A stretch of DNA of 53,600 bases from an uncultured Bacteroidales bacterium. GTDB taxonomy: Bacteria > Bacteroidota > Bacteroidia > Bacteroidales > F082. Position 1 is the first letter of the stretch. Each line of letters starts with the position of its first letter. The stretch is taken from positions 1 through 53,600 of the forward strand of contig CAMUYT010000001.1 of assembly GCA_947164955.1 (NCBI GenBank). The letters run 5' to 3'. Shown here one piece after another: positions 1 to 53,600 of this stretch. Made by a program: the position numbers and the translations under genes. Below the pieces are notes generated by a model that was not told the DNA's origin, searched no databases, and saw only the letters and a program-made list of their open reading frames with translations.

Positions 1-1337
1 GTGTAATACACGCCATTCTCGTTGACAACCAAATTGCTGATTCCAGAAAGTTCGGACAAGGCGTATAGAATTTCGCCGTCTTGCCAGATGCAGACAAGGG
101 TATCCGTCATGGAAACCCCTGACCAATAGAGGCTGCCGTCGAAGGCGGCGATGCATCCGAAGTTGGTGTTTTCGATTTGGTAGATGATGGAGTCGTTTTG
201 CAAAATGACACCGTAGGAAAGGTAGTCGTTTTCAACCACAAATCCCGATGCGAAGAGGTTCCCGCCATCAAAGCAGATGCTTTCGATGCTTGAAATGCTA
301 TCGGACAACCAAAGCAACGAGTCGTTTTTCCAAACGCTGGCATGGAAGAGGGAGTCGCTATTGAAGAAGATGGCACCACCGGCATAGATGTCGCCCGTCG
401 TTGTGTCGACCGCCAGGCTGTGAATGTGGCATTGGCCTTCGTCGTGGGTGTAGGAATAAAGGAGCTCGCCGTTTTGCCAAACGTTGTTGAAGCCCGCCAC
501 CGTCCAATCGTTGCCGTTGAGGGCGATGTGGTCGAAATGGGTGTTGGTGTCGGAGGTGAACACGCACGAGTCGTTCATCCAAACGCAGCCTTGAACAATT
601 GAGTCGTCGTAAGCATAGCCAGCTCCGTAAACCGTTCCGTCTTCCGCCACTTGGATGCCTCTCAGCTGAAGGTTGATGCTGTCGGTGAGGTCGTATAATA
701 ATGTGTTGTTTTTGAAGATTTTGCCAGTGTACGATTGGTTGCCTGAGACGTAAACATCTTGAGGTTGGGGCTGTGGTCCGTCCCAATCGAAATAGGTCTT
801 CACGGTCCAGTCGCCATAGTTCAAAAGATACCATTCGTTTAGGGCGCTGTTCCATGACCAATGCCCGTTACCGCTCGGGTCGTTGCCTTCGCAAACGCCC
901 ATGGGCCAAGCGGTCAACTGTTGGTCACATACCCAAACGACCCAAATCTCAGCATCACCCGTTACCCACACAGGCGTGTCGAGGTCGTATTCCGCCCAAT
1001 CGTTAAGGCTTTGTGGCACGTCAAAAGTTTTGGTTGAAACCAACAGGCCTCCAAGATGGGGTTGCCCGCCCACGTATACGGAGCAGGTGTATCTTCCGCC
1101 CACGGCATTATAAAGCGTGTCGCTAAAAATGGCCACTTTGGTGATGCATGTTCCCGCATAGTCGGCCAGCATGTCGGCTGGATAGCTGACGGCGGCGGTA
1201 AAGGGGATTCCTCCACCGATGGCGTTGTTGAATTCGCCGCCGCAGTAGGTGTGCCAGCCGTGCAGGGGCGTGTTTTGGGCTTGCCCAATGCCCAAGCCCA
1301 TCATCATCAGGGCGAGTAAAACTATGGTCTTTTTCAT
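1..1337 (-). CDS. Secreted repeat protein (beta-propeller-like W-x-N-[GD] repeats); 3' end cut by the window edge
   Basis: Not in the supplied ORF track because it runs off the left edge. The minus-strand ATG at 1337-1335 gives MKKTIVLLALMMMGLGIGQAQNTPLH, a signal peptide. I hand-translated three stretches in this frame (3-190, 360-419, 600-719); all are open and protein-like. Recurrent units: IFKNNTLLYDL, VWMNDSCVF, VWQNGELLYSY, VWKNDSLLWLS, ILQNDSIIYQI, IWQDGEILYAL. Confidence 0.7.
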   Translation of the reverse strand, partial: MKKTIVLLALMMMGLGIGQAQNTPLHGWHTYCGGEFNNAIGGGIPFTAAVSYPADMLADYAGTCITKVAIFSDTLYNAVGGRYTCSVYVGGQPHLGGLLVSTKTFDVPQSLNDWAEYDLDTPVWVTGDAEIWVVWVCDQQLTAWPMGVCEGNDPSGNGHWSWNSALNEWYLLNYGDWTVKTYFDWDGPQPQPQDVYVSGNQSYTGKIFKNNTLLYDLTDSINLQLRGIQVAEDGTVYGAGYAYDDSIVQGCVWMNDSCVFTSDTNTHFDHIALNGNDWTVAGFNNVWQNGELLYSYTHDEGQCHIHSLAVDTTTGDIYAGGAIFFNSDSLFHASVWKNDSLLWLSDSISSIESICFDGGNLFASGFVVENDYLSYGVILQNDSIIYQIENTNFGCIAAFDGSLYWSGVSMTDTLVCIWQDGEILYALSELSGISNLVVNENGVYY

Positions 1338-1429
1338 TGTTTTGAGATTTTTCAAAAAAGTGTACTTGATGAACCCGCAAAAGTAGGCAAAATTTCTCAA
1401 AACTCTTGACAGCTTCCGAAAAAAATCCC

Positions 1430-1437
1430 TACCTTTG
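1430..1437 (+). promoter_or_regulatory. Bacteroidota-type -7 promoter box (TAnnTTTG) for the riboswitch operon
   Basis: TACCTTTG lies just upstream of the riboswitch aptamer and matches the TAnnTTTG -7 consensus of Bacteroides-type promoters. Confidence 0.4.
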
Positions 1438-1443
1438 CCGCCG

Positions 1444-1600
1444 ATATGCGGTGCCGAAAGGCTCAAAAGGGAATCAGGTGCAAATCCTGGACAGTTCCCG
1501 CTGCTGTAAACTCTTCACGCTGAGCATGATGCCACTGAAAACCACGTTTTTCGGGAAGGCGCAAGGCCCAAAGGAGTAAGTCAGAAGACCTGCCACATGT
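1444..1600 (+). promoter_or_regulatory. Cobalamin (B12) riboswitch aptamer
   Basis: Conserved core read directly: GGTGCC...AAAAGGGAATCAGGTGCAAATCCTGGACAGTTCCCGCTGCTGTAA (1450-1509), GCCACTG (1531-1537), GGGAAGGC (1553-1560), and the B12 box AGTCAGAAGACCTGCC (1579-1594). The ends are approximate. Confidence 0.85.
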
Positions 1601-1794
1601 CGGGCGAAACGATGCTTTCGGGACAAGAGCAGGCGTTCCTTATATAATAAGGTGTACTACCATTTCCCGAGGCATTTATTGACACGAGACGACGTGACAC
1701 GAGTCTTTCGACATGCTCAAGAATCTGTCCCGAGTCCCGAAGTCTCGAGTCCCGCGTCAGGAAATGAATTGTCAAACCTAAAAATTATATCATT

Positions 1795-2988
1795 ATGCGT
1801 AAAATCTTTACTATAACATTCCTCATGGGAATCTTCGGTCTGTTTTCGACCAACCTCTTTGCTCAAGAGGATGCATCAATCGACCCTGCCAACATCCGTT
1901 ATTGGATTGGCGAAGGCGAAAACGAAGTGGTTTTCATCGTCAACTGGAACGAGCCCGACACGGCTTTGGCTTGGGGCTACCGCTTCAGCGAAGAGAGCGT
2001 TACGGTGGAAGCCGTCATGGATGGCATTGCCGCCGTCGACACTCGCTTTGCCTATGACGCTGCAAGCGGCTGGCTGAGCGACATCACGTTCAACGACGGC
2101 GTCCTCGACCTGAAGTTGGCCGGCTCCTATTGGATGTTCAACGTGAACGGCGCCACGGCCATGGACCTCTACACCAACATCAACGTCGCCGATGGCGACT
2201 GGATCAAGTGGGGCGACGAATCCTGCGGCATCTTGATCGACCCCGTCAACTATTTCTACGTTTGGACGAAGGAAGTCGCTGCCGTGTATCCCCTGGCCGA
2301 CGAAGCCACGATTGACTTCTCCGAAATCCAATACTGGATTGGCGAAGGCGCCAACGAGGTGGTGTTTGCCGTCAACTGGGCCGAGCCTAACATCTGCTTG
2401 GCTTGGGGCTACCGTTTCGATGGCGAGAGCAAGATCTTGAAGGAAATCATGGACGACATCACTGCTGCCGATGCCCGCTTCAGCTATGTGCAAGGCGCTT
2501 GGGGCGTCGACGACATCAACTACAATGACGGCGAGCTTAACCTCGGTGTGTCGGAGTATTCCTACTTCCTGTACAACATCAACGGCATGATGGCCTGGTA
2601 CGGTTACGACCAACAGGAAATCGTTGCTGGCGACTTCATCAAATGGGGTGACATGGCATGCGGCACCGAAATTGCCGAGTGGACCTACGTTTGGGAGCAA
2701 CCCGTCGAACCCGTTAGCGTCTACACCAATGTGAACGAAAACGCCAACACTACGCTTTCGGTCTACCCGAATCCCGCTGTGAGCGAGACCTTTGTGACCA
2801 TCGCCAATGCCGGCATGAATGAGGTTTCGGTTTATGACATGCAAGGCCGCATGGTCGGCACGATGAACGTCGAGGCCATGGCTGGCGAACAAGTGCGTAT
2901 CAGCACGGCTGAACTGAACGCTGGTGTTTACTTCATTAATGTGAAGAGCGAAAACGCTGTCAGCACAGCAAAACTCGTCGTGAAATGA
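1795..2988 (+). CDS. T9SS-sorted secreted protein with two tandem ~130-aa domains (possible corrinoid-binding, transcobalamin-beta/DUF4430-like motif)
   Basis: Signal peptide MRKIFTITFLMGIFGLFSTNLFAQ. Internal duplication of aa 30-161 and aa 174-304 (YWIGEG.NEVVF.VNW.EP..LAWGYRF ... NG ... GD.IKWGD). The C-terminal LSVYPNPAVSETFVTI...GVYFINVKSENAVSTAKLVVK looks like a type A Por/T9SS sorting domain. It is the first gene after the B12 riboswitch. Confidence 0.85.
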   Translation: MRKIFTITFLMGIFGLFSTNLFAQEDASIDPANIRYWIGEGENEVVFIVNWNEPDTALAWGYRFSEESVTVEAVMDGIAAVDTRFAYDAASGWLSDITFNDGVLDLKLAGSYWMFNVNGATAMDLYTNINVADGDWIKWGDESCGILIDPVNYFYVWTKEVAAVYPLADEATIDFSEIQYWIGEGANEVVFAVNWAEPNICLAWGYRFDGESKILKEIMDDITAADARFSYVQGAWGVDDINYNDGELNLGVSEYSYFLYNINGMMAWYGYDQQEIVAGDFIKWGDMACGTEIAEWTYVWEQPVEPVSVYTNVNENANTTLSVYPNPAVSETFVTIANAGMNEVSVYDMQGRMVGTMNVEAMAGEQVRISTAELNAGVYFINVKSENAVSTAKLVVK

Positions 2989-3962
2989 GGAAACTCTTAT
3001 CCATAGTGATGGCCATGCTGCCGGCTGCGTTGTGGGCACAGTTTGCGCCTGCGGCAGGACTGCCCGGCAGCACGGCCATGCATGCCGACTCGTCGGCATT
3101 CGTGGCTTGGGCTACGGGTTGCACCGTCGAACGCGGCTTGCAAAATATAGCTAAGCCTTCATTGGGTGTGGCCAACTTTGGCGAAGAGGCTTTGGCCTTG
3201 GGCAAGCCCGGTGGCACGATGGACGTCGTCAGCCTTGGCGATGGCGGCGTGGCCACCTTGACTTTCGGTTCTCCCATTTACAATGGTGACGGCCCCGATT
3301 TTGCCGTGTTCGAGAACGGCTTTGCCAACGCACAACATCCCGACGAATACTTCCTTGAAATTGCATTTGTGGAAGTGAGCTCCGATGGCGAAAACTTCTT
3401 CCGTTTCCCAGCCGTCTGCAACGTGCCTTACGAGACGCAACTGAATGGCTCTGGCACGATTGTCCCCACGCTCATCCATAACTTCGCAAGCAAATATGAG
3501 GCTTTCTATGGCACGCCTTTCGACCTCGACGAGGTGGAAGACAACGCCTTGCTCGACAAGCAGCGCATCACCCATGTGCGCCTTATCGACGTGGTGGGCA
3601 GCATCGACCATGAATATGCCACCTACGACTCGGAAGGACACATTGTCAACGACCCGTTCCCGACGCCTTTCGGCTCGAGCGGCTTCGACTTGGATGCCGT
3701 CGGCGTGATTCACGACTTGGCGCACAACGATGTAAATGAAAACGAGAACGTTCGTGTGACCATGTATCCCAATCCCGTCAAAGCCAGTCTGCAAGTCAAA
3801 GCGGATGGGTTGCAAACGGTTGAGGTCTTCAATCTTGTCGGTCAGTTGGTGCTGACTTCGAAGAGCGAGTCCATCGACTTGAGCGAATTGGAAGATGGAC
3901 TTTATTTCGTCCGCGTGGTTTGCGAAGGCGGAATGGCTACGAAACGTATTGTGAAACAATAA
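2985..3962 (+). CDS. T9SS-sorted secreted protein, function unknown
   Basis: The ATGA start/stop overlap with the upstream gene suggests translational coupling. Signal peptide MRKLLSIVMAMLPAALWAQ. The C-terminal MYPNPVKASLQVKA...DGLYFVRVVCEGGMATKRIVKQ looks like a T9SS sorting domain. The core motif GDGPDFAVFENGF...FLEIAFVEVSSDGENFFRFP belongs to no family I can name. Confidence 0.8.
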   Translation: MRKLLSIVMAMLPAALWAQFAPAAGLPGSTAMHADSSAFVAWATGCTVERGLQNIAKPSLGVANFGEEALALGKPGGTMDVVSLGDGGVATLTFGSPIYNGDGPDFAVFENGFANAQHPDEYFLEIAFVEVSSDGENFFRFPAVCNVPYETQLNGSGTIVPTLIHNFASKYEAFYGTPFDLDEVEDNALLDKQRITHVRLIDVVGSIDHEYATYDSEGHIVNDPFPTPFGSSGFDLDAVGVIHDLAHNDVNENENVRVTMYPNPVKASLQVKADGLQTVEVFNLVGQLVLTSKSESIDLSELEDGLYFVRVVCEGGMATKRIVKQ

Positions 3963-3973
3963 ATTATTGAGTT

Positions 3974-5041
3974 ATGAAGAAACAAAAATGGATGTTGCTG
4001 GCTGCTTTGGCCGCGATGATGTTTGCCTGCAAACCCAACCAGCCTATTGATCCCGAGGGCTTTTCGGTGGGTTCGGGCGTGTTGGTGCTCAACGAAGGCA
4101 ACTACCAATACTCCAACGCCTCCTTGACGTTCTATGACCCAGTGGCCGACACTGTGGCCAACAACCTGTTTTACCGCGTGAACGATGCCCCGTTGGGCGA
4201 TGTGGGACAAAGCATGGCCTTGGTCGACGGGAAGCTTTACATCGTCGTCAACAACAGCAACTATATCTATAAGGTGGACGCCAACACCATGGTGTGCGAC
4301 ACGACGAAGCCCTTCCGCCTCACCGATTTCTACTCGCCGCGCGAGATGCAGTTCGTCGCGCCCAACAAAGCTTATGTTAGTGATTTGTACAGCTCTCAGC
4401 TGTGGATTGTCAACCCTCAGGACATGACTCATGCAGGCAGTATCGAGATGGGCAAGGCCACGGAGAAGATGGTGCTGGTGGGCAATGAGCTCTATGTGAG
4501 CAACTGGTCGAACACCTTTGTGCAAGGTGTGGAGAAGAACACCGTGCAGGTAGTCGATGTCAACAACGACGTGAAGGTCGCTGAAATCACGGTGGGGAAG
4601 GAGCCCAACACGATGGCGGTCGACAGGAACGGCCATGTGTGGGTGCTTTGCGAAGGCGCCACATGGGAAGCCGATGGCGAGAATCCTAGCCTTTGGGAGA
4701 TCGACCCGCAGCTGAAGATTGCCGCAAAACGATGCGAGTTTGAAGGCACTGCCTTATGCGTCAGGGCAAATCCATCAGGCGACCAGCTTTATGTTATCAA
4801 CGGCAACGTGGTGCGCCGTTTCGACATCGCCACGTTGAGTTTGTCGGAGACGTTCCATATCGAAGGCGAGTCCCAGTCGATGTTCTACAATATGGCAGTC
4901 GAGCCGACGACGGGCGACATATACATCGCCGATGCCAAGAACTTCGTGATGAACGGCACGGTGTATCGCTATTCCAACGATGGCGTGCTGTTGGCTTCGT
5001 TCACGGCAGGCCTCATCCCCAGTGCAATGTTGTTTAAATAA
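3974..5041 (+). CDS. Surface lipoprotein, YncE/BtuG-like beta-propeller
   Basis: Lipoprotein signal MKKQKWMLLAALAAMMFAC. GVLVLNEGNYQYSNASLTFYDP and repeated blade-like segments resemble the propeller lipoproteins found in Bacteroidota B12 loci. The family assignment is from memory, not from a search. Confidence 0.75.
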   Translation: MKKQKWMLLAALAAMMFACKPNQPIDPEGFSVGSGVLVLNEGNYQYSNASLTFYDPVADTVANNLFYRVNDAPLGDVGQSMALVDGKLYIVVNNSNYIYKVDANTMVCDTTKPFRLTDFYSPREMQFVAPNKAYVSDLYSSQLWIVNPQDMTHAGSIEMGKATEKMVLVGNELYVSNWSNTFVQGVEKNTVQVVDVNNDVKVAEITVGKEPNTMAVDRNGHVWVLCEGATWEADGENPSLWEIDPQLKIAAKRCEFEGTALCVRANPSGDQLYVINGNVVRRFDIATLSLSETFHIEGESQSMFYNMAVEPTTGDIYIADAKNFVMNGTVYRYSNDGVLLASFTAGLIPSAMLFK

Positions 5042-5055
5042 TTGATATTCTTTGA

Positions 5056-5107
5056 GGGGATGGCAAATCCCCAGCTCTGTTCGGGCGGATGGCACATCCG
5101 CCCGAAC
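5056..5107 (+). terminator. Two tandem stem-loops with a conserved loop (GGGGA-TGGCAAA-TCCCC; GTTCGGGCGGA-TGGCACA-TCCGCCCGAAC)
   Basis: A 5-bp stem at 5056-5072 and a perfect 11-bp stem at 5079-5107, followed by TTT. They sit between the propeller lipoprotein gene and the CWC gene. They could be a partial terminator, an mRNA stabiliser or a processing site. Confidence 0.45.
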
Positions 5108-5127
5108 TTTCTAAAACAATTCAACAA

Positions 5128-5292
5128 ATGACTAAAACCTGTCCCCGCTGCGGAAAAACATTCGAATGCGTCCATGCTGTGGATTGCTGGTGCGTCAAGG
5201 TGAAGCTCACTGACGCTACGAAAGCCTATTTGAAGGAACATTACAGCGACTGTCTGTGCAAGGAATGCCTCGATAAACTGAACCAACAATGA
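5128..5292 (+). CDS. Cysteine-rich CWC family small protein
   Basis: MTKTCPRCGKTFECVHAVDCWCVKV...CLCKECLDKL. I prefer the ATG at 5128 over the track start at 5089, because 5089 lies in the loop of the 11-bp hairpin. Confidence 0.7.
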   Translation: MTKTCPRCGKTFECVHAVDCWCVKVKLTDATKAYLKEHYSDCLCKECLDKLNQQ

Positions 5293-6413
5293 GAAAACTT
5301 TGGCTTTTGCTGTTGTTTCCTTTGTTGGCTTGTAGCCATCAAACGAAACAAACTGAAGAGATGGCGCACGGCGACAACCTGATGCGCTATGCGAAAAACA
5401 TCTCGGTCTACGAGAAAGACTACGGCTATCGCGCCGAGGTGCTCTGCCCTTGGGACACCACGCTTTCGTTGGGCTCGTTTGCTTTCGTGAAAGACACGAC
5501 AAAGGTCGTTGATACCGATGTGAAAGGCGTTTTGAAAGTCCCAGTCAATTCGGTGATTTCGTTTTCGGCCACGCAATGGGCTGTGTTTTTGCGTTTGGGT
5601 GAAATCAATCGCGTGAAAGGTATCCTCGAAGGACGTTTCGTGCATGATTCTACGATGCTTGGCCTGTTGGCGCAGGAGAAGGTTTACGACATTGGTACCG
5701 AGGCCGCTGCCGACGTGGAACGGATGATCCAGCTGAAGCCCGATGCCTTGCTTTATTCCCCTTATTTCGATGGCAACCAAGGTGGACTGAACGTCACGGG
5801 AGCGGTGCTGTTCCCCTTTGCCGACTATATGGAGAACACGCCTTTGGGTCGCGCCGAGTGGATCCGCGTCATCGGGATGCTGGCGGGCTGCGAGGACAAG
5901 GCTGACGCTTGGTTTGCCGACATTGAACGACGCTACAACGCGCTTTCCGGACTGTGTGCCAACGTGGAAACGCGCCCCACGGTGTTTTCCGACTTGGCTT
6001 TCAACGGGCAGTGGTACGTGGCAGGCGGTCGCAGCTACATCGCCAAGCTCTTCGCCGATGCCGGTGCCGACTATATCTGGAAAGACAACCCTTCGACGGC
6101 CAGCGTACCGATGGATGCCGAGAGCATCCTCGCCAAGGCACAGCATGCCGACTATTGGCGTGTCATCAATTCCAATCCTTTCCCGATGACCTACGAGTCG
6201 TTAGCCAAAGAGAGTCCCGTCTATCCGCTTTTCGACGCCTTCAAGAACCACAAAATCATTGTTTGTGACATCCTCCCCACGGGCTATTTCGAGCAGTCGC
6301 AATGCGAGCCTGACCTGCTATTGGCCGATTTCATCCATTTCTTCCACCCCGAACTTCTTACGGGCGAATGGGCTGATTATCAGCCTAAATATTACCATTT
6401 GGTAGGGGAATGA
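5289..6413 (+). CDS. ABC-type corrinoid/siderophore periplasmic binding lipoprotein (BtuF-like, Peripla_BP_2 type)
   Basis: ATGA overlap with the CWC gene. Lipoprotein signal MRKLWLLLLFPLLAC. The overall sequence pattern is typical of Fe3+-siderophore/B12 binding proteins, and the gene is in a B12 riboswitch operon. Confidence 0.75.
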   Translation: MRKLWLLLLFPLLACSHQTKQTEEMAHGDNLMRYAKNISVYEKDYGYRAEVLCPWDTTLSLGSFAFVKDTTKVVDTDVKGVLKVPVNSVISFSATQWAVFLRLGEINRVKGILEGRFVHDSTMLGLLAQEKVYDIGTEAAADVERMIQLKPDALLYSPYFDGNQGGLNVTGAVLFPFADYMENTPLGRAEWIRVIGMLAGCEDKADAWFADIERRYNALSGLCANVETRPTVFSDLAFNGQWYVAGGRSYIAKLFADAGADYIWKDNPSTASVPMDAESILAKAQHADYWRVINSNPFPMTYESLAKESPVYPLFDAFKNHKIIVCDILPTGYFEQSQCEPDLLLADFIHFFHPELLTGEWADYQPKYYHLVGE

Positions 6414-6584
6414 TCACCGTCTGAACGGACAGTCAGCCGAACAGCTGGCACAACCGCTGCAATTCCCTTTGTTTTTTCCGTCACTGCCACAGGAGCATTT
6501 GCCTTTGCCGCTTCGTAAAGTGTGGATGGCCAAAACGACCATCGCTAGGACGACCAACAGCACTATGACGGTAGCGAGGTTCAT
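6414..6584 (-). CDS. FeoB-associated Cys-rich small membrane protein
   Basis: MNLATVIVLLVVLAMVVLAIHTLRSGKGKCSCGSDGKNKGNCSGCASCSADCPFRR: one TM helix plus a Cys-rich tail. Its ATG overlaps the feoB stop (ATGA). The track ORF 6414..6716 is an upstream over-extension into feoB. Confidence 0.75.
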   Translation of the reverse strand: MNLATVIVLLVVLAMVVLAIHTLRSGKGKCSCGSDGKNKGNCSGCASCSADCPFRR

Positions 6585-8947
6585 GCGATGACGGCGTTGG
6601 CAATAAGGTAAGCAACGAAGGCGACAATCCAGGCGACGACGCACTGGAACAGGATGATGAACAGCATCCACTTGGTGCCTAGCTCGCGACGGATGGCGGC
6701 CACGGCTGCCACGCAAGGCGTGTAGAGCAGGCAGAACACCAACATGGAGACGCTGCTGGCTAAGGTGAACAACGGCATGGCGTTCAAGACTTCCAATGTG
6801 GCGATGACGCTCTCCTTGGCCATGAAACCGCTAATCAAAGCCGTGACGACCTGCCAACTACCCAGTCCGATGGGACGGAACACGGGAGCAATCCAGCCAG
6901 CCACGCTCGCCAACATGCTTCCTTCGCCATTCTCTACCATAGTGAAATGGAAATCAAAGGTTTGCAAGAACCAAATGACCAAAGTAGCGAGGAAGATGAC
7001 TGTGAAAGCGCGTTGCACGAAGTCTTTGGTCTTGTCCCAAAGCAGGTGGGCGACGTTCTTTGCGCTCGGCAGGCGGTAGTTGGGCAACTCCATGACGAAG
7101 GGGGCCACATCACCCTTGTCGCCGAACCATTTGGTGAACAACGCTGTGACGATGCCGACGAGGATGCCCAAAAGATAGAGGCAAATCAGCACCAAGCCGC
7201 CATGGCCAGGGAAGAAATAGCTCGTGAAGAAGCCGTAGATCGGGATTTTGGCCGAACAGCTCATGAAAGGCGTCAGCAGGATGGTGCGCCAGCGGTCGTG
7301 GGCGGAGTGGAGGGTGCGTGTGGCCATCACTGCGGGCACGGTGCAACCGAAGCCGATGAGCATGGGCACGATGCTGTGTCCGGTGAGACCGAGCTTGCGC
7401 AAGAAGCTGTCGCTGACGAAAGCTACGCGGGCCATATAGCCGCTGTCTTCGAGCAGGCTGAGGAAGAAGAACAGCAAGATGATGATAGGCACGAAACTCA
7501 ACACGCTGCCTACGCCGCCAAAGATGCCGTCGACGACGAGCGACTGCACGGCGGGACTGACGTTCCAGTTGGCCAAAGCGGTGCCTACCACGCCAGCGAG
7601 CCAGCTGATGCCTTGGTCGAGCCAGTCTTGCAGGGGCGCACCGAGGGCGTCGATGCTGAGCCAGATGATGCCCACCATGACGAGGATGAAGATGGGGATG
7701 GCGGTCCATTTGCCGGTCAGGATCTTGTCGATTTTGCGGCTGCGGCGGTATTCTTTGCTTTCCTTGGGCTTCACCACCGTCTTGTCGCACAGCTTCTTAA
7801 TGAAGGCAAAACGCATCTCAGCCATGGCCGCGGCGCGGTCGAGGCCGCGTTCCTCTTCCATCTGAACGATGAGGTGTTCCAAGGTCTCTTTCTCGTTTTG
7901 GGTGAGTTGCAAGGCCTCGAGCACGATGGGGTCGCCTTCCACAAGTTTGGAGGCAGCAAAGCGCACGGGGATGTCGGCACGCTGGGCATGGTCCTCGATG
8001 AGGTGCATGATGCTATGGAGGCAACGGTGCACGGCACCGCCGTGGTCGTCCTTGTCGCAAAAGTCCTGACGCGCAGGGGCTTCCTGGTATTTCGCCACAT
8101 GGATGGCGTGGTCGACCAACTCGTTGATGCCTTCGTTTTTGGAGGCAGAGATGGGGACCACGGGCAGACCAAGGATCTTCTCCATCTCGTTCATGAGGAT
8201 ACTGCCGCCGTTGTTGCGCACTTCGTCCATCATATTGAGTGCCAGCACCATGGGCTTGCCTAACTCCATCAGTTGCATGGTGAGGTAAAGGTTGCGCTCG
8301 ATGTTGTTGGCATCCACGATGTTGATGATGGCCTTGGGCTTCTGTTGCATGATGAACTCGCGTGAGACGACCTCCTCGGAGGTGTAGGGCGACAGCGAAT
8401 AGATGCCCGGCAGGTCGGTGACCGAGGTCTCGGGATGACCTTTGATGACGCCGTCCTTGCGGTCGACGGTGACACCAGGGAAGTTGCCCACATGTTGGTT
8501 GGCCCCCGTCAGTTGGTTGAAAAGCGTCGTCTTGCCGCAATTTTGTTGTCCGGCAAGGGCAAAGGTGAGCTTGGTGCCTTTGGGCAGTGGGTTTTCGTGG
8601 GTCTTGTCGTGGTAAATGCCTTCCTCGCCAAGGCCTGGGTGGGCGTTGTGGTCGTGCAAGGCAGTGATATAGAGTTGCTCATTGTCTTGATGGTCAGTGC
8701 CTTCAGCTTCATCGGATGGGTCGCAAGGCACCACACCGATGAGGGCGGCGTCGGCTTTGCGAAGCGTCAAGGCGTAGCCGTGCACCATGATTTCCATGGG
8801 GTCGCCAAGGGGCGCGTATTTCACGAGTTTGATGATAGCGTCAGGGATGAGTCCCATGTCGAGGAAGTGCTGGCGGCGTTGGCCTTCGCCTTCCACGGTT
8901 TTGATGCGGGCGGATTGACCGACTCCAAGTTTATCGAGGGTTGTCAT
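6581..8947 (-). CDS. feoB: Ferrous iron transporter FeoB with fused N-terminal FeoA domain
   Basis: The N-terminal FeoA-like segment is LGVGQSARIKTVEGEG...LGDPMEIMVHGYALTLRKADA. The G-domain has GQQNCGKTTLFNQLTG and DLPGIYSL. A polytopic membrane domain follows. Confidence 0.95.
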   Translation of the reverse strand: MTTLDKLGVGQSARIKTVEGEGQRRQHFLDMGLIPDAIIKLVKYAPLGDPMEIMVHGYALTLRKADAALIGVVPCDPSDEAEGTDHQDNEQLYITALHDHNAHPGLGEEGIYHDKTHENPLPKGTKLTFALAGQQNCGKTTLFNQLTGANQHVGNFPGVTVDRKDGVIKGHPETSVTDLPGIYSLSPYTSEEVVSREFIMQQKPKAIINIVDANNIERNLYLTMQLMELGKPMVLALNMMDEVRNNGGSILMNEMEKILGLPVVPISASKNEGINELVDHAIHVAKYQEAPARQDFCDKDDHGGAVHRCLHSIMHLIEDHAQRADIPVRFAASKLVEGDPIVLEALQLTQNEKETLEHLIVQMEEERGLDRAAAMAEMRFAFIKKLCDKTVVKPKESKEYRRSRKIDKILTGKWTAIPIFILVMVGIIWLSIDALGAPLQDWLDQGISWLAGVVGTALANWNVSPAVQSLVVDGIFGGVGSVLSFVPIIILLFFFLSLLEDSGYMARVAFVSDSFLRKLGLTGHSIVPMLIGFGCTVPAVMATRTLHSAHDRWRTILLTPFMSCSAKIPIYGFFTSYFFPGHGGLVLICLYLLGILVGIVTALFTKWFGDKGDVAPFVMELPNYRLPSAKNVAHLLWDKTKDFVQRAFTVIFLATLVIWFLQTFDFHFTMVENGEGSMLASVAGWIAPVFRPIGLGSWQVVTALISGFMAKESVIATLEVLNAMPLFTLASSVSMLVFCLLYTPCVAAVAAIRRELGTKWMLFIILFQCVVAWIVAFVAYLIANAVIA

Positions 8948-9033
8948 TTCGTTCTGATGTTTTCAACCTGCAAAAATACGGCTTTTAGTGCGTTGTTGGC
9001 TTCATTATTTATAAGGTTTATGCAAGGATTTTA

Positions 9034-9049
9034 TCATCATTTATGATGA
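9034..9049. promoter_or_regulatory. AT-rich inverted repeat TCATCAT-TT-ATGATGA (Fur-box-like) in the feoAB / kinase divergent intergenic region
   Basis: 7-bp arms read directly. It lies ~87 bp upstream of the feoAB ATG and ~35-50 bp upstream of the TATTTTTG box at 9084-9091. Confidence 0.3.
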
Positions 9050-9112
9050 GAAAAACGGAATAGCTCTATTTTTCAAAAAATTGTATTTTTGCACCGATAT
9101 TTCGATGCTGCT

Positions 9113-10954
9113 ATGATTCATGTTTTGCTCTTCGTGTTGTGTTTTGTGGGTCATGACAACCTGATTGATGACCACGCTGACCCCGATTCCGTCAAGGTGG
9201 AGCTCATCCGTTATCTGGAAGAGGACGACTTCGACAAGACGGTGGGGTATGCCAAGGCGGCCGTGGAGTACTACCGCAGCCGCAACGACCTCATGGACGT
9301 GGCAGGCTGCTACATGACCTTGGGCAACGCTTACCAACGTATGGGGCAATACGAGGAGGCCATCCGCAACTACAACCTTTGCAGCGAAACGATGGACCAA
9401 ATTGGTGGCCCGATGGCTAAGGTCAACAAACGGTATGTGCTCAACAACATGGCTGTGATGTACCTCGAAATGGGGGAATACGACCAGGCCGAGTCAATGT
9501 GGAACCGGTGTATCGCCTCGGTCAATGACGACGACCCAGGATTTTTGCTGCAATACAACCAAGACTCGCTGCGTTGCCTCGATTTGGCCACCTACTACCA
9601 AAACCTCGCCGAGGTGCGTTTGGCGCAAGCCGACAACGATGAGCCAAGGCAACAGGAAAAGATCGGCGAGGCCATCCGCTTTTTGGAGCAGTCGCTCGAC
9701 TATTCGGAACGCTATGGCGCCGAACCCAACAAGATTGTCGGTCGGTTGACGGGTTTGGCGAAGGCTTATTTCGAGGCAGGCCGCACCGACGACGCCAACC
9801 ATAACTTGGATGCCGCGTTGCAGCTGGCCACCACTCTTGACGACCCCTATATGCTCGCTGCCATCCACTTGCTGAAAGGCGATGTGAAGCTGAAACTTGG
9901 CCAGAACGAAAACGCAGAAAGAGCGTATCTTGACGCACTCTCTTTGGCCCAGGAGAACCATTTCGGCGAGTTCGAGATGGAGGCACTGAACGGTGCCTAC
10001 GAATGCACCAAAGACAGCCAACCCAAACGGGCTTTGGCCTACTTCACCCAAAACGTCGCCCTCAAAGACTCCATTTACAATAAAGAGCAACAAGCCCTCA
10101 TCCGCGACTTCGAGGTGCAATACAAGATGGAGGAGAAGGAGCATGAATTGACCTTGCAACGTGAGAAAAACCGCCAAGGCAAACGTTTGCTGGCGTTGTC
10201 GGCGACAGTGGCTCTCTTGCTGTTGGTGTTGTTGGGCGTCGTGCTGGTCGTTTTGCGTCAGCGCAAACGGCGCAACGCCCTGAAGGACCATTTGCTTTTT
10301 GTCGTTGTACACGATATCAAGACGCCGGTGCAGACGCAATCCCAGTTGCTTGAGATGACCCATGAACACATCGACGAGATGACCATGCCCGAAATGAAGG
10401 AGAACCTGCAAGCCCTGAAAGTTTCGGCCGACGACCTGAACGAGAAGCTGCAAAACATCATCTATTGGGTGAAATGCGAGATGGGCAAGGCCGAAAACCC
10501 GCCCAAACGCTTCGTGTTACGTGACTTGGCAGACGAGGTGGTTGGCGAAATGACTTCGCATATCCAGATGAAGTCGTTGACCGTTGTCAACACGATTCCG
10601 GCCGAATGGGCGTGCCTCGACGATGACAATATCGTGAGGATGGTGCTGCAAAATCTCTTGTCTAATGCGGTGAAATTCTCGTGGCCCAACGGCGAGGTCA
10701 AGATCAGTGCCAACGAAGCATCAGGGAGCTATTGGGTTGCAGTGAGCGACAAGGGTATGGGCATCCCGAAGGACAAGCTGCAACGATTGTTCAATGATGT
10801 GGTCACCAACAGCGACGGCACCATTGGGGAGATGGGTACGGGCATCGGCCTCTTCGTCACCAAGCAATTAATGGAACGCAATGGCGGCAAGGTAAAGTTG
10901 GAAAGCGAAGAGGGACGAGGCACCACAGTTAGTTTCACTGTCAAAAAAGCGTAA
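9113..10954 (+). CDS. TPR-repeat sensor histidine kinase
   Basis: N-terminal hydrophobic segment, TPR-like repeats (e.g. YMTLGNAYQRMGQYEEAIRNY), TM segment LLALSATVALLLLVLLGVVLVVL, H-box FVVVHDIKTP, and HATPase motif GTGIGLFVTKQLMERNGG. The ATG at 9113 is chosen because the track start (9089, TTG) overlaps the TATTTTTG -7 box at 9084-9091. Confidence 0.85.
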   Translation: MIHVLLFVLCFVGHDNLIDDHADPDSVKVELIRYLEEDDFDKTVGYAKAAVEYYRSRNDLMDVAGCYMTLGNAYQRMGQYEEAIRNYNLCSETMDQIGGPMAKVNKRYVLNNMAVMYLEMGEYDQAESMWNRCIASVNDDDPGFLLQYNQDSLRCLDLATYYQNLAEVRLAQADNDEPRQQEKIGEAIRFLEQSLDYSERYGAEPNKIVGRLTGLAKAYFEAGRTDDANHNLDAALQLATTLDDPYMLAAIHLLKGDVKLKLGQNENAERAYLDALSLAQENHFGEFEMEALNGAYECTKDSQPKRALAYFTQNVALKDSIYNKEQQALIRDFEVQYKMEEKEHELTLQREKNRQGKRLLALSATVALLLLVLLGVVLVVLRQRKRRNALKDHLLFVVVHDIKTPVQTQSQLLEMTHEHIDEMTMPEMKENLQALKVSADDLNEKLQNIIYWVKCEMGKAENPPKRFVLRDLADEVVGEMTSHIQMKSLTVVNTIPAEWACLDDDNIVRMVLQNLLSNAVKFSWPNGEVKISANEASGSYWVAVSDKGMGIPKDKLQRLFNDVVTNSDGTIGEMGTGIGLFVTKQLMERNGGKVKLESEEGRGTTVSFTVKKA

Positions 10955-10957
10955 AAA

Positions 10958-11569
10958 ATGGCTAACAAACGGAAAATCAATATTATGATAGTGGACGACC
11001 ACCCGATTTTTCGTGTTGGTTTGAAGATGACGTTGCGGTATTCAGGCATTGCCTTCCAAGTGGTGTCGGAGACAGAGAATGTGATGCAATCCACAGAATA
11101 CTTGAAAGCCAATGGCCACGAACTCGACCTGCTCCTGCTCGATTTTTTCCTTACCGATGGCACTGCCTTCGATGTGCTCGATGCGGTTGAATTGTACTGT
11201 CCCTCAGTAAAGGTGTTGTTGCTTTCGGGCGAGGTGTTGCCCCCTAAGGTGATGGCGCAAATACGTGACCGCATTGACGGCTTTATCGGCAAGAACGTGA
11301 AGCCTGATGAGATGAAGCAACGCATTGATATGCTTTTCGGGACGACTCTCGAGCCCGTCTCAGTCCCAGTTTCCGAAGAACTTTCTGATCGCGAGAAAGA
11401 GATTATCAAGCTGTGTGCCCAAGGCTTGACCGCAAAAGAGATAGGGGAGAAGCTGCACATCGGCAAACGCACCGTTGAGACCCACAAGGAACGCATCTTC
11501 CTCAAACTCGGACTGAAGTCCACGAAAGAATTGATCAACTATGCCGTCCGCCATGGGTTGACGGAGTGA
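10958..11569 (+). CDS. Response regulator, REC + LuxR/NarL-type HTH
   Basis: INIMIVDDHPIFRVGL...LLLDFFLTDG is the receiver domain. LSDREKEIIKLCAQGLTAKEIGEKLHIGKRTVETHKERIFLKLG is the LuxR HTH. Confidence 0.9.
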   Translation: MANKRKINIMIVDDHPIFRVGLKMTLRYSGIAFQVVSETENVMQSTEYLKANGHELDLLLLDFFLTDGTAFDVLDAVELYCPSVKVLLLSGEVLPPKVMAQIRDRIDGFIGKNVKPDEMKQRIDMLFGTTLEPVSVPVSEELSDREKEIIKLCAQGLTAKEIGEKLHIGKRTVETHKERIFLKLGLKSTKELINYAVRHGLTE

Positions 11570-11612
11570 GTGACATCCGAAAATCTTCATTTTTGATACA
11601 GAGACCATGCAA

Positions 11613-11632
11613 ATTCCGTATTAATACGGAAT
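11613..11632. promoter_or_regulatory. Perfect 20-bp palindrome ATTCCGTATTAATACGGAAT (candidate operator and/or terminator hairpin)
   Basis: Read directly. It sits 44 bp after the response regulator stop and 81 bp before the ATG of the 1822-aa gene. Confidence 0.45.
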
Positions 11633-11712
11633 GGTAGTTGGATTTTTGTTTTGATTTTTGCAAGTTGAAAAAATAGCATTGCATCAAAGCAACAATCAAA
11701 ACACATAATAAT

Positions 11713-14700
11713 ATGAAGAAAAAGTTTACGTTTCTGTTGGCAGCCTTGGTGCTGCTCGGCGGCTTGGTCGGTCCGATGGGGAAGGCCAAGGGACAGTCGA
11801 TTACATTTACGAACCTAACTAACCCGCAGCCTACTTTGAGTTTCAGCTATGGCGTTGGCAATGAGGCCCCTGAGGGACAATATGCCTATGTCAGTTGCGC
11901 CAACCTTGGTGAGGGCAACGACGTGACCGTCAGCTTGGGCCAAGGCAGTAACAGCCATTTCGAGCTGTGGTACTTGCAATCAAGCCAAAACTCATGGATC
12001 AACCTTACCCAATTCACGGCCACCAACACTGATCAGTATTGGTTCGGATTCGATTTCCTCGTTCGCCTGAAGCCAGGCTATGAGCAAGACAGCGAACACT
12101 CGGATGTCGTCACCCTTACGGCGACAGTGAATGGAAGCACCGTTTCGGCCTCCATCACGCTTACGGGAACGGTGACGGCAACAACCTACAACATCGAGTT
12201 TGACTATGGCCTCAATCCTCACGGTTGGGTGGCGGTTTACCCTTCACATGATGTCGTGGCAGGGGAAAACGTTTACATGGATGTGCATCCAACCTCTGGC
12301 TATCGCTTTCAATCCTTTACTTTCTATAGGAAAAGCAACCATGAGGTAGTGAATAGTGAAGATGTTTCTTTTTATGATTTAAGCGATTATCCGTATGCAG
12401 ATCACGAGTATACTTTCATGATGCCTGCCTACGATCTGCTGATTGAAGCATCGTTTGTGCCCAACAGCTCACTGCCTACACCTACCATCATGGTGGGAAC
12501 CACTCCGATGGCGTTCTACAACGGCTACGGCGACCCCGACCCCGAAGGAAATTTTTTATGGTTTGGCGTCCAAAATCCTGGCAACAATTCGGCCATTTGG
12601 GCTGAAGTGAACTCAACCGACTTCGAGCTTTGCCAAGTCACCGAACCGGATGCCATCACTTGGAACGGCCAATACGTTGGCGTTCAAAGCACCGACGCCA
12701 ATTATTTCGGATTCACTTTAGGCATACGCCTGAAGCCCGGCTTGGAACGTGGCACCTACAGCGGCGTCCTCACGTTAGGCGCCGACCGTGCCACAGAAGT
12801 TGTCATCAACCTTACGGGAACAGTGACCGACCCGACTTATCACATTGAAATCTTGGAAGCCACCCCAATTCCCACTGCTGGTTATGCCTCGTGTAATGAA
12901 GGCTATGACCACACCGCAGGCACCGAGGTCACTCTGGCGACGCAACTCAGCTCAGGCTATGTCGGCACTGGCGTTTGGACCGTGTTCAAGGAAGAAGATG
13001 GCGAATGGGTGGCCGACAACTCAGTGGAAATCATCGGCAATAGTTTCACCATGCCTGCCTACGACATCAAGATACAACCTCATTTCAGGTCGACGACCGC
13101 GCCTTGCATCGTGGTGGGTGATTATTACATTACCCTTTCCCAGTCGGTGGCTGAAGGTTTCCGCATGACGGGCGCGACGTGCTACAACTTCACCCCACAA
13201 GGCGGCATCACTGTCAAGCAATATACGGACGCAACTTGTCATGTAGAGCAAACTGATCGTTGGCTGACCATAACCACGGATTGGAATGGTACTGGATACT
13301 ATTTGTTAGTCCATTTTGAGACAATCAATACAAGTTCGGAGAATCGCACGACTTATGCGCGAATCGAAGGGGTAACAGCTGAAGGCGATAACGTTTATTC
13401 TGATCCTATCGAAATCACCCAGTTGGGCAGGACCTCTATCAGCTTTGGCGAAAACAACCAATTGAGTCTTGCCTGGGAGGGCCAAAGCGGCACCATCCCG
13501 TTGGTTTGCCACAACTTGTCGGGCGTCCACCATTGGAAGGTGAAAACCCCTGAAGGCGGTTGCGAGCTCAACTTCAGATGGCTTACGCTCGATTTCGTGG
13601 AAACTAACGATGGCTACGAGATCCATTACCACTGCCTAGGCAATTCTTTGGCCGTTGGGCGTACCGTATGCCTTTCCGTTTGGGCCTACGATGCCAACGG
13701 CAACGTCATGGGAGCATCCGAGAATTGGCTTGATGGCGACTACCTGACCATCCACCAAGACCCCGAAACGCTCATCTCCACCACGCGCGACGTGTATAGT
13801 TTCGACGAAACTGGCGCTACGCAAGTCTACACCTGCCCGCCCGAGGGAAGCAGCTTCACTGTAGTTTCAAACCAAACAGGGTCTTTCAACTATAATACAA
13901 TTTATTCTCCTAACTATCCTAATGAGGCCAATTACATTGAGCTTCAACTGAGAGGCTATGTCGACCACGCCATTAAGGGTATCAAGCTGGATATGATGCC
14001 GGGCGAAACTGCTTGGGGCATGGTGCAAGTTTATGTGGGAGATTTGAACGCAATTTACCATGATTTGGCCCACGTCAACAATGGTACCCTCAGATCGTGG
14101 CCCAACGTGACCTACAGCGACGAGTGTTATGTTGACCTCGATGTCGAGATGAACGGAGACGATGCCGATTATGTCATCGGATCGGGTGACACGCTGAAGA
14201 TTCGCATCACCTCGACGGGTGGAACGCTTTATTGCCAAGGCGTCACGGTTGATTATGTGGGAGCGCCGAGCTATGTGACTGAAAAATGGTATGAGACCGA
14301 CTTGGAGGACATCCTTCCTGGCGATGAGTTTGTCATTGCAGGATATTATGTTTTCCATTGGTATGGCATGGACAACACCAATGGCAAGGCTATTCCGTTA
14401 AATCTTACGTCTGATGAAAGCGAGTTGAGTAGCGTTGAGGGACAAACGGAAGTCACCAACAATGTGATTTGGACACTTGATCGCTACCAAGGCAAATACC
14501 TCTTCAAGCCTGTTGGCACTACGGGCCAATACTTGAAGTGCTCCACTTCGGGGGATGTGACCATTGGCACAGGCTCGGATAATCGTGGTTTCGAATGGTC
14601 GCCCCGCCCCATGTTCAACGACCACTATTACCTCTACTGCAACGGCTACTATTTGGTCATTGACGAAAACGGCGATTATTACAATCACTATTGGAAAGGC

Positions 14701-17181
14701 TTTGATGCCAACCATACTCCGGGAAGGACAACCAAATTCTTCAAGAAGACGTATGAATACCTTTATGATAATATTGCTACTGCAAGATACCAGGCAAGCC
14801 AAGCTGATCCCGTGGTGCTTAACGTGCGTGGCGTGGTGAGTCACAAGTCGGGGGCTTATCTGTATTTGCAAGATGCAGATGATGCCAGTTCACATGTTGC
14901 CATAATGCTCAGACGTAACGATTTTGTCAACGAAGACGATTACAACCAGATCGTTAAGGGCGACGAAATCATCGTAAGAGGTAAGCCTTATCGGACTGAG
15001 AATGGATATGTAGTGGCCATGCACAACCTCAGTTTGCTCCAGGTGAAGAGTCAGGGCAACACGGTGACACCGATAGAGGTGACTACTTCCGAATTGACGA
15101 ATGATGATGGTAGCGATCCATGGAACACCAAGGAATTCATGCTTGTCAAAGTAGAAAATGCCGTTGTGGACTATGTGAATTCGAACACGGAATTCACCAT
15201 TTCTCAAGAAACGGTACAAGCCTCGGTGTCGCACCACACCAATGTGGAAGTGGCGCAATTCAATGAAGTTGACGTGATTGGTGTGTTCAGAAGGACTTCT
15301 AATGGTCCTGAAATCTTTATCCGTTCGGTCAACGACATCACCGTCTATCACCCGCACAACGTGATTTACGGCCCTGTGATCCAAAACGAATCCACCCCCG
15401 ACGCGCAATATTTGCCGGTCGTTACGCTCAATACAGAAAGCAACTATAGTGGAGCCTATATGCAAGACGACCAAATCAACCTCAGTTTCCCGACCTCGTT
15501 GACAACGGGAGCCAATGATGTAATCTTCTACCAATATTCAGGTGTCGGCGTCTATACCCTCGACGAACAGAACCAGAGGACTTACCTTGAGCCAACTGGC
15601 GGCGATGCCAGCGACAATCGGAGTTGGATTGAGTTCACCATGCCCAACGAAGACGTGCATGTAGAGGTGTATTACACCAGAATGTACCAGCTTCGTTACT
15701 ATTCCTATGCGGGTTCCTATCTCCAGTCGAACGTACTTGAAGGCACATACGCACATTCCGGCCCGTTGTATAACATTAATATGCCTGCCCCCGAAGGCTA
15801 TTCTTTGGTCGGTTTTTCGAGAGGCGGAGAATACTATTGCGGTGACTATTTGGATTATGGCGTTTATGAGACGGGTGCCACCATGCTCTACAACGATGTC
15901 ATTTGGTATTGGCCTTTGTTCCAGAAAGCAGGCGAGGAGGAACTTTACACCATGGTGTTTGTTGGCGATCAGACATACGGAGGTGAAACCGAAAACCTTG
16001 ATGTAAACGGCCCGATGCTTGTTGAATCTGGCGCAGTGTTAAACATGGGAAGCAATGGCATTGTGAACACACATTATGATTGGTTCGTCATCGAAGATGG
16101 AGGCCAGGTGATATGTAACAATCCTTTCAGAGGCACAATGCACAAAAACATCACGGGCTATGGCACTGGGGACGGCAACTGGTATTTGCTTTCGAATCCT
16201 CTCCAAGATCAATCTGATGTATTTGCCACGAATTATATCCAAAACCTTATCGACGCCAACGGCGAATACGACCTTTATTCCTTCGACCAAAGCGAAGAAA
16301 AAGAATGGAGGAACTTCAAACAAACAAACCATAGCCACGAGTGGAAACGCGGACAAGGCGTGCTGTATGCCAATAAGAATGATGTTACGGTGGAATTCAA
16401 GCAGGATCTGAATAATCCTACAAACGGTTATGATGTTGTGTATGATGGCAACGCTTCATTCAAGGGCTTCAACCTTGTTGGCAATCCTTGGACCTACGAT
16501 GCCTACGTCAACAGGACTTACTATCGGATGAACGCGGAAGGGACTGGGCTTGTCGAGGTCAATGACAACGCGCCTATCCATCCTTTGGAAGCCGTGTTCG
16601 TTGAGATTGCTTCAGAAGATGATGGACATAAAGTCGTTTTCACTAGGGAACCAGAATTTGTTTCGCAAACCATGACGGCTACGCCTCAGCTGCCGCTGTC
16701 GCATGCTCAGTCGGAGCATCAGGATGCATCGTTGGTGATGGCCATTTCATTGGTTACAGGCTGGAACTGGTGGACACCCATGGTGCAGATTACTGCAGCG
16801 CAACTGAATAACACGCTCAATGGATGCTTGACACAGATTATGGCGAAAAATGAAGAAAATGTCAGCGGGGAACTCAATCCTGGACAGATGTACAAACTGT
16901 ATTCGACTGCCGATGTCAACGATGTAGCTGTGAATGGCGTACCCGTTTCGCCCAGTATTACGATTGAAGCTGGCTCCAACTGGATTGGTTACACTGGAGA
17001 AAACACTACCGACATTGCTGTTGCTCTTACCACACTTCTTGGAACCTCGTTCACACCTAATGAAGGCGACAAGATTATCTCGCAAGACGGTGGTTTTGTC
17101 ATATTCAATGGCTCAATTTGGCAAGGAACACTAACCCAGCTTACGCAAGGACATGGGTATGTGTACGTGCGTGCTCAATAA
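11713..17181 (+). CDS. Giant secreted/surface protein (1822 aa) with duplicated N-terminal modules containing Listeria-Bacteroides-type repeats and a C-terminal two-repeat module
   Basis: Signal peptide MKKKFTFLLAALVLLGGLVGPMGKAKGQ. Two ~230-aa N-terminal modules each end in Flg_new-like units (YNIEFDY...SGYRFQSF...FMMPAYDLLIEASF; YHIEILE...SGYVGTG...FTMPAYDIKIQPHF). No type A T9SS sorting domain is seen at the end. Confidence 0.85.
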   Translation: MKKKFTFLLAALVLLGGLVGPMGKAKGQSITFTNLTNPQPTLSFSYGVGNEAPEGQYAYVSCANLGEGNDVTVSLGQGSNSHFELWYLQSSQNSWINLTQFTATNTDQYWFGFDFLVRLKPGYEQDSEHSDVVTLTATVNGSTVSASITLTGTVTATTYNIEFDYGLNPHGWVAVYPSHDVVAGENVYMDVHPTSGYRFQSFTFYRKSNHEVVNSEDVSFYDLSDYPYADHEYTFMMPAYDLLIEASFVPNSSLPTPTIMVGTTPMAFYNGYGDPDPEGNFLWFGVQNPGNNSAIWAEVNSTDFELCQVTEPDAITWNGQYVGVQSTDANYFGFTLGIRLKPGLERGTYSGVLTLGADRATEVVINLTGTVTDPTYHIEILEATPIPTAGYASCNEGYDHTAGTEVTLATQLSSGYVGTGVWTVFKEEDGEWVADNSVEIIGNSFTMPAYDIKIQPHFRSTTAPCIVVGDYYITLSQSVAEGFRMTGATCYNFTPQGGITVKQYTDATCHVEQTDRWLTITTDWNGTGYYLLVHFETINTSSENRTTYARIEGVTAEGDNVYSDPIEITQLGRTSISFGENNQLSLAWEGQSGTIPLVCHNLSGVHHWKVKTPEGGCELNFRWLTLDFVETNDGYEIHYHCLGNSLAVGRTVCLSVWAYDANGNVMGASENWLDGDYLTIHQDPETLISTTRDVYSFDETGATQVYTCPPEGSSFTVVSNQTGSFNYNTIYSPNYPNEANYIELQLRGYVDHAIKGIKLDMMPGETAWGMVQVYVGDLNAIYHDLAHVNNGTLRSWPNVTYSDECYVDLDVEMNGDDADYVIGSGDTLKIRITSTGGTLYCQGVTVDYVGAPSYVTEKWYETDLEDILPGDEFVIAGYYVFHWYGMDNTNGKAIPLNLTSDESELSSVEGQTEVTNNVIWTLDRYQGKYLFKPVGTTGQYLKCSTSGDVTIGTGSDNRGFEWSPRPMFNDHYYLYCNGYYLVIDENGDYYNHYWKGFDANHTPGRTTKFFKKTYEYLYDNIATARYQASQADPVVLNVRGVVSHKSGAYLYLQDADDASSHVAIMLRRNDFVNEDDYNQIVKGDEIIVRGKPYRTENGYVVAMHNLSLLQVKSQGNTVTPIEVTTSELTNDDGSDPWNTKEFMLVKVENAVVDYVNSNTEFTISQETVQASVSHHTNVEVAQFNEVDVIGVFRRTSNGPEIFIRSVNDITVYHPHNVIYGPVIQNESTPDAQYLPVVTLNTESNYSGAYMQDDQINLSFPTSLTTGANDVIFYQYSGVGVYTLDEQNQRTYLEPTGGDASDNRSWIEFTMPNEDVHVEVYYTRMYQLRYYSYAGSYLQSNVLEGTYAHSGPLYNINMPAPEGYSLVGFSRGGEYYCGDYLDYGVYETGATMLYNDVIWYWPLFQKAGEEELYTMVFVGDQTYGGETENLDVNGPMLVESGAVLNMGSNGIVNTHYDWFVIEDGGQVICNNPFRGTMHKNITGYGTGDGNWYLLSNPLQDQSDVFATNYIQNLIDANGEYDLYSFDQSEEKEWRNFKQTNHSHEWKRGQGVLYANKNDVTVEFKQDLNNPTNGYDVVYDGNASFKGFNLVGNPWTYDAYVNRTYYRMNAEGTGLVEVNDNAPIHPLEAVFVEIASEDDGHKVVFTREPEFVSQTMTATPQLPLSHAQSEHQDASLVMAISLVTGWNWWTPMVQITAAQLNNTLNGCLTQIMAKNEENVSGELNPGQMYKLYSTADVNDVAVNGVPVSPSITIEAGSNWIGYTGENTTDIAVALTTLLGTSFTPNEGDKIISQDGGFVIFNGSIWQGTLTQLTQGHGYVYVRAQ
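16741..17178 (+). other. C-terminal ~146-aa module shared with the 2123-aa protein (GWNWW ... PGxMYK ... NWxGYTG ... PNEGDxI ... WxGxLxxL ... GxGYxY)
   Basis: Hand alignment with 28265-28750. The 15-nt string GGCTGGAACTGGTGG is identical at 16759-16773 and 28283-28297. Confidence 0.7.
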
Positions 17182-17188
17182 AAAGTCA

Positions 17189-19090
17189 TCATTGCATGGC
17201 TTCAGGTTCGATGGTGACGAAGTCGCCGCGTTCTTGGAAATAAGCCACTAGCTTTTCATAAAACTTCGTCTTACTCATCGTCTCGGCGTTGCCGAAGACG
17301 ATGAGTTTCATTTTGGCGCGGGTGATGGCCACGTTCATGCGGCGCAAGTCGTTGAGGAAGCCGATGTTGCCGCTGTCGTTGTCGCGCACCATGCTGATGA
17401 GGATGACGTCGCGTTCTTGCCCTTGGAAACCATCCACCGTGTTGATGGTGATTTGATGGCGCAAAGGCTTCAGCATCTTGTTGTTGCGCATGTATTTGCG
17501 TAACAGCCTGACTTGCGCTTTGTAGGGCGAGATGATGCCGAAGTCCACCTGCTCGCGCAGGAGGTGTTCCATGCCGATGAGCTTCACGTAGTCCATCAGG
17601 GTCTTCATCAGGAGTTTGGCCTCCTCGTGGTTGCTACGGCTCAGGTTGCGGCTTTGCTGCTCGCCGAAGTCGCACTTCGACGTGTCGACCCACATCAGGG
17701 GCTTGTCGATGGGGGAGACCACGCGGTCGGCCACGGAAGGGTCGGCTTTCAGCTGGCCGTGGTAGAACTGTCGCGACGAAAACTCCATGATGTCGCGGTT
17801 CATGCGGTATTGCACGTCGAGCAGGGTGACGCACGAGGGCTTGTTTTTCACCACTTTTTGCATCAGTGTGCGTTCCAGTCCTTCTCGACCGGCCTCCTTG
17901 CATTTCACCGTGGGTGGCAGCTGCTGGTGGTCGCCGGCGAAGACGACGCGGTCGGCCTTGAGGATGGCCGTCCAGCAGGCGGCTTCGAGAGCTTGTGCGG
18001 CCTCGTCGATGAAGACGGTGCCGAAGTGGCGGCGTTCCATCAAGTGGTGGGCGCTGCCGATGAGGGTGCAGGCGATGACGCCCGAAGTGGCAAAGAGCTC
18101 TTCGCGGATTTTCACCTCCAACTCGGTCTCGCGGTGCTGCAGCTTGCGTATTTGGTTGTGTTCCTTGTCGCCGAGTTTGGGTCTGCTCTTGATTTCGCGG
18201 AGCGACGAGCGCACGCTGAACAGCTCCAAATAGTCGGGATGGTTGCCATAGCGGTATTCATAGGAGCATTCCATCATCACGTCGTTGATCCTTAACGGGT
18301 TGCCGATGCGCAAAACGGAGATGCCGCGCCGATAGAGCTGCTCGCTGATCCAGTCGACGGCGGCGTTGCTTGGGGCGCAGACCAACACTTGCGTCTCGCG
18401 TTTCAGGGTCTCACTGATGGCTTCCACGAGGGTGGTGGTCTTGCCTGTGCCGGGCGGGCCGTGCACGATGGCGGTCTCGCGGGCGTTGAGCACCTTGCTG
18501 ACGGCGGCATTTTGGCTCGCGTTGAGCCATGGTATCCTGTTGAAATGGTTGTCGCGGAAGGCGGGTTGTCGCTCACCGATGAGCACGCTGCGTAGGTTGA
18601 CAAAGTCCTCATCGTTGCGTTCGCGCACCTGTCGCAAGCTGCTCTGCATCACTTGATAGGAGTAGTCGTCGATGCCCAACAGCACACCGATGTTGCCCCG
18701 CGAGGCCAGGTTCTCAAGAGCCATCAGGACGTTTCGGTTGTTCACCGCTATTTCCATGCGGAACTCTTGGATGCGGCTCACGGTGCAGTTGAAGTTGAGC
18801 ACGCGCATCTGTCCGTTCTCGAGGCTGAAGAAGTTGACGATCTTGCCTGGCTCGAAGTCGCTGCTCGTGTCTTCGGGCTGTGTTCCGTCGAAGAAGACGT
18901 CCACAACTAGTTGGTTGGCAATGTTATATGATGTGGTGCCTAAGCGGATGGGGTACCAGCAGTCGCCTTCGGCCACGTCGCCGTTCATCGGAGCGCGTTT
19001 GACGGCTTCGAGGTATTCGGCCTTCTCGTAGTCGTATTCCTTGCGGAGAAGGTCGGACTGGAGGTAGAGAGATTCTAGGGGATGGGACAT
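17189..19090 (-). CDS. Superfamily 1 helicase, Upf1/IGHMBP2-like (AAA_11/AAA_12 type)
   Basis: Walker A VHGPPGTGKTTTL, VFIDEAAQALE, FQGQERDVILISMVR, and NVAITRAKMKLIVFG. The start is set at MSHPLESLYLQ (ATG 19090-19088). The track extension to 19201 reads into the repeat array. Confidence 0.85.
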   Translation of the reverse strand: MSHPLESLYLQSDLLRKEYDYEKAEYLEAVKRAPMNGDVAEGDCWYPIRLGTTSYNIANQLVVDVFFDGTQPEDTSSDFEPGKIVNFFSLENGQMRVLNFNCTVSRIQEFRMEIAVNNRNVLMALENLASRGNIGVLLGIDDYSYQVMQSSLRQVRERNDEDFVNLRSVLIGERQPAFRDNHFNRIPWLNASQNAAVSKVLNARETAIVHGPPGTGKTTTLVEAISETLKRETQVLVCAPSNAAVDWISEQLYRRGISVLRIGNPLRINDVMMECSYEYRYGNHPDYLELFSVRSSLREIKSRPKLGDKEHNQIRKLQHRETELEVKIREELFATSGVIACTLIGSAHHLMERRHFGTVFIDEAAQALEAACWTAILKADRVVFAGDHQQLPPTVKCKEAGREGLERTLMQKVVKNKPSCVTLLDVQYRMNRDIMEFSSRQFYHGQLKADPSVADRVVSPIDKPLMWVDTSKCDFGEQQSRNLSRSNHEEAKLLMKTLMDYVKLIGMEHLLREQVDFGIISPYKAQVRLLRKYMRNNKMLKPLRHQITINTVDGFQGQERDVILISMVRDNDSGNIGFLNDLRRMNVAITRAKMKLIVFGNAETMSKTKFYEKLVAYFQERGDFVTIEPEAMQ

Positions 19091-19104
19091 TGCGTTTGCT
19101 GTTA

Positions 19105-19347
19105 GGTGTTGTATGGCTGTCGGGCTGTCGTAATTCCCCCCTTCAAGGGGGCAGGGGGATTGGGCAGCATTTATATGTCGTTTTTTTGGGCAGGGACTCA
19201 CGTCGCCTGCTTACTGATATGTCGTCCCTACGGGACTTTTGGCAGGGACTCACGTCGCCTGCTTATGGGCTTATGGGCTGTCGTCCCTACGGGACTTTGG
19301 GCAGGGACTCATGTCGCCTGCTTATGGGCTGTCGTCCCTACGGGACT
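19105..19347. repeat. Tandem array of 4-5 copies of a ~52-59-bp unit made of two hairpin-forming blocks
   Basis: Block A GGGCAGGGACTCACGTCGCCTGCTTA occurs at 19188, 19241 and 19299. Block B TGTCGTCCCTACGGGACT occurs at 19220, 19279 and 19330. Degenerate copies lie at 19105-19187. TTATGGGC is duplicated at 19263-19278. The last B copy supplies the stop codon of the 504-aa gene. Confidence 0.85.
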
Positions 19348-20852
19348 ATGGTTTCTGGCTTGCCGCGCGTGATGTAGCGCAGGGTCACCTCGGGTTGTTT
19401 CTCTTTCTCTTTTTTCATCTTGCACTTGAACGAAACTTCTGACGGGCCTTCGTCGAGTAATGAAACGCCTTGTGGCAGTATCTCTTCCATCGTGTTGAAA
19501 TTCGCATCGGTGACATAGGCCGTGCCGTCAAAATCGAAAACCAGATACTGTCCTGCCTTGACGGTGCAAGGAAAGTAAAGTATGCCGTTGGGTGTCCTCA
19601 GTTCCAGCTCGCTGATGCTGCCTTTGCCTTCCACGGCGATGCGGAGGGCGAAGCGGCCCGGGTAGGGACTGTTCCATTGCCAGCCATCGTCTTTGAAGTT
19701 GCAGTAAAAGCCTCTTGAGATGTACTGCGGATACAACAGATAGCTTGAGTCTTCGGCCTTCCCGATGTGCCAGTTTTCGTAAGGATCCTTGAACAGCTCC
19801 TTTTGCTCCTCGCTGAAAGCGCCAGCCAATCGTAAGGTTTCCCAAATGTTGATGGTGTTCAGCATATCGTTGGTAAGGCCGTGTCTTTTCATTGTTTCTG
19901 GGTCGAAAATGAGGCCGAAGCCGGCATCATAGGCGGCGGCTTTTGAAAGGAACCATTCCATTTCTTCCATGGTTGTCGCTTTTCGGTTCTTGTCGGCCAA
20001 CAAGATTTGGAAGTTGCCGATCATCCACGGCATCTGCGTCTTGCGATAGAACGCCTGCTTTTCCGTGAGGGTCTCCACGATTTTGGTGCGCATCGATGCA
20101 GTCCACAGTTGGCTCTCGTTGACGCGGCTGAGGTAGTGCCATGCGGTGGGGGTGAGCAGGTCGGCTTGCAAGAGCTTGTCTGGGTTGTATTTGTGCATCG
20201 TGTCGAGGAAATGACCTATGGCGATGTCGCCGTATTCATTGTAGGCATAGCTTTTCAAGTCGTTGAAAACCAATAACGGATAGCTTGTCTTCGCCAATCG
20301 TTTGGCTTCTTGTTGGACCATCTGGTCTTGCAGCTCCAAGTCGGGGAGGAGGGTGCGTTCGGGGGTGTCCCAAAGTCTGTAGACGATGGCGTCTTTGGGA
20401 TGTGCCGACTTTTTCGTGCCGAAGGCACCGCGGACGCAATGGTAGAAAAGATTGATGTTGCCTGTGGTCTCGGTGGTGCGATAGGTGATGAGCTCGTCTT
20501 CCACTTGCAGCACGTTGATGTGGGCGGGCTGGTTGAAGAGTTCTGAATGGTAGACCGCGAACTCGTCTTGGGTTTCATTCATGGGGAGTTGCAGTTGCAA
20601 TCTGCCCTGTTTCAGCAGGTGCTTCGAGGGTTGGGGCGAAACGAGCTTGCTGTTGGTGGGGATACGGTTGGCCAAGACTTCGATGCCCAGGTCCAAGCCG
20701 GCTTGTCGGCTTCGCTCTTGCATGAAAGCAAGGTCTTTTTCGCCTTCTTTGACGATAATGTAGGACTTCGTGCTTCGCAATGGGATGGAGTCTTGCGCTG
20801 GAGCAATGAGGCAGCACAAAACCAATAGGATTATGGCGAGCGTCTTCTTCAT
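19338..20852 (-). CDS. Secreted hypothetical protein (504 aa)
   Basis: Signal peptide MKKTLAIILLVLCCLIAPAQ. I recognise no family. Its start overlaps the dgt stop by 1 nt (TGATG). Confidence 0.7.
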   Translation of the reverse strand: MKKTLAIILLVLCCLIAPAQDSIPLRSTKSYIIVKEGEKDLAFMQERSRQAGLDLGIEVLANRIPTNSKLVSPQPSKHLLKQGRLQLQLPMNETQDEFAVYHSELFNQPAHINVLQVEDELITYRTTETTGNINLFYHCVRGAFGTKKSAHPKDAIVYRLWDTPERTLLPDLELQDQMVQQEAKRLAKTSYPLLVFNDLKSYAYNEYGDIAIGHFLDTMHKYNPDKLLQADLLTPTAWHYLSRVNESQLWTASMRTKIVETLTEKQAFYRKTQMPWMIGNFQILLADKNRKATTMEEMEWFLSKAAAYDAGFGLIFDPETMKRHGLTNDMLNTINIWETLRLAGAFSEEQKELFKDPYENWHIGKAEDSSYLLYPQYISRGFYCNFKDDGWQWNSPYPGRFALRIAVEGKGSISELELRTPNGILYFPCTVKAGQYLVFDFDGTAYVTDANFNTMEEILPQGVSLLDEGPSEVSFKCKMKKEKEKQPEVTLRYITRGKPETIVP

Positions 20853-22171
20853 CAGTCGATTCCTCTCAAATCTTTGTAAAGTTGAACGGCGTAAAGATCG
20901 GTCATGTTGGAGATGAAGTCGATGACCGACATGAGCCGGGTGTAGGTGTCGTCGGTCACCACCCTGAACTGTTCGGGGACAAGCGAAAGCAGCTTTTTGT
21001 TATAGGGCGTGTCGGGGCAGAGCACGGCGTTGGTGAACTCTTCCATCAGCGTGCCGATGACGTTGAAGCCTGTCAGCTCGATTTTCACGACTGAGGGGTG
21101 GCGGTAGATGTGTTTCACGGATTCGGCTCGGCAATTCTCCAGAGCGTTCTTCTCGAATTCGGGGAGATGCGAGATCAGGCTTTTCTCGAAGCGGCCTTCC
21201 ATGATGGCGTCGTAGTTTTTCACGAAGATGTCGCTCACGCAGTTGACGAGCTTATTAATCAAGGTGGCGCGAAGGAAAGCCATGCGTTCGTTGACGTCGG
21301 CCACGTCGCGGTATACGTCGGCTTTGTGCTTGAAGAAACTGGCGTCTTTGGTGTTTTTGTTGTTGAAGAACGACATGAAGCAGCTTTCGATTTTCTCCGT
21401 GCTGACGATGCCGCGCTTGTGGGCGTCTTCCATGTCGAGGACGAGGTAGCAGATGTCGTCGGCGGCCTCCATCATGTAGGACAGCGGATGACGGGCATGG
21501 ACGAGATGCGCGTCGTCGATGCGTGGCATGCCGCATTCTTCGACGACTTCCATGAAGGCATCGAGGTCGGCGTTGAACACGTTGTATTTCTTGCGGTCGC
21601 CTTTGTCGAAGGAAGGGTAGGGGTATTTCAATAAAGTGGCCAAGGTGGCTGAGGTGAGCGAGAAGCCGCCGGCGCGCCGTCCTGTGAATTGGTGGGTAAG
21701 CTGTCGGAAGGCGTTGGCATTGCCTTCGAAGGCGATGAGGTCGCTCCATTGTTCAGGCTTTACTTGGTCTTTCAATGCCTTGCCTTTGCCGTCGCGGAAG
21801 AAGCTGCTGATGGTGTCTTCGCCCGAGTGGCCGAAGGGCGGGTTGCCGAGGTCGTGGGCCAGACAGGCTGTCGACACGATGGTCTCGATGTCGGATTGTC
21901 GGTCTTTCAGCGCATCGTGTTTGTCGGCCAGTTTTTCCACCGTGCGGCAGGCGATGGAGCGGCCGACGCTGGCCACTTCGAGGCTGTGGGTCAGGCGGTT
22001 GTGTACCATTTGTGCGCCCGGGAGCGGAAACACTTGGGTCTTGTTTTGCAGTCGGCGGAAGGGGCTGCTGAAGATGATGCGGTCGTAGTCGCGCTGGAAG
22101 CTGCTGCGGATGTCGGCGCTCTTGTGCGGCTGCGCATAGCGTTTGTTCGAAAGGAGGTCGTTCCAGTTCAT
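20852..22171 (-). CDS. dgt: dGTP triphosphohydrolase-like HD-domain protein
   Basis: FQRDYDRIIFSSPFRRLQNKTQVFPL...RLTHSLEVASVGRS...AHDLGNPPFGHSGE are classic dGTPase family motifs. Confidence 0.9.
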   Translation of the reverse strand: MNWNDLLSNKRYAQPHKSADIRSSFQRDYDRIIFSSPFRRLQNKTQVFPLPGAQMVHNRLTHSLEVASVGRSIACRTVEKLADKHDALKDRQSDIETIVSTACLAHDLGNPPFGHSGEDTISSFFRDGKGKALKDQVKPEQWSDLIAFEGNANAFRQLTHQFTGRRAGGFSLTSATLATLLKYPYPSFDKGDRKKYNVFNADLDAFMEVVEECGMPRIDDAHLVHARHPLSYMMEAADDICYLVLDMEDAHKRGIVSTEKIESCFMSFFNNKNTKDASFFKHKADVYRDVADVNERMAFLRATLINKLVNCVSDIFVKNYDAIMEGRFEKSLISHLPEFEKNALENCRAESVKHIYRHPSVVKIELTGFNVIGTLMEEFTNAVLCPDTPYNKKLLSLVPEQFRVVTDDTYTRLMSVIDFISNMTDLYAVQLYKDLRGID

Positions 22172-22387
22172 TTGGAGGTCTGCTTGTTTATGAAATGCAA
22201 AAGTATGAAAAAAAACTCATGTAACTCACAAGTGCGAGAGGTGGCAAGGCCGAAAAATGCGTTATATTGCCATGAAAAAGGAAAATGGACTTTTTGTCAA
22301 AAAATCAAGCAAAAATCATTGTTATATTAAATAAATCACTATTTTTGAAGCGATAAAAATATAGTAATTAACTTTAAAATTTTGATT

Positions 22388-25300
22388 ATGAAAAAGTTGT
22401 GTAAAAATCAGGTGATTAACCGCTGCCTGATGATTCTGGTGGCGGTCTTCTGCTGCCTACAGACAGCGTTGGCCTACGACTTCTCGGCAGTAAGCCCGTC
22501 GGGACATACTATCTATTACAACATCGTCGAGGGTGGATACCAAATTCCCCGCGTGTCGGTGACTTATCCGAATACCAGTGAATCACCGTGGGGTAACATT
22601 CAAAGGCCATACGGTAATTTGGTGTTGCCTGAAACAGTGACTTATAACGGCACCACATATAACGTGGCTTACATAGGTTCGAAAGCATTCCAAGGTTGCG
22701 CAGGCTTAGTCTCTGTGGTCATTCCTTCGTGTGTGATTACCATCGAGTATAATTCTTTTTCGGGTTGCGAAAGTCTGACCACGGTGACCATTAATAGCGC
22801 CTCCATCGCTGCGGGCCCCTATAACTCCTCTTATAATTTAAAAAACATATTCGGAAACCAGGTCACGAGCTATACTATAGGCGCGGTGTCCACCATAGGT
22901 AGTTGTGCATTCTATGGTTGCACCAACCTAGCTTCGGTGACCCTCCACCATGCTATTCTTGCCATTGACAACAATGCCTTTTATGGTTGCAGCAACATGT
23001 ATAGGGTCAACATCACGGATTTGACCGCATGGCTCAGAATCAACTTTGTATCTAAGTATTCCAATCCGCTTTACTATGCACACAACCTTTATCTCAACGG
23101 AACTAAAATCACCGATTTGACTATCCCAAACGGTGTGTCTACCATTAAGCAATACGCTTTCCATGGTTGCTCTATGACCTCGGTGAACATTCCTAATTAT
23201 ACCGTGACTTCCATAGGCAACTCCGCATTCGAGAGCTGCTCAAGTCTGACCTCGGTGTACATTGGCAATTCAGTGACTTCCATAGGCGAGAATGCTTTCC
23301 GCGGATGCACTGGATTGCCCTCAGTATTTATACCCAGCAGCATAACCGTCATCAGTGCAGGAGTTTTCCGCGAATGCAGCAACTTGACATCGGTGGATCT
23401 CCCCAACGGTATCTCACAAATAGGCAATAACGCTTTCTACAATTGCAGCAGTCTGACCGATTTGGTCATACCGGATGAAGTGCCTTCAACAATTGGAGAC
23501 TATGCTTTCTGTGGCTGTTCAAGTCTAACCTCGGTGACCATCCCTAATACGGTGAACTCCATTGGGAACTTCGCATTCAGCTCATGCGGCAGCCTAACCT
23601 CGGTGACCATCAATAGCAACGCCATCGCCTCGCTCTCATACTCCGAATTGTATAATATGAAAAACAAATTCGGCAACCAAGTCACGAGATATACTTTTGG
23701 ATCAAACATCACTTCCATAGGCCAAAATGCATTTTATGACTGTACAGGCATGGCCGAGTTGATTCTACCCAGTTCTTTGTCTTCAATAGGAAACAATGCA
23801 TTCCAAAACTGCAGCGGCCTGAATAGGGTCCTAATAAGTGACTTGAATGCCTGGTATGAGATTGACTTTGCCAATGCCTACGCCAACCCCCTTTATTATG
23901 CCAACCATTTCTATGTTAACACAAATGAGGTTGTCAATTTGACCGTCACCAGTAACATATCTGAAATCAAAGACTATGCTTTCGTTGGTTACAAAGGCTT
24001 ACATTCGGTGAGTATTGGCTATTACGTGATATCCATAGGCAACTCTGCCTTCGAGAACTGCTCAGGTCTGACCTCGGTGACCATTGGCAACTCAGTGAAT
24101 ACCATAGGTGATGATGCGTTTAAGGATTGTACGAACTTGACCTCTGTAACCCTCAACAACAATGCCATCGCATCAGCCGACTACACCAGCTCCAACAACC
24201 TGAAAACCATTTTCGGCAATCAAGTCACAAACTATACTTTTGGGGCCATCGTTTATTCCATTGGCAAGTATGCCTGCTACGGCTGCACGGGCCTGACTTC
24301 GCTGACCTTTCCTAATACTTTGCAAACCATCGGATTGCATACATTCAACGGTTGCACAAGTCTGACCTCTGTTACCCTTCCCAGTTCAGTGTATTTTATT
24401 GACCAATCTGCATTCCAGGGATGCAGCGGCTTGAATGGAGTCGTTATCAGCAATTTGGCCGCTTGGTGCGCGATTGACTTTGGCAATGCCTACGCCAACC
24501 CCCTTTGTTATGCGAAGCATCTCTATCTTAACAATAACGAAGTCATTAATTTGACCATCCCCAGTAGCGTGTCTGAAATCAAGGACTTTGCTTTCACAGG
24601 CTCCACAGGCTTACATTCGGTGACCTTCCACAGCGACGTGACTTCCATAGGCAGCCAAGCATTCAAGAACTGTACACATCTGTCCGCTTTGAACATCCCT
24701 AGCACCATAACTTCCATCGGCGAATATGCTTTCGAAAACTGCTCAGGCATGACCTCTTTGACCCTGCCAAGCAACATGTCCTCAATAAGCCATGGCGTTT
24801 TCTATAACTGCACTGGCCTGACCGAGATACACGCCGGGGCCATGGTGCCACCTGTCATTGCCGGTAGCACCACTTTTGGTAATGTGCCTACGGCCATCCC
24901 CGTCTATGTGCCTTTGGGAAGCGCGCCTTCCTATCAAGCGGCGCAATATTGGTCAAGGTTCACCAATTACGTGGGTGCGATCGTCCCTGGCGACCTCACG
25001 GTGACCGTGCCTTATGAACAAGAATTCTATCAAAGTTTCATCCCTAGCAAATGGACCTCCTATGAAGGACAACTGGTCTGGAATGGCTCGATAAACAAGT
25101 ACACGGCCAACCTGTCGACGAACGTCGATCATTGGTACTTCGGATTTGTCAATGGCGTCTTCCTCTCATCCCACGCCTGGGCCAACATTGGGAACACGAA
25201 CCATGCCTTCTGGCTGGTGTCGCCCATCATGCACCTCGATGGAGCGTACAACATGCTCAGCTTCGATATGGCCCTTACCCAAGCCTCGGGCTTCTTGACG

Positions 25301-28300
25301 CCAGTTACCCCGGGCGCGCAAAACAACACGCGTATCTTTGCGCTCGTCTCGACCGACCACGGCTTGACATGGACCAAGCTTGAAGCCTGGAAACACAACA
25401 CAAATACTTATTCCGAAATTGAAAGCCTCACACCTCATGGCGCCACCTTTGCATACAACCTCGAGAATTATGCCGACCAGGACATCATGGTGGGTTTCTA
25501 TGTGGATTGCTCCAACGCTAACGACGCTTACAACCGCGTGCATATCGACAATTTCTTCGTTGGAGAATTCGACCCCTCCACACCGCCGACGGTCGCTGTT
25601 GACGACATCACAGGCTATACGGCCACAGTGTCTTGGACCCCTGCCTTCGCTTGGCAGCAAGGCTGGGACTTCTACTACAAAAGCGAATATGACGGTGTGC
25701 CGTATCCTAATTATGCCTCACTCGAAACCCTTCAGGCAACAGGGCGCTTTTTTCACCTTACGGAAACAAGCTATGCATTGCAGAATTTGACAGCTAATAC
25801 ATTTTATCAGGTTTGGGTAAGACACCGCGATGGCAGCGAGACCGGCAGTTGGAGCAGCCCGCTCGGTTTCACCACAACCTCGCAGTGCGCCCCGCCCAAG
25901 AACCCCCAAGTGGTGACCACGCAAACCACCGCCTACATCACTTGGGAACCTGGACAGCCCAACCAGACCAGCTGGGAAATCTATGTTGACCCTGGCTGGG
26001 ATATGGGCGAAGAACTTGAAGAACCATTCTTTTACATGGATGGCTTGACTCCAGGGACAGCGTTTGAAGCACATATTTTTGGACATTGTACTGAAGGTGA
26101 CGGCGATAGTGACCCTTTGTATATAGAGTTCTCGACCGATGACTACGACCATCTTACAGTGAATGATGGAACGTACTACAATGAGTTTTTGGTTATCAAT
26201 GGCGAAGAAACAGGTAGCAACAATTCTAAGTCACAGTTCATCATTCCCGCAGAGATGCTGACGGAGATGCAGTACAGCACCATCCAGAAGATATCGTTCT
26301 ACAGTGGACAGAACGGCCAGCCCTGGGGTTCGAGTGCAAGTTTCCAGGTCTATATGAAAGAAGTGGATTTCTTCGACTTTGACGCAGAAGGTTATTGTGA
26401 CGATTCATTTTATGATTGGGACAACTTATACCAATTCAATAACACCACACTACACATTGAGAACGGAAAGATGACCATTGAATCGGGATCGGGATTTGGT
26501 TTCCATTACACCAACGGCAACCTGCTCATCGGCATTAAGCAAAACTGGGTTGGAAACAACTGTCAAGTGGCATGGTATGGAGTTGGTACGCCCAACGCGT
26601 CTCCAGCTATGTACGAGCCTTCAAGTTATGCCCCACAATGTGTGCAATTCCTCCCCAAGACCACATTCGCATACGAGCCCGACCCTTACAAGCCGCCCAC
26701 CGACTTCTTTGCCTATCCCACTAGTAGCAACGAAGTGTATTTCGGCTGGATGCCACGCGAAGGGGTTACCTCTTACGACATTGAGGTCTCTTGGAGCCCC
26801 GACTTCGACGAGGAAGAAGACCAGCTTCTCACAGGCTTGGAAGAGACTGACTACACCTGGATTGACATTGACTATGAGTACCTATTCCCGAGCCGCACAT
26901 ACTACGCCCATATCCGCTCACATTATGTGGTGGATGGCACCGACCATATCAGCAGCTGGTCGGAAAGCTTCGAATTCGAGACGCTGGAGGCCTGTCCCGT
27001 TCCTACCGACCTGACTGCCACAGAGGTAGGCAACCTTATCGTTGAGCTGGATTGGACCGAGACTGGCGACGCCACCGAATGGGTAATCGCCTTCCAGGCG
27101 GACGGCGAGGTAGGCGAAAGGTACCTTAACACTTATCATCATCCCTATTATCTAGAAGCACCTTATCTCGAGCCTGGAACCACCTACACTGTGAGGATAC
27201 ATCCATTATGCCCTAACGGAGGCTTTGTCTTTTGTGAGCCCATCACCTTTACCACCTCCAGCAACATCATCTTCGATGACCCGGCGGTGAAGGCCCTCTG
27301 CGTTGCTTCATCCACGGGTTGGGACACTGATCGCGATGGCGAGCTGAGCTATACTGAGGCCGCCGAGGTAACAACATTAGGCGATGTGTTTAACAATAAT
27401 GATGAAATTACAACGTTCAATGAGTTGAAGTTTTTCACGGGTTTGACAAGCATCGTTGATCATGCATTTGGTGGTTGTGGCAATCTGACTTCCGTCGTCA
27501 TTCCAGTCGGCGTAACCAGCATCGGTACAAGCGCCTTTAGTTATTGCCCCAATCTTACCTCAGTCATCTTCCCAGAAGGTTTACAAACCATTGGCAATTA
27601 TGCTTTCATGTACGACTTTCACCTGGCCAATATCGATTTCCCTGAAAGCCTAATAACTATAGGTGCCCAAGCCTTCGACCATTGTACCAGTTTGACCTAC
27701 CTCTTTATCCCCGCTTCGGTAACCTATATTTCATACAGTACTTTCATAGGTTGTACGGGGCTGGAATATGTGAACGTTGCGCCTGGCAACACTGTCTACG
27801 ATTCGCGCAACGATTGCAATGCCATCATCTCGACAAACTATAATGAATTGCGTGTAGGCTGCAAGACCACGATGATCCCCAATACGGTGACTTCCATCGG
27901 TACGCATGCATTCCGTGAAAATACAGCCTTGACATCCATTGACTTGCCTGAAAGCATTACTGCAATCAATGACTATGCTTTCCTCCAGTGTTCAGGATTG
28001 AACGCCATTACATTACCCTCATCCCTAACTACGATAGGCAAGCGTGCGTTCAGGGATTGCACGGGCTTGCAATATATCACCGTCGAAGCCTCCACTCCGC
28101 CTACGCTTTCCACAGGCAGTGACGACTCTTTCCTTGGCGTCGACAAAACCATCCCAGTCTATGTGCTGTGCGACTATATGACGGATTATTATGACATTAA
28201 TGATTCTGGCACATGGGGCGGTTTCACCAACTTCATTGCCATCGACTGTGAGCAGCAGTCGCAAGTCATCGCCCTCCACCAAGGCTGGAACTGGTGGGCA

Positions 28301-28753
28301 CCGATAGGGGAAATGTATTTTGCCGACTTCGGCGATATCCTTGATCAAGGTCGAGGCCTTATCATCAACTCGCAGGACGATGGCTTCGCACGCTATGAGG
28401 ACGACCTCTGGCAAGGCACGCTGAGCGAATTTGTGCCCGGCAAGATGTACAAAATCAAGGTTAACGAGGACTGTACCATTGTCGTCACCGTCGCGCCGGT
28501 CACCTCGACCTCCGTCACCATCGCGCCTGGCTTCAACTGGATGGGCTACACAGGTCCGGCTGGCCTCAGCATCGCCACGGCATTGGGAAGCTTCGTGCCA
28601 AACGAAGGAGACGAGATCCACGATGAAGACGGCATACGCATGGCTTCATACGATGGCGAAACCTGGTCGGGTAACCTGTTGCAACTCGTGCCTGGCAAGG
28701 GCTATCTCTATTATTCCAACGCTACTGAAAGCAAGACGCTGACGTTCGAGTAA
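22388..28753 (+). CDS. Giant BspA-like leucine-rich-repeat surface protein (about 2121 aa)
   Basis: The ATG at 22388 is preferred over the TTG at 22382. TATTTTTG -7 box at 22340-22347. The signal-like N-terminus is followed by three ~210-aa LRR super-repeats (TINS.AIA...FGNQVT.YT...I.DL.AW..I.F...Y.NPLYYA). Next comes a central region with FN3-like segments (TGYTATVSWTPA..., TTAYITWEPG...). A second LRR block covers about 27300-28150, followed by the shared C-terminal module. Confidence 0.9.
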   Translation: MKKLCKNQVINRCLMILVAVFCCLQTALAYDFSAVSPSGHTIYYNIVEGGYQIPRVSVTYPNTSESPWGNIQRPYGNLVLPETVTYNGTTYNVAYIGSKAFQGCAGLVSVVIPSCVITIEYNSFSGCESLTTVTINSASIAAGPYNSSYNLKNIFGNQVTSYTIGAVSTIGSCAFYGCTNLASVTLHHAILAIDNNAFYGCSNMYRVNITDLTAWLRINFVSKYSNPLYYAHNLYLNGTKITDLTIPNGVSTIKQYAFHGCSMTSVNIPNYTVTSIGNSAFESCSSLTSVYIGNSVTSIGENAFRGCTGLPSVFIPSSITVISAGVFRECSNLTSVDLPNGISQIGNNAFYNCSSLTDLVIPDEVPSTIGDYAFCGCSSLTSVTIPNTVNSIGNFAFSSCGSLTSVTINSNAIASLSYSELYNMKNKFGNQVTRYTFGSNITSIGQNAFYDCTGMAELILPSSLSSIGNNAFQNCSGLNRVLISDLNAWYEIDFANAYANPLYYANHFYVNTNEVVNLTVTSNISEIKDYAFVGYKGLHSVSIGYYVISIGNSAFENCSGLTSVTIGNSVNTIGDDAFKDCTNLTSVTLNNNAIASADYTSSNNLKTIFGNQVTNYTFGAIVYSIGKYACYGCTGLTSLTFPNTLQTIGLHTFNGCTSLTSVTLPSSVYFIDQSAFQGCSGLNGVVISNLAAWCAIDFGNAYANPLCYAKHLYLNNNEVINLTIPSSVSEIKDFAFTGSTGLHSVTFHSDVTSIGSQAFKNCTHLSALNIPSTITSIGEYAFENCSGMTSLTLPSNMSSISHGVFYNCTGLTEIHAGAMVPPVIAGSTTFGNVPTAIPVYVPLGSAPSYQAAQYWSRFTNYVGAIVPGDLTVTVPYEQEFYQSFIPSKWTSYEGQLVWNGSINKYTANLSTNVDHWYFGFVNGVFLSSHAWANIGNTNHAFWLVSPIMHLDGAYNMLSFDMALTQASGFLTPVTPGAQNNTRIFALVSTDHGLTWTKLEAWKHNTNTYSEIESLTPHGATFAYNLENYADQDIMVGFYVDCSNANDAYNRVHIDNFFVGEFDPSTPPTVAVDDITGYTATVSWTPAFAWQQGWDFYYKSEYDGVPYPNYASLETLQATGRFFHLTETSYALQNLTANTFYQVWVRHRDGSETGSWSSPLGFTTTSQCAPPKNPQVVTTQTTAYITWEPGQPNQTSWEIYVDPGWDMGEELEEPFFYMDGLTPGTAFEAHIFGHCTEGDGDSDPLYIEFSTDDYDHLTVNDGTYYNEFLVINGEETGSNNSKSQFIIPAEMLTEMQYSTIQKISFYSGQNGQPWGSSASFQVYMKEVDFFDFDAEGYCDDSFYDWDNLYQFNNTTLHIENGKMTIESGSGFGFHYTNGNLLIGIKQNWVGNNCQVAWYGVGTPNASPAMYEPSSYAPQCVQFLPKTTFAYEPDPYKPPTDFFAYPTSSNEVYFGWMPREGVTSYDIEVSWSPDFDEEEDQLLTGLEETDYTWIDIDYEYLFPSRTYYAHIRSHYVVDGTDHISSWSESFEFETLEACPVPTDLTATEVGNLIVELDWTETGDATEWVIAFQADGEVGERYLNTYHHPYYLEAPYLEPGTTYTVRIHPLCPNGGFVFCEPITFTTSSNIIFDDPAVKALCVASSTGWDTDRDGELSYTEAAEVTTLGDVFNNNDEITTFNELKFFTGLTSIVDHAFGGCGNLTSVVIPVGVTSIGTSAFSYCPNLTSVIFPEGLQTIGNYAFMYDFHLANIDFPESLITIGAQAFDHCTSLTYLFIPASVTYISYSTFIGCTGLEYVNVAPGNTVYDSRNDCNAIISTNYNELRVGCKTTMIPNTVTSIGTHAFRENTALTSIDLPESITAINDYAFLQCSGLNAITLPSSLTTIGKRAFRDCTGLQYITVEASTPPTLSTGSDDSFLGVDKTIPVYVLCDYMTDYYDINDSGTWGGFTNFIAIDCEQQSQVIALHQGWNWWAPIGEMYFADFGDILDQGRGLIINSQDDGFARYEDDLWQGTLSEFVPGKMYKIKVNEDCTIVVTVAPVTSTSVTIAPGFNWMGYTGPAGLSIATALGSFVPNEGDEIHDEDGIRMASYDGETWSGNLLQLVPGKGYLYYSNATESKTLTFE
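28265..28750 (+). other. C-terminal two-repeat module (second copy of the module at 16741-17178)
   Basis: Repeat 1: IALHQGWNWWAP...DDGFARYEDDLWQGTLSEFVPGKMYKI. Repeat 2: VTIAPGFNWMGYTG...NEGDEIHDEDGIRMASYDGETWSGNLLQLVPGKGYLY. Confidence 0.7.
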
Positions 28754-28780
28754 GGGAGGGCCGCAACTTCACTGCATTTT

Positions 28781-28809
28781 GGCTCCGCCGATGGCAAATC
28801 GGTGGAGCC
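28781..28809 (+). terminator. Stem-loop GGCTCCGCCGA-TGGCAAA-TCGGTGGAGCC after the giant LRR gene
   Basis: 11-bp stem (one G-U pair) with the same TGGCAAA loop as the hairpin at 5056-5072. A T-run follows 9 nt later (28818-28822). Confidence 0.45.
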
Positions 28810-28879
28810 AATTACCGTTTTTGCCTGTTGCATTCAAAAAATTCCTACTTTTGCCGCCAAATTCCAAAAAGCGCATACC

Positions 28880-29785
28880 ATGTGGGTAGTTCTTTCATTG
28901 ATTTCGGCCTTCCTGTTAGGCTTCTACGACATCTTCAAGAAACAGACGGTCGTCAACAACGCCATCATCCCGGTGTTGTTCTATAGCACCATGATCAGCG
29001 GACTGCTGTTTGTGCCGCTCGTCCTCTTGTCGCATTTCAAGCCTTACGTCTTTCAAGGCGATTTCATGCAAAGACTTTTCATCGAGCCGATTACCGCCCG
29101 TCAGCATCTGCTCATCTTGGGCAAGACGGCCATCATCCTCTGCTCGTGGATGTTCAGCTATTCGGCCATGAAGCACCTGCCTATCACCGTGGTGGGACCC
29201 GTCAACCAGCTGCGCCCCGCCATTTCGGTCGTCCTGCTGTTCTTGATCTTCCAGGAGAAACTGACCCTTGTGCAGTGGATCGGCGTGGTGTTGGCCATCG
29301 TGTCGTTCTATCTGATGAACAAGTCGGGCAAGCTGGAAGGCATCCAGTTCAAGTCGAACAAATGGGTCTATATGCTGCTGGCGTCGGCGATTTTGGTCGC
29401 CTTGCGCGGCGTCTACGACCAGTTCCTCCTGAGCAAGGAAAACATCTCGCCTTCGACCATCCAGGCTTGGTATACCATCTACGACTTCCTCATGATGGCG
29501 GTGCTGTTTTTCCTCATCTGGTTCCCCAAGCGTAAGGAACAACCCTTCGAATGGCGTTGGGGCATCGCTGCCATGGCTGTCTTTGTCACCGTGGCCGATG
29601 TCATCTACCTTACCGGACTGAAGCAAGAGGCCGCCGTGGTTGTGCTTATTCCGCTGATTCTCTACGGCGTGCGTCTTGTCGTCTCCTTCGTCTACGGCAT
29701 CTTCGGCTTCAAGGAGCAGAACATCCGCAGCAAGATTATTCCCTTGCTGATGGTGCTGGCCGCGTTGGTCTGCCTCTGCGTCTGA
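28880..29785 (+). CDS. EamA/DMT-family transporter
   Basis: Multiple TM helices, MWVVLSLISAFLLGFYDIFKK.... TACTTTTG -7 box at 28846-28853. The track start (GTG 28802) lies inside the terminator hairpin. Confidence 0.75.
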   Translation: MWVVLSLISAFLLGFYDIFKKQTVVNNAIIPVLFYSTMISGLLFVPLVLLSHFKPYVFQGDFMQRLFIEPITARQHLLILGKTAIILCSWMFSYSAMKHLPITVVGPVNQLRPAISVVLLFLIFQEKLTLVQWIGVVLAIVSFYLMNKSGKLEGIQFKSNKWVYMLLASAILVALRGVYDQFLLSKENISPSTIQAWYTIYDFLMMAVLFFLIWFPKRKEQPFEWRWGIAAMAVFVTVADVIYLTGLKQEAAVVVLIPLILYGVRLVVSFVYGIFGFKEQNIRSKIIPLLMVLAALVCLCV

Positions 29786-29907
29786 GTTAGTTGAAAAAAA
29801 CGCCACTTTTCTTGTAAAAATCTGTGCGGATATGGAAATTTTCTATATTTGCGCCAGAATTGAAACGAGAAATCGAAAGATCCGACGTCAGTCAAAACTT
29901 TTTGGAT

Positions 29908-31677
29908 ATGGAAATTAAAAGAGTATTTGATCTTCTTGACAATTATGTGGAGAAGTATCCGAACCAGCAGGTAGCCCTCGCTGGCAAAAAGAACGGACAA
30001 TGGGTGAACTACAGCGTCCAATCCTACAAGGAACATGCCGACACTTTGAGTTATGCCTTGATTGAGTTGGGCATAGAGAAAGGCGACAAGGTAGCCATGA
30101 TCCTCACCAACCGTCCGGAATGGAACATGCTCGACATGGCCATCAGTCAAATTGGTGCCATCACCGTGCCGGTCTATCCCACCATCAGCGAGGAAGACTA
30201 TCGCTACATCCTTCACGACTGCGACGCCAAGATGGTCATCATCGATGGCCTCTCGGTGATGAACAAGGTGACCAACATCTTGCCGGATGCGCCCAACGTG
30301 AAATTGGTCTATACCATGGTCGACCGCGAGAAATACCCCTATTTCGACCAGCTACTTGAACTCGGAAGGGAACACCCTCGTGCTGAGGAGGTTGCCGCTC
30401 GCAAGGCCGCTGTCGATGAGATGGAATGCGCCACCATCATCTACACTTCGGGCACCACGGGCACACCCAAGGGCGTGATGCTCTCGCACCATAACCTGAT
30501 GAACCAGTTCCCCAACTTCCACTATACCATCAGCGAGGGTTCAAACAAGGCCTTCAGTTTCCTGCCAGTGTGCCATGCCTATGAGCGTGCGCTGATCTAT
30601 TGCTACCAATATCGTGGCATGTCCATCTATTACGCCGAAAGCCTGGCCACCATTGCCAGCGACATGCGTGAGATTCATCCCACGATGATGTGCGCCGTGC
30701 CGCGTGTGCTCGAGCGTTTCTATGATGCCATCTGCCAATCGGGTAAGAAACAAAAGGGCCTCAAGAAGTCGATCTTCTTCTGGGCCGTACGCCTCGGCGA
30801 ACGCTACAAGATTGACGCCACGAGCCGCAGCGGCTTCTACAACTGGAAGTTGGGATTGGCCGATAAACTGGTCTACAGCAAGATACGTTCGAATATCGGT
30901 GCCGAGAACTTCGACATCATCGTGTCGGGTGCGGCCGCCATCTCACAAAAGATTGCAGGCTTTTTCTCGGCCATCAAGATGCCGGTGTTCGAAGGCTATG
31001 GCTTGACCGAGACTTCGCCCGTCATTGCCGTGAGCAACCGCAACCCGCATGGTCGCGAGGTGGGTTATGTGGGTCAGCCACTGCCCGGGACGGAGGTGAA
31101 GATTGACGAAAACGGCGAGATCTGCTGCCGTGGCCACAATGTGATGATGGGTTACTACAAGCACCCCGAGCTGACCAAGGAGGTCATCGACGAGGAGGGC
31201 TGGTTCCACACGGGCGACATGGGCGAGTTTGACCAATACAATCGCCTGAAGATCACGGGCCGCATCAAGAGCCTCTTCAAGACCTCGGGCGGCAAGTACA
31301 TCAACCCCGATGTCATCGAAGCGAAATTCTGCGCATCGAAGCTGATCGAAAACATCCTCGTGGTGGGCGAGAACCAGAAATTCGCTGGCGCCCTCATCAT
31401 CCCGAGCTTCACCGACCTCAAGTCTTGGTGCGCTGCCGAGAAGATCCCATATACGACCAACGAGGAGATGATCAAGAATCCCGAAGTGCTGAAGCGTTTT
31501 GCCAAGGAAGTCAACGATTTGAACAAAGGTTTGGGCGAGACGGAAAAAATCAAGAAGCATATCTTGCTTGCCGACGAGTGGAGCATTGGCAATGGCTTGC
31601 TGACGCCAACGCTTAAAGCCAAACGTAAGGTCATCATCGCCAAGTATAAGGACGTGATTGAGCAGATGTTCGCTTGA
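29908..31677 (+). CDS. Long-chain fatty acid-CoA ligase (AMP-dependent synthetase)
   Basis: AMP-binding motif IIYTSGTTGTPKGVMLSH and GWFHTGDMG...RIKSLFKTSGGKYI. TATATTTG -7 box at 29844-29851, so the ATG at 29908 is preferred over the track start at 29824. Confidence 0.9.
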   Translation: MEIKRVFDLLDNYVEKYPNQQVALAGKKNGQWVNYSVQSYKEHADTLSYALIELGIEKGDKVAMILTNRPEWNMLDMAISQIGAITVPVYPTISEEDYRYILHDCDAKMVIIDGLSVMNKVTNILPDAPNVKLVYTMVDREKYPYFDQLLELGREHPRAEEVAARKAAVDEMECATIIYTSGTTGTPKGVMLSHHNLMNQFPNFHYTISEGSNKAFSFLPVCHAYERALIYCYQYRGMSIYYAESLATIASDMREIHPTMMCAVPRVLERFYDAICQSGKKQKGLKKSIFFWAVRLGERYKIDATSRSGFYNWKLGLADKLVYSKIRSNIGAENFDIIVSGAAAISQKIAGFFSAIKMPVFEGYGLTETSPVIAVSNRNPHGREVGYVGQPLPGTEVKIDENGEICCRGHNVMMGYYKHPELTKEVIDEEGWFHTGDMGEFDQYNRLKITGRIKSLFKTSGGKYINPDVIEAKFCASKLIENILVVGENQKFAGALIIPSFTDLKSWCAAEKIPYTTNEEMIKNPEVLKRFAKEVNDLNKGLGETEKIKKHILLADEWSIGNGLLTPTLKAKRKVIIAKYKDVIEQMFA

Positions 31678-31907
31678 TAGTGCATTATCCGCATGGGTCC
31701 ACTCGGTACGGCATTTTGATATAATCAGAACGAACTCGATTTTTTTGGAGGTTTTGTTCCGTATATCAAACCTTTTGTCTACTTTTGGAGCCTCGTTGTG
31801 ACAAAAAGCAAGGCACCGGAACCTTGTAAAACCCTGTAGTAACGGTCGGTTAATACATATAAAAGGTGCGGTGCCCTGCAAAAAACAGTTACATCAGTTT
31901 AGAGACG

Positions 31908-32663
31908 TCATCCGACAGGTTCTGTGGAAGGAATTACGGATGGCGTTTCTTTTCTGCCCTTACGGCGACGCAGTTTGGCGTTCTCGGCCCTGATTTGGGC
32001 GTCGACCAACTTGGCGAACGCGCCGTAGGTGGCGGTATCCTCGTTGCACTTGGCTTCAAGATGCACCACCAACTTCTGGTTGATGAGTTCTACGATCTCC
32101 TCTTTCAGGTCGGTGGCCGACTCGGTCTTGTCCTCCAAGATGCGCTGTTGGTATTCCAGCAGCTTCGTCTCGAACGACGACTCGGCGTCGCGCAGCTGGT
32201 CCACCGCCGTCTTCATGGTGTCTAACTCGTCAAGATGCACGGTCAGGTCGCCAGCCGACAGGCGGAGGAGCAACGATTGGATGAGAGCAGTCTTGCTCTG
32301 GTAGTTGCCAGCCTGTATTGCGGAGAGGTAGGTCTCGAACACAGGCTTCAAAGCAGTCCAATGGGACTGGATGTGCTCGTTGGGCAACTTGTCGTAACCC
32401 TTCTTGAGGTTGACCAAGGCGCTGACGCACCTCATGCGGTGCGCATCGAAGGTCTCCAAAGAAGAGATGAGACGGTTGTTCCTCAGAGCGTCGAGGATAC
32501 GGTCCGACAGGCCTCTCAGGTCTGTCATCACGTTGCGCAGATATACGTCTGCAGAGAGTTCTGTGCTGCGGCTTTCATAGATGCCGCACACGGTATGGGC
32601 GAGGCCCGCAACTTCGGCGACCTTCAGCCCTTGTAAAAGACGGAAATAATGATTTTGATTCAT
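31908..32663 (-). CDS. Hypothetical helical protein (251 aa)
   Basis: Start set at MNQNHYFRLLQGLK (ATG 32663-32661). The 129 codons upstream in the track ORF are R/P/G/A-rich and look non-coding. I recognise no family with confidence. Confidence 0.6.
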   Translation of the reverse strand: MNQNHYFRLLQGLKVAEVAGLAHTVCGIYESRSTELSADVYLRNVMTDLRGLSDRILDALRNNRLISSLETFDAHRMRCVSALVNLKKGYDKLPNEHIQSHWTALKPVFETYLSAIQAGNYQSKTALIQSLLLRLSAGDLTVHLDELDTMKTAVDQLRDAESSFETKLLEYQQRILEDKTESATDLKEEIVELINQKLVVHLEAKCNEDTATYGAFAKLVDAQIRAENAKLRRRKGRKETPSVIPSTEPVG

Positions 32664-33033
32664 ATAGAAAATTATTGTGACCGTCCTACAGGATTTACAA
32701 AAGAGATGAAAGGTAATGTCTTCCCGTGTATAGAAACGCGCCCTATCGGTCGGTATGTCACACAGGGGATTACTCGACGGAAAATGGCCACGCAAAGCGT
32801 TGGTTGGCTTTCCGTCACCGGAAAAATGGCAGACTGGGCTTTTTTCCGCCCATTTTCCACCGCCAAAAGGCGGAGCGGAGAAAAAATCGGCGTTTTTCCG
32901 CCGTCCATGGGCCAAGCCAAATGCAGGTTGGGCTTTTGGCGCGTGCCAATAGGCGGAGCTGGCGTTTTGTCTCCCCATGCTCGCTAAGCGAGGGCGTGAG
33001 GGTGCATCGCCTTTGGCAGGTTTCAAACAGGTA

Positions 33034-33552
33034 TTAAAGTGTAACATCATCGTCTATTGGTTGTTGTTCGGGTTCGTCTTCTATCGCAATGGTTTGTCTT
33101 ATAGTCGAGAAGTGCTGCTTCAGGCGTTCTTTTCGCCATCGGTCGTGCCTTAGTCGCTGTTCACATTGTTCTTCAAGTTGGGTGAGGCTGATGACCGCTA
33201 CGCCTCGTTTTTCGGCGTAGTGGCTTAGGAAGCCTTTGTTGGCCAACAGCACGAAGCCGTTCTCCTTGGCGTATTCCACTGCCATGAAATCGTGGAGGGT
33301 GAGACATCGGTGGTGTTCGCATTGGATGAATTTTTTGTGGATGTTGAGCATTTCGTCGTCGGAAGGGTTGATGTCGTTGATGTGACCATTCCGAATCAGA
33401 CTGTACAGACGCCGTTGTGTGTCAGAACTGAGCAGGGTAGAGGCCTTGTAAAGACTGAAGCTGTGGAGCGTATTTCTGGTGACCTTGGTCATTACGCTGA
33501 GGTCTTGGTCCAGCAGCATGGGAAGCAAATCAATAGAAACGATGATGTTCAT
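33034..33552 (-). CDS. Small protein, possible PIN-like fold (candidate toxin/effector partner of the XRE-ImmA gene)
   Basis: 172 aa, starting 3 nt after the XRE-ImmA stop. The N-terminal IVSIDLLPMLLDQ and later LHDFMAVEYAKENGFVLLANKGF are loosely PIN-like. The tail is acidic. The assignment is weak. Confidence 0.55.
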   Translation of the reverse strand: MNIIVSIDLLPMLLDQDLSVMTKVTRNTLHSFSLYKASTLLSSDTQRRLYSLIRNGHINDINPSDDEMLNIHKKFIQCEHHRCLTLHDFMAVEYAKENGFVLLANKGFLSHYAEKRGVAVISLTQLEEQCEQRLRHDRWRKERLKQHFSTIRQTIAIEDEPEQQPIDDDVTL

Positions 33553-33555
33553 TAG

Positions 33556-34659
33556 TTAAACGAATTCAAGTTGGTTAATGGTTTCCACCGCTTCGCCGAG
33601 CAGCGAGGCTGCTTTGGCGGGGGTGATGAGTTGGTTGCTGAGGGCTTGCAGCACGAGGGTGCGCAGATAGGTGGTGGTTTCGGGTTGCCAGAGGCTTTCG
33701 CGTACCCGCTCACGGAATTGTTCGTTGGTTTTCTTGTTTAGCTTGATGTTAAAGTGTTTTGAATAGGCATCGCTGATGATGCCGTGGAGGTGTGCCTTGT
33801 ACATGAGTGCCTCGATGGAGATGCCGTAGTCGCGCTGTAGGCCTTTCATCTCTTCGAAGGTGAGGCTTTGCCGGCAGTTTCCCAAGCGGACGAGCATCAC
33901 CGAGGTGGGGATGAGCATCTCGCTGGCGAATGCGTTGCAGAGTCGTTCGACGTCGGCGCCGGCCACGAAGTCGAGGATGAGGTGCGCCAGTTCGTGGAAC
34001 AGCGTGAAGCGCTTGCGCTCGGGCGTGTAGGTGGCGTTGAGGACGATCAAGGGAATCTTGTGGACGTCGTTGGCGCCATCGTCGGCTTTGCCGTTGGCCA
34101 TGGCGCTGGTGCCGTCGAATTTTTGTTCGGCTTCCACTTCGACGATGCGTACGCCGAGCGATTCAAGTAGTGCGAAGGGGGAGAATACGGGGCCGTTGCC
34201 CAGGTTGAGGGCCTTGCGCAGGGCGCGGGCCTCGGCTTCGGCTTGCAGGTGGGTGGCGACGGGCGTGCCGCCATGGTCGAGCAGGAAAGGTCGTTCGATG
34301 TGGCATACCTGCTCGATGTCGGTGATGCGTTCCATTTGATCGGTGGCGGCCTGTTGTATGGCCGCGATTTGTTTGCTGCCTAGGGAGGCCCGTTTGCGGT
34401 ACTCCCAGGCTTTCGGGGCGATGCTGACGGTGAAGGGCTGGTGGAAGTAGTCGACGTCCACGCCTAGGGCGAAGGCGAGAGCCGCCTCTATGGTTTCGGT
34501 CGGCATCATCTTGCCCGTTTCGTACTTGGCGATGGCGTTGGCTGTCACCACGAAGCCGATCCTCTCGCACAGCTCGCGTTGCGAGAGGCACCGCATCCTT
34601 CGCGCGTTGGCTAGGCGTTGCCCAAATACGTTGTCATTGCTTTCGTTCATTTTTCCCAT
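33556..34659 (-). CDS. XRE-family HTH fused to ImmA/IrrE-type zinc metallopeptidase (COG2856-like)
   Basis: HTH: FGQRLANARRMRCLSQRELCERIGFVVTANAIAKYETG. HEXXH motif in FTLFHELAHLILD. Confidence 0.85.
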   Translation of the reverse strand: MGKMNESNDNVFGQRLANARRMRCLSQRELCERIGFVVTANAIAKYETGKMMPTETIEAALAFALGVDVDYFHQPFTVSIAPKAWEYRKRASLGSKQIAAIQQAATDQMERITDIEQVCHIERPFLLDHGGTPVATHLQAEAEARALRKALNLGNGPVFSPFALLESLGVRIVEVEAEQKFDGTSAMANGKADDGANDVHKIPLIVLNATYTPERKRFTLFHELAHLILDFVAGADVERLCNAFASEMLIPTSVMLVRLGNCRQSLTFEEMKGLQRDYGISIEALMYKAHLHGIISDAYSKHFNIKLNKKTNEQFRERVRESLWQPETTTYLRTLVLQALSNQLITPAKAASLLGEAVETINQLEFV

Positions 34660-34884
34660 TTTTTCGAGTTTGGCTATTTGCTTTGATTTTGAGATTTGTT
34701 TCTGTGTCGTGCGTTTTCGCTTTCAAAAATATTCACTGGTTTTCGGTTTGCAAAAATACAACTTTTTTGAAAAACTGCAAACTTTTGAAGAAAAAATTTA
34801 TTTTTGGGCTTGTACTATTTTATTTATGCCCTATCCAAGCATTGGATTTTTTCATCCTTTATCTTTGTTTATTGATATTTTCCC

Positions 34885-34892
34885 TATCTTTG
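34885..34892 (+). promoter_or_regulatory. TAnnTTTG -7 box for the SNF2/R-M operon
   Basis: TATCTTTG lies 57 nt upstream of the ATG at 34949, inside a 289-bp AT-rich divergent intergenic region. Confidence 0.4.
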
Positions 34893-34948
34893 CCCCATGC
34901 ATTAAATTGGGGTATTGTAGGTGTATTTAACCTGTCAGTATACTGTAT

Positions 34949-37900
34949 ATGGAACTGATTGATAACGTCACCAAGACGCTGCGCGATGACTTAACCGTGG
35001 AGATTAAGTCGGCAAGCAAGATTTCAATGGCTGCTTGCTGTTTCTCTATCTATGCCTTTCAGGAGCTGAAGGAGCAACTCAAAGACATCAAGGAGTTGAG
35101 GTTTATCTTCACTTCGCCCACGTTTACTGCCGAGAGAATCGACAAGCAAAGGCGTGAGTTCTACATCCCGCGCATCGACCGTGAACGCACCCTTTACGGC
35201 TCTCCCTTCGAAGTCCGCCTCCGAAACCAACTCACACAAAAAGCCATCGCTATCGAGTGCGCCGAGTGGGTCAAAAAGAAAGTCCGTTTCAAGTCAAACA
35301 TCACGAATAACACCCTCCCAGGATTCATCATTGTCGAAAACGACGACGCGCATACCTATACGCCTGTAAACGGCTTCACTACAACCGACTTAGGCTGTGA
35401 GCGCGGCAACAGCATGATGAACTTCGTCAACAAGGTGGATGGCTCAAACGCCCGTCAGTATCTCCGTGTGTTCAACGAGCTTTGGAACAACGACAAAGAC
35501 TTTGCCGATGTCACTGACGACATCATCGATCATATTTCCAACATCTATCGCGAGAACTCCCCGGAGTTCATTTATTTCGTTACCCTCTACAACATCTTCA
35601 ACGAGTTTCTTGAAGATATTTCCGAGGATGTTCTTCCCAATGAGGCCACTGGTTTCAAGGACAGCCAAATCTGGAACAAGCTCTACGACTTCCAAAAAGA
35701 CGCAGCCTTGGCCATTATCAACAAATTAGAGAAATACAACGGCTGCATCCTTGCCGACAGTGTGGGTCTGGGTAAGACCTTCACCGCACTGGCCGTCATC
35801 AAATACTACGAGACGCGAAACAAGAATGTCCTGGTGCTCTGTCCCAAGAAACTTTGCGACAACTGGATGACCTATCGCAACAACTACATCACCAATCCCA
35901 TCGCTGGTGATAGGCTTGCATACACCGTGCTTTTCCATTCCGACCTTTCGCGAGAAAGTGGCAAATCCAACGGCAACGACCTCGACAAAATCAACTGGGG
36001 CAATTTTGACTTGGTTGTGATTGACGAGTCGCATAACTTTCGCAACGGTGGCAAGCTTTCAAGGGATGATGATGACGACAACCCACGTGAGAACCGTTAC
36101 TTGCGCCTGATGAACAAGGTGATTCGTGCTGGCGTGAAAACCAAGGTGCTGATGCTCTCGGCCACACCTGTCAACAACCGCTTCAACGACCTCAAAAACC
36201 AGCTGCAACTGGCCTACGAGGGCGATACCAAGCGGATGGACGCACTGCTCAACACCAACACTTCAATTGACGACATCTTCCGCCAAGCGCAGAAGGCTTA
36301 CAACATCTGGGCAAAACTCCCCAACGAAAAACGCAACACCGAAAGGCTCCTTGGGATGCTCAGCTTCGATTTCTTCGAGGTGCTCGATTCGGTCACTATC
36401 GCCCGAAGCCGCAAGCACATCGAGGCGTATTACAACACCGAAGCCGTCGGCAAGTTCCCGCTTAGGCTTCCGCCTATCTCGCGTCGTCCGTCGCTCACCG
36501 ACCTTCCGTCGGCCATCAACTACAACGAAATTTTCAACCAGCTCCAAAAGCTCAACCTGGCCATCTACACACCTTCTGAGTTTATCTTGCCCAGCAAGAT
36601 GTCAAAGTATGCCCTCGACCCTGAGACACACGGCGCAGGACTTTCCTTGGTAGGCCGTGAAATGGGTATCCGTCGCATCATGTGCATCTTAATGCTGAAG
36701 CGTCTCGAAAGCTCCGTCAATTCTTTCCGGCTAACACTGACCCGTTTGCTGAAGCTCATTTCCAACACCATCGATACGATTGACCGCCATGAAGCTTATA
36801 TCAATGTGGAAGAGGTTGATGATTACGATTTTGATATTGAAGACTCCGACAACGATGCCTTTGTGGGCACCAAGAAAAACAGGATTGCCTTGGAAGACAT
36901 CGACTATATCAGCTGGCGGCAATACCTCCAGAGCGACAAGGAAGAGCTGGAGCTTACCCGCTTGATGCTCGACGACATCACCCCTGAGCACGACAGCAAG
37001 CTTCAGCAGCTCATTGCCGACCTTCGCGACAAGTTCGCTCATCCCATCAACGGCGAGAACAAGAAGGTGCTCATCTTTACAGCCTTCTCCGATACAGCCG
37101 TTTATCTCTACGACAACCTGGCCAAACCCATCAAACAGAAATACGGGATGGACACCGCTTTGGTCACAGGCGACGTGGACGCGCGTAGCACTTTGAAGTT
37201 GAAGGAAAAACTCGACTTCAACAAAGTGCTGACCCTCTTTTCGCCCATATCCAAGGAAAAAGAGTCCATCTATCCCAATATCCATGAGGAGATAGAAGTC
37301 CTCATCGCCACCGACTGCATTTCCGAAGGTCAGAACTTGCAGGATTGCGACTACCTCATCAACTACGACATCCACTGGAACCCCGTGCGCATCATCCAGC
37401 GCTTCGGTCGTATCGACCGTATCGGCTCCAAAAACGATGTCATCCAGCTGGTGAACTACTGGCCCGACATGACGCTTGACGAGTACATCGACCTCAAAGG
37501 CCGCGTTGAAGCTCGTATGAAGGTCTCTGTGCTCACCTCCACAGGCGACGACAATCCTATTTCTCCCGAAGAGAAAGGTGATTTGGAATACCGCAAGGCT
37601 CAACTGAAGAAGCTTCAGGAAGAAGTCGTCGACATCGAGGAGATGAATAACGGCGTTTCCATCATGGATCTTGGCCTCAACGAGTTCCGCCTTGACCTGC
37701 TGGAATATATGAAGACCCACGAGGATGTGGAGCATACGCCCTTCGGCCTCCACGCTGTTGTCGGCCACAACGAGTTCACCGAGCCAGGTGTCATCTTTGT
37801 GCTGAAGAACCGCAATAAAGGTGTCAACATCGACAAAAAGAACCGTCTGCATCCCTTCTATATCGTTTACCTTCGCAACGACGGCTCAGTGGTGGTCAAC

Positions 37901-38182
37901 CACCTATCGCCCAAGGAGCTGCTCGACAAATTCCGCAGCCTCTGCAAGGGAAAGAACATGCCTCAAACCGCTTTGTGTCGTGAGTTCAACAAGGAAACTC
38001 GTGACGGCTTCAAGATGGCACACTACTCCAAGCTGCTGGGCGATGCCATCAACAGCATCATCACTGTGAAGGAAAACAGCGACATCGACAGTTTCCTTGA
38101 AGGCGCTCAAGGCGAGCTGTTCACCAAGGAAATCAAAGGACTTGATGATTTCGAGCTGATATGTTTCTTGGTTGTAAAATAG
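34949..38182 (+). CDS. SNF2-family helicase with a ~190-aa non-helicase N-terminal domain (possibly degenerate PLD-like)
   Basis: Motif I LADSVGLGKTFTALAV, motif II LVVIDESHNFRN, motif III LMLSATPVNNRFNDL, and the C-terminal lobe LIATDCISEGQNLQDCDYLINYDIHWNPVRIIQRFGRIDRIGS. Confidence 0.9.
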   Translation: MELIDNVTKTLRDDLTVEIKSASKISMAACCFSIYAFQELKEQLKDIKELRFIFTSPTFTAERIDKQRREFYIPRIDRERTLYGSPFEVRLRNQLTQKAIAIECAEWVKKKVRFKSNITNNTLPGFIIVENDDAHTYTPVNGFTTTDLGCERGNSMMNFVNKVDGSNARQYLRVFNELWNNDKDFADVTDDIIDHISNIYRENSPEFIYFVTLYNIFNEFLEDISEDVLPNEATGFKDSQIWNKLYDFQKDAALAIINKLEKYNGCILADSVGLGKTFTALAVIKYYETRNKNVLVLCPKKLCDNWMTYRNNYITNPIAGDRLAYTVLFHSDLSRESGKSNGNDLDKINWGNFDLVVIDESHNFRNGGKLSRDDDDDNPRENRYLRLMNKVIRAGVKTKVLMLSATPVNNRFNDLKNQLQLAYEGDTKRMDALLNTNTSIDDIFRQAQKAYNIWAKLPNEKRNTERLLGMLSFDFFEVLDSVTIARSRKHIEAYYNTEAVGKFPLRLPPISRRPSLTDLPSAINYNEIFNQLQKLNLAIYTPSEFILPSKMSKYALDPETHGAGLSLVGREMGIRRIMCILMLKRLESSVNSFRLTLTRLLKLISNTIDTIDRHEAYINVEEVDDYDFDIEDSDNDAFVGTKKNRIALEDIDYISWRQYLQSDKEELELTRLMLDDITPEHDSKLQQLIADLRDKFAHPINGENKKVLIFTAFSDTAVYLYDNLAKPIKQKYGMDTALVTGDVDARSTLKLKEKLDFNKVLTLFSPISKEKESIYPNIHEEIEVLIATDCISEGQNLQDCDYLINYDIHWNPVRIIQRFGRIDRIGSKNDVIQLVNYWPDMTLDEYIDLKGRVEARMKVSVLTSTGDDNPISPEEKGDLEYRKAQLKKLQEEVVDIEEMNNGVSIMDLGLNEFRLDLLEYMKTHEDVEHTPFGLHAVVGHNEFTEPGVIFVLKNRNKGVNIDKKNRLHPFYIVYLRNDGSVVVNHLSPKELLDKFRSLCKGKNMPQTALCREFNKETRDGFKMAHYSKLLGDAINSIITVKENSDIDSFLEGAQGELFTKEIKGLDDFELICFLVVK

Positions 38183-38191
38183 GAGGTGTGT

Positions 38192-38791
38192 ATGCTCGGA
38201 TTGCCCAAAAGTACAGAAATAGCGAAGCAACTTCCCAAGAAGGCCATCTACGAGAAGTTCCAGCTGAAGTCTGCCCAGCGCGACCGCTTCGATTCCGATA
38301 TCAGCCGTATTGACATCGTGAATGTTGTTTCGCCCGACACGGTGCCAGGCTTGAAGGAAGGCGAGCATGTCAAGGAGTTTTATGTGTTGCTTGTCTCGCT
38401 GAAGCAAGAGCTGTATGACGAGAAAAACATCTTGCTTCTGTCAAAGTTAATCAAGCAGCACATGGTTTTTGCCTTGGTGTTTGAGGATATGTTGCGTTTC
38501 GCCGTGGTGCACGACAAACTCTTTTCCACTGACTGGGAACCGCTTGCCGATGCTGCGCTGCCCCTGATGGGTATTGACATGGACAAGGTATGGGAGCACA
38601 TAGTAACGACCATCGGAGGCTTCGAGGTGATGGAAGGCGTGACGATCGAGGAACAGATAACGATTGATGGAGAGAGGCTGAAAGTCATCAAGAAAATTGA
38701 AACGCTTGAAAAGAAAGTACGTTTAGAAAAACAGCCCAGAAGAAAACTGGAAATGTTCGAGGAACTACAAGAATTGAAAAAACAACTATGA
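38192..38791 (+). CDS. DUF4391-like protein
   Basis: MLGLPKSTEIAKQLPKKAIYEKFQLKSAQRDRF...EFYVLLVSLK matches my recollection of DUF4391 proteins found between helicase and methylase genes. The ATG at 38192 is preceded by AGGAGG at 38181-38186. The track start GTG at 38186 is an alternative. Confidence 0.65.
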   Translation: MLGLPKSTEIAKQLPKKAIYEKFQLKSAQRDRFDSDISRIDIVNVVSPDTVPGLKEGEHVKEFYVLLVSLKQELYDEKNILLLSKLIKQHMVFALVFEDMLRFAVVHDKLFSTDWEPLADAALPLMGIDMDKVWEHIVTTIGGFEVMEGVTIEEQITIDGERLKVIKKIETLEKKVRLEKQPRRKLEMFEELQELKKQL

Positions 38792-38792
38792 T

Positions 38793-39101
38793 ATGGAAAA
38801 AGTCCAACTGTCTAAGGAAGAAAAAAGAATACTAAAAGAAATAGCATCGAAAAAATACTCTAGCTCTACGCCTAAAAAAGATGTTGGAGTGATTAAACTC
38901 CTTGCGGTAAAGGATTTCATCCGAACAACAGATACTTTTGATGGTACGATTGTGATTGGCTTATCAGATTACGGAAAAGCATATCTTGAAGAAAACCCTA
39001 AACTTCATAATCCTAGCATATTCGACGACAAAAAATATATCATAAATACAATCATTTCACTTGTAGCCCTTACAGTGGCTATAATAGCATTATTCAAATA
39101 G
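38793..39101 (+). CDS. Small C-terminally membrane-anchored protein (102 aa), unknown function
   Basis: MEKVQLSKEEKRILKEIASKKY... with a C-terminal TM helix IINTIISLVALTVAIIALF. It is very AT-rich: 18/60 G+C in my hand count of 38801-38860. It lies 1 nt after DUF4391 and 3 nt before mod. Confidence 0.6.
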   Translation: MEKVQLSKEEKRILKEIASKKYSSSTPKKDVGVIKLLAVKDFIRTTDTFDGTIVIGLSDYGKAYLEENPKLHNPSIFDDKKYIINTIISLVALTVAIIALFK

Positions 39102-39104
39102 ACT

Positions 39105-40970
39105 ATGGAAAAACTCAACCTCCAAACCCACAACATCGTGGACGAAAACATAAAGAAAATTGCCGAACTATTTCCCAACTGCCTCACCGAGCGGCTGAAC
39201 GAGAAGGGGCAGCCCGAAGCGGCCATCGACTTCGACATGCTCCGCCAGGAGCTGTCGAAAGACATCGTGGAAGGCCCCACGGAACGCTACCAGTTCACCT
39301 GGCCCGACAAGCGCAACGCCATCCGGCTGGCCAACGCACCCACCACCGACACGCTGCGCCCCTGCCGTGAGGAAAGCGTGGACTTCGACAACACGCAAAA
39401 CCTCTATATCGAGGGCGACAACCTCGAAGTGCTGAAACTGCTCCGCGAGAACTACCTCGGCAAGGTGAAGATGATCTACATCGACCCGCCCTACAACACG
39501 GGCAACGACTTCGTATATAACGATGACTTTGACCAGGACAAGCAGGAGTATGTTCACAACAGCGGGCAGTACGATGAGGAGGGCAAACAGTTGGTAACCA
39601 ACACCGAAAGCAACGGACGTTTCCACACCGATTGGCTCAATATGATTTATCCACGACTGAAAGTGGCTAAGGACTTGTTGAGCGAGGATGGAGTGATTTT
39701 TATTTCGATAGATGATAATGAGCAAGAAAACTTGAAGAAGGTTTGTGATGAAGTGTTTGGTTCTCGGAATTTCATTGCTGAATTGGTTTGGGAACGGGCC
39801 TATGCTCCAAAGAACGATGCTCGATTTGTCTCTAACAGCCACGATTATATTTTGATGTTCGCTAAAAATATTGATGTTTTCGTGATAGGCAGGCTTGATA
39901 GGACAGAAGAAGCAAATGCAAGGTATTCAAATCCTGATAATGACCCACGCGGAGTGTGGAAGCCGAGTGATATTTCGGTAAAAACATATAACGCAGCTTG
40001 CGATTATCCCATAACGACGCCCTCCGGGCGTATAGTAGAGCCTCCAGCAGGGCGCTGCTGGAGTCTCTCTAAAAACTCGTTTTTAGAGAGACTCCAGGAC
40101 AACCGAATTTGGTTCGGTCCAAATGGTGATAGTGTTCCTTCAATGAAAAGGTTTTTATCAGAGTTGAAGTTTGATGGCATGGCACCGACCTCGATTTTGT
40201 TCTATAAAGAAGTTGGGCACAGTCAAGAGGGCGCAAAGGAAGTCGTATCATTGTTTGGCGATAAAGGCGTTTTTGATGGACCAAAACCTGTGCGTTTGCT
40301 CGAAAGACTTCTGACTTTAGCCAATTTATATGACGACTCAATTGTCCTCGATTTCTTTTCTGGAAGTGCCACAACCGCTCATGCTGTGATGAAACGGAAT
40401 GCTGAAAAAGACATGAATCTGAAATACATCCTCGTTCAATTACCCGAAAAAGTCAGTGAAAAGAAAAAAGACCAAGGCTTTTCCACCATTTGCGAAATCG
40501 GCAAGGAGCGCATCCGTCGTGCGGGCAAGAAGATCAAGGAGGAATCACCGTTAACCACACAGAATTTGGATACAGGCTTCCGTGTACTGAAGTTAGACTC
40601 CAGCAATATGCAGGATGTCTATTACCGCCCGGAGGACTCAACGGAGCAGACCCTGTTTGAGGACAACATCAAGCCCGACCGCTCGTCGGAGGACTTGCTC
40701 TTCCAAGTGATGCTGGAGTGCAACCTGCCGCTGTCCGCCAAAATCGAAACCGAGAAGATAGCCGGCAAGGAAGTGTTCTCCGTCAACGAGGGCTACCTCA
40801 TCGCCTGCTTCGACGAAAAGGTGAACGAGGACGTCATCAAGGAAGTGGCCAAACGCCAGCCCTATTACTTCGTCATGCGCGACAGCAGTATGGCCTCAGA
40901 TAATGTTGCAGACAATTTTGAACAAATCTTCCAAGCTTATAGCAAAGACACTATCAGAAGGGTTTTGTAA
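39105..40970 (+). CDS. mod: Type III R-M methyltransferase (Mod), N6-adenine beta-class
   Basis: Motif IV IYIDPPYNTGNDFVYNDDF lies upstream of motif I LDFFSGSATTAHAVM, which is the IV-TRD-I order. FISIDDNEQENL and FDGPKPVRLLERLL are also present. Confidence 0.9.
   Translation: MEKLNLQTHNIVDENIKKIAELFPNCLTERLNEKGQPEAAIDFDMLRQELSKDIVEGPTERYQFTWPDKRNAIRLANAPTTDTLRPCREESVDFDNTQNLYIEGDNLEVLKLLRENYLGKVKMIYIDPPYNTGNDFVYNDDFDQDKQEYVHNSGQYDEEGKQLVTNTESNGRFHTDWLNMIYPRLKVAKDLLSEDGVIFISIDDNEQENLKKVCDEVFGSRNFIAELVWERAYAPKNDARFVSNSHDYILMFAKNIDVFVIGRLDRTEEANARYSNPDNDPRGVWKPSDISVKTYNAACDYPITTPSGRIVEPPAGRCWSLSKNSFLERLQDNRIWFGPNGDSVPSMKRFLSELKFDGMAPTSILFYKEVGHSQEGAKEVVSLFGDKGVFDGPKPVRLLERLLTLANLYDDSIVLDFFSGSATTAHAVMKRNAEKDMNLKYILVQLPEKVSEKKKDQGFSTICEIGKERIRRAGKKIKEESPLTTQNLDTGFRVLKLDSSNMQDVYYRPEDSTEQTLFEDNIKPDRSSEDLLFQVMLECNLPLSAKIETEKIAGKEVFSVNEGYLIACFDEKVNEDVIKEVAKRQPYYFVMRDSSMASDNVADNFEQIFQAYSKDTIRRVL
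40058..40097. repeat. Perfect inverted repeat inside mod: CTGGAGTCTCTCTAAAAA-CTCG-TTTTTAGAGAGACTCCAG
   Basis: 18-bp arms and a 4-nt loop, verified base by base. It encodes CWSLSKNSFLERLQ in the mod frame. Confidence 0.95.
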
Positions 40971-42011
40971 ATGATGAAATTCAGTACCATAGAAGATTTG
41001 CAATCGTTGATTGACAACGAAATTGAGGAGTCCACTGAGTTGGAGTATAAAAGTACCTTTGTCAAGCAAAAACCAAATTGGAAGGAAGAATTGGCTAAGG
41101 ATGTCAGTGCTATGGCAAATGCAAATGGCGGGGTAATTGTCTTTGGAATTGCACAAAAAGAGTGCAATGGCCACTCAATTCCTGAAAAACTCACACCCAT
41201 ACCTAATACATTGATGTCAAAGGATAGTCTTTCTCAGTTATTATCCTCCAATATACAACCCGTTATTGAGAATTTAGAAATCTCGTTTATTCCATTCAAT
41301 GCAGAAACAGGTTTTTTTGTAATAGAAGTGCCACAAGGAATCACCGCGCATCAAAATAGATTGAGCCATTTGTATCATAGACGCAGGAATGCTACTATCG
41401 AACCAATGGAAGATTATGAAATCCGTGATGTGATGAACAGAAGCAAGCATCCTGTGATGGCTATCGAATTTGAGTTGCATAAAACAACAACTCATATCAT
41501 CGAAAAGCCTTTGAAAATAGCTGTGATGTATGACAAGCGTGAAGACAAACATACTATAGAAACCAAATACGAACTTAAATACAGGTTGTTGAATAAAGGA
41601 ACAGTGTACGCTAAATACATTAATTTCTTTATCCATGTTCCTTTAATCTTGAATCCAAATAAAGAAAAAGAACCTGAAGGGGTCGATAGGCTAAAGAAGT
41701 GTTTCGTTATTTCTGGCGACAATACTACAAGAGATATTACGTCTGTCAGGGGTCTTAGCAAAGAATATGGTCCTGCAAGATATGACCCAATTTTGCCAGG
41801 CACATTTGGCTGGTGGAAAAGTTTTGAATTGAGTTTTGATGACGTGGACGAATCCATTACCTTACCGCCTATTTGGTATTCCGTATTAGCCGACAATGCT
41901 CCCGAACGAAAAATGATTGTTGATTGGAATGACATTAAACTTTTTGAAAAAACAGAAACTATAACTAGAGATCTTAATAATATTGGATTTAATTCGATGC
42001 TTTATCAATAG
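40971..42011 (+). CDS. AlbA_2 (Schlafen-core-like) domain protein with an unknown C-terminal domain
   Basis: ESTELEYKSTF...LAKDVSAMANANGGVIVFGI is the hallmark of the AlbA_2/divergent-AAA family. It starts immediately after the mod stop. It is AT-rich: 19/60 G+C in 41221-41280. Confidence 0.7.
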   Translation: MMKFSTIEDLQSLIDNEIEESTELEYKSTFVKQKPNWKEELAKDVSAMANANGGVIVFGIAQKECNGHSIPEKLTPIPNTLMSKDSLSQLLSSNIQPVIENLEISFIPFNAETGFFVIEVPQGITAHQNRLSHLYHRRRNATIEPMEDYEIRDVMNRSKHPVMAIEFELHKTTTHIIEKPLKIAVMYDKREDKHTIETKYELKYRLLNKGTVYAKYINFFIHVPLILNPNKEKEPEGVDRLKKCFVISGDNTTRDITSVRGLSKEYGPARYDPILPGTFGWWKSFELSFDDVDESITLPPIWYSVLADNAPERKMIVDWNDIKLFEKTETITRDLNNIGFNSMLYQ

Positions 42012-42017
42012 TATACA

Positions 42018-42119
42018 ATGAAGTTCAAATTCAAAATACATCAACATCAGTCCAATTCGTCTGAAAGTGCCTCATCGTCGCTATCAAATTTAGTATCTTT
42101 GCCCTATGAAAACGATTGA
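42018..42119 (+). pseudogene. Relic of the res 5' end (33-codon ORF MKFKFKIHQHQSNSSESA...)
   Basis: 43 of the first 54 nt are identical to the true res start at 43691, and 12 of 18 aa match (MKFKFKIQQYQSDAVEST). The ORF then decays and stops at 42117-42119, overlapping the next gene out of frame. Confidence 0.75.
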
Positions 42120-43701
42120 CTATTATTTGAATCAGCCCGAAGGGCAGACCTACGACAAGAAAAGCGGTCGTATCGAGCCAAAGGCATTGGCGGTCACCAT
42201 GGTGGCTATGGCCAACGCCGATGGCGGAACCATTGCCGTCGGCATTGAGGATGACGGCACCGTCAGCGGCATCGACGGAATGACCGAGCACATCAACGAC
42301 TTGCTGCGTGTGCCGTTCGACTATTGCATCCCTTCGGTTAATATCCACCCTCAACGCATCCCCTGCACCGACAAGGACGGAAAGGACAACCACATCCTCA
42401 TTCTGGAGGTGGAGCAGAGCAGCGCCATGCACGCCACTTCTTCCGATGAGGCCTACTATCGTGTTGGCGACAAATCCAAGAAACTCTCCTTCGACGACCG
42501 TATGCAAATCATGCTGGCGAAAGGGGTGCAGTATTATGAAGATTACCCCGTTGCAAGAGCCACGGTTGATGATTTGGATTTTGACTTTGTTTCGAAGTAT
42601 TGCGAGAGGATTGGTTACAAGAAAGATGCGTTGACTTTTCTTCGCACCAACGGGGATTATATCCTGAACAAAGACGGCAAGGAACAAGTCAGTGGCGCTG
42701 CCATACTGTTGTTCGGAAAAGATCCACAGCGCTTTTTCCAACGTGCTTGGGTGCGTTTCATCCGCTATGATGGAACGGAAGAGAAAGTGGGGCGCGAGAT
42801 GAATGTCATCAAGGATGTCATCTTCAAGGGTCGTATCTTGGATATGACACGCGATGCCATCGCTTTCGTCAAGACACAAATCAAGGAACACACTTATTTG
42901 GGGCCCGAAGCACGTTTTGTGACAGAGGTGGAGTATCCCGAGTTTTGTTGGACCGAGCTGATTGTTAATGCCATAGCCCACCGCGATTACTCGATTCTGG
43001 GAACGGACATCCAAATCAAAATGTTCGACGACCACTACACGGTCGAAAGTCCTGGCATCTTGCCCGGGCGTGTCCGTATCAACAACATGCGAACCACCCA
43101 CTTCTCCCGCAACCCTAAGATTGCGGCTTTCATGAAAGAATATGAGTTCATCCGTGAGTTTGGTGAGGGTGTTGACCGTATGTATCGCGAACTGGAAGAA
43201 GGCGGATGGGAAAAACCTGTTTTCAAGCAGGATGACTTTATTCTTCGGGCATCACTCAAGTCAAGATTTAACACTGAGGGTTTACAGAAAGATTCAAACA
43301 AACAAACTGGAAGCCAAATAGATGACACAGATACTTTACAGAAAACTTTACAGAACAATCCAAATTCGATCCAAATCAACACTCAATACGTCACAAGCCT
43401 GTCCCAAGTCCTGTCCCAAGTTGTCCCCAGCTCGTCCCCAGCTTGTCCCCAGCTTAAAGACAGTCATTTTTCAATGATGGCCATGGTTATGTTGCAGCTG
43501 CATTCCCAACAATACTCAATATCTGAACTTATGAACGCTATTGGGGAAAAGAACAAGAACAGATTCCGCCAGTTTGTGTTAAGGCCTCTGATAAACATTG
43601 GCTTGGTTGAAGCTACCATCAAAGACGTTCCCAATAGTCCAAAACAACGTTATGCCCTTACGGGAAAAGGTAAAGAATTGATGAAGCCCTATGAAATTTA
43701 A
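42106..43701 (+). CDS. AlbA_2 + HATPase_c_4 (RecG-C-terminal-like) + wHTH protein, usually annotated as ATP-binding protein / putative transcriptional regulator
   Basis: AlbA_2: LAVTMVAMANADGGTIAVGIEDDGTVSGI. HATPase_c_4-like: ELIVNAIAHRDYSILGTDIQIKMFDDHYTVESPGILPG...FSRNPKIAAFM...EFGEGVDRMY. C-terminal PNSPKQRYALTGKG. It overlaps the res start by 11 nt. Confidence 0.8.
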   Translation: MKTIDYYLNQPEGQTYDKKSGRIEPKALAVTMVAMANADGGTIAVGIEDDGTVSGIDGMTEHINDLLRVPFDYCIPSVNIHPQRIPCTDKDGKDNHILILEVEQSSAMHATSSDEAYYRVGDKSKKLSFDDRMQIMLAKGVQYYEDYPVARATVDDLDFDFVSKYCERIGYKKDALTFLRTNGDYILNKDGKEQVSGAAILLFGKDPQRFFQRAWVRFIRYDGTEEKVGREMNVIKDVIFKGRILDMTRDAIAFVKTQIKEHTYLGPEARFVTEVEYPEFCWTELIVNAIAHRDYSILGTDIQIKMFDDHYTVESPGILPGRVRINNMRTTHFSRNPKIAAFMKEYEFIREFGEGVDRMYRELEEGGWEKPVFKQDDFILRASLKSRFNTEGLQKDSNKQTGSQIDDTDTLQKTLQNNPNSIQINTQYVTSLSQVLSQVVPSSSPACPQLKDSHFSMMAMVMLQLHSQQYSISELMNAIGEKNKNRFRQFVLRPLINIGLVEATIKDVPNSPKQRYALTGKGKELMKPYEI

Positions 43702-46700
43702 ATTCAAAATACAGCAATATCAGTCCGATGCGGTCGAAAGCACCGTTTCGGTTTTTGCGGGTCAGCCCTCGCGCGATGCTTTCCAATTTAGAAGAGACCT
43801 GGGCAAGCGCAAGTCTCAGCAGAAAATGGAATTCGAAGACGAATTTGTGGGCTACCGCAACAGCGACATCGAGCTGAGCGACCAACAGCTGCTCGACAAC
43901 ATCTGCAAGATTCAAGATGGTCAGGACATCAAGCAGTCGCCTAAGCTCGTCAGTGATTTAGGTCGTCTCGGGTTGGACATCGAAATGGAAACAGGCACGG
44001 GCAAGACCTACGTCTATATCAAGACCATGTTTGAGCTGAACAAACGCTACGGCTGGAACAAGTTCATCGTGGTGGTGCCGTCCATCGCTATCCGCGAAGG
44101 TGTCAACAAGAGCTTCACCATGCTCGAAGACCACTTTATGGAGCATTACGGAAAAAAAGCCCGTTTCTTCATCTACAACTCATCCAACCTCCAGCAACTG
44201 GATTCTTACTCCAGCGATGCAGGCATCAACGTGATGATCATCAACACGCAGGCCTTCGCCAAGGATTTGAATGAAGACAAGAAGACCAAGGCGGGCTTGG
44301 TAATCTACTCTGAGCGCGATGACTTCGGCAGTCGAAAGCCCATCGATGTGATTGCCGCCAACCGTCCTATCATCATCATGGACGAGCCTCAGAAGATGGA
44401 AGGCCAGGCCACCCAAAAAGCCCTGCGTCGCTTCAACCCGCTCTTTGTGCTCTATTACTCCGCCACCCACAAAACCCAACATAACTGCATCTATGCTCTC
44501 GACGCGCTGGATGCCTTCAAGCAGAAACTGGTCAAGAAGATTCAGGTGAAAGGCTTTGAAGTGAAGAACCTCAAAGGCACCAGCTCCTACCTCTATCTCG
44601 ACGACATCATCCTTTCCAAGAACCAGCCCCCAATGGTGCGCCTCGAAATGGAAGTGGAGACCAACTCAGGCGTGAAGAAAATCATGAAGAAATTTGGTGT
44701 AACTGACAATCTCTACCATGAATCCCATCTTTTGGAATACAAGGACTTCACCATTTCCGACATCGATGCTTTCCACAATACCGTCACTTTCCTCAACGGT
44801 GTGAAGATTGCCAAGGGCGAAGTGTATGGCGACAGCAGCGAAGAAGCCATGCAGCGCGTCCAAATCCGCGAAACCATTGCCTCGCATTTCGAGAAGGAAC
44901 GCGACTTGTTCAAACGGGGCATCAAAACCCTGTCGTTGTTTTTCATCGACGAAGTGGCCCACTACAAGAGCTACAACAGTGAAGGCGAAGAGGTGCATGG
45001 CCCGTTCTGGAAAATCTTCGAAGAGGAATATACCCGGATATTGAACGAAAACCTTTCCTTGTTTGAGGATGATTACCAAAAGTATCTCCTACAGTTCGAT
45101 GCCTCGCAAGTCCACAACGGCTATTTCTCCATCGACAAGAAAGGCCACGCGGTCAACAGCTCCACGGGGCGCGGCACCGACATTTCCGATGACATTTCGG
45201 CCTACGACCTCATACTGAAGAACAAAGAACGGCTGTTAAGCTTCGACGAACCAACCCGCTTCATCTTCTCACACTCCGCCCTTCGCGAAGGCTGGGACAA
45301 TCCCAACGTGTTCCAGATTTGCACCCTCCGCCATGCCGCCTCCGCCATTGCCAAACGTCAGGAAGTTGGGCGAGGCCTCCGCATCTGTGTTGACCAACAA
45401 GGCAACCGCATGGACTTGGAAGAGCTGGGTGATGAAATGGTACACGACATCAACAAGCTCACCGTCATCGCCAACGAAAGCTACAAGACTTTCGTGGCCG
45501 ACCTACAACGCGAGACCAAGGATGCCCTTCGTGAACGTCCCAACAAGGCCACTCCAGAGTATTTCCAAGGCAAGATGATCACTTTGGAGGGCGAGAAATA
45601 CACCTTGAACGCTCAGGATGCAATAGCTATCTGTGGCTGGCTGGCAGGGAACGATTATTCCGACGTGAACTACCAAATCACACAGACCTTTAAGGACGAC
45701 TTGCAGAACGGAACGCTGGAGCCAATGGGCAAGAAATTGGCCGGAAAGGAAGAACAAATCATCACGCTCATCAAAGCCCTCTTCGACGACAGCATCTCCA
45801 TCGAGGATATGATAGAGGACGGCAACGCATCAGCCGCAGCCACCAACCGCCTCAATGAGAACTTCAAAAAGAAAGAGTTCCAAGCCTTGTGGAATGAGAT
45901 TAACCACAAGTACGTCTATACCGTCCACTACGACAGCAACGAGCTGATAGAAAAGGCGGTTAACGCCATCAACGCCGAGCTGATGGTCACCGAATTGAAG
46001 TATGTGATGACCATTGGCGACCAAGAATCTGTTGACACCTTTGGTGATACCAAAACCACCACCCAGAAGTTGGGGACGGTAAGCACTTCCTCGGTGAAAT
46101 ACGACTTGGTGGGCGAGGTGGCCAAGCGCACCACGCTCACCCGTCGCACGACGGCCACCATCCTGAAGAAGATACGCCCCAGCAAGTTAGCCATGTTCCG
46201 CAACAATCCCGAGGAGTTCATCAAGAACGTGAGCCGTATCATCCGCAACGAGAAAGCCACCATGATTGTGGAACATATCCAATACGACCGCATCGACCAG
46301 ACCTACGACAGCGAAATTTTCACCCAAGAAAAACATTCGCAGAACGTGTCCAAATCATATTCCTCGAAGAAACACATCATGGACTACGTTTTCACCGACT
46401 CCGACGGAGAACGCACCTTCGCCGAGGATTTGGATGCCGCCACCGAAGTATGTGTCTATGCCAAGTTGCCGCGTTCCTTCCAAATCCCCACACCCGTAGG
46501 CAACTACGCCCCCGACTGGGCCATCGCCTTTAATCAGGGCGCGGTGAAGCACATCTTCTTCATCGCAGAAACCAAAGGCTCAATGGACTCAATGCAACTG
46601 AAGAAAGTGGAAGAGGCAAAGATTGGTTGTGCCGAAAAGTTGTTCAACAACCTTTCCACTTCCAATGTCCGTTACCACAAGGTGGATAGTTACCAGACCA

Positions 46701-46729
46701 TGCTGGATATAATGAAATCGATGGATTAA
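43691..46729 (+). CDS. res: Type III restriction enzyme Res subunit (helicase-nuclease)
   Basis: N-terminus MKFKFKIQQYQSDAV, Walker A METGTGKTYVYIKT, DEAH-like IIIMDEPQ, YSATH, REGWDNPNVFQI, and a C-terminal PD-(D/E)xK-like region YAPDWAIAF...FFIAETKGS. Confidence 0.9.
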   Translation: MKFKFKIQQYQSDAVESTVSVFAGQPSRDAFQFRRDLGKRKSQQKMEFEDEFVGYRNSDIELSDQQLLDNICKIQDGQDIKQSPKLVSDLGRLGLDIEMETGTGKTYVYIKTMFELNKRYGWNKFIVVVPSIAIREGVNKSFTMLEDHFMEHYGKKARFFIYNSSNLQQLDSYSSDAGINVMIINTQAFAKDLNEDKKTKAGLVIYSERDDFGSRKPIDVIAANRPIIIMDEPQKMEGQATQKALRRFNPLFVLYYSATHKTQHNCIYALDALDAFKQKLVKKIQVKGFEVKNLKGTSSYLYLDDIILSKNQPPMVRLEMEVETNSGVKKIMKKFGVTDNLYHESHLLEYKDFTISDIDAFHNTVTFLNGVKIAKGEVYGDSSEEAMQRVQIRETIASHFEKERDLFKRGIKTLSLFFIDEVAHYKSYNSEGEEVHGPFWKIFEEEYTRILNENLSLFEDDYQKYLLQFDASQVHNGYFSIDKKGHAVNSSTGRGTDISDDISAYDLILKNKERLLSFDEPTRFIFSHSALREGWDNPNVFQICTLRHAASAIAKRQEVGRGLRICVDQQGNRMDLEELGDEMVHDINKLTVIANESYKTFVADLQRETKDALRERPNKATPEYFQGKMITLEGEKYTLNAQDAIAICGWLAGNDYSDVNYQITQTFKDDLQNGTLEPMGKKLAGKEEQIITLIKALFDDSISIEDMIEDGNASAAATNRLNENFKKKEFQALWNEINHKYVYTVHYDSNELIEKAVNAINAELMVTELKYVMTIGDQESVDTFGDTKTTTQKLGTVSTSSVKYDLVGEVAKRTTLTRRTTATILKKIRPSKLAMFRNNPEEFIKNVSRIIRNEKATMIVEHIQYDRIDQTYDSEIFTQEKHSQNVSKSYSSKKHIMDYVFTDSDGERTFAEDLDAATEVCVYAKLPRSFQIPTPVGNYAPDWAIAFNQGAVKHIFFIAETKGSMDSMQLKKVEEAKIGCAEKLFNNLSTSNVRYHKVDSYQTMLDIMKSMD

Positions 46730-46754
46730 GCATCATCCCTATATCACTAATCCT

Positions 46755-48641
46755 TTACTCCAAATAAGTATATCCATACAATCCCGACCGATAGTTGGAA
46801 AGGAATTCCTTGCCTTCCTCGACCGTGATCTTGCCCTCCTTGACGCACTTGGTGACCCAGGTCTCCACCGTACGGACGAGTTTCTTCGGGCTGTATTGCA
46901 CGTATTCCAAAACGTCGGCAACGGTCTCGCCGTCAATCACTTGGTCGATGTAGTAGCCTTTCTCGTCGACGGAGACGTGAACGGCGTTGGTGTCGCCAAA
47001 CAAGTTGTGCAAGTCGCCGAGGATTTCTTGGTAGGCACCCACGAGGAACACACCTATATAATAATGTTCCTTGTCGCTGAGCGCGTGCAGCGGGATGGTG
47101 TGCTGCGTCGACTTGGCGACGAAGTTGGTGATTTTGCCGTCGCTGTCGCAGGTGATGTCCTGCAAGGTGGCCAGATGGGTCGGGTTCTCGTCCAAACGTT
47201 GGATGGGGATGATGGGGAAGAGCTGGTCGATGGCCCAGAGGTCGGGCAGTGACTGGAACAGCGAGAAGTTGCAGAAATATTTGTCAGCCAAAAGTTTGGG
47301 CAGCGAAGTGAAGTCTTCGGGCACACGTTTCAGGCTGTTGGCGATGTGGTTCACCTCGCGGGCGATGCTCCAGAACAATCTTTCAATCTTGGCGCGCGAC
47401 TTGAGGTCGAGCAGGCCGAGGCTGAACAGGTTGAGGGCTTCCTCGCGGATTTCCTGGGCGTCGTGCCAGATTTCGAGCGATGAACTCTTGGTGAGTTCGT
47501 CCCATGAATCATACAGCTCCTTGATGAGTTCGTGGTCGTTTTCTTCGGGTTCTTCGTTGTCGTCCCATTCGGGCAACGAGGTCTTCTCCAACACCTCGAA
47601 AATCAGGACCGAGTGGTGTGCTGTGAGGGCGCGGCCCGACTCGCAGATGACGTTGGGGTGGGGGAGTTCGTTCTTGTCGCAGGCGTCGACGATGGTGTAG
47701 ATGGCGTTGTTGGCGTATTCCTGGATGCTATAGTTGACCGAGCTGGCGCTGCTTGAGCTGGTGCCGTCGTAGTCGACGCCGAGGCCGCCGCCCATGTCGA
47801 CGTATTCGATATGGTAGCCCATCTTGTAAAGCTGCACGTAGAACTGTGCCGCCTCGCGCAAGGCTACGTTGATCTTCTTGATTTTGCTGACTTGGCTACC
47901 GATGTGGTAGTGAACGAGCTTCAGGCAGTCTTTCATGTCGTGCTCCTCGAGGAAGTCGAGGGCTTCGAGGAGTTCCGACGAGGTGAGGCCGAACTTGCTG
48001 CCGTCGCCGCCCGATTCTTCCCATTTGCCCGCACCCGAACTGGCCAACTTGATGCGCACACCAAGGTTGGGCGTCACTTTCAGTCGTTTGGCGATTTTTG
48101 CTGTGGTCTTCAGTTCGTTGAGTTTCTCGATGACGATGATGATCTTGCGGCCCATCTTCTGGGCAAGCAAGGCGAGCTCAATGAATTCCTCGTCCTTGTA
48201 GCCGTTGCAGACGATGAGCGAGTCGGAGTCGGTGCCGAGGGCGATGATGGCGTGGAGCTCGGGCTTCGAGCCGGCTTCGAGGCCGATGTTGCATTTCTTG
48301 CCGTGGCTCACGATCTCTTCGACCACAGGGCGCATCTGGTTCACCTTGATGGGCATCACCACGAAGTTCTGGCCGTGGAACTCATATTCCTTGGCCGCCT
48401 CTTTGAAGCAGGAGTCGATCTTGTTAATACGGTCGTCCAAGATGTCGGGGAAACGAATCAGCATGGGTGCCGAAACGTCCCTAAGCGACAGTTCGTCAAC
48501 CAGTTCGGGTAGATCTACGGATGCACAGCCTTCCTTGGGTGTGACGACCATGTGGCCTTTCTCGTTGATGGAAAAGTAGTTACCGCCCCAGCCTTTCACG
48601 TTGTAAAGGTCTTCGGAGTCTTCAATGCGCCATTTTCTCAT
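46755..48641 (-). CDS. speA: Biosynthetic arginine decarboxylase
   Basis: MRKWRIEDSEDLYNVKGWGGNYFSINEKGHMVV... and full-length similarity to the SpeA family pattern (PLP-dependent Orn/DAP/Arg decarboxylase fold). Confidence 0.9.
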   Translation of the reverse strand: MRKWRIEDSEDLYNVKGWGGNYFSINEKGHMVVTPKEGCASVDLPELVDELSLRDVSAPMLIRFPDILDDRINKIDSCFKEAAKEYEFHGQNFVVMPIKVNQMRPVVEEIVSHGKKCNIGLEAGSKPELHAIIALGTDSDSLIVCNGYKDEEFIELALLAQKMGRKIIIVIEKLNELKTTAKIAKRLKVTPNLGVRIKLASSGAGKWEESGGDGSKFGLTSSELLEALDFLEEHDMKDCLKLVHYHIGSQVSKIKKINVALREAAQFYVQLYKMGYHIEYVDMGGGLGVDYDGTSSSSASSVNYSIQEYANNAIYTIVDACDKNELPHPNVICESGRALTAHHSVLIFEVLEKTSLPEWDDNEEPEENDHELIKELYDSWDELTKSSSLEIWHDAQEIREEALNLFSLGLLDLKSRAKIERLFWSIAREVNHIANSLKRVPEDFTSLPKLLADKYFCNFSLFQSLPDLWAIDQLFPIIPIQRLDENPTHLATLQDITCDSDGKITNFVAKSTQHTIPLHALSDKEHYYIGVFLVGAYQEILGDLHNLFGDTNAVHVSVDEKGYYIDQVIDGETVADVLEYVQYSPKKLVRTVETWVTKCVKEGKITVEEGKEFLSNYRSGLYGYTYLE

Positions 48642-48736
48642 TTTTCTGCGGTTTAGTTGGTGTTTTGGGCTGCAAAACTAAGAAAAACATTCGATTTTAC
48701 GTGGATTTCCTTATTTTTGCACAAAAATCTTCTTGC

Positions 48737-49582
48737 ATGAACCTGATTATCGACAGCGGATCGACGAAAATGGGATGGATCCTCTTGGACGGCCAAGAGG
48801 TCAAAGCCCATTTCGTGACCAAAGGATTCAACCCGAATTATTCTGACATACAGCACCTTGAATCCCTTGTAGAGACGAAAAATTTTGCGTCTCTACCCAT
48901 TGACATCCATGCCATCCACTATTATGGCACAGGTTGCGGCAACGAACAGAATTGCCAATTAATAAAGGATGTATTCCAACGCCATTTCCCAAAGGCAGAA
49001 ATCACCGTCACCCACGACCTGATGGCGGCCTGCCATGCCTTGTTGGGGCATGAGAAAGGTATTGCATGTATCCTTGGAACTGGATCAAATTCATGCGTTT
49101 ACGATGGAAATAAAATCGTTGAAAGGGCGGTCTCGTTAGGTTATCTCGTCGGCGACGAAGGCAGCGGGATGCACATCGGCAGGGAAGTGATTCGGGCCTA
49201 TTTTTATGGTTTTATGCCCGACGATTTACGGCAATCGTTTGAAAACCAATATCATCTGGAACTGAAGGATTTCATCGACAGACTGTATCATGGCGACCAA
49301 CCTTCAAGGTATTTGGCGACTTATGCCCGATTTGCAGGTGAGCACCAATCGCATCCATTTATCTGTGACTTGGTGAAGGGTTGTTTCAATACCTTCATCG
49401 AAGCCTTTGTGTTGCGTTTTGAGAATGCTAACATGATGAAGGTGGGCTTTGTTGGTTCAGTGGCTTTTCATTTCCAGAACCTTTTGAGGGAAAGTCTGGT
49501 CGGTTATGGCCTCGCTATGGGTGAGGTCATGTCTTCTCCTGCTGAAGGGTTGATACAGTACTATCAAAGTCTTCCGGCATAA
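48737..49582 (+). CDS. BadF/BadG/BcrA/BcrD-type ATPase (N-acetylglucosamine kinase-like)
   Basis: MNLIIDSGSTKMGWILL..., ILGTGSNSC, and GYLVGDEGSGMHIG. TATTTTTG -7 box at 48713-48720, so the ATG at 48737 is preferred over the track start at 48665. Confidence 0.8.
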   Translation: MNLIIDSGSTKMGWILLDGQEVKAHFVTKGFNPNYSDIQHLESLVETKNFASLPIDIHAIHYYGTGCGNEQNCQLIKDVFQRHFPKAEITVTHDLMAACHALLGHEKGIACILGTGSNSCVYDGNKIVERAVSLGYLVGDEGSGMHIGREVIRAYFYGFMPDDLRQSFENQYHLELKDFIDRLYHGDQPSRYLATYARFAGEHQSHPFICDLVKGCFNTFIEAFVLRFENANMMKVGFVGSVAFHFQNLLRESLVGYGLAMGEVMSSPAEGLIQYYQSLPA

Positions 49583-50426
49583 TCCACTGATAGCTATTGT
49601 CTTTCCTCAGCCAGGTCATCTGCCGCTTGGCATATTGCCGCGTGTGGATTTTGATTTGCTCCACGGCTTCGTTGAGGGTGCAATCTCCGTCGAAATAGGC
49701 GAACAGCTCCTTGTAGCCCACCGTGTTGAGCGCGTTCAGGTGGCGTTTTGGGTAGAGTGATTTGGATTCTTTCAAAAGGCCTTGTTCCATCATCATGTCA
49801 ACCCTTTTGTCGATGCGCTCGATAAGGGCTTGTCGGTCCCAAAGCAGGGCGTATTTCTTGATGGTGAAGTCGCGCTTGACCGTTTCGCCACTGCGGAACG
49901 AAGAGAATGGTTTTCCCGTTTGGTAGCACACCTCCAAAGCCCGTTGCAAACGACGTGGGTTTTGCTGGTCGACGATGGCCAAATAGGCGGGATCGAGGCG
50001 CTGCACTTCGTCTTGCAAGGCTTTAAGTCCGCCTTCCGCCAACATTTTTTCGACTTTCTCTCGGATTTCAGGCTCTACGTCGGGCATGGCGTCGATGCCG
50101 TTGCACACGGCGTCGATGAAGAGACCTGAGCCACCCGTCATGATAACGACATCGTGGGTTTTGAAGAGTTCATCCAACAATTGGATGGCTTCGCGCTCGT
50201 AGTCGGCCACGTCGTATTTGTCTTCAATGCTGATGTGGTGGACGAAATAATGTTTGGCTTGGCTCAGCTCTTCCTCAGTTGGGGCCGCCGTGCCGATGCT
50301 CATTTCCTTGTAGAACTGCCGACTGTCAGCAGAAAGGATGACGGTGTTCAAGGCTTTGGCCACCTGGATGGCGAAAGCGGTCTTGCCCGAGGCGGTGGGG
50401 CCTGCTATGACGATGAGGGTTTTCAT
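49527..50426 (-). CDS. miaA: tRNA dimethylallyltransferase
   Basis: MKTLIVIAGPTASGKTAFAIQVA...SADSRQFYKEMSIGTAAP...GGSGLF. Confidence 0.92.
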   Translation of the reverse strand: MKTLIVIAGPTASGKTAFAIQVAKALNTVILSADSRQFYKEMSIGTAAPTEEELSQAKHYFVHHISIEDKYDVADYEREAIQLLDELFKTHDVVIMTGGSGLFIDAVCNGIDAMPDVEPEIREKVEKMLAEGGLKALQDEVQRLDPAYLAIVDQQNPRRLQRALEVCYQTGKPFSSFRSGETVKRDFTIKKYALLWDRQALIERIDKRVDMMMEQGLLKESKSLYPKRHLNALNTVGYKELFAYFDGDCTLNEAVEQIKIHTRQYAKRQMTWLRKDNSYQWIMPEDFDSTVSTLQQEKT

Positions 50427-51898
50427 ACTTTGTTTGGAACCGGTCCATTATTAGCCACCACAATCGGTTCTTCCAATTCCTTCACTACGCTGAGGCCCAG
50501 CTTTTTGCCCTCTTCCTTCATAAAAGCATAGGCTTCTTGGAAGTTGTTGCCAATCACGCCGTCGAGGATGGCCTCGCGGATGGCGTTCTTGATTACGCCG
50601 ACCTCGCGTCCTTCAGGGATGCCGAAGGTTGTCATGATGGCGGTGCCGTCAATAGGCGGCTGCCAGTTGCGCAGGTGGTCCTTGGCCTCGATTTCCTTCA
50701 GTTTCTCTTGCACGATTTCGAAGTTGTGGTGGAACTTCTTCACCTTCTCTTCGTTCTTCGAGGTGATGTCGGCATGGCAGAGCAGCATCAGGTCGTCGAT
50801 GTCGTCGCCGGCTTCGAAGAGGAGACGACGCACCGCGCTGTCGGTGACGATGTCCTCGGCGAGGATGATGGGACGCATGTGGAGCAAAACCAGCTTTTGC
50901 ACATATTTCATCTTCTCGTTGAGTGGCAACTTCATGGTGGCGAAGATCTTGGGCACCATCTTCGAGCCTTTGAACTCATGCCCGTGGAAGGTCCAGCCGG
51001 TGCCGTCCTCCCAACGTTTGGTCTGTGGTTTGGCGATATCGTGCAGCAAGGCCGCCCAACGCAACCATAGGTCGTTGCTCATCTCGGCTACTTGGTCGAG
51101 CACCTGCAAAGTGTGCAAGAAGTTGTCCTTATGGCCTCTGCCTTGCACCACTTCAATGCCTTTCAGTTGGGCCAATTGGGGGAAGATGAGCTTTAGCAAA
51201 CCGCTCTCGTCCAAGAGCTTGAAACCAATGGAAGGCCGTGGCGAGAGGATGATTTTGTTCAACTCTTCGGTCACACGTTCCATCGACACGATCTTGATCC
51301 GTTCGGCGTTGCGTTTGATGGACTCGAACGACTCGGGCTCGATGTAGAACTTGAGCTGCGAGGCGAAACGGATGGCACGCATCATGCGCAGCGGGTCGTC
51401 GCTGTAGGTGATGTCGGGGTCCAATGGCGTCCTCAAGGTCAGCTCTTCCATGTCGGCCAAGCCGCCAAAGCGGTCGATGAGCGTGCCGAAGTCTTCTTCG
51501 TTGAGGCTGAGGGCCAGGGCGTTGATGGTGAAGTCGCGGCGACTGATGTCGTCGTCAAGGGTGCCGTTTTCGACCACGGGCTTGCGGCTGTTGCGGTCGT
51601 AGGATTCTTTCCTCGCGCCCACAAACTCCACTTCCATGCCTTCGAAACGGATCATGGCCGTGCCGAAAGCGCCGTAGTATTTGGCTTCCTTGTGGCCGGG
51701 CAGGAGGGAGGCGACCTTTTTCGCCAAGGTGATGCCGCTGCCCACGGTCACCACGTCGATGTCGTTCGACGGGCGGTGCAGCAGGATGTCGCGCACATAG
51801 CCGCCGATGACATAGCTCTTGTAGCCCAACTCCTTTGAGGCGTAGGCTATCACCTTAAAGATCTTGCTACTGATATGTTTCTTGAAGTCGTAGTTCAT
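50423..51898 (-). CDS. cca: tRNA nucleotidyltransferase (CCA-adding, poly(A) polymerase family head + HD domain)
   Basis: GGYVRDILLHRPSNDIDVV, RRDFTINALA, and an HD region LLHDIAKP. It has 4-nt overlaps with clpC upstream and miaA downstream. Confidence 0.8.
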   Translation of the reverse strand: MNYDFKKHISSKIFKVIAYASKELGYKSYVIGGYVRDILLHRPSNDIDVVTVGSGITLAKKVASLLPGHKEAKYYGAFGTAMIRFEGMEVEFVGARKESYDRNSRKPVVENGTLDDDISRRDFTINALALSLNEEDFGTLIDRFGGLADMEELTLRTPLDPDITYSDDPLRMMRAIRFASQLKFYIEPESFESIKRNAERIKIVSMERVTEELNKIILSPRPSIGFKLLDESGLLKLIFPQLAQLKGIEVVQGRGHKDNFLHTLQVLDQVAEMSNDLWLRWAALLHDIAKPQTKRWEDGTGWTFHGHEFKGSKMVPKIFATMKLPLNEKMKYVQKLVLLHMRPIILAEDIVTDSAVRRLLFEAGDDIDDLMLLCHADITSKNEEKVKKFHHNFEIVQEKLKEIEAKDHLRNWQPPIDGTAIMTTFGIPEGREVGVIKNAIREAILDGVIGNNFQEAYAFMKEEGKKLGLSVVKELEEPIVVANNGPVPNKV

Positions 51899-53600
51899 GC
51901 GACTGGGGCTTCTTCAAGGATTTTCCTTTCGTTGGGGATGACGTTGACGACGGTCTCCTCGCCGTTTTCGCTGAGGTCGATGCTGATGGTGTCGCCGATG
52001 TGGAGGCCCGACGAGATGATGGCTTCGGCCAACACGTCTTCCACGTATTTCTGGACGGCACGCTTCAGCGGACGGGCGCCATATTGTTCGTCCCAGCCCT
52101 TCTCGGCAATGAAGTCCATGGCCTTCTCGGTGAGCTCGATCTTGTAGCCCATCTCTTCGACGCGCTTCACCACCTGACGGATCTCGATTTCGATGATCTT
52201 GTGGATGTCGTTCTTGTCCAACGAGTTGAACATCACCACGTCATCCACGCGGTTGAGGAACTCGGGCGCGAAGGTGCGTTTCAAGGCGTTGTCGATGACG
52301 CTTTGCGAGTACTCGTTCTTCGCGTTGAGTTTGGCCTGTGTGCCAAAGCCGACACCATGACCGAAGTCCTTCAGCTGGCGTGAGCCGATGTTCGACGTCA
52401 TGATGATGATAGTGTTCTTGAAGTCGACCTTGCGACCGAGGCTGTCGGTCAGCTGGCCGTCGTCGAGCACTTGCAGCAGCAGGTTGAACACATCCGGGTG
52501 GGCCTTCTCGATTTCGTCAAGCAGGACGATGGAGTAGGGCTTGCGGCGTACTTTCTCGGTGAGTTGGCCGCCTTCTTCATAGCCGACGTATCCGGGAGGC
52601 GCTCCCACGAGGCGCGACACGGCGAACTTCTCCATGTATTCGCTCATGTCGATGCGGATGAGGGCGTCTTCGCTGTCGAAGAGGAACTTGGCCAACACCT
52701 TGGCTAAGTAGGTCTTACCGACACCCGTGGTGCCGAGGAAGATGAACGAGCCGATGGGCTTGTTGGGGTCTTTCAGTCCGGCACGGTTGCGGCGGATGGC
52801 TTTGGTCACTTTCTTGATGGCGTCGTCCTGCCCGATGACGGTGCCTGCCAGCTCGCTCTCCATGTGCATGAGGCGGTCGCCTTCGTTCTTGGCGATGCGT
52901 TGCACGGGCACGCCCGTCATCATGGCGACGACTTCGGCCACATTCTGCTCGGTGACTTTTTCGCGGTGTGCCACGGCATTGTCTTCCCATGCCTTTTTGA
53001 CAGCCTCGAGGCGGTCGAGGATCTTCACCTCTTCGTTGCGGTACATGCCGGCCTCCTCGAACTTCTGCTCGGCGATGGCGGCTTTCTTGTCCTTGCGGAC
53101 CTCTTCGAGGCGTTTTTCCAACTCAGTGATTTCACTCGGCACGTCGATGTTCTTGATGTGGACGCGGGCACCGGCTTCGTCCAGGGCGTCGATGGCCTTG
53201 TCGGGCAGGTGACGGTCGCTGAGATAACGGTCGGTGAGCTTCACGCAGGCTTCGATGGCCTCTGGCGTGTAGGTCACCAAGTGGTGGTCTTCGTAGCGGC
53301 CTTTGATGTTGTTCAAGATTTCGATGGTCTCGGCAGGCGTTGTTGGCTCGACGAGAATCTTCTGGAAACGGCGTTCCAAGGCTCCGTCTTTCTCGATATA
53401 TTGGCGGTACTCGTCCAAAGTGGTGGAGCCGATGCACTGCAACTCGCCACGTGCCAAGGCGGGCTTGAACATGTTGCTGGCATCGAGCGAGCCGTTGGCG
53501 TTGCCAGCGCCCACGAGGGTGTGGATCTCGTCGACGAAGAGGATGATGTCGCGGTTGTTGCTCAGTTCGTTGAGGATGCCTTTGATGCGTTCCTCAAACT
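51895..53600 (-). CDS. clpC: ATP-dependent Clp chaperone ClpC-type; N-terminal part lies beyond the window
   Basis: The frame stays open from 53514 to the window edge (...[23 protein letters not shown]...). A short UVR-like linker ([34 protein letters not shown]) rather than a long ClpB M-domain. NBD2 has [14 protein letters not shown] and [14 protein letters not shown]. Confidence 0.88.

Follow-up and report, generated by a model that had tools for sequence, protein, structure and literature searches.

The 53,600-nt stretch of DNA analysed here (the window) carries five packed genes, g1 to g5, on the forward strand, downstream of a cobalamin riboswitch and a Bacteroidota-type promoter. The host is an uncultured rumen or hindgut Bacteroidales bacterium resembling Candidatus Limimorpha. 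The open reading frames match those of a preliminary description, which had reported five tightly packed genes with two ATGA overlaps; both overlaps are real (2985-2988, between g1 and g2, and 5289-5292, between g4 and g5). The features of the locus are as follows.

1430..1437, + strand: promoter -7 motif TAnnTTTG (TACCTTTG), Bacteroidota-type, at the 5′ edge of the riboswitch
1432..1611, + strand: cobalamin riboswitch aptamer, RF00174 (108.7 bits, gathering score 31.5, E 2.3e-26)
1614..1630, + strand: conserved predicted hairpin GCTTTCGGGACAAGAGC, immediately 3′ of the aptamer
1795..2988, + strand: g1, secreted protein with two predicted DUF4430/transcobalamin-beta-like modules and a T9SS type A sorting domain
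2985..3962, + strand: g2, secreted protein with an unannotated domain of ~230 aa (residues ~19-255) and a T9SS type A sorting domain (260-325)
3974..5041, + strand: g3, BtuG homologue by sequence, a seven-bladed beta-propeller lipoprotein (signal ..MFAC followed by K)
5079..5107, + strand: hairpin GTTCGGGCGGATG gca CATCCGCCCGAAC, perfect over 13 bp and followed by TTTCT, between g3 and g4
5128..5292 (longest ORF from 5089), + strand: g4, CWC cysteine-rich protein of 54 aa, no signal peptide
5289..6413, + strand: g5, BtuF-like class III substrate-binding lipoprotein (signal ..LLAC followed by S)

The overall layout, consisting of the riboswitch, a tight cluster, two T9SS type A sorting domains, and no btuB at the locus, is conserved among related loci. 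The neighbouring feoAB genes pointed to a possible iron or heme role, which was dropped, since feoAB is convergent, lies on the opposite strand, and is missing in many related loci.

The proposal of a cobalamin riboswitch was borne out by a covariance-model search, in which the match to RF00174 spanned the whole model (positions 1-189) and scored far above the gathering score. In 88 of the 90 related loci the riboswitch immediately precedes g1, the other two being truncated by contig ends, and the TAnnTTTG motif, the Bacteroides -7 consensus, occurs at the identical position in 87 of 88. The sequence GCTTTCGGGA was invariant in an alignment of 15 loci. As read from the sequence, the loop of the hairpin that follows the aptamer (CGGGA, 1619-1623) is complementary to TCCCG within the aptamer (1496-1500), and the hairpin may therefore act in the expression platform as a kissing-loop (L13-like) element, both its structure and the loop pairing being predicted. 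The leader (1590-1810) did not fold better than shuffled sequences (z -0.49), and sigma-70 and terminator scans gave no signal above expectation.

Both g1 and g2 end in a type A sorting domain, in agreement with the preliminary description, which had assigned Por/T9SS domains to two of the five proteins. The domain of g1 (residues 323-397) scored 56.7 bits with TIGR04183 (cut-off 23) and 53.5 bits with Por_Secre_tail, PF18962 (cut-off 27), and that of g2 scored 47.8 and 43.5 bits, respectively; the model of the g2 sorting domain matched the solved T9SS sorting domains 8qb1, 8glk, and 8gl6 in Foldseek. By eye, from the translations, each protein begins with a signal peptide of the signal peptidase I type, without a lipobox cysteine (..NLFA followed by QEDA in g1, and ..LWA followed by QFAP in g2). 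In the PDB, searches with g1 and g2, by sequence as well as by profile, matched sorting domains only.

The two modules of g1 occupy residues of about 30-160 and 175-305. The whole protein scored 29.0 bits with Pfam DUF4430 (PF14478; gathering score 23.8), and single modules scored 17-19 bits, below the cut-off, matching profile positions 36-68 only, which form the C-terminal half. A one-module relative (L164) matched nearly the entire profile (positions 3-68, 26.4 bits), and module counts of 2, 3, or 4 were found across g1 relatives. An AlphaFold model of g1, of moderate confidence (mean pLDDT 65), gave as its best Foldseek match the DUF4430 structure 3u7z (E 5e-4, TM 0.64), with further matches to the transcobalamin beta domain 5no0 (TM 0.62), haptocorrin (4kki), intrinsic factor (3kq4 and 2pmv), and transcobalamin (7qbe), all of them at probability 1.00. 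The Pfam and Foldseek results liken the g1 modules to the C-terminal beta domain (Pfam DUF4430) of transcobalamin, intrinsic factor, and haptocorrin, and g1 is accordingly modelled with a transcobalamin beta-domain fold. Unlike the eukaryotic carriers, g1 is bacterial, lacks the alpha6/alpha6 barrel, and bears a T9SS sorting domain, its family repeats the module 2 to 4 times in tandem, and its sequence identity to the carriers is only 10-17%. The fold suggests that g1 may bind corrinoids.

The unannotated domain of g2 had no Pfam match, even at E up to 10. A structure prediction from a 29-sequence alignment reached a pLDDT of 48, and Foldseek recovered only the sorting domain from it. A relationship to DUF4465/BtuJ (PF14717) was rejected, on the basis of the Pfam result and an hhalign probability of 0.65%. 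A limited resemblance was found to BtuH, the globular domain that binds B12 in BT_1956 and in the BtuG1 fusion BT_1490. Comparison with the BtuH domain of a BtuG1-type protein, whose sequence was stitched across frameshifts in locus L091, gave an hhalign score of 41.7, against a maximum of 26.6 among 300 shuffles, and a probability of 78-86%, over about 50 columns only; as a query, a 47-aa BtuG1 fragment retrieved one 80-aa fragment only. The common motif, SLG-GG---F--PI-N--G-DF----N ... V-VS-D, covers only ~50 residues and is unstable between profiles: in a PDB search, profile A3 matched residues 429-475 of 8blw_B with an E-value of 0.022, and the match was lost with the deeper profile A7. 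Like BtuH, the g2 domain comprises ~230-250 aa, is extracytoplasmic, is encoded in B12 loci, and has PKD or propeller partners, whereas BtuH is a lipoprotein and g2, with its signal peptidase I signal, is T9SS cargo.

The wider distribution of the two families points to a function in corrinoid capture. In environmental Bacteroidota, genes for g1-like and g2-like T9SS proteins usually lie beside btuB-btuG, behind a cobalamin riboswitch, and this linkage recurs in many unrelated lineages of the phylum. The g2-type gene usually adjoins btuB-btuG, and 43 of 80 g2-type loci are preceded on the same strand by a cobalamin riboswitch, many of the remaining loci being short contigs. A T9SS sorting domain was found in 68 of 71 full-length environmental members of the g2 family; among the same 71, eight are fused to DUF4465 and one to a BtuG-like propeller. 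The participation of T9SS proteins in corrinoid capture, as proposed in the preliminary description, is thus supported by the g1 fold, by the DUF4465 fusions, and by the neighbourhood of btuB-btuG and riboswitches elsewhere. The g1 and g2 proteins are most likely T9SS-exported corrinoid binders that feed the BtuBG transporter, with binding by g2, as by g1, being predicted.

That g1 and g2 are instead T9SS cargo unrelated to corrinoids (adhesins, binders of other ligands, or surface structural proteins), which merely share a B12-repressed transcript, is very improbable. B12-independent isozymes can be riboswitch-controlled, and the gene for one B12-independent enzyme, nrdD, lies 3′ of btuG in a related locus (L077); 3u7z was deposited as a "putative metal binding protein", and the g2 domain belongs to no Pfam family, with corrinoid binding by both proteins only predicted. 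Secreted proteins are, however, implausible as B12-independent isozymes, and the resemblance of g1 to haptocorrin, intrinsic factor, and transcobalamin, the fusion of g2 domains to DUF4465 and to a BtuG-like propeller, and the recurrent co-location with btuB-btuG and riboswitches in distant lineages all argue for corrinoid binders.

The third protein, previously described as a propeller lipoprotein, is on sequence grounds a clear BtuG homologue. Residues 26-355 matched the solved BtuG 8bmx_D with an E-value of 8e-56 in phmmer, and the E-values ranged from 8e-56 to 2e-54 over the BtuG structures 8bmx_D, 8bmy, 8p97_B, and 3dsm, compared with only 3e-4 for the BtuK1 structure 9s6c; the DUF5074 score was 82 bits. 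In the other family searches, g4 scored 47.2 bits for Cys_rich_CWC (PF14375) and g5 scored 83.8 bits for Peripla_BP_2 (cut-off 27.5). Searches for g5 found no close solved relative and only weak NCBIfam matches, to heme and siderophore binders, and a B12 role is assigned to g5 from its context alone. The earlier suggestion that a T9SS-exported capture layer takes the place of BtuG-type lipoproteins does not hold: because a BtuG lipoprotein is encoded in the same operon, the T9SS proteins would be additional to BtuG and not a substitute.

The start of g4 is probably at 5128, because the hairpin at 5079-5107 overlaps the longer ORF; a start equivalent to 5128 (54 aa) is called in relatives. The hairpin itself may serve as a partial terminator or stabilise the transcript. 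With its perfect 13-bp stem and trailing TTTCT, it raises the possibility of two transcription units, riboswitch-g1-g2-g3 and a g4-g5 unit outside riboswitch control. Mobile DNA (an EcoRI restriction-modification pair and AAA ATPases) is found exactly at the g3/g4 junction in L022, L024, and L029, with g4-g5 retained, as would be expected of separate units. However, the terminator scan did not flag this hairpin, and g4 has no identified promoter ahead of it. The cassette also occurs in a long form, which keeps g5, and in a short form consisting of g1-g2-CWC without BtuG and BtuF (~20 related loci); g4 is kept even in the short form, where the CWC gene lies directly 3′ of g2, arguing for a single unit. 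Division into two units is, on this evidence, rather unlikely.

Among the large ORFs of the window, neither a TonB-dependent receptor nor BtuCD was detected, and a tblastn search of the window with BtuB from a relative returned nothing, confirming the reported absence of btuB from the locus. Neither btuB nor btuCD occurs within 10 kb in 88 clade loci, and a btuB search of the window and 90 loci was positive only in L077 and L091. The g3-g4 inserts of L024 and L029 were considered as btuB candidates and ruled out as mobile or defence genes. As a general feature, however, the absence of btuB does not stand: L077 has the order riboswitch-g1-g2-btuB-btuG, most environmental loci have btuB adjacent, and the lack of btuB is specific to one clade, that of Candidatus Limimorpha and its relatives, which are uncultured Bacteroidales of rumen and hindgut. 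A transporter to take up the ligand is thus not seen in the window or in the 88 clade loci, and btuB and btuCD presumably lie in other parts of the genome. Searches of the window found no component of the T9SS; in relatives, further proteins with sorting domains are encoded by neighbouring genes, which indirectly supports the presence of T9SS machinery in the genome.

The locus is probably a B12-repressed accessory corrinoid-scavenging operon, in which T9SS-exported binders would hand their ligand to BtuG and BtuB. At low intracellular cobalamin, the riboswitch would permit expression of the transcript from the TAnnTTTG promoter. The g1 and g2 proteins would traverse the inner membrane via Sec, and the T9SS, recognising their C-terminal type A sorting domains, would then place them on the cell surface or on vesicles or release them into the medium. 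Corrinoids may then be bound by g1, through its two transcobalamin-beta-like modules, and by g2, through the domain with the motif common to BtuH, and passed to the BtuG lipoprotein g3 and on to a BtuB encoded elsewhere in the genome. In the periplasm, the BtuF-like g5 would take the corrinoid and deliver it to the unlinked BtuCD.

The fate of g1 and g2 after export allows other readings. Type A sorting domains occur on released and anchored cargo alike, as seen in Flavobacterium johnsoniae and Porphyromonas gingivalis. Following cleavage of the sorting domain, g1 and g2 could therefore be released as soluble or vesicle-borne "cobalophores" that capture corrinoids at a distance and return to BtuG/BtuB, by analogy with hemophores and with the BtuJ-loaded vesicles of B. 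thetaiotaomicron; BtuJ acts on extracellular vesicles (PMC12751083). The 2 to 4 modules of g1 relatives would fit a scavenger of tuned capacity, and btuB is unlinked from the operon. Sequence does not tell release from anchoring, however, and the frequent btuB-btuG adjacency in other lineages suits a relay at the cell surface equally well; release is possible but doubtful. It is quite unlikely that g1 and g2 instead sequester corrinoids for competition or storage, withholding them from neighbours or host binders without delivery to a transporter. Such a role would explain why the operon does not need btuB, which has no nearby copy in the clade, and it would be compatible with the short cassettes without BtuG and BtuF and with the description of BtuJ1 as an extracellular vitamin reservoir in a preprint (10.1101/2025.07.01.662609). 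Repression by intracellular B12 suits acquisition better than competition, however, the L077 cassette retains btuB, and in most other lineages the genes sit inside btuB-btuG operons.

Delivery to BtuG and BtuB, the reading preferred here, places the operon beside the Btu loci of B. thetaiotaomicron, in which BtuB is fed by several B12 binders at the cell surface, namely BtuG, H, J, and K (PMC10404256, PMC8941943, PMC12751083, PMC13616437). Common to both are control by a cobalamin riboswitch, a BtuG propeller lipoprotein, a lipidated BtuF-like protein, extra extracytoplasmic proteins ahead of transporter genes, and the logic of a multi-protein extracellular relay. In contrast to the B. thetaiotaomicron proteins, g1 and g2 carry a Sec signal and a T9SS type A sorting domain in place of lipoprotein signals, and the DUF4430/transcobalamin-beta fold predicted for g1 is absent among the B. 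thetaiotaomicron binders. BtuJ, a B12-binding jelly-roll protein (DUF4465, IPR027828), is likewise extracellular and encoded in B12 loci, and some DUF4465 domains are fused to a g2-type domain; neither g1 nor g2 itself contains DUF4465. Here btuB and btuCD lie outside the operon, and the g3 gene is not adjacent to btuB, whereas btuG has been described as "always" adjacent to it (PMC10404256).

The preliminary description had regarded a T9SS route for corrinoids as new, a view that needs some qualification. To our knowledge, Bacteroides, on which current models of corrinoid capture in Bacteroidota are based, has no T9SS and uses surface lipoproteins instead. The entry IPR026444 denotes the T9SS sorting domain. 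Our literature search found no paper describing T9SS-dependent corrinoid capture; the sole published hint found was a passing count of IPR026444 on 229 of 824 DUF4465 proteins (PMC12751083), so the link between the T9SS and B12 is not wholly unmentioned.

A more general proposal can be made, to which we give somewhat less than even credence. T9SS-bearing Bacteroidota may use this system to export an entire suite of corrinoid binders, among them a bacterial tandem-repeat relative of the beta domain with which mammalian transcobalamin, intrinsic factor, and haptocorrin bind B12, and an undescribed family of ~230-aa domains with thousands of members. Secreted or carried on vesicles, these "cobalophores" would be able to act remote from, and genetically unlinked to, BtuB, and in Limimorpha-like bacteria of the rumen they would amount to a stand-alone scavenging module under B12 repression. 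Gut and rumen communities are shaped by competition for B12, and the B12 supply of ruminants depends on those communities. If g1 and g2 bind corrinoids, the T9SS, a system so far unexplored as a means of taking up vitamins, would be a vitamin-acquisition route in the many Bacteroidota that have it, whether in the rumen, the sea, freshwater, or soil; BtuG, H, J, and K would be joined by two new binder families, one of them sharing its fold with the mammalian carriers; and BtuG could work genetically unlinked from btuB. Both families are abundant, with g1 present in 226 species genomes and the g2 domain in 2284 representative proteins or clusters, and g1 and g2 occur fused as single proteins in L138, L148, L156, and L167.

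The regulatory RNA of the operon is a cobalamin riboswitch, as the preliminary description had proposed: the RF00174 model matched over its full length, and this was the sole Rfam match in the window. The features of the locus are given below (g1 to g5 are the five packed genes behind the riboswitch, with curated family matches in parentheses).

1430-1437, -7 promoter motif TACCTTTG, fitting TAnnTTTG and overlapping the 5′ edge of the aptamer
1432-1611, + strand, full-length cobalamin riboswitch aptamer (Rfam, 108.7 bits; gathering score 31.5)
1795-2988, + strand, g1 open reading frame (DUF4430)
2985-3962, + strand, g2 open reading frame
3974-5041, + strand, g3 open reading frame, btuG (DUF5074)
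5079-5107, GC-rich hairpin (13 bp, perfectly paired; 3-nt loop) with TTTCT after it, at the btuG (g3)/CWC (g4) junction
5089-5292, + strand, g4 open reading frame, cysteine-rich CWC protein (Cys_rich_CWC)
5289-6413, + strand, g5 open reading frame, BtuF-like lipoprotein (Peripla_BP_2)

TAnnTTTG is the Bacteroides -7 promoter consensus, and 87 of 88 related loci have the motif at the identical place. A hairpin at 1614-1630 is invariant across 15 loci, and its loop, CGGGA, is complementary to TCCCG of the aptamer (1496-1500); folding and terminator scans of the leader added nothing more. Kissing-loop platforms occur in other cobalamin riboswitches; the hairpin and the aptamer segment resemble such a platform, and switching may run through their pairing.

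The domain calls previously made for the five genes agreed with curated family models. Both g1 (56.7 bits) and g2 (47.8 bits) end in a T9SS type A sorting domain, TIGR04183, above the cut-off of 23; with the riboswitch and the gene cluster, this bears out the original observation and its T9SS link. In their translations, g1 and g2 show signal peptidase I type signal peptides, and g3 and g5 show lipoboxes. ATGA overlaps join g1 to g2 and g4 to g5, and the start of g4 is more likely at 5128 than at 5089, yielding 54 aa, as called in relatives. Downstream, feoAB lies convergently on the opposite strand. Neither a TonB-dependent receptor nor BtuCD was found in the whole 53.6 kb window.

The suggestion that T9SS proteins take the place of BtuG was not sustained. 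Over its whole length, g3 matched the Bacteroides BtuG structures 8bmx_D, 8bmy, 8p97_B, and 3dsm (E 8e-56 to 2e-54), compared with only 3e-4 for the related BtuK1 propeller; thus, a canonical BtuG lipoprotein is present in the same operon. The cluster would best be read as a B12-repressed scavenging operon, in which g1 and g2, exported by the T9SS, would capture corrinoids outside the cell and pass them to BtuG, which would load a BtuB encoded elsewhere, and g5 would receive them in the periplasm on behalf of an unlinked BtuCD.

Within the part of the full-text literature that our search covered, no paper linking the T9SS with corrinoid capture was found; IPR026444 is the T9SS sorting domain. 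The sole hint of such a link in the papers covered is the count of this entry in DUF4465 proteins, 229 of 824 of which carry it (PMC12751083). The B. thetaiotaomicron loci consist of BtuB-BtuG together with BtuH, BtuJ, and BtuK, all lipidated (PMC10404256, PMC8941943, PMC12751083, PMC13616437), and btuG has been described as always adjacent to btuB (PMC10404256). The relay logic is already known. In the papers covered, no description was found of the predicted export route, of the transcobalamin-like repeat protein, of the g2 domain family, or of an operon of this kind without btuB.

The g1 protein consists of two modules of ~145 aa each, and its relatives contain two, three, or four (lengths of about 396, 541, and 685 aa). 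Its AlphaFold model has a mean pLDDT of 65, with the modules mostly at 70-90. The best Foldseek match was the bacterial DUF4430 structure 3u7z (E 5e-4, TM 0.64), followed by haptocorrin, intrinsic factor, transcobalamin, and the isolated transcobalamin beta domain 5no0 (TM 0.62). On the basis of the two modules and these matches, g1 is predicted to be a tandem array of transcobalamin-beta-like domains carried on a T9SS sorting domain. The DUF4430 fold, present in g1, is found in none of the B. thetaiotaomicron binders.

The N-terminal ~230 aa of g2 matched no Pfam family, even at E values up to 10, and the predicted model of this domain, at a pLDDT of 48, gave no usable fold. Among 1.84 billion representative proteins scanned, 2284 were relatives (694 below 1e-30), and the domain occurs both in ~330-aa proteins and within long multidomain proteins. 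In one relative, P0254, it is joined to DUF4465 and a T9SS sorting domain; DUF4465 has the BtuJ fold and binds B12 (PMC12751083). The top PDB match of the g2-domain profile was 8blw_B residues 429-475 (E 0.022), a match lost with a deeper profile; this region is the B12-binding domain of BtuH type that BtuG1 carries as a fusion (PMC10404256). Alignment by hhalign to an H domain pieced together from a homologous locus gave a probability of 78-86% and a score of 41.7 over only about 50 columns, compared with a mean of 14.2 and a maximum of 26.6 in 300 shuffles. A relationship between the g2 domain and BtuH is, on these comparisons, possible. Between near-identical strains, g2 (2985-3962) is only 70% identical to its counterpart in L001 (11191-12159), evenly over its length, while the rest of that locus is 95% (g1), 97% (g3), 98% (g4 and g5), and 99% (FeoAB) identical; in the L085 strain, g2 is 95% identical. 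This divergence resembles the outcome of allelic replacement or of diversifying selection.

With each GTDB species represented by a single genome, a scan found relatives of g1 in 226 genomes. The best 80 of these are all uncultured Bacteroidales, several named Candidatus Limimorpha, from rumen, abomasum, horse, deer, bird, and human gut. In 88 of 90 loci, g1 is immediately preceded by the riboswitch; the remaining two loci are truncated by contig ends. The commonest cassette is g1-g2-BtuG-CWC-BtuF, and about twenty loci carry a short g1-g2-CWC cassette followed by feoAB; since CWC is kept even there, its link is with g1-g2 and not with BtuF. Four loci contain an extra gene between g1 and g2: in L012 (11188-12492), it encodes 434 aa in which a T9SS sorting domain is the only Pfam match, and an equally long gap stands at this position in L015, L025, and L026. 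Mobile or defence genes are inserted between g3 and g4 in L022, L024 (an EcoRI restriction-modification pair, a metallophosphoesterase, and ThyX), and L029 (an AAA ATPase). These insertions, together with the 13-bp hairpin, suggest that the g3/g4 junction may be a partial transcription boundary.

The reported absence of btuB held for the window and for the 10-kb flanks of the clade loci, with the sole exception of L077 (Ca. Limimorpha avicola), but not as a general rule, since most environmental loci have btuB alongside. L077 reads riboswitch-g1-g2-TonB-dependent receptor-BtuG-NrdD, and its receptor matches Bacteroides BtuB structures (E 2e-70). There, the gene immediately after btuG, in the same orientation, is nrdD (9014-11119), which encodes the B12-independent anaerobic ribonucleotide reductase and may therefore share the B12-repressed transcript.

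When metagenomes were scanned with the g2 domain as seed, 80 loci were recovered, in samples of marine, freshwater, sediment, sludge, and gut origin. Of these loci, 43 have a same-strand upstream cobalamin riboswitch; many of the others are short contigs. A T9SS sorting domain is present in 68 of 71 full-length environmental proteins; among the 71, eight contain a DUF4465 fusion, one a fusion to a BtuG-like propeller, and one PEP-CTERM. In nearly all, the signal peptide ends in AQ, followed by (F/Y)xPxAGQxGSTAI. The g2 gene typically adjoins btuB-btuG, for example as riboswitch-g2-BtuB-BtuG or riboswitch-BtuB-BtuG-g2; with g1, the orders include riboswitch-g1-BtuB-g2-BtuG (L108), riboswitch-BtuB-g1-g2-BtuG (L132), and riboswitch-g1-g2-BtuB (L120). 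T9SS sorting domains also occur on g1-like proteins of other lineages. In L138, L148, L156, and L167, g1 modules are fused to the g2 domain; the L138 protein (2214-9374, 2386 aa) lies behind a cobalamin riboswitch and contains several g1-type modules and a g2-type domain, and the other three are smaller fusions of the same kind. Among long loci, a B12 context was absent only from L109, L159, and L161; L109 has an FMN riboswitch (118.8 bits, 13144-13271) about 4 kb downstream of the g2-like gene. Two g2-domain proteins carry other anchors (L127, 1058-2377; L149, 7887-8672), one a PEP-CTERM motif and one a lipoprotein signal without a sorting domain. Judged from these architectures, the g2 domain seems to be paired with the surface-anchoring system available in each host.

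Elsewhere in the window are two giant ORFs, neither with a T9SS sorting domain at E < 0.001: the first (11713-17181) encodes 1822 aa without any Pfam match, and the second (22382-28753) encodes 2123 aa containing BspA-type leucine-rich repeats plus an fn3 domain. A defence/restriction island at 33556-46729 encodes an HTH-Peptidase_M78 (ImmA/IrrE-like) protein, an SNF2-type helicase (1077 aa), DUF4391, an N6/N4 DNA methylase, two Schlafen AlbA_2 proteins (one with a Fic-like C-terminus), and a ResIII helicase with a RE_endonuc domain.

Follow-up and report, generated by a model that had tools for sequence, protein, structure and literature searches.

Restriction-modification (R-M) enzymes of Type III hemimethylate a short asymmetric site, and cleavage needs two inversely oriented unmethylated sites together with ATP. 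In the canonical members of the class (EcoP15I and StyLTI), mod precedes res, DPPY precedes FxGxG in the β-class Mod, and Res joins an SF2 ATPase to a C-terminal PD-ExK nuclease. In hundreds of genomes, an additional SF2 ATPase that lacks a nuclease motif consistently adjoins Type III mod and res (PMC8259958). In the Eco86II and BspHIV systems, which make m4C, this helicase-like ATPase is encoded 5′ of mod, is unneeded for methylation and was absent from an enzyme fraction that cut DNA; a DUF4391 gene is unmentioned in that study (Murray et al. 2021, PMC8259958). Other systems considered here include MANTIS (also Gao_RL or BREX-related type 2), in which four genes direct the methylation of asymmetric sites on one strand and MtsD carries an N-terminal PLD fold on an SF2/SNF2 ATPase in a SauUSI-like arrangement (bioRxiv 10.64898/2026.09.23.753747; PMC12839542); Hma, in which the SNF2 protein HmaA bears a C-terminal DUF3883 nuclease and is accompanied by the ATPase HmaC (PMC11232893); and MADS, whose signature is the mad6-mad8 genes along with a bipartite motif like that of Type I systems (bioRxiv 10.1101/2023.03.30.534895). 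Variable, co-oriented defence cargo nested at fixed positions within multi-gene systems was described in 2024 (bioRxiv 10.1101/2024.01.29.577857).

The locus described here occupies positions 34949 to 46729 of a 53,600-nucleotide stretch of DNA from an uncultured Bacteroidales bacterium (contig CAMUYT010000001.1), referred to below as the window. On sequence evidence, it is an intact Type III R-M operon of a widespread and unnamed four-gene variant that is common rather than rare. Seven genes lie on the + strand, and the open reading frame coordinates agree with the original prediction of a co-directional, closely spaced array containing a relic of res: the intergenic gaps, read 5′ to 3′, are 9, 1, 3, 0 and 94 nt, and the final pair overlaps by 11 nt. 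Because a promoter/terminator scan of the window, which was not designed for Bacteroidota, returned results at chance level, it is from spacing alone that we infer a single operon. No tRNA or integrase marking an island was found in the window, and no conserved upstream regulator was found among related loci; a gene of ~300 aa encoding an HTH protein is present in a subset only, and a small HTH gene 5′ of some Escherichia coli relatives is annotated as mads1.

The Type III enzyme is encoded by the third and fourth core genes. Mod (39105..40970; 621 aa), a β-class N6/N4 methyltransferase, matches the PADLOC model MTase_III over its full length (1.2e-237) as well as Pfam N6_N4_Mtase, and its motifs follow the β-class order, with DPPY at residue 127 and FSGSA at residue 418. 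Res (43691..46729; 1012 aa) matches PADLOC REase_III (3.6e-296) and Pfam ResIII and RE_endonuc, and combines the SF2 ATPase motifs GTGKT (residue 102) and DEPQ (residue 231) with a C-terminal PD-ExK endonuclease (PD...ETK, residue 941). Against the NCBIfam StyLTI-type model, through which NCBI names the Res of the E. coli relatives, it scores 378 bits, under the cutoff of 564. The features of a canonical Type III locus, namely a β-class Mod, a Res with SF2 and PD-ExK domains, and mod placed 5′ of res on the same strand, are all present. Both proteins hold complete motif sets, in keeping with the earlier proposal that the two would suffice as a Type III enzyme, and they are predicted to form a complete and functional one. 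The difference from EcoP15I and StyLTI lies in what surrounds them: the family represented in the window adds an upstream PLD-like/SNF2 protein, a DUF4391 protein and two slots for cargo.

Core gene 1 (34949..38182) encodes the PLD-like/SNF2 ATPase, a protein of 1077 residues (Pfam Helicase_C and SNF2-rel_dom) with the motor motifs GLGKT (residue 273), DESH (359), SATP (404) and QRFGR (817), which are kept in at least 90% of 70 homologues. Its best PADLOC match, aligned end to end, is C3a139 'HKD+Snf2' (1.5e-124), presumably the model for RL/MANTIS; the HmaA model gives a partial match to the motor (3e-21). The N-terminal domain measures about 245 residues (residues 1–245, nucleotides 34949–35683) rather than the ~190 first estimated, and the C-terminal ~230 residues constitute an uncharacterised region. 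Foldseek matches of the AF2 model of the N-terminal domain to SauUSI (7clg, E 4.5e-5), NgoAVII, BfiI and PLD3 identify a PLD fold closest to that of SauUSI and NgoAVII. The original prediction of no recognisable PLD nuclease missed this fold, although the catalytic motif is indeed lacking: no HxK tripeptide occurs in the entire window protein, and the catalytic His/HxK of PLD enzymes is not conserved across the homologue family. Because the catalytic HxK is missing, the PLD module is probably inactive as a nuclease. The domain shows a mean column identity of 71% across phyla, and this extreme conservation suggests that it could have a non-canonical activity. Comparison by sequence with PDB chains returned only coiled-coil or cullin noise, both for this domain and for the DUF4391 protein.

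Core gene 2 (38192..38791; 199 aa) begins with an ATG 9 nt past the SNF2 stop, and its product, first described as DUF4391-like, is a bona fide DUF4391 protein by Pfam (PF14335, 1.5e-29; 104 bits against a cutoff of 29.9). In the AF2 model (pLDDT 89.5), an α/β domain (residues 1–125) is followed by a long helical hairpin at the C-terminus whose EKQP tip is conserved. Foldseek searches with this model found no significant relative in the PDB or viral libraries; the top matches, to Hjc-type or viral nucleases, are so weak (E about 0.04–0.06, TM about 0.2) that we do not claim a PD-ExK identity. No catalytic signature was recognised, and a Pfam scan of 111 relatives at E ≤ 1 returned PF14335 alone, without a connection to DUF3780 or to other families. 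The family comprises 967 clusters at 50% identity, and our literature search found no real information on it. As originally proposed, the SNF2 and DUF4391 proteins stand upstream of Mod and Res, and no library places either in a characterised system; the PADLOC check that had been suggested gave no match for DUF4391 or for the third and fifth genes of the locus (g3 and g5), and NCBIfam gave no equivalog. Half of the four-gene core is left unnamed by annotation pipelines and defence finders.

About 80 loci from Bacteroidales, Clostridia, Chlorobi, a large number of Proteobacteria and other groups share a constant core of four genes that keep the order SNF2, DUF4391, Type III mod and Type III res. 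The core is also present in E. coli CFT073 and 83972, and on plasmids of Listeria, Enterococcus, Acinetobacter, Bacillus and E. coli. SNF2 lies 5′ of DUF4391 in 68 of the 70 loci having enough upstream sequence, Mod is downstream of DUF4391 in 61 of 62, and Res is downstream in 49 of 51, the order mod then res being kept with or without cargo. Most loci have −1 to 32 nt between SNF2 and DUF4391, no gap there would fit cargo of the slot type (>1 kb), and compact versions of the core have 4-nt gaps or overlaps. The window locus shows the same gene order, with the PLD-like N-terminal domain on SNF2 and DUF4391 directly after it. A second, unrelated SNF2 family (DrmD-like) occurs at the equivalent place upstream of other Type III systems, for example at one E. 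coli locus (L092), which points to a general synergy between such motors and Type III enzymes. The ATPase of Eco86II and BspHIV may be of this DrmD-like type. It resembles the window SNF2, as far as the published description allows comparison, in being an additional SF2 ATPase that lacks a nuclease motif and adjoins Type III mod and res, and differs in belonging to m4C systems for which no DUF4391 gene is mentioned. The 88 E. coli genomes in which blastn detected a homologue do not include NCTC86, which is part of the collection and was sought for its Eco86II locus.

SNF2-DUF4391 is best described as a predicted accessory module to Type III R-M, since Mod and Res have every Type III motif and relatives of this pair occur without the two proteins; we infer the role of the module from architecture. 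We lean towards a model in which a functional Type III system of the conserved four-gene variant, with extra genes in two fixed slots, is encoded here and SNF2-DUF4391 assists the Type III complex. Mod2Res would act as a canonical Type III enzyme, reading a short asymmetric site and methylating one strand of the host DNA, and unmethylated DNA would be cut by the PD-ExK nuclease of Res. SNF2 and DUF4391 would be co-produced and would work as a single unit, namely an ATP-driven translocase on double-stranded DNA that has no nuclease activity itself. DUF4391 would be the adaptor of the motor, and dimerisation or DNA clamping would be the task of the degenerate PLD domain. On invading DNA, this unit would help the Type III complex, for example by driving or clearing the DNA track between sites, enabling restriction where passive sliding fails, and would be dispensable for basic methylation and cleavage. 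A more specific version, in which the nuclease-dead PLD/SNF2 motor and DUF4391 make a dual-motor Type III enzyme able to cut at single or same-orientation sites, or to pass roadblocks or anti-restriction proteins, is a tentative proposal that we hold with little confidence.

SNF2-DUF4391 might instead be an autonomous system of two genes, directed at defence or against plasmids, with no more than an island and a promoter in common with the R-M genes, in the way that other defence genes are embedded within R-M loci. Relatives of the Type III Mod-Res function on their own as pairs, related loci tolerate unrelated defence genes, and the extra ATPase is dispensable for Eco86II activity (PMC8259958), a point that applies if the families are the same. 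Such independence is nonetheless unlikely given that the association and its order are near-universal across phyla, with a one-to-one count in E. coli (this res in 54 genomes and SNF2-DUF4391 in 54, with an equal split of identities), and that cargo varies by locus but the SNF2-DUF4391 pair never does. The pair also has no recognisable effector, since its PLD domain lacks HxK and DUF4391 lacks a catalytic signature.

To about the same degree we doubt that SNF2-DUF4391 controls modification or self-protection, either by loading or activating Mod on host DNA or by removing Res from self DNA once replication has occurred or the system has been acquired, in the manner of the ATPase and co-regulator MtsA/MtsB, which serve the MANTIS methyltransferase. 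The succession of an ATPase, a small protein, a methyltransferase and a helicase-nuclease does parallel the gene order of MANTIS, which hemimethylates asymmetric sites (bioRxiv 10.64898/2026.09.23.753747), and some Type III Mods require a partner, DthLIII and FnoB1III needing Res (PMC8259958). However, Mod alone methylated fully in the tested systems with an extra ATPase (PMC8259958), DUF4391 showed no similarity to DUF3780 in the Pfam scan, and among MANTIS proteins SNF2 is similar to the effector MtsD rather than to the loader MtsA. The resemblance to the PLD(HKD)-SF2 effector extends to architecture and PLD fold; the catalytic histidine of MtsD (H122) is missing from the window SNF2, and the nuclease is supplied by the Type III Res. 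Neither the DUF499 AAA+ ATPase (MtsA) nor DUF3780 (MtsB) was found at the locus with Pfam or PADLOC.

The model of an assisting module within a four-gene core leaves the other three genes of the locus as occupants of two slots, one between DUF4391 and mod (occupied in 35 of 62 loci) and one between mod and res (32 of 57). The cargo is often drawn from recognised defence families, among them AAA_21+RloB, PARIS AriA, AbiL (AbiLi), Septu PtuA, ThsB/TIR, SIR2-HerA and Fic. The arrangement recalls the fixed-position, co-oriented defence cargo of the 2024 study (bioRxiv 10.1101/2024.01.29.577857) and differs in the positions of the slots and in that Type III loci lay outside its coverage. In the window, slot 1 holds g3 (38793..39101; 102 aa), which has no Pfam, PADLOC or NCBIfam match and whose hydrophobic C-terminal helix is a putative membrane anchor. 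Its homologues form 8 clusters at 50–91% identity and always lie between DUF4391 and mod (four contigs with flanking sequence, covering two of the eight clusters); g3 appears to be a small lineage-specific gene confined to slot 1, and would encode an accessory protein. Slot 2 holds two genes whose identity as Schlafen/AlbA_2 proteins (Pfam) was absent from the original prediction. The first, g5 (40971..42011; 346 aa; SLFN_AlbA_2, 1.8e-14), has homologues in this slot at only two of about 80 loci (L011 and L018). The second, g6 (42106..43701; 531 aa), combines AlbA_2, HATPase_c_4 and a Fic-like C-terminal winged helix, matches a PADLOC pAgo-associated model (2e-40) and has homologues in one or two of about 80 loci, a close one lying directly 5′ of res in L009. 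Both are apparently interchangeable passenger cargo, and would be independent defence genes using the expression of the operon. Between them lies a relic of the 5′ end of res (42018..42105; about 29 codons; GC 36%, like g5), in which 42018–42067 is 82% identical to the start of res (43691–43740). Its translation (MKFKFKIHQHQS...) can be compared with the Res N-terminus (MKFKFKIQQYQS...), and it ends in the 11-nt GCCCTATGAAA, repeated at 43685–43695. The relic records a past rearrangement.

The seven genes do not make up a single obligatory system: this first proposal is very improbable and is already contradicted by compact four-gene loci. The tight spacing of the genes on a common strand and the constant slot of the g3 homologues would fit it, but only four genes are constant in the ~80 loci. 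The rarity of g5 and g6 homologues, the many loci without cargo (compact four-gene examples are L044, L066, L075 and L084), the GC content of g3 (33%), g5 (37%) and the relic, 33–37% against 47–51% for the core, and the rearrangement itself all argue against it. Least credible is a divergent class 1 DISARM, which the locus had been said to recall without belonging to it: an SNF2 ATPase does stand alongside an amino-methyltransferase and the DrmD model NF038317 matches weakly, but it matches partial stretches only (145 bits against a curated cutoff of 610), DrmA, DrmB (DUF1998) and DrmC are absent, with no DrmA helicase or DrmB domain in the seven genes or their neighbours, and Mod is a Type III β-class enzyme with a Type III Res, so the locus is not DISARM and even the analogy is weak. 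Hma and MADS were rejected as the same system, their signature genes being missing (no DUF3883, HmaC or mad6-mad8-type genes at the locus), as were BREX-related systems (PMC12839542), PglZ phosphatase and BrxC ATPase having no match in the locus or its flanks, and those of a domain-centric E. coli screen (PMC13069673).

Type III R-M is held to be a two-subunit paradigm that has been solved. A version with four genes, which adds a second, highly conserved motor and an uncharacterised partner, nevertheless spans phyla; it is present in model uropathogenic E. coli (CFT073 and 83972) and is directly testable in E. coli. Establishing what SNF2-DUF4391 does would give DUF4391 a function and would help to explain how multiple ATPases are used by methylation-based systems (BREX, DISARM, MANTIS), and the two cargo slots extend the discovery of defence genes by 'guilt by embedding' to Type III loci. 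If the dual-motor proposal is true, the family would represent a mechanistically new class of ATP-dependent R-M and, in gut Bacteroidales, Firmicutes and Proteobacteria, a major unexploited hotspot where defence genes are embedded.

The seven plus-strand ORFs of the restriction-modification locus (34949–46729) lie where the original prediction had placed them, separated by 9, 1, 3, 0 and 94 nt and finally by an 11-nt overlap. Gene 1 encodes an ATPase of the SNF2 type whose motor motifs are intact (GLGKT 273, DESH 359, SATP 404, QRFGR 817), and gene 2 a genuine DUF4391 protein (104 bits). In the Type III Mod encoded by gene 4, DPPY (127) precedes FSGSA (418), and the product of gene 7, a Type III Res, carries GTGKT, DEPQ and PD...ETK; judged by these motifs, the Type III enzyme is complete. 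Gene 5 (g5) encodes a Schlafen/AlbA_2 protein and gene 6 (g6) a Schlafen/AlbA_2 protein with HATPase_c_4 and a Fic-like C-terminal winged helix, while a search for family matches to gene 3 (g3) returned none. Neither DUF4391 nor g3 nor g5 has a PADLOC model, and none of the genes outside the restriction-modification enzyme has an NCBIfam equivalog. Downstream lie the convergent housekeeping genes speA, miaA, cca and clpB; T9SS sorting domains occur elsewhere in the window, and the nearest related loci are from Bacteroidales MAGs, both of which indicate that the locus sits on a Bacteroidales chromosome of rumen or gut type.

To separate constant from variable genes, 80 loci from species-representative genomes were retrieved by DUF4391 alignment, and their ORFs were scored against the window proteins. 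They represent Bacteroidales, Clostridia, Alpha-, Beta-, Gamma- and Deltaproteobacteria, Chlorobi, Lentisphaerae, Chloroflexi and further groups, and almost without exception they keep SNF2, DUF4391, Mod and Res in that order. SNF2 is found in 68 of the 70 loci with enough upstream DNA, Mod downstream in 61 of 62 and Res in 49 of 51. Compact loci, with all four genes separated by 4-nt gaps or overlapping, are frequent; compact four-gene versions are also those of E. coli plasmid pLAO18 (L084, 3154–12215) and of CFT073. Inserted DNA occurs at two places only, the DUF4391–mod interval (slot 1; more than 300 nt in 35 of 62 loci) and the mod–res interval (slot 2; 32 of 57 loci); SNF2 and DUF4391 are spaced by −1 to 32 nt in most loci, and no locus has a gap between them of the size that holds cargo in the two slots. 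The slot genes change from locus to locus and belong mainly to defense families, including AAA_21/AAA_15 plus RloB pairs, PARIS AriA, AbiLi, Septu PtuA, ThsB/TIR, SIR2, Fic, RhuM and TPR proteins. The seven-gene system first proposed thus reduces to four genes constant in order across the 80 loci, with g3, g5 and g6 in variable slots. The slot genes, g3 apart, are variable passengers of the Type III locus, and the SNF2–DUF4391 pair is always present and tightly coupled, its motor active-looking and its PLD domain degenerate in sequence. Defense genes nested in multi-gene systems have been described in Hma, BREX, DISARM and Type I restriction-modification, with Type III not among them (bioRxiv 10.1101/2024.01.29.577857).

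Several relatives (L093–L095, L052 and L060) carry two tandem mod genes ahead of res. At one further locus, L091, a 377-aa protein (456–1589) fuses the PLD-like N-domain straight to DUF4391, the SNF2 motor being deleted, and SIR2 and HerA(DUF87) follow the fusion gene, embedded ahead of mod and res; either the locus has decayed, or the fusion hints at joint action of the N-domain with DUF4391. Directly upstream of SNF2, the E. coli versions carry either a small HTH gene or an HTH/WYL-type regulator of ~300 aa (10249–10413 in L087, 10156–10335 in L086, and upstream in L001 and L002; mads1 is the NCBI name in one case), and no co-directional regulator of this kind was found directly upstream of SNF2 in the window. 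There, the divergent minus-strand genes upstream of the system (31908–34659) encode an HTH_3 plus Peptidase_M78 (ImmA/IrrE-like) protein, a 172-aa protein of no family and a DUF6261 protein; the M78 gene (33556–34659) has a GC content of 59%, which differs from that of the restriction-modification genes, and the genes at this position differ among related loci.

The window locus also records how cargo may have been exchanged. A genuine relic of the res 5′ end lies in the 94-nt gap, as the original prediction had proposed: positions 42018–42067 match the start of res (43691–43740) with 82% identity, the relic translating as MKFKFKIHQHQS... and the res start as MKFKFKIQQYQS.... The genes g3 and g5 and the relic have a GC content of 33–37%, against 47–51% for the core genes, and the low GC common to g5 and the relic indicates that the relic travelled with the g5 cassette, recording cargo exchange at the start of res. 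The 11-nt sequence GCCCTATGAAA is present at 42101–42111 (the g6 start) and again at 43685–43695 (the g6/res junction), so that the g6 cassette is flanked by it. This repeat and the low-GC relic attached to g5 suggest that recombination at the res 5′ end exchanged the cargo. Outside the window, just two loci have a g5 homologue in slot 2, and one has a close homologue of g6. The g3 family comprises eight clusters; wherever flanks exist (four contigs, representing two of the eight clusters), its members sit in slot 1 of the same system, precisely between DUF4391 and mod, and we read g3 as a lineage-specific small accessory protein rather than a mobile passenger; its hydrophobic C-terminal helix is probably a membrane anchor. 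Within mod itself (residues about 318–331), two perfectly matching 19-nt arms separated by 2 nt form an inverted repeat at 40058–40097. It recurs in mod of L003 and L004, the nearest relatives of the window locus, and in none of the other loci.

Residues 1 to ~245 of SNF2 are very highly conserved across phyla (71% mean column identity), and this N-domain matches no Pfam family and nothing in a PDB sequence search. Its AlphaFold2 model (pLDDT 71 overall, core 85–95) resembles PLD-superfamily nucleases, with SauUSI (7clg; E 4.5e-5, probability 1.0) accompanied by the NgoAVII R protein, BfiI, PLD3, Tdp1 and phosphatidylserine synthase. The catalytic HxK is absent from the domain, the equivalent strand reading x-F-[K/R]-S-N with a variable residue at the His position, and the tripeptide occurs nowhere in the window SNF2 protein. 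A PLD module, which had been thought missing, is therefore present and probably nuclease-inactive. The DUF4391 model is confident (pLDDT 89.5), and in it an α/β domain leads into a long helical hairpin; searches gave no significant structural relative, no conserved catalytic constellation and no link to another Pfam family, and a literature search found nothing meaningful.

The window SNF2 matches the PADLOC 'HKD+Snf2' model end to end and would thus share the effector architecture of MANTIS (formerly Gao_RL, BREX-related type 2). The MANTIS effector, MtsD, is a SauUSI-like PLD-SF2 dimer whose catalytic residue is H122, and it is accompanied by a methyltransferase that hemimethylates DNA, a DUF499 ATPase and a small protein of the DUF3780 family (PMC12839542). 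The catalytic His of MtsD has no counterpart in the window SNF2, and the remaining MANTIS components are missing from the locus. When compared with the defining components of Hma, MADS, DISARM and BREX, the locus fits none of them. The original description of an unnamed extension to a Type III system stands. An extra helicase-like ATPase has been described 5′ of mod in the Type III systems Eco86II and BspHIV (Murray et al. 2021, PMC8259958); it may be of the PLD-like/SNF2 family or of the DrmD-like one. A separate defense-type cluster may lie on the minus strand at 17189–22171 (an SF1 helicase with AAA_11/AAA_12, a 504-aa protein of no family and an HD plus HD_assoc, dGTPase-like protein). Of the two giant ORFs in the window (11713–17181 and 22382–28753), the 1822-aa product has no Pfam match and the 2123-aa one is a BspA-type leucine-rich-repeat/fibronectin surface protein.

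Rarity was not borne out. The DUF4391 family comprises 4444 clusters at 90% identity and 967 at 50%, and the CFT073-type system is present in 54 of 5426 complete E. coli genomes, including CFT073, ABU 83972 and NCTC9022, and in UPEC 26-1 inside the leuX island; for this type, res and SNF2–DUF4391 agree in counts and identity classes. A divergent NCTC9966-type version occupies another 25 E. coli genomes and a third version nine E. coli plasmids. The SNF2 N-domain is found in 116 PLSDB plasmids (Listeria 20, Enterococcus 18, Bacillus 15, Escherichia 14, Acinetobacter 11), with the four-gene layout in all three plasmid loci examined, and in five phage or phage-like records.

StyLTI-like mod/res genes occur in about 280 E. 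coli genomes, SNF2 of the window family in only 88, and the two StyLTI-like loci examined (L089, L090) are stand-alone mod–res pairs in an asn-tRNA island. In the identity matrix, the NCTC9966-type SNF2-linked Res is 47% identical to stand-alone Res versus 35–37% to other SNF2-linked Res, and a second group, at 42–67%, joins the window, CFT073-type, Listeria and Acinetobacter proteins. Mod–Res can therefore exist without the SNF2–DUF4391 module, which has undergone more than one gain or loss. That the pair is an independent two-gene system is unlikely, Mod and Res following it in nearly all loci scored for them. At L092 (3482–13635, E. coli 2018-10-2CC), the order is a small HTH gene, a DrmD-like SNF2, a GmrSD-like DUF262/DUF1524 protein, Type III mod and res; this SNF2 (951 aa, PADLOC DrmD-like 1.6e-221) has no PLD domain and occupies the upstream SNF2 position, DUF4391 being absent. 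Two unrelated SNF2 motors at one position suggest that pairing a translocase with a Type III enzyme is generally beneficial.

We infer that Mod2Res would carry out recognition, self-marking and cleavage, with SNF2–DUF4391 as a nuclease-free accessory translocase unit that would act on foreign DNA together with the Type III complex. The module might contribute to restriction at unfavorable site geometries, roadblock clearing, countering of anti-restriction or guarding of self-DNA; a role of the pair in methylation or self-protection is improbable. As an accessory to Mod–Res, the pair would complete a four-gene system that is widespread, half-unannotated and open to direct testing in E. coli.

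Follow-up and report, generated by a model that had tools for sequence, protein, structure and literature searches.

Two distinct Schlafen genes as probable back-up defence cargo between mod and res of a Bacteroidales Type III restriction-modification operon

Why should a Type III restriction-modification (R-M) operon carry two genes with Schlafen-type AlbA_2 domains wedged between mod and res, and are their products controlled by the enzyme that surrounds them? The question is raised by a locus of a gut or rumen Bacteroidales bacterium that lies in a stretch of DNA of 53,600 nucleotides, referred to here in its full length as the window. A first-pass annotation of this DNA suggested that the two genes, termed g1 and g2 herein, are a PrrC-like second line of defence kept latent by the Type III proteins. 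We consider it probable that they are instead two distinct, self-contained Schlafen defence genes, which occupy the mod|res junction as promoterless cargo and represent a back-up layer that has no specific guard.

Both genes are intact ORFs within positions 40971-43701, in the placement first described, and they belong to an operon of seven genes in the order SNF2 helicase, DUF4391, small ORF, Mod, g1, g2 and Res. The features of the locus are as follows.

34864 to 34892, + strand: candidate Bacteroidetes-type promoter, TTTG-N-TAnnTTTG, 57 nt 5' of the first gene, putative in function
34949 to 38182, + strand: SNF2-family helicase, first gene of the operon (Pfam SNF2-rel_dom, Helicase_C and ResIII; PADLOC C3a139 'HKD+Snf2', 1.5e-124)
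38186 to 38791, + strand: DUF4391 protein, conserved partner of the helicase (Pfam DUF4391, 1.5e-29)
38793 to 39101, + strand: small low-GC ORF (102 aa) that fills the first cargo slot, DUF4391/Mod, and has a C-terminal helix of hydrophobic character
39105 to 40970, + strand: Type III methyltransferase Mod (Pfam N6_N4_Mtase, 2.6e-34; PADLOC MTase_III, 1.2e-237)
40971 to 42011, + strand: g1, 346 aa, Schlafen/AlbA_2 domain followed by a predicted C-terminal all-beta Ig-like domain (Pfam, AF2)
42018 to 42092, + strand: remnant of the 5' end of res within the spacer between g1 and g2, a relic ATG and ~75 nt in decayed form (blastn, repeat D1)
42106 to 43701, + strand: g2, 531 aa, 'Schlatpase-HTH' (Schlafen/AlbA_2, GHKL ATPase, low-complexity linker and winged helix)
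43691 to 46729, + strand: Type III restriction subunit Res, with its start codon inside the end of g2 (Pfam ResIII and RE_endonuc; PADLOC REase_III, 3.6e-296; NF012027, 7.7e-113)

The operon encodes a Type III R-M enzyme, with Mod as the N6_N4 methyltransferase and Res as an SF2 helicase that has a C-terminal PD-(D/E)xK endonuclease, and the SNF2 helicase is kept 5' of Mod/Res in most related loci. The small ORF of 102 residues has no Pfam, PADLOC or NCBIfam match, and its homologs occupy the same position in three related loci (L036, L055 and L059). The two Schlafen genes were originally said to have no intergenic space at either end, and this is how the sequence reads, as the ATG of g1 directly follows the TAA stop codon of mod with zero spacer and the end of g2 overlaps the start of res by 11 nt (ATGAAATTTAA). 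The window contains five matches to the TTTG-N-TAnnTTTG motif where 0.98 are expected; the sole full match ahead of the operon is that at 34864-34892, and there is no full match within the operon itself (34949-46729). The counts from a scan for sigma-70 promoters and terminators were not above those of shuffled sequences. The GC3 of the backbone genes is 0.60-0.70, compared with 0.28 for the small ORF, 0.45 for the C-terminal part of g2 and 0.357 for g1 (GC 0.366), and g1 is compositionally foreign cargo.

The g1 protein was expected to consist of an AlbA_2 domain and an unassigned C-terminal part, and Pfam agrees, with SLFN_AlbA_2 (PF04326) at residues 20-146 (E=1.8e-14) and no match for residues ~160-346. 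No PADLOC or NCBIfam model matches g1, a sequence search of the PDB gave only weak SLFN5/14 matches, and comparison with viral contigs and plasmids gave partial matches to the N-domain only. In the AF2 model, which has a pLDDT of 79, the best-known fold is that of the N-terminal part, matched to SLFN13 (5yd0) at a probability of 1.0, and residues ~163-334 (41457-41972) are all beta, with structural matches to integrin alphaV, ApaG, arrestin and the Ig-like domain of prophenoloxidase at low TM-scores. The model supports a predicted beta-sandwich of the Ig-like fold class, with no specific homolog. The C-domain has 111 homolog clusters; 10 distant ones were looked up, and their names are only 'ATP-binding protein' or 'hypothetical protein', with no Enterobacterales named in any of these 10.

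The second gene was described as encoding AlbA_2, HATPase_c_4 and wHTH domains, and all three are found by Pfam in g2, as SLFN_AlbA_2 (PF04326; residues 12-127, 42139-42486, 8.7e-19), HATPase_c_4 (PF13749; residues 299-377, 43000-43236, 1.4e-17) and a Fic-like_C winged helix (residues 463-519, 43492-43662, 5.7e-11). With PF04326 followed by PF13749 and then a C-terminal HTH, and with intact ATPase motifs, g2 is a Schlatpase-HTH protein. Its AF2 model gives a full-length match to PDB 3lmm at 1e-15 and also matches 4rgl and SLFN N-domains, and PADLOC detects its SLFN-pAgo model at 2e-40 over residues 30-389 together with two weak Argonaute-associated Aga models. The winged helix is swapped among close relatives of g2.

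Are the two nuclease domains likely to be active? Conserved Schlafen catalytic residues were to be looked for according to the first-pass annotation, and the E-x4-(D/E)-x-K motif and the SAFAN box are conserved in both families (30-33 homologs aligned per family). In g1 these are E20-x4-E25-x-K27 (41028-41051), which is invariant in kind across its homologs, and SAMANANGG, which is invariant or nearly so. In g2 they are E12, D17 and K19, and VAMANADGG; no variation is seen at E12, K19, E48, D49, E284 and N288 and almost none at D17, and in the ATPase domain H292-R293 and the G-rich boxes are invariant as well, with D294 nearly so. Foldseek aligns both proteins with the N-domains of SLFN13, SLFN5, SLFN11 and SLFN14 at probabilities of 0.97-1.0. 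The third acidic metal-ligand position ('GV-x-D'), which we take to be D252 in human SLFN11, is Q62 in g1, with E and Q alternating across the family; E64 is not conserved, and some family members have no acidic residue nearby. For this ligand in g2, the residues to note are the invariant E48 and D49. The nuclease activity of g1 is less certain because this third residue of the metal triad is Gln.

Two other origins were considered for these genes and discarded. The start of g1 (ATGATGAAATTC) was not derived from the start of res, as proteins of this family natively begin with MK(F/I/Y) outside Type III contexts also, and g1 and g2 did not arise by tandem duplication, their Schlafen domains being merely 30% identical over 102 aa.

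Prokaryotic Schlafens were established as anti-phage tRNases in 2025-2026, with tRNA cleavage and phage defence operating via fused sensors (PMC13056530, PMC13462974, bioRxiv 10.64898/2026.05.29.728809), and in the relatives that have been studied activation runs through the protein's own sensor-type domain (PMC13056530; bioRxiv 10.64898/2026.05.29.728809). By architecture and fold alone, g1 can be likened to pSlfn5/RorSlfn5 (Taboada et al., Nat Microbiol 2026, PMC13056530), as it is a single chain of ~350 aa with an N-terminal Schlafen domain that carries E-x4-(E/D)-x-K and a C-terminal beta-sandwich, and integrin ectodomains are among the best structural matches to its C domain, as reported for RorSlfn5. 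In both cases conservation is higher in the nuclease domain than in the C domain and domains show signs of having been swapped; g1 is an N/C mosaic, with a mean pairwise identity of 45% for the C domain versus 70% for the N domain. However, g1 is from Bacteroidales rather than Enterobacterales, it has Gln as its third metal ligand, and its family is almost always found beside restriction genes, a linkage that is not described for pSlfn5.

The Schlatpase group to which g2 is compared includes DIP2311 (PDB 3lmm), the N-terminal module of the SLFN-pAgo RzAgo (bioRxiv 10.64898/2026.05.29.728809), the 'HisKinase-HTH' class (PMC13056530), the BREX-embedded 'backup' Schlafens (PMC12839542) and Cluster 7 (PMC13462974). 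With these g2 shares the order of its three domains, the invariant nuclease and Bergerat-fold ATPase residues, the full-length 3lmm match, the SLFN-pAgo profile and a location within a methylation-based restriction operon. It differs in having neither an Argonaute nor another known sensor, in that its host system is a Type III R-M system with SNF2/DUF4391, and in its winged helix, a domain of the Fic-like_C type that is preceded by an exceptionally long linker. Of seven Schlafen systems expressed in E. coli, only RorSlfn5, with its Ig-like fusion, and a DUF262 fusion were protective against the phages of the panel, and the HisKinase fusions, which are the class of g2, were not among the protective systems (PMC13056530).

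How unusual is it for genes to lie between mod and res? The first-pass annotation took the two to be normally adjacent, which is untrue for this subfamily, as the gap is <100 nt in 22 of 77 related loci and ~52 of the 77 hold 350-3800 nt of cargo. The mod|res junction serves as a slot for cargo in general and carries >25 unrelated families, nearly all of them co-oriented, including RhuM, Abi_C, AbiJ, Zeta_toxin, HepT with MNT, PIN_8, YhcG, DUF3644 with EC042_2821, and KwaB-like genes. RhuM, YhcG and a Schlatpase are also found in the second slot, DUF4391|Mod, along with RloA/B-like, AbiGi and TIR genes, and the cargo families of the two slots are overwhelmingly toxins or Abi genes. Both slots hold families such as the restriction-linked ORFs RloA/B/C, RhuM, Abi2/AbiD/F, AbiJ and EC042_2821 (PMC3710099), which have mostly been discussed for Type I loci. 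In the locus with the nearest backbone (L021; Res 95% and SNF2 97% identical) the slot is empty and mod and res are 2 nt apart. A megablast search of E. coli genomes with the locus matched no more than a few hundred bases, at 77-80%, within the helicase gene, but it led to the helicase-DUF4391-Mod-Res locus of CFT073, in which mod and res are adjacent. A 41-aa 'ATP-binding' ORF of CFT073 was considered as an AlbA_2 remnant and rejected, as it resembles the C-terminus of an SF1 helicase. Literature on DUF4391 yielded nothing relevant, and the two-slot SNF2/DUF4391 Type III organisation was not found in the searchable literature.

The history of the cargo has left a trace in the 95-nt spacer between g1 and g2, where positions 42018-42067 copy the start of res at 43691-43740 (blastn, 82% over 50 nt, E=2e-6). 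This relic is the footprint of an earlier Mod-g1-Res arrangement, and its presence between the two genes shows that the pair was assembled by recombination. The same relic, more decayed, is carried by a distant genome (L013) that also has the g1+g2 pair between mod and res. A corresponding mod 3' relic ahead of g2 (ATCAAATTTAG) was rejected, as it has only a vague likeness to the mod 3' end of loci with g2 only and the stretch is too short. To judge from sequence identities, the histories of cargo and backbone appear to be decoupled, since one locus combines a g2 N-terminal part of 96% identity with a Res of 67% and a Mod of 54%.

The surroundings of the relatives bear on whether the Schlafens are coupled to restriction. 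The association of AlbA_2 genes with R-M loci, on which the original proposal depended, is strong: an R-M or BREX gene directly adjoins the g1 relative in 62 of 80 metagenome loci, and both Type III and Type I operons contain relatives of g2. The g1 relatives adjoin restriction or BREX systems of seven kinds, with the Type II SacI-like, EcoRI-type and AlwI-like genes and IIG/ISP and BREX genes beside those at 45-53% identity and GmrSD near more distant ones (39-40%), and neither family is confined to a single cognate R-M family. Of the prokaryotic Schlafens associated with defence, over half are reported to accompany R-M or further systems based on nucleases, type I CRISPR among them, their activation being left open (PMC13462974).

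The placement of g1 beside restriction genes is tighter than a loose 'defence island' effect, a caveat to reading it as cargo, and such near-universal, tight placement leaves room for real functional coupling. One possible but doubtful reading combines a generic restriction coupling of the Schlafen-Ig (g1) family, responding to DNA ends or fragments or to restriction failure, with a mod|res junction that would act as an integron-like platform for stacking promoterless defence cassettes by recombination, of which the res 5' relic would be a footprint. Generic coupling by itself, in which the Schlafens would not be bound by the R-M proteins but triggered by something common to all restriction systems, made by them or left behind, such as DNA ends, cleavage fragments or persisting unmodified DNA, in the case of g2 via its winged helix and GHKL domains, would account for linkage to many unrelated restriction systems; g2 has a predicted DNA-binding domain, and the authors of PMC13462974 speculate that R-M-linked Schlafens detect DNA-cleavage structures. 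We nevertheless regard it as unlikely, as g1 has no recognisable nucleic-acid-binding sensor and its variable Ig-like domain resembles a protein sensor, and the same slots carry many other toxins that have no such logic.

A specific guard is what the first-pass annotation had in mind: Mod2Res would bind g1 and/or g2 and keep them latent until a phage anti-restriction factor disables the enzyme and frees the nuclease. There is a precedent in PrrC of the EcoprrI Type Ic hsd locus (PMC3710099), with which g1 and g2 share being suspected tRNA-targeting effectors inside an R-M operon and a plausible second line. Both genes lie within the operon, with translational coupling to mod and res, the pair is retained in the distant genome L013, and the closest g1 clade (at least 59% identity) is found only in Type III slots, in 19 loci where Mod or Res is at most three genes away, and on 2 short contigs with only g2 alongside. 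Yet the neighbours of g1 relatives at large, from SacI-like to BREX and GmrSD, have no common partner surface, relatives of g2 also occur alone or in a prophage, the nearest backbone lacks both genes, and some loci with a retained Res (L030, L115/L119 and L003) have a truncated or split g2. PrrC, moreover, has an ABC ATPase and a HEPN fold, whereas g1 and g2 are Schlafens with no HEPN or ABC domains in Pfam, and it is bound to and masked by one R-M family, whereas the relatives of g1 and g2 accompany many systems or none. Of the original proposal, the idea of a back-up effector fits the view of R-M-embedded toxins as multi-pronged defence (Anantharaman et al. 2013, PMC3710099), the description of Schlafen-HisK-wHTH genes in BREX loci as back-up effectors (PMC12839542) and the links noted in PMC13462974. 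Latency control by the Type III proteins is improbable, given the >25 unrelated families in the slot, the apparently decoupled histories and a sensor-type domain in each protein.

Very unlikely too is a non-defence or decaying passenger, with g2 a transcription regulator or nucleoid-type DNA binder, in keeping with the way in which Schlafen-HTH proteins were formerly classed, COG2865-style, under 'transcriptional regulator', or with g1 catalytically dead, both hitch-hiking on a mobile R-M unit, for which there are the annotations (only 'ATP-binding protein' or 'putative DNA binding domain-containing protein'), Q62, a 77%-identical g2 relative in a non-defence neighbourhood and the g2 fragments, but against which stand the invariant catalytic residues, two full-length ORFs and neighbouring cargo that is overwhelmingly toxins or Abi genes.

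As self-contained cargo, g1 and g2 would share the transcript of the operon, which probably starts from the promoter-like site (34864-34892), and the packing of the genes may keep translation of res coupled to that of the preceding gene. Each protein would combine a Schlafen metal-dependent RNase effector with a regulatory or sensor module of its own. For g1 this would be the Ig-like beta-sandwich, which diverges more quickly than the nuclease domain does, like the phage-protein sensor of pSlfn5 with its recognition of a tail-assembly chaperone, and in g2 it would be the GHKL ATPase, which drives oligomerisation in studied relatives, together with a swappable winged-helix DNA-binding domain. 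When the cell is infected by a phage that evades restriction, the nuclease may be activated by its sensor module, tRNA would be cut, translation would be halted and the phage yield would decrease. Hence we envisage a second, abortive-type layer, whose tie to the restriction genes would be one of co-inheritance and co-expression and not of a protein-protein guard.

The locus is a clear but fairly ordinary example of an association between Schlafens and restriction that three 2026 papers already describe. It places two Schlafen architectures in tandem in one Type III operon and has natural relatives with an empty slot or a single cargo, and it is therefore a convenient system in which autonomous, guarded and restriction-product sensing could be told apart. 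More broadly, the little-described SNF2/DUF4391 Type III family represents a two-slot scaffold for defence genes.

The operon comprises seven closely packed genes on the + strand of the window (~34.9-46.7 kb), with two Schlafen-domain genes, g1 and g2, lying between those for the Type III methyltransferase (Mod) and restriction (Res) subunits:

34949-38182, +, SNF2-family helicase (PADLOC 'HKD+Snf2', 1.5e-124)
38186-38791, +, DUF4391 protein
38793-39101, +, small ORF of 102 aa between DUF4391 and Mod (no match in a family search; GC3 0.28; hydrophobic C-terminal helix)
39105-40970, +, Mod (N6_N4_Mtase; PADLOC MTase_III, 1.2e-237)
40971-42011, +, g1 (SLFN_AlbA_2 at residues 20-146, 1.8e-14)
42106-43701, +, g2 (SLFN_AlbA_2, 8.7e-19; HATPase_c_4, 1.4e-17; Fic-like_C winged helix, 5.7e-11)
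43691-46729, +, Res (ResIII and RE_endonuc; REase_III, 3.6e-296)

The first-pass annotation had described two AlbA_2 genes wedged between mod and res, and the coordinates, junctions and Pfam domains bear this out far beyond chance. The g1 ATG directly abuts the mod stop codon (TAA), and g2 and res overlap by 11 nt. A Bacteroidetes-type promoter motif (TTTG...TAnnTTTG) lies just 5' of the helicase gene (34864-34892, +) and a motif scan found no full motif within the operon, which, together with the abutting and overlapping frames, argues that g1 and g2 would be co-transcribed with the R-M genes. Scans for sigma-70 promoters and terminators stayed at chance level. The gap before the SNF2 gene carries such motifs in both orientations (34724-34781, -, and 34864-34892, +), and the divergent neighbor is an HTH and M78-peptidase gene (33556-34659, - strand). 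Homologs of the 102-aa ORF occupy the same DUF4391-Mod position in loci L036, L055, and L059. The source is a Bacteroidales of ruminant or gut type, the best match to the operon backbone being a red-deer MAG, and six public sequencing runs contain the same locus at 97-100% identity.

Elsewhere in the window, three genes on the - strand (17189-22171) encode an SF1 helicase (AAA_11/AAA_12, 670 aa), a 504-aa protein for which no match was found and an HD/HD_assoc phosphohydrolase (439 aa), and this cluster may be another defense module. Two giant ORFs lie at 11713-17181 and 22382-28753, the one of 1822 aa with no Pfam match and the second of 2123 aa with BspA-type leucine-rich repeats and fn3.

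The g2 protein is a textbook 'Schlatpase-HTH'. Across 33 homologs its nuclease motif (E12-x4-D17-x-K19), SAFAN-type box (VAMANADGG) and acidic pair (E48-D49) are invariant or nearly so, as are the Bergerat-fold ATPase residues E284, N288, and HRD292-294. The AF2 model (pLDDT 71) aligns from end to end with 3lmm, a structural-genomics protein (1e-15), and also resembles the Fic C-terminal winged helix (4rgl), histidine-kinase ATP-binding domains and mammalian SLFN N-domains, while the PADLOC model of Schlafen-fused Argonaute matches residues 30-389 (2e-40). The DNA-binding end is a swappable module, since close relatives, up to 96% identical over the first ~386 residues, carry a different winged helix (MarR/HTH_11 type), and GC3 in the window is lower in the C-terminal part (0.45) than in the N-terminal part (0.62). 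One metagenomic copy (L003 2483-4078), 99.95% identical to the window, has g2 split into 163 and 356 aa, and the gene is cut down to fragments of 184-236 aa in L030 (7867-8421) and, downstream of g1, in L115 and L119, with Res kept. In L184 (3153-6990), a close relative of the locus, g2 and Res are preceded by a tandem pair of Mod genes (633 and 610 aa).

The g1 family consists of compact proteins of ~340 aa (642 matches at full-length coverage) in which E20, S21, T22, K27, and the SAMAN-x-NGG box are invariant and position 25 is E or D. Nuclease competence is thus predicted as likely from these residues but is not assured, because at the position aligned with the third metal ligand of eukaryotic Schlafens g1 has Q62, with E and Q alternating there across the family, and conservation is lacking at the nearby E64. 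In the AF2 model (pLDDT 79) the N-terminal domain matches SLFN13 (5yd0, probability 1.0); beyond ~residue 160, where Pfam recognizes no domain, the C domain (residues ~163-334) is all beta, with Ig-like sandwiches as its best structural matches (integrin alphaV, ApaG, arrestins, and the prophenoloxidase C-domain). Such a fold, an 'Ig-like beta-sandwich similar to integrin ectodomains', is also described for the RorSlfn5 sensor domain (PMC13056530), and in both families the nuclease domain is the better conserved (mean pairwise identity for g1 70%, against 45% for the C domain). Family members are mosaics, as shown by their identities to the N and C domains of g1 (P0004, 72 and 94%; P0013, 88 and 50%). 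When 1.8 billion representative proteins were searched, the C domain turned up in 111 clusters, almost exclusively of 310-385-aa proteins with the domain at ~160-340, and hence it represents a single architecture. A recent duplication giving rise to g1 and g2 is ruled out, as their Schlafen domains are just 30% identical.

A search with Res as the probe yielded 80 related loci, 77 of which show both Mod and Res, and the mod-to-res gap in these 77 is <100 nt in 22, 138-185 nt in three and 350-3800 nt in 52. In the closest backbone (L021; Res 95%, SNF2 97%) the two genes are separated by 2 nt, making the insertion in the window exactly 40971-43690, and they are 13 nt apart in the same helicase-DUF4391-Mod-Res operon of E. 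coli CFT073. At least 26 sequence clusters of cargo occur in the filled slots, and Pfam identifies among them RhuM (five loci), 23S_rRNA_IVP, Zeta_toxin, Abi_C, and TPR proteins (four each), AbiJ (three), YhcG/DUF1016 nuclease, DUF2971, and HepT, the last with a small upstream ORF that is presumably its MNT antitoxin partner (two each), PIN_8, pentapeptide, DUF3644 with EC042_2821, and KwaB-like (one each), and Schlafens (six of these loci plus the window). DUF4391 and Mod flank a second slot, which is occupied (≥300 nt) in 35 of 45 loci (L021-L100). Its cargo includes AAA_21 with RloB, AbiGi, TIR, RhuM, YhcG, and a Schlatpase; a family of 593-608 aa without assigned identity occurs there in eight loci. 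The slot cargo families are the toxins listed in 2013 as embedded in R-M operons (PMC3710099). Nearly all of the mod-res cargo is co-oriented, starting 0-12 nt past mod and finishing at or over the res start. Tight packing common to so many families is therefore a property of the host operon, in which res translation is coupled to whichever gene precedes it, and is no evidence of a special relationship of g1 and g2 with Res. A 41-aa ORF in the CFT073 DUF4391-Mod gap (L020 13921-14046), annotated 'ATP-binding domain-containing protein', was rejected as an AlbA_2 protein; it resembles the C-terminal end of an SF1 helicase (..YVGITRA..) and looks like a remnant of lost cargo.

We propose that g1 and g2 are probably autonomous sensor-effector tRNases, a back-up layer maintained within the restriction operon. 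All prokaryotic Schlafens studied by experiment cut tRNA once activated through their own fused module (PMC13056530; PMC13462974; bioRxiv 10.64898/2026.05.29.728809): RorSlfn5 by a phage tail-assembly chaperone via its Ig-like domain (PMC13056530), Cash by cA4 via Csx15 (PMC13462974), and SLFN-pAgo by target DNA, its GHKL domain driving ATP-dependent tetramerization (bioRxiv 10.64898/2026.05.29.728809). Our proposal rests on analogy with these three architectures.

Among 80 metagenome loci, the g1 relative directly adjoins an R-M or BREX gene in 62 and has one at most three genes away in 67. The partners are C5-methylase with SacI-like endonuclease (27 loci), Type III (19), EcoRI-type R-M (10), AlwI-like (three), Type IIG/ISP-like (three), GmrSD (two), and BREX (one, plus Bacteroides uniformis loci where the gene follows brxL); as many loci are the same species sampled repeatedly, these seven kinds, rather than the raw locus count, are the robust figure. 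Relatives at least 59% identical to g1 are in Type III loci, except for two short contigs showing only g2 alongside. Relatives of g2 are found in Type III slots, in Type I loci (just 5' of HsdS, and directly after HsdM where the upstream gene was identified), in a prophage-like region and in a non-defense neighborhood. Prokaryotic Schlafen genes in general have 1.9 defense genes within 10 kb, versus 0.13-0.19 for housekeeping genes (PMC13056530). The strict proximity of g1 relatives to restriction genes of any kind makes a generic coupling of g1 and g2 to restriction products, already suggested in print, an attractive alternative, though we regard it as unlikely. The PrrC-like guard of the first-pass annotation, with g1 and g2 held latent by the Type III proteins, is quite improbable, as the one feature of such systems testable here is a cognate R-M partner, and neither family has one, given the seven partner kinds of g1 and the mixed contexts of g2. 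A regulatory or decaying-passenger role is very doubtful given the invariant catalytic residues.

The 95-nt spacer between g1 and g2 holds a decayed copy of the res start: 42018-42067 and 43691-43740 share 82% identity (blastn E = 2e-6), with similarity extending to ~42092. The same relic, more decayed, is in the matching spacer of L013, a locus in another genome beside a ribosomal-protein operon (Mod, a 402-aa gene, g1 homolog, g2 homolog, Res), and single-cargo loci exist as Mod-g1-Res (L105, L107, L108, L114, and L160) and Mod-g2-Res (L022, L024, and L025). In the simplest history, a Mod-g1-Res locus would have recombined with a g2-carrying locus ~75 nt into res, stacking the cargos. DNA identity to L013 is 80% for the g1-relic-g2 block and 69% for res, protein identity to a relative is 96% for the N-terminal part of g2, 67% for Res and 54% for Mod, and GC3 is 0.36 in g1 versus 0.60-0.70 in the backbone; these mismatches indicate that the cargo moves independently of the restriction genes. 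The relic (42018-42119) is still a 33-codon ORF (MKFKFKIHQHQ...) with its stop 14 nt inside g2, and might thereby couple upstream ribosomes to translation of g2; the L013 relic has no ATG, so no function is required of this ORF. The ~24 nt preceding the start of g2 (TAGTATCTTTGCCCT-ATG; 42081-42105) equal L013 4303-4327, the rest of the spacer having diverged, and contain a TAnnTTTG half-site, with the upstream TTTG box absent.

That prokaryotic Schlafens are anti-phage tRNases and that such proteins associate with R-M and BREX is already published: Schlafen-ATPase-DNA-binding proteins are 'tightly associated' with R-M systems (PMC13462974, Cluster 7), Schlafens with unknown C-terminal domains are linked to them (PMC13462974, Cluster 4), and Schlafen-HisK-wHTH genes within BREX loci are called 'backup suicidal effectors' (PMC12839542). 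The locus is a clean further example. The SNF2/DUF4391 Type III family is barely described, the literature mentions of DUF4391 that we found being confined to two papers on unrelated subjects. What is added here is that the previously unknown domain of g1 is likely Ig-like, as modeled, that recombination left a footprint between g1 and g2, that this Type III family carries its cargo in two slots, and that g1 relatives have a broad range of restriction partners.

Follow-up and report, generated by a model that had tools for sequence, protein, structure and literature searches.

The sequence at 42018-42071 (+ strand) is quite probably a decaying stub of the 5' end of the Type III restriction gene res, left by a recombination event that was half homologous and half illegitimate, in a slot between mod and res that serves as a site of cassette exchange. 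The stretch of DNA analysed, hereafter the window, comprises 53,600 nucleotides from an uncultured Bacteroidales bacterium. Duplication of the res start, its recurrence in relatives, the breakpoints, the tracts of identity between loci and the joints to mod tails were all directly observed. The original prediction had proposed serial insertions, or recombination between related operons, at the conserved res 5' end, making the junction a cassette hotspot. The comparison of related loci supported this proposal, because the slot holds zero to three genes, stubs recur with independent breakpoints, stubs occur in series, and tracts of near identity end after res nucleotide (nt) 60.

The stub lies within an operon of tightly spaced genes, all co-directional (+). 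The first gene encodes a SNF2-type helicase (34949..38182; Pfam Helicase_C, SNF2-rel_dom and ResIII; PADLOC HKD+Snf2, E 1.5e-124), followed by its conserved partner in related loci, a DUF4391 protein (38186..38791; Pfam DUF4391, E 1.5e-29). A small ORF of 102 aa (38793..39101), which returned no match in Pfam or PADLOC, precedes the gene for the Type III Mod methyltransferase (39105..40970; Pfam N6_N4_Mtase, E 2.6e-34; PADLOC MTase_III, E 1.2e-237). Cassette 1, an AlbA_2 (Schlafen-core) gene designated AlbA_2 #1 (40971..42011; Pfam SLFN_AlbA_2), comes next; homologues with a native N-terminus occupy the same slot in genomes G081 and G125. It is followed by the stub, by a 34-nt spacer (42072..42105) and by cassette 2, the AlbA2 gene (42106..43701), whose product carries AlbA_2, HATPase_c_4 and Fic-like_C (winged helix) domains according to Pfam. 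Res, a helicase and endonuclease, is encoded at 43691..46729 (Pfam ResIII, DEAD and RE_endonuc; PADLOC REase_III, E 3.6e-296). Both proteins typical of a Type III restriction-modification (R-M) system are thus present, Mod with an N6/N4 methyltransferase domain and Res with a superfamily-2 helicase and a C-terminal endonuclease domain; their genes are not adjacent, being separated by 2.7 kb that hold two genes and the stub. The window sequence was found in sheep gut and rumen metagenomes from ten studies. The linker of AlbA2 contains an exact tandem 12-mer (43398-43421) and further proline/serine-rich repeats, and the AlbA2 homologues in genomes G171 and G174 are about 50 residues shorter. A 43-nt match (72%) between the two AlbA_2 genes (41109-41151 and 42205-42247) is a conserved core motif of the AlbA_2 domain and no recombination scar.

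As originally noticed, the relic beginning at 42018 copies the res start, 43 of 54 nt being identical between 42018-42071 and 43691-43744. A repeat finder returned 42018-42067 and 43691-43740 (41/50) as the top direct repeat of the region, and the next-best 50-nt match in the whole window reached 26/50 on the + strand and 28/50 on the - strand. Both sequences are A-rich and both begin with Met-Lys, so that the similarity could be a chance likeness of two A-rich N-termini, an objection already raised with the original prediction, or else the product of a chimeric assembly. We built a null distribution from the organism's own 2.39-Mb genome, using ORF starts as well as all positions on both strands. 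The best of 3640 ORF starts matched at 28/54, the 415 ORF starts with Met-Lys averaged 18.9 ± 3.4 of 54, and, of about 4.8 million positions on the two strands, none exceeded 31/54, against 43/54 for the stub. The likeness is therefore not due to chance. The identical junction was present in at least six other assemblies. Contigs from three other public studies run from AlbA_2 #1 through the relic into the start of AlbA2 without a single difference, so the junction is not an assembly chimera. The probability that the stub arose by chance or by misassembly is negligible.

Two further elements of the original prediction concerned shorter similarities. A third copy of the res start had been placed at 40974, from the second codon of AlbA_2 #1 onward. 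The letters are present there, but they belong to the native N-terminus of AlbA_2 #1 and do not rise above chance: its homologues in two other loci begin Met-Lys-Ile-Arg-Thr-Ile, and only their first six bases are in common with res. We therefore rejected this third copy. An 11-mer had also been reported at 42101-42111, across the AlbA2 start codon, and at 43686-43696, across the res start codon (both + strand). The repeat search found it at both places; it is only marginally non-random, and a causal role cannot be shown for it. Six of its bases are the Met-Lys start itself, and two Met-Lys starts would agree in their five upstream bases with a chance of 0.0034 per pair. In G021, the nearest relative, 9 of the 11 bases are kept, and in a third lineage (G174) just the six-base start is left. 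A tally of exact 11-mer pairs (13, where 1.95 were expected) was discarded, as it was inflated by words within the relic and by the tandem 12-mer. The generalization that each inserted gene begins on a copy of the start region of the gene it displaced proved incorrect, AlbA_2 #1 beginning on its own N-terminus directly 3' of the mod stop and AlbA2 using its own ATG, 88 nt 3' of the ATG of the stub. At the other end of mod, the small ORF and mod have 10 identical bases over their start codons, or about 16/21 when the match is extended (38792-38812 and 39104-39124); this repeat could be a very short mod-5' stub, like the res stub, or could be due to chance.

We fetched and oriented 35 related loci and read the contents of the gap between mod and res. 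This comparison of homologous operons by the number of inserts, which had been suggested with the original prediction, revealed 0, 1, 2 or 3 genes in the gap, four loci having none. The cargo belongs to at least 13 families, almost all of defence type: AlbA_2 with or without HATPase_c_4, AbiJ, TPR, Fic with HTH, Abi_C, YhcG/DUF1016, pentapeptide, RhuM, GmrSD_N, AAA_15/21, AAA_14-DUF4143, SIR2+HerA and DUF2971. The interval from DUF4391 to mod (38186-39105 in the window) is a second variable slot, whose variation was seen in loci L034, L039, L043, L049, L052-L056, L061 and L062. Its cargo includes a TIR-domain protein, a DUF4365-like protein, several unknowns, and pairs of an AAA_21/AAA_15 ATPase with a RloB-like protein, which fall into three sequence families; the 102-aa ORF is its sole occupant in the window. 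The operon genes scanned, conserved or variable and in either slot, included no recombinase or integrase (tyrosine recombinase). The gene with AlbA_2 and HATPase_c_4 domains is the last one before an intact res in seven loci (the window, L034, L031, L055, L061, L042 and L064), and in G174 (locus L196) a second AlbA_2-type gene and another stub separate AlbA2 from res. This position may reflect a functional tie to Res or a bias in arrival.

Stubs of the res 5' end recur in relatives. A search with the Res protein in 61 related genomes gave short Res N-terminal matches upstream of full res genes. Of 150 genomes of the genus, 34 had a match to a degenerate pattern of the res start, and seven of these 34 carried two same-strand res starts on one contig, 1130-1912 nt apart; the reversed pattern, used as a control on the same 150 genomes, gave 0 matches. 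In a cross-taxon scan of contigs, stubs accounted for 10 of 109 determinable res-start matches, a figure in which double copies are undercounted as the scan returns fixed 8-kb blocks. Altogether, stubs were present in at least 10 genomes and formed at least eight distinct res-5' junctions among relatives. Many Bacteroidales of gut and rumen carry the same res start, and the exact pattern was also matched in contigs assigned by binning to Akkermansia, Fibrobacter, Sphaerochaetaceae, Anaeroplasmataceae, Clostridia/Oscillospiraceae and Methanomethylophilaceae (L077-L195); these matches outside the phylum represent either cross-phylum transfer of the operon or errors of binning.

Breakpoints were called by aligning each extra res start to the consensus. 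In type A, res nt 1-54 are followed by a 34-35-nt spacer and AlbA2; this junction is found in the window, G021, G174, G073 and three metagenome contigs, AlbA2 being absent from G073. Type B comprises res nt 1-66 followed by a different AlbA_2/HATPase_c_4 gene (G036, G141, G002 and G174), type D comprises res nt 1-50 followed by a TPR gene (G144), type E breaks at res nt ~60 before a third AlbA_2-type gene (G158), and type H comprises res nt 1-117 before another AlbA2 relative (G176). Four of the five insertion-type classes (A, B, E and H) lie in front of a gene of the AlbA_2+HATPase_c_4 kind, which, like the position of such genes before res, may reflect a functional tie to Res or a bias in arrival. 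Other stubs, ending at res nt ~41, 63, 104 and ~180, look like truncations since no res follows them. In the four junctions after which a gene and then an intact res are found, the break lies at res nt 50-66, a span of 17 nt, and this clustering could reflect selection that keeps the translation start region and avoids a long Res fragment. Stubs also stack: G174 has, in order, a mod remnant, Abi_C, stub A, AlbA2, stub B and the next AlbA_2 gene, i.e. two stubs in one locus. The unit of stub A and AlbA2 sits behind AlbA_2 #1, behind an AbiJ-like gene with TPR, behind Abi_C or behind a pentapeptide gene, and the type B unit sits behind AbiJ, TPR, Fic or AlbA2. The cassette of Fic with HTH recurs in L032 (G015), L060 (G156), L057 (G147) and L033 (G002), where it is accompanied by res stubs or a broken res rather than by a complete R-M system; a unit of mod tail, Fic and res start seems to persist or to move on its own.

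Both partners of a joint could be named in two cases only. In G144 (type D), res nt 50 is followed by the last 17 nt of mod and by the 19-nt mod-TPR spacer, as found in loci with the TPR gene directly behind mod, and about 4 nt are common to the two sides where res nt 50 meets mod position -17. In G015, the reading frame of res nt 1-114 continues into the last ~255 nt of mod, the point of fusion being an Asp-Leu-Gly motif common to both proteins. These joints of a res 5' end to a mod 3' end match, in their sequence, the product expected of unequal or one-sided recombination between two copies of the operon. For the type-A spacer, a short-word blastn against about 200 fetched loci returned only the type-A loci and chance matches of 17-18 nt, and its similarity to mod-tail sequence was unconvincing. 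The AlbA2 copy of G171 was considered as a single-insert parent and rejected, its upstream region being unrelated and without a stub. A comparison of L031 with L038, meant to tell which res-5' copy is the native one, gave 62/66 against 61/66 and did not discriminate. Degenerate mod genes were seen in L196 (G174), where just the first 90 and last 42 codons remain (10407-10740), in L031, which has an internal deletion of 19 codons near the C-terminus, and in L044, where mod is split in two (717-2315). The presence of a degenerate mod in several loci indicates that cassettes can outlive the R-M enzyme.

The right border of exchange was examined from the conservation of 31 res genes, measured in 30-nt bins. 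Mean pairwise identity was 0.92 and 0.81 in the two bins of res nt 1-60; at third codon positions it was 0.76 and 0.63 there, as against about 0.47 in nt 61-300, and the stretch just past this 60-nt island (43691..43750, + strand, in the window) is the most diverged part of res. The island is a candidate right homology arm and recombination border; its synonymous conservation could instead stem from a constraint on translation initiation. On the left, the last ~400 nt of mod are 70-84% conserved between loci, and its central target-recognition part is not conserved. The Fic cassette is 99.4-100% identical in four species, and pairs of loci with this cassette are 97-100% identical over res nt 1-60, 90-95% over the mod 3' end and 89-96% over res nt 61-1400. 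The AbiJ cassette shows the same step in identity. As these near-identical cassette tracts stop after res nt 60, recent exchange ends where the stub junctions lie. The centre of mod (39640-40480 in the window, the presumed target-recognition region) is 40-63% identical between loci with 90-99% flanks (L031/L038 and the Fic pairs), which implies that swapping of specificity accompanies swapping of cassettes.

The pathway of recombination, and the direction in which the original event ran, are our inference from these sequences. In the mod-res slot of the SNF2 helicase-DUF4391-Mod-Res operon, defence-type genes would be swapped between operon variants by homologous recombination, with the conserved last ~400 nt of mod as the left arm and the 60-nt island at the res start as the right arm. 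Since res is strongly diverged past the island, exchange tracts would stop there. Occasionally the event would be sealed without homology at or near the island border, to a mod tail or to the leader of another cassette, and such an illegitimate seal would leave a res stub before the next gene, so that a gene is added and not replaced. The stub, the gene and the res start would then form a module with flanking direct repeats that could move as a whole behind other upstream cassettes.

An integron-like site-specific system with its attachment site in the first 60 nt of res could account for breakpoints that fall within a 17-nt span and for the same modules appearing in many contexts. However, taken over all stubs, the junctions fall at res nt 41, 50, 54, ~60, 63, 66, 104, 114, 117 and ~180 and not at one position, the partner sequences are unrelated to one another, and no integrase or recombinase occurs among the conserved or variable operon genes examined; such a system is very unlikely. 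A different proposal, which we hold tentatively, is that the first ~60 nt of res and the stubs act as a portable attachment sequence without a recombinase, making the operon an integron-like platform for the capture of defence genes. Any gene behind a stub might then, equally tentatively, be a repeat-flanked module that ordinary homologous recombination can drop before any res bearing the island. If so, the platform would be common to gut and rumen Bacteroidales and apparently to other phyla, and the traffic would maintain the synonymous conservation of the island.

The history of AlbA2 in the window was traced with a metagenome scan for the type-A spacer, which yielded four more loci (L200-L203). 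In L200, a pentapeptide gene and stub A lie between mod and AlbA2. The AlbA2 of the window is 98.6% identical to that of L200 and 94% identical to that of G021. The spacer is common to all type-A loci, including the allele without AlbA2: in G073 and the metagenome locus L202, a strongly decayed stub A and the spacer are followed directly by res. Comparison with this allele shows that the segment present with AlbA2 and absent without it has its limits at the two start codons or no more than about 7 nt from them, and it is these limits that make the position of the 11-mer meaningful. As stub and AlbA2 are separable in G073, the event that formed stub A may differ from the event that brought AlbA2. 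One possible order, which we consider rather unlikely, is that the arrangement of stub, spacer and res seen in G073 and L202 was ancestral, and that AlbA2 was later inserted at or just 5' of the res start, or lost there, through a direct repeat over the start codons (11 nt in the window). DNA homology between the AlbA2 genes of the window and G171 starts at the ATG, which agrees with this order, as do the low chance of five common upstream bases and the similar 10-bp repeat originally noticed at the starts of the small ORF and mod with its 16/21 extension. Yet only 9 nt of the repeat remain in G021, and in G174 nothing beyond the six-base start, and the six bases before the res ATG of G073 differ from the end of the spacer in AlbA2-bearing alleles. 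Moreover, the stub of G073 has derived changes in common with that of the AlbA2-bearing L200, so that a secondary deletion of AlbA2 from G073 appears somewhat more likely than a late insertion. A contig joining 42106 to 43691, as expected of an AlbA2 deletion, was absent from the contigs of four metagenome runs, a result with no weight either way because contigs drop rare variants. Contigs of two other metagenomes start exactly at the start codon of the stub (42017-42019), a hint of branching in the assembly graph where different upstream cassettes co-occur; several low-confidence contig joints or ends at 42017-42019 were too short to interpret.

The window stub appears to be a scar that no longer encodes anything under selection and that changes at a roughly neutral rate. 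Its res-derived part differs by about 26-28% between alleles, compared to 13% at third positions of AlbA2, which fits neutral decay and argues against a conserved peptide. A relic ORF of 33 codons (42018..42119, + strand) runs by translation from the stub ATG to a stop 14 nt inside AlbA2. Selection on this ORF could not be established, the substitutions being too few and the retention of the open frame being compatible with chance. The ORF would have a different meaning if the stub were kept as a functional translation start region, coupled to the stop of the upstream gene, with the short ORF relaying ribosomes to a leaderless inserted gene. The ATG and an open frame are indeed kept in 5/5 AlbA2-bearing type-A alleles, and even with a 1-nt indel in the spacer the frame closes at -1 to +14 relative to the AlbA2 start; in every insertion-type stub, the stop of the ORF falls in a range that extends from 34 nt upstream of the next start codon to 14 nt inside it. 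Immediately ahead of the AlbA2 ATG, 24 nt show 0 substitutions and one 1-nt indel between alleles that are 13% apart at third positions, and the start region is predicted to be unpaired. Against this, the stub peptide is not conserved and its DNA decays in a near-neutral manner, an open frame of 30 codons is estimated to survive this number of substitutions by chance with a probability of about 0.2, and the start codon is GTG in one stub and lost in G073. The folding z-scores around the stub and the res start, +0.53 and -0.74, were not significant either, and nothing significant was detected in RNA structure there. Such a relay is improbable, and the reading of the stub as a scar is preferred.

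Accessory genes in R-M loci, as exemplified by PrrC, and scars of serial displacement in toxin loci are already known. The route by which defence genes enter restriction operons is rarely documented, and the stubs offer a readable record of it: the scars show where exchange tracts end, additions at the edge of the 60-nt island, movement of modules and their serial stacking. They point to a testable route for the building of defence islands without a recombinase. They also provide a rule for finding new defence candidates, which should be sought between mod and res and behind res stubs, and a warning for annotation, as short ORFs copying the Res N-terminus are scars. The widespread SNF2-DUF4391-Mod-Res operon with its two variable slots is a natural platform for the study of cassette exchange in gut and rumen bacteria. 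The literature covered, which was incomplete, held no description of res-5' stubs or of the island as an exchange border in Type III operons, and, among the papers listed for DUF4391, the titles and abstracts held nothing on this operon.

Defence-type genes are known from other restriction loci, among them the restriction-linked 'rlo' ORFs in Campylobacter type I loci. The gene for PrrC lies inside the Type IC EcoprrI locus (PMC12707154). The likeness to the present operon lies in the placement of defence-type genes between R-M subunit genes, and RloB-like proteins with AAA_21 occur in the second slot of this family. However, the PrrC and rlo loci are of Type I and have been described for their content rather than for a mechanism of accretion, and no description of scars of the flanking subunit gene in them was found in the literature searched.

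[quoted passage not shown] 2017, PMC5361080). The 'orphan' C-terminal modules of Rhs and CDI loci are, as cited in PMC5361080, a related case. In both the arrays and the operon studied here, a conserved stretch beside the variable module provides a homology anchor (here res nt 1-60 and the 3' 400 nt of mod), modules are mostly replaced by homologous recombination but are now and then added by less frequent one-sided events, with serial remnants as the result, and the modules spread by horizontal transfer. The scaffold here is a Type III R-M operon, whereas theirs is a toxin delivery locus; the remnant here is the 5' end of the downstream conserved gene, in contrast to the 3' end of the upstream gene in the arrays. 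The anchor here is also just ~60 nt long, and the cargo consists of unrelated defence genes rather than toxin-immunity pairs. With integron cassettes, the operon has in common promoterless single-gene cassettes stacked at one position before a fixed element. It differs from integrons in having no integrase among the operon genes scanned, no precise attachment site and variable junctions. Judged by these sequences, the process looks RecA-type plus illegitimate and not site-specific.
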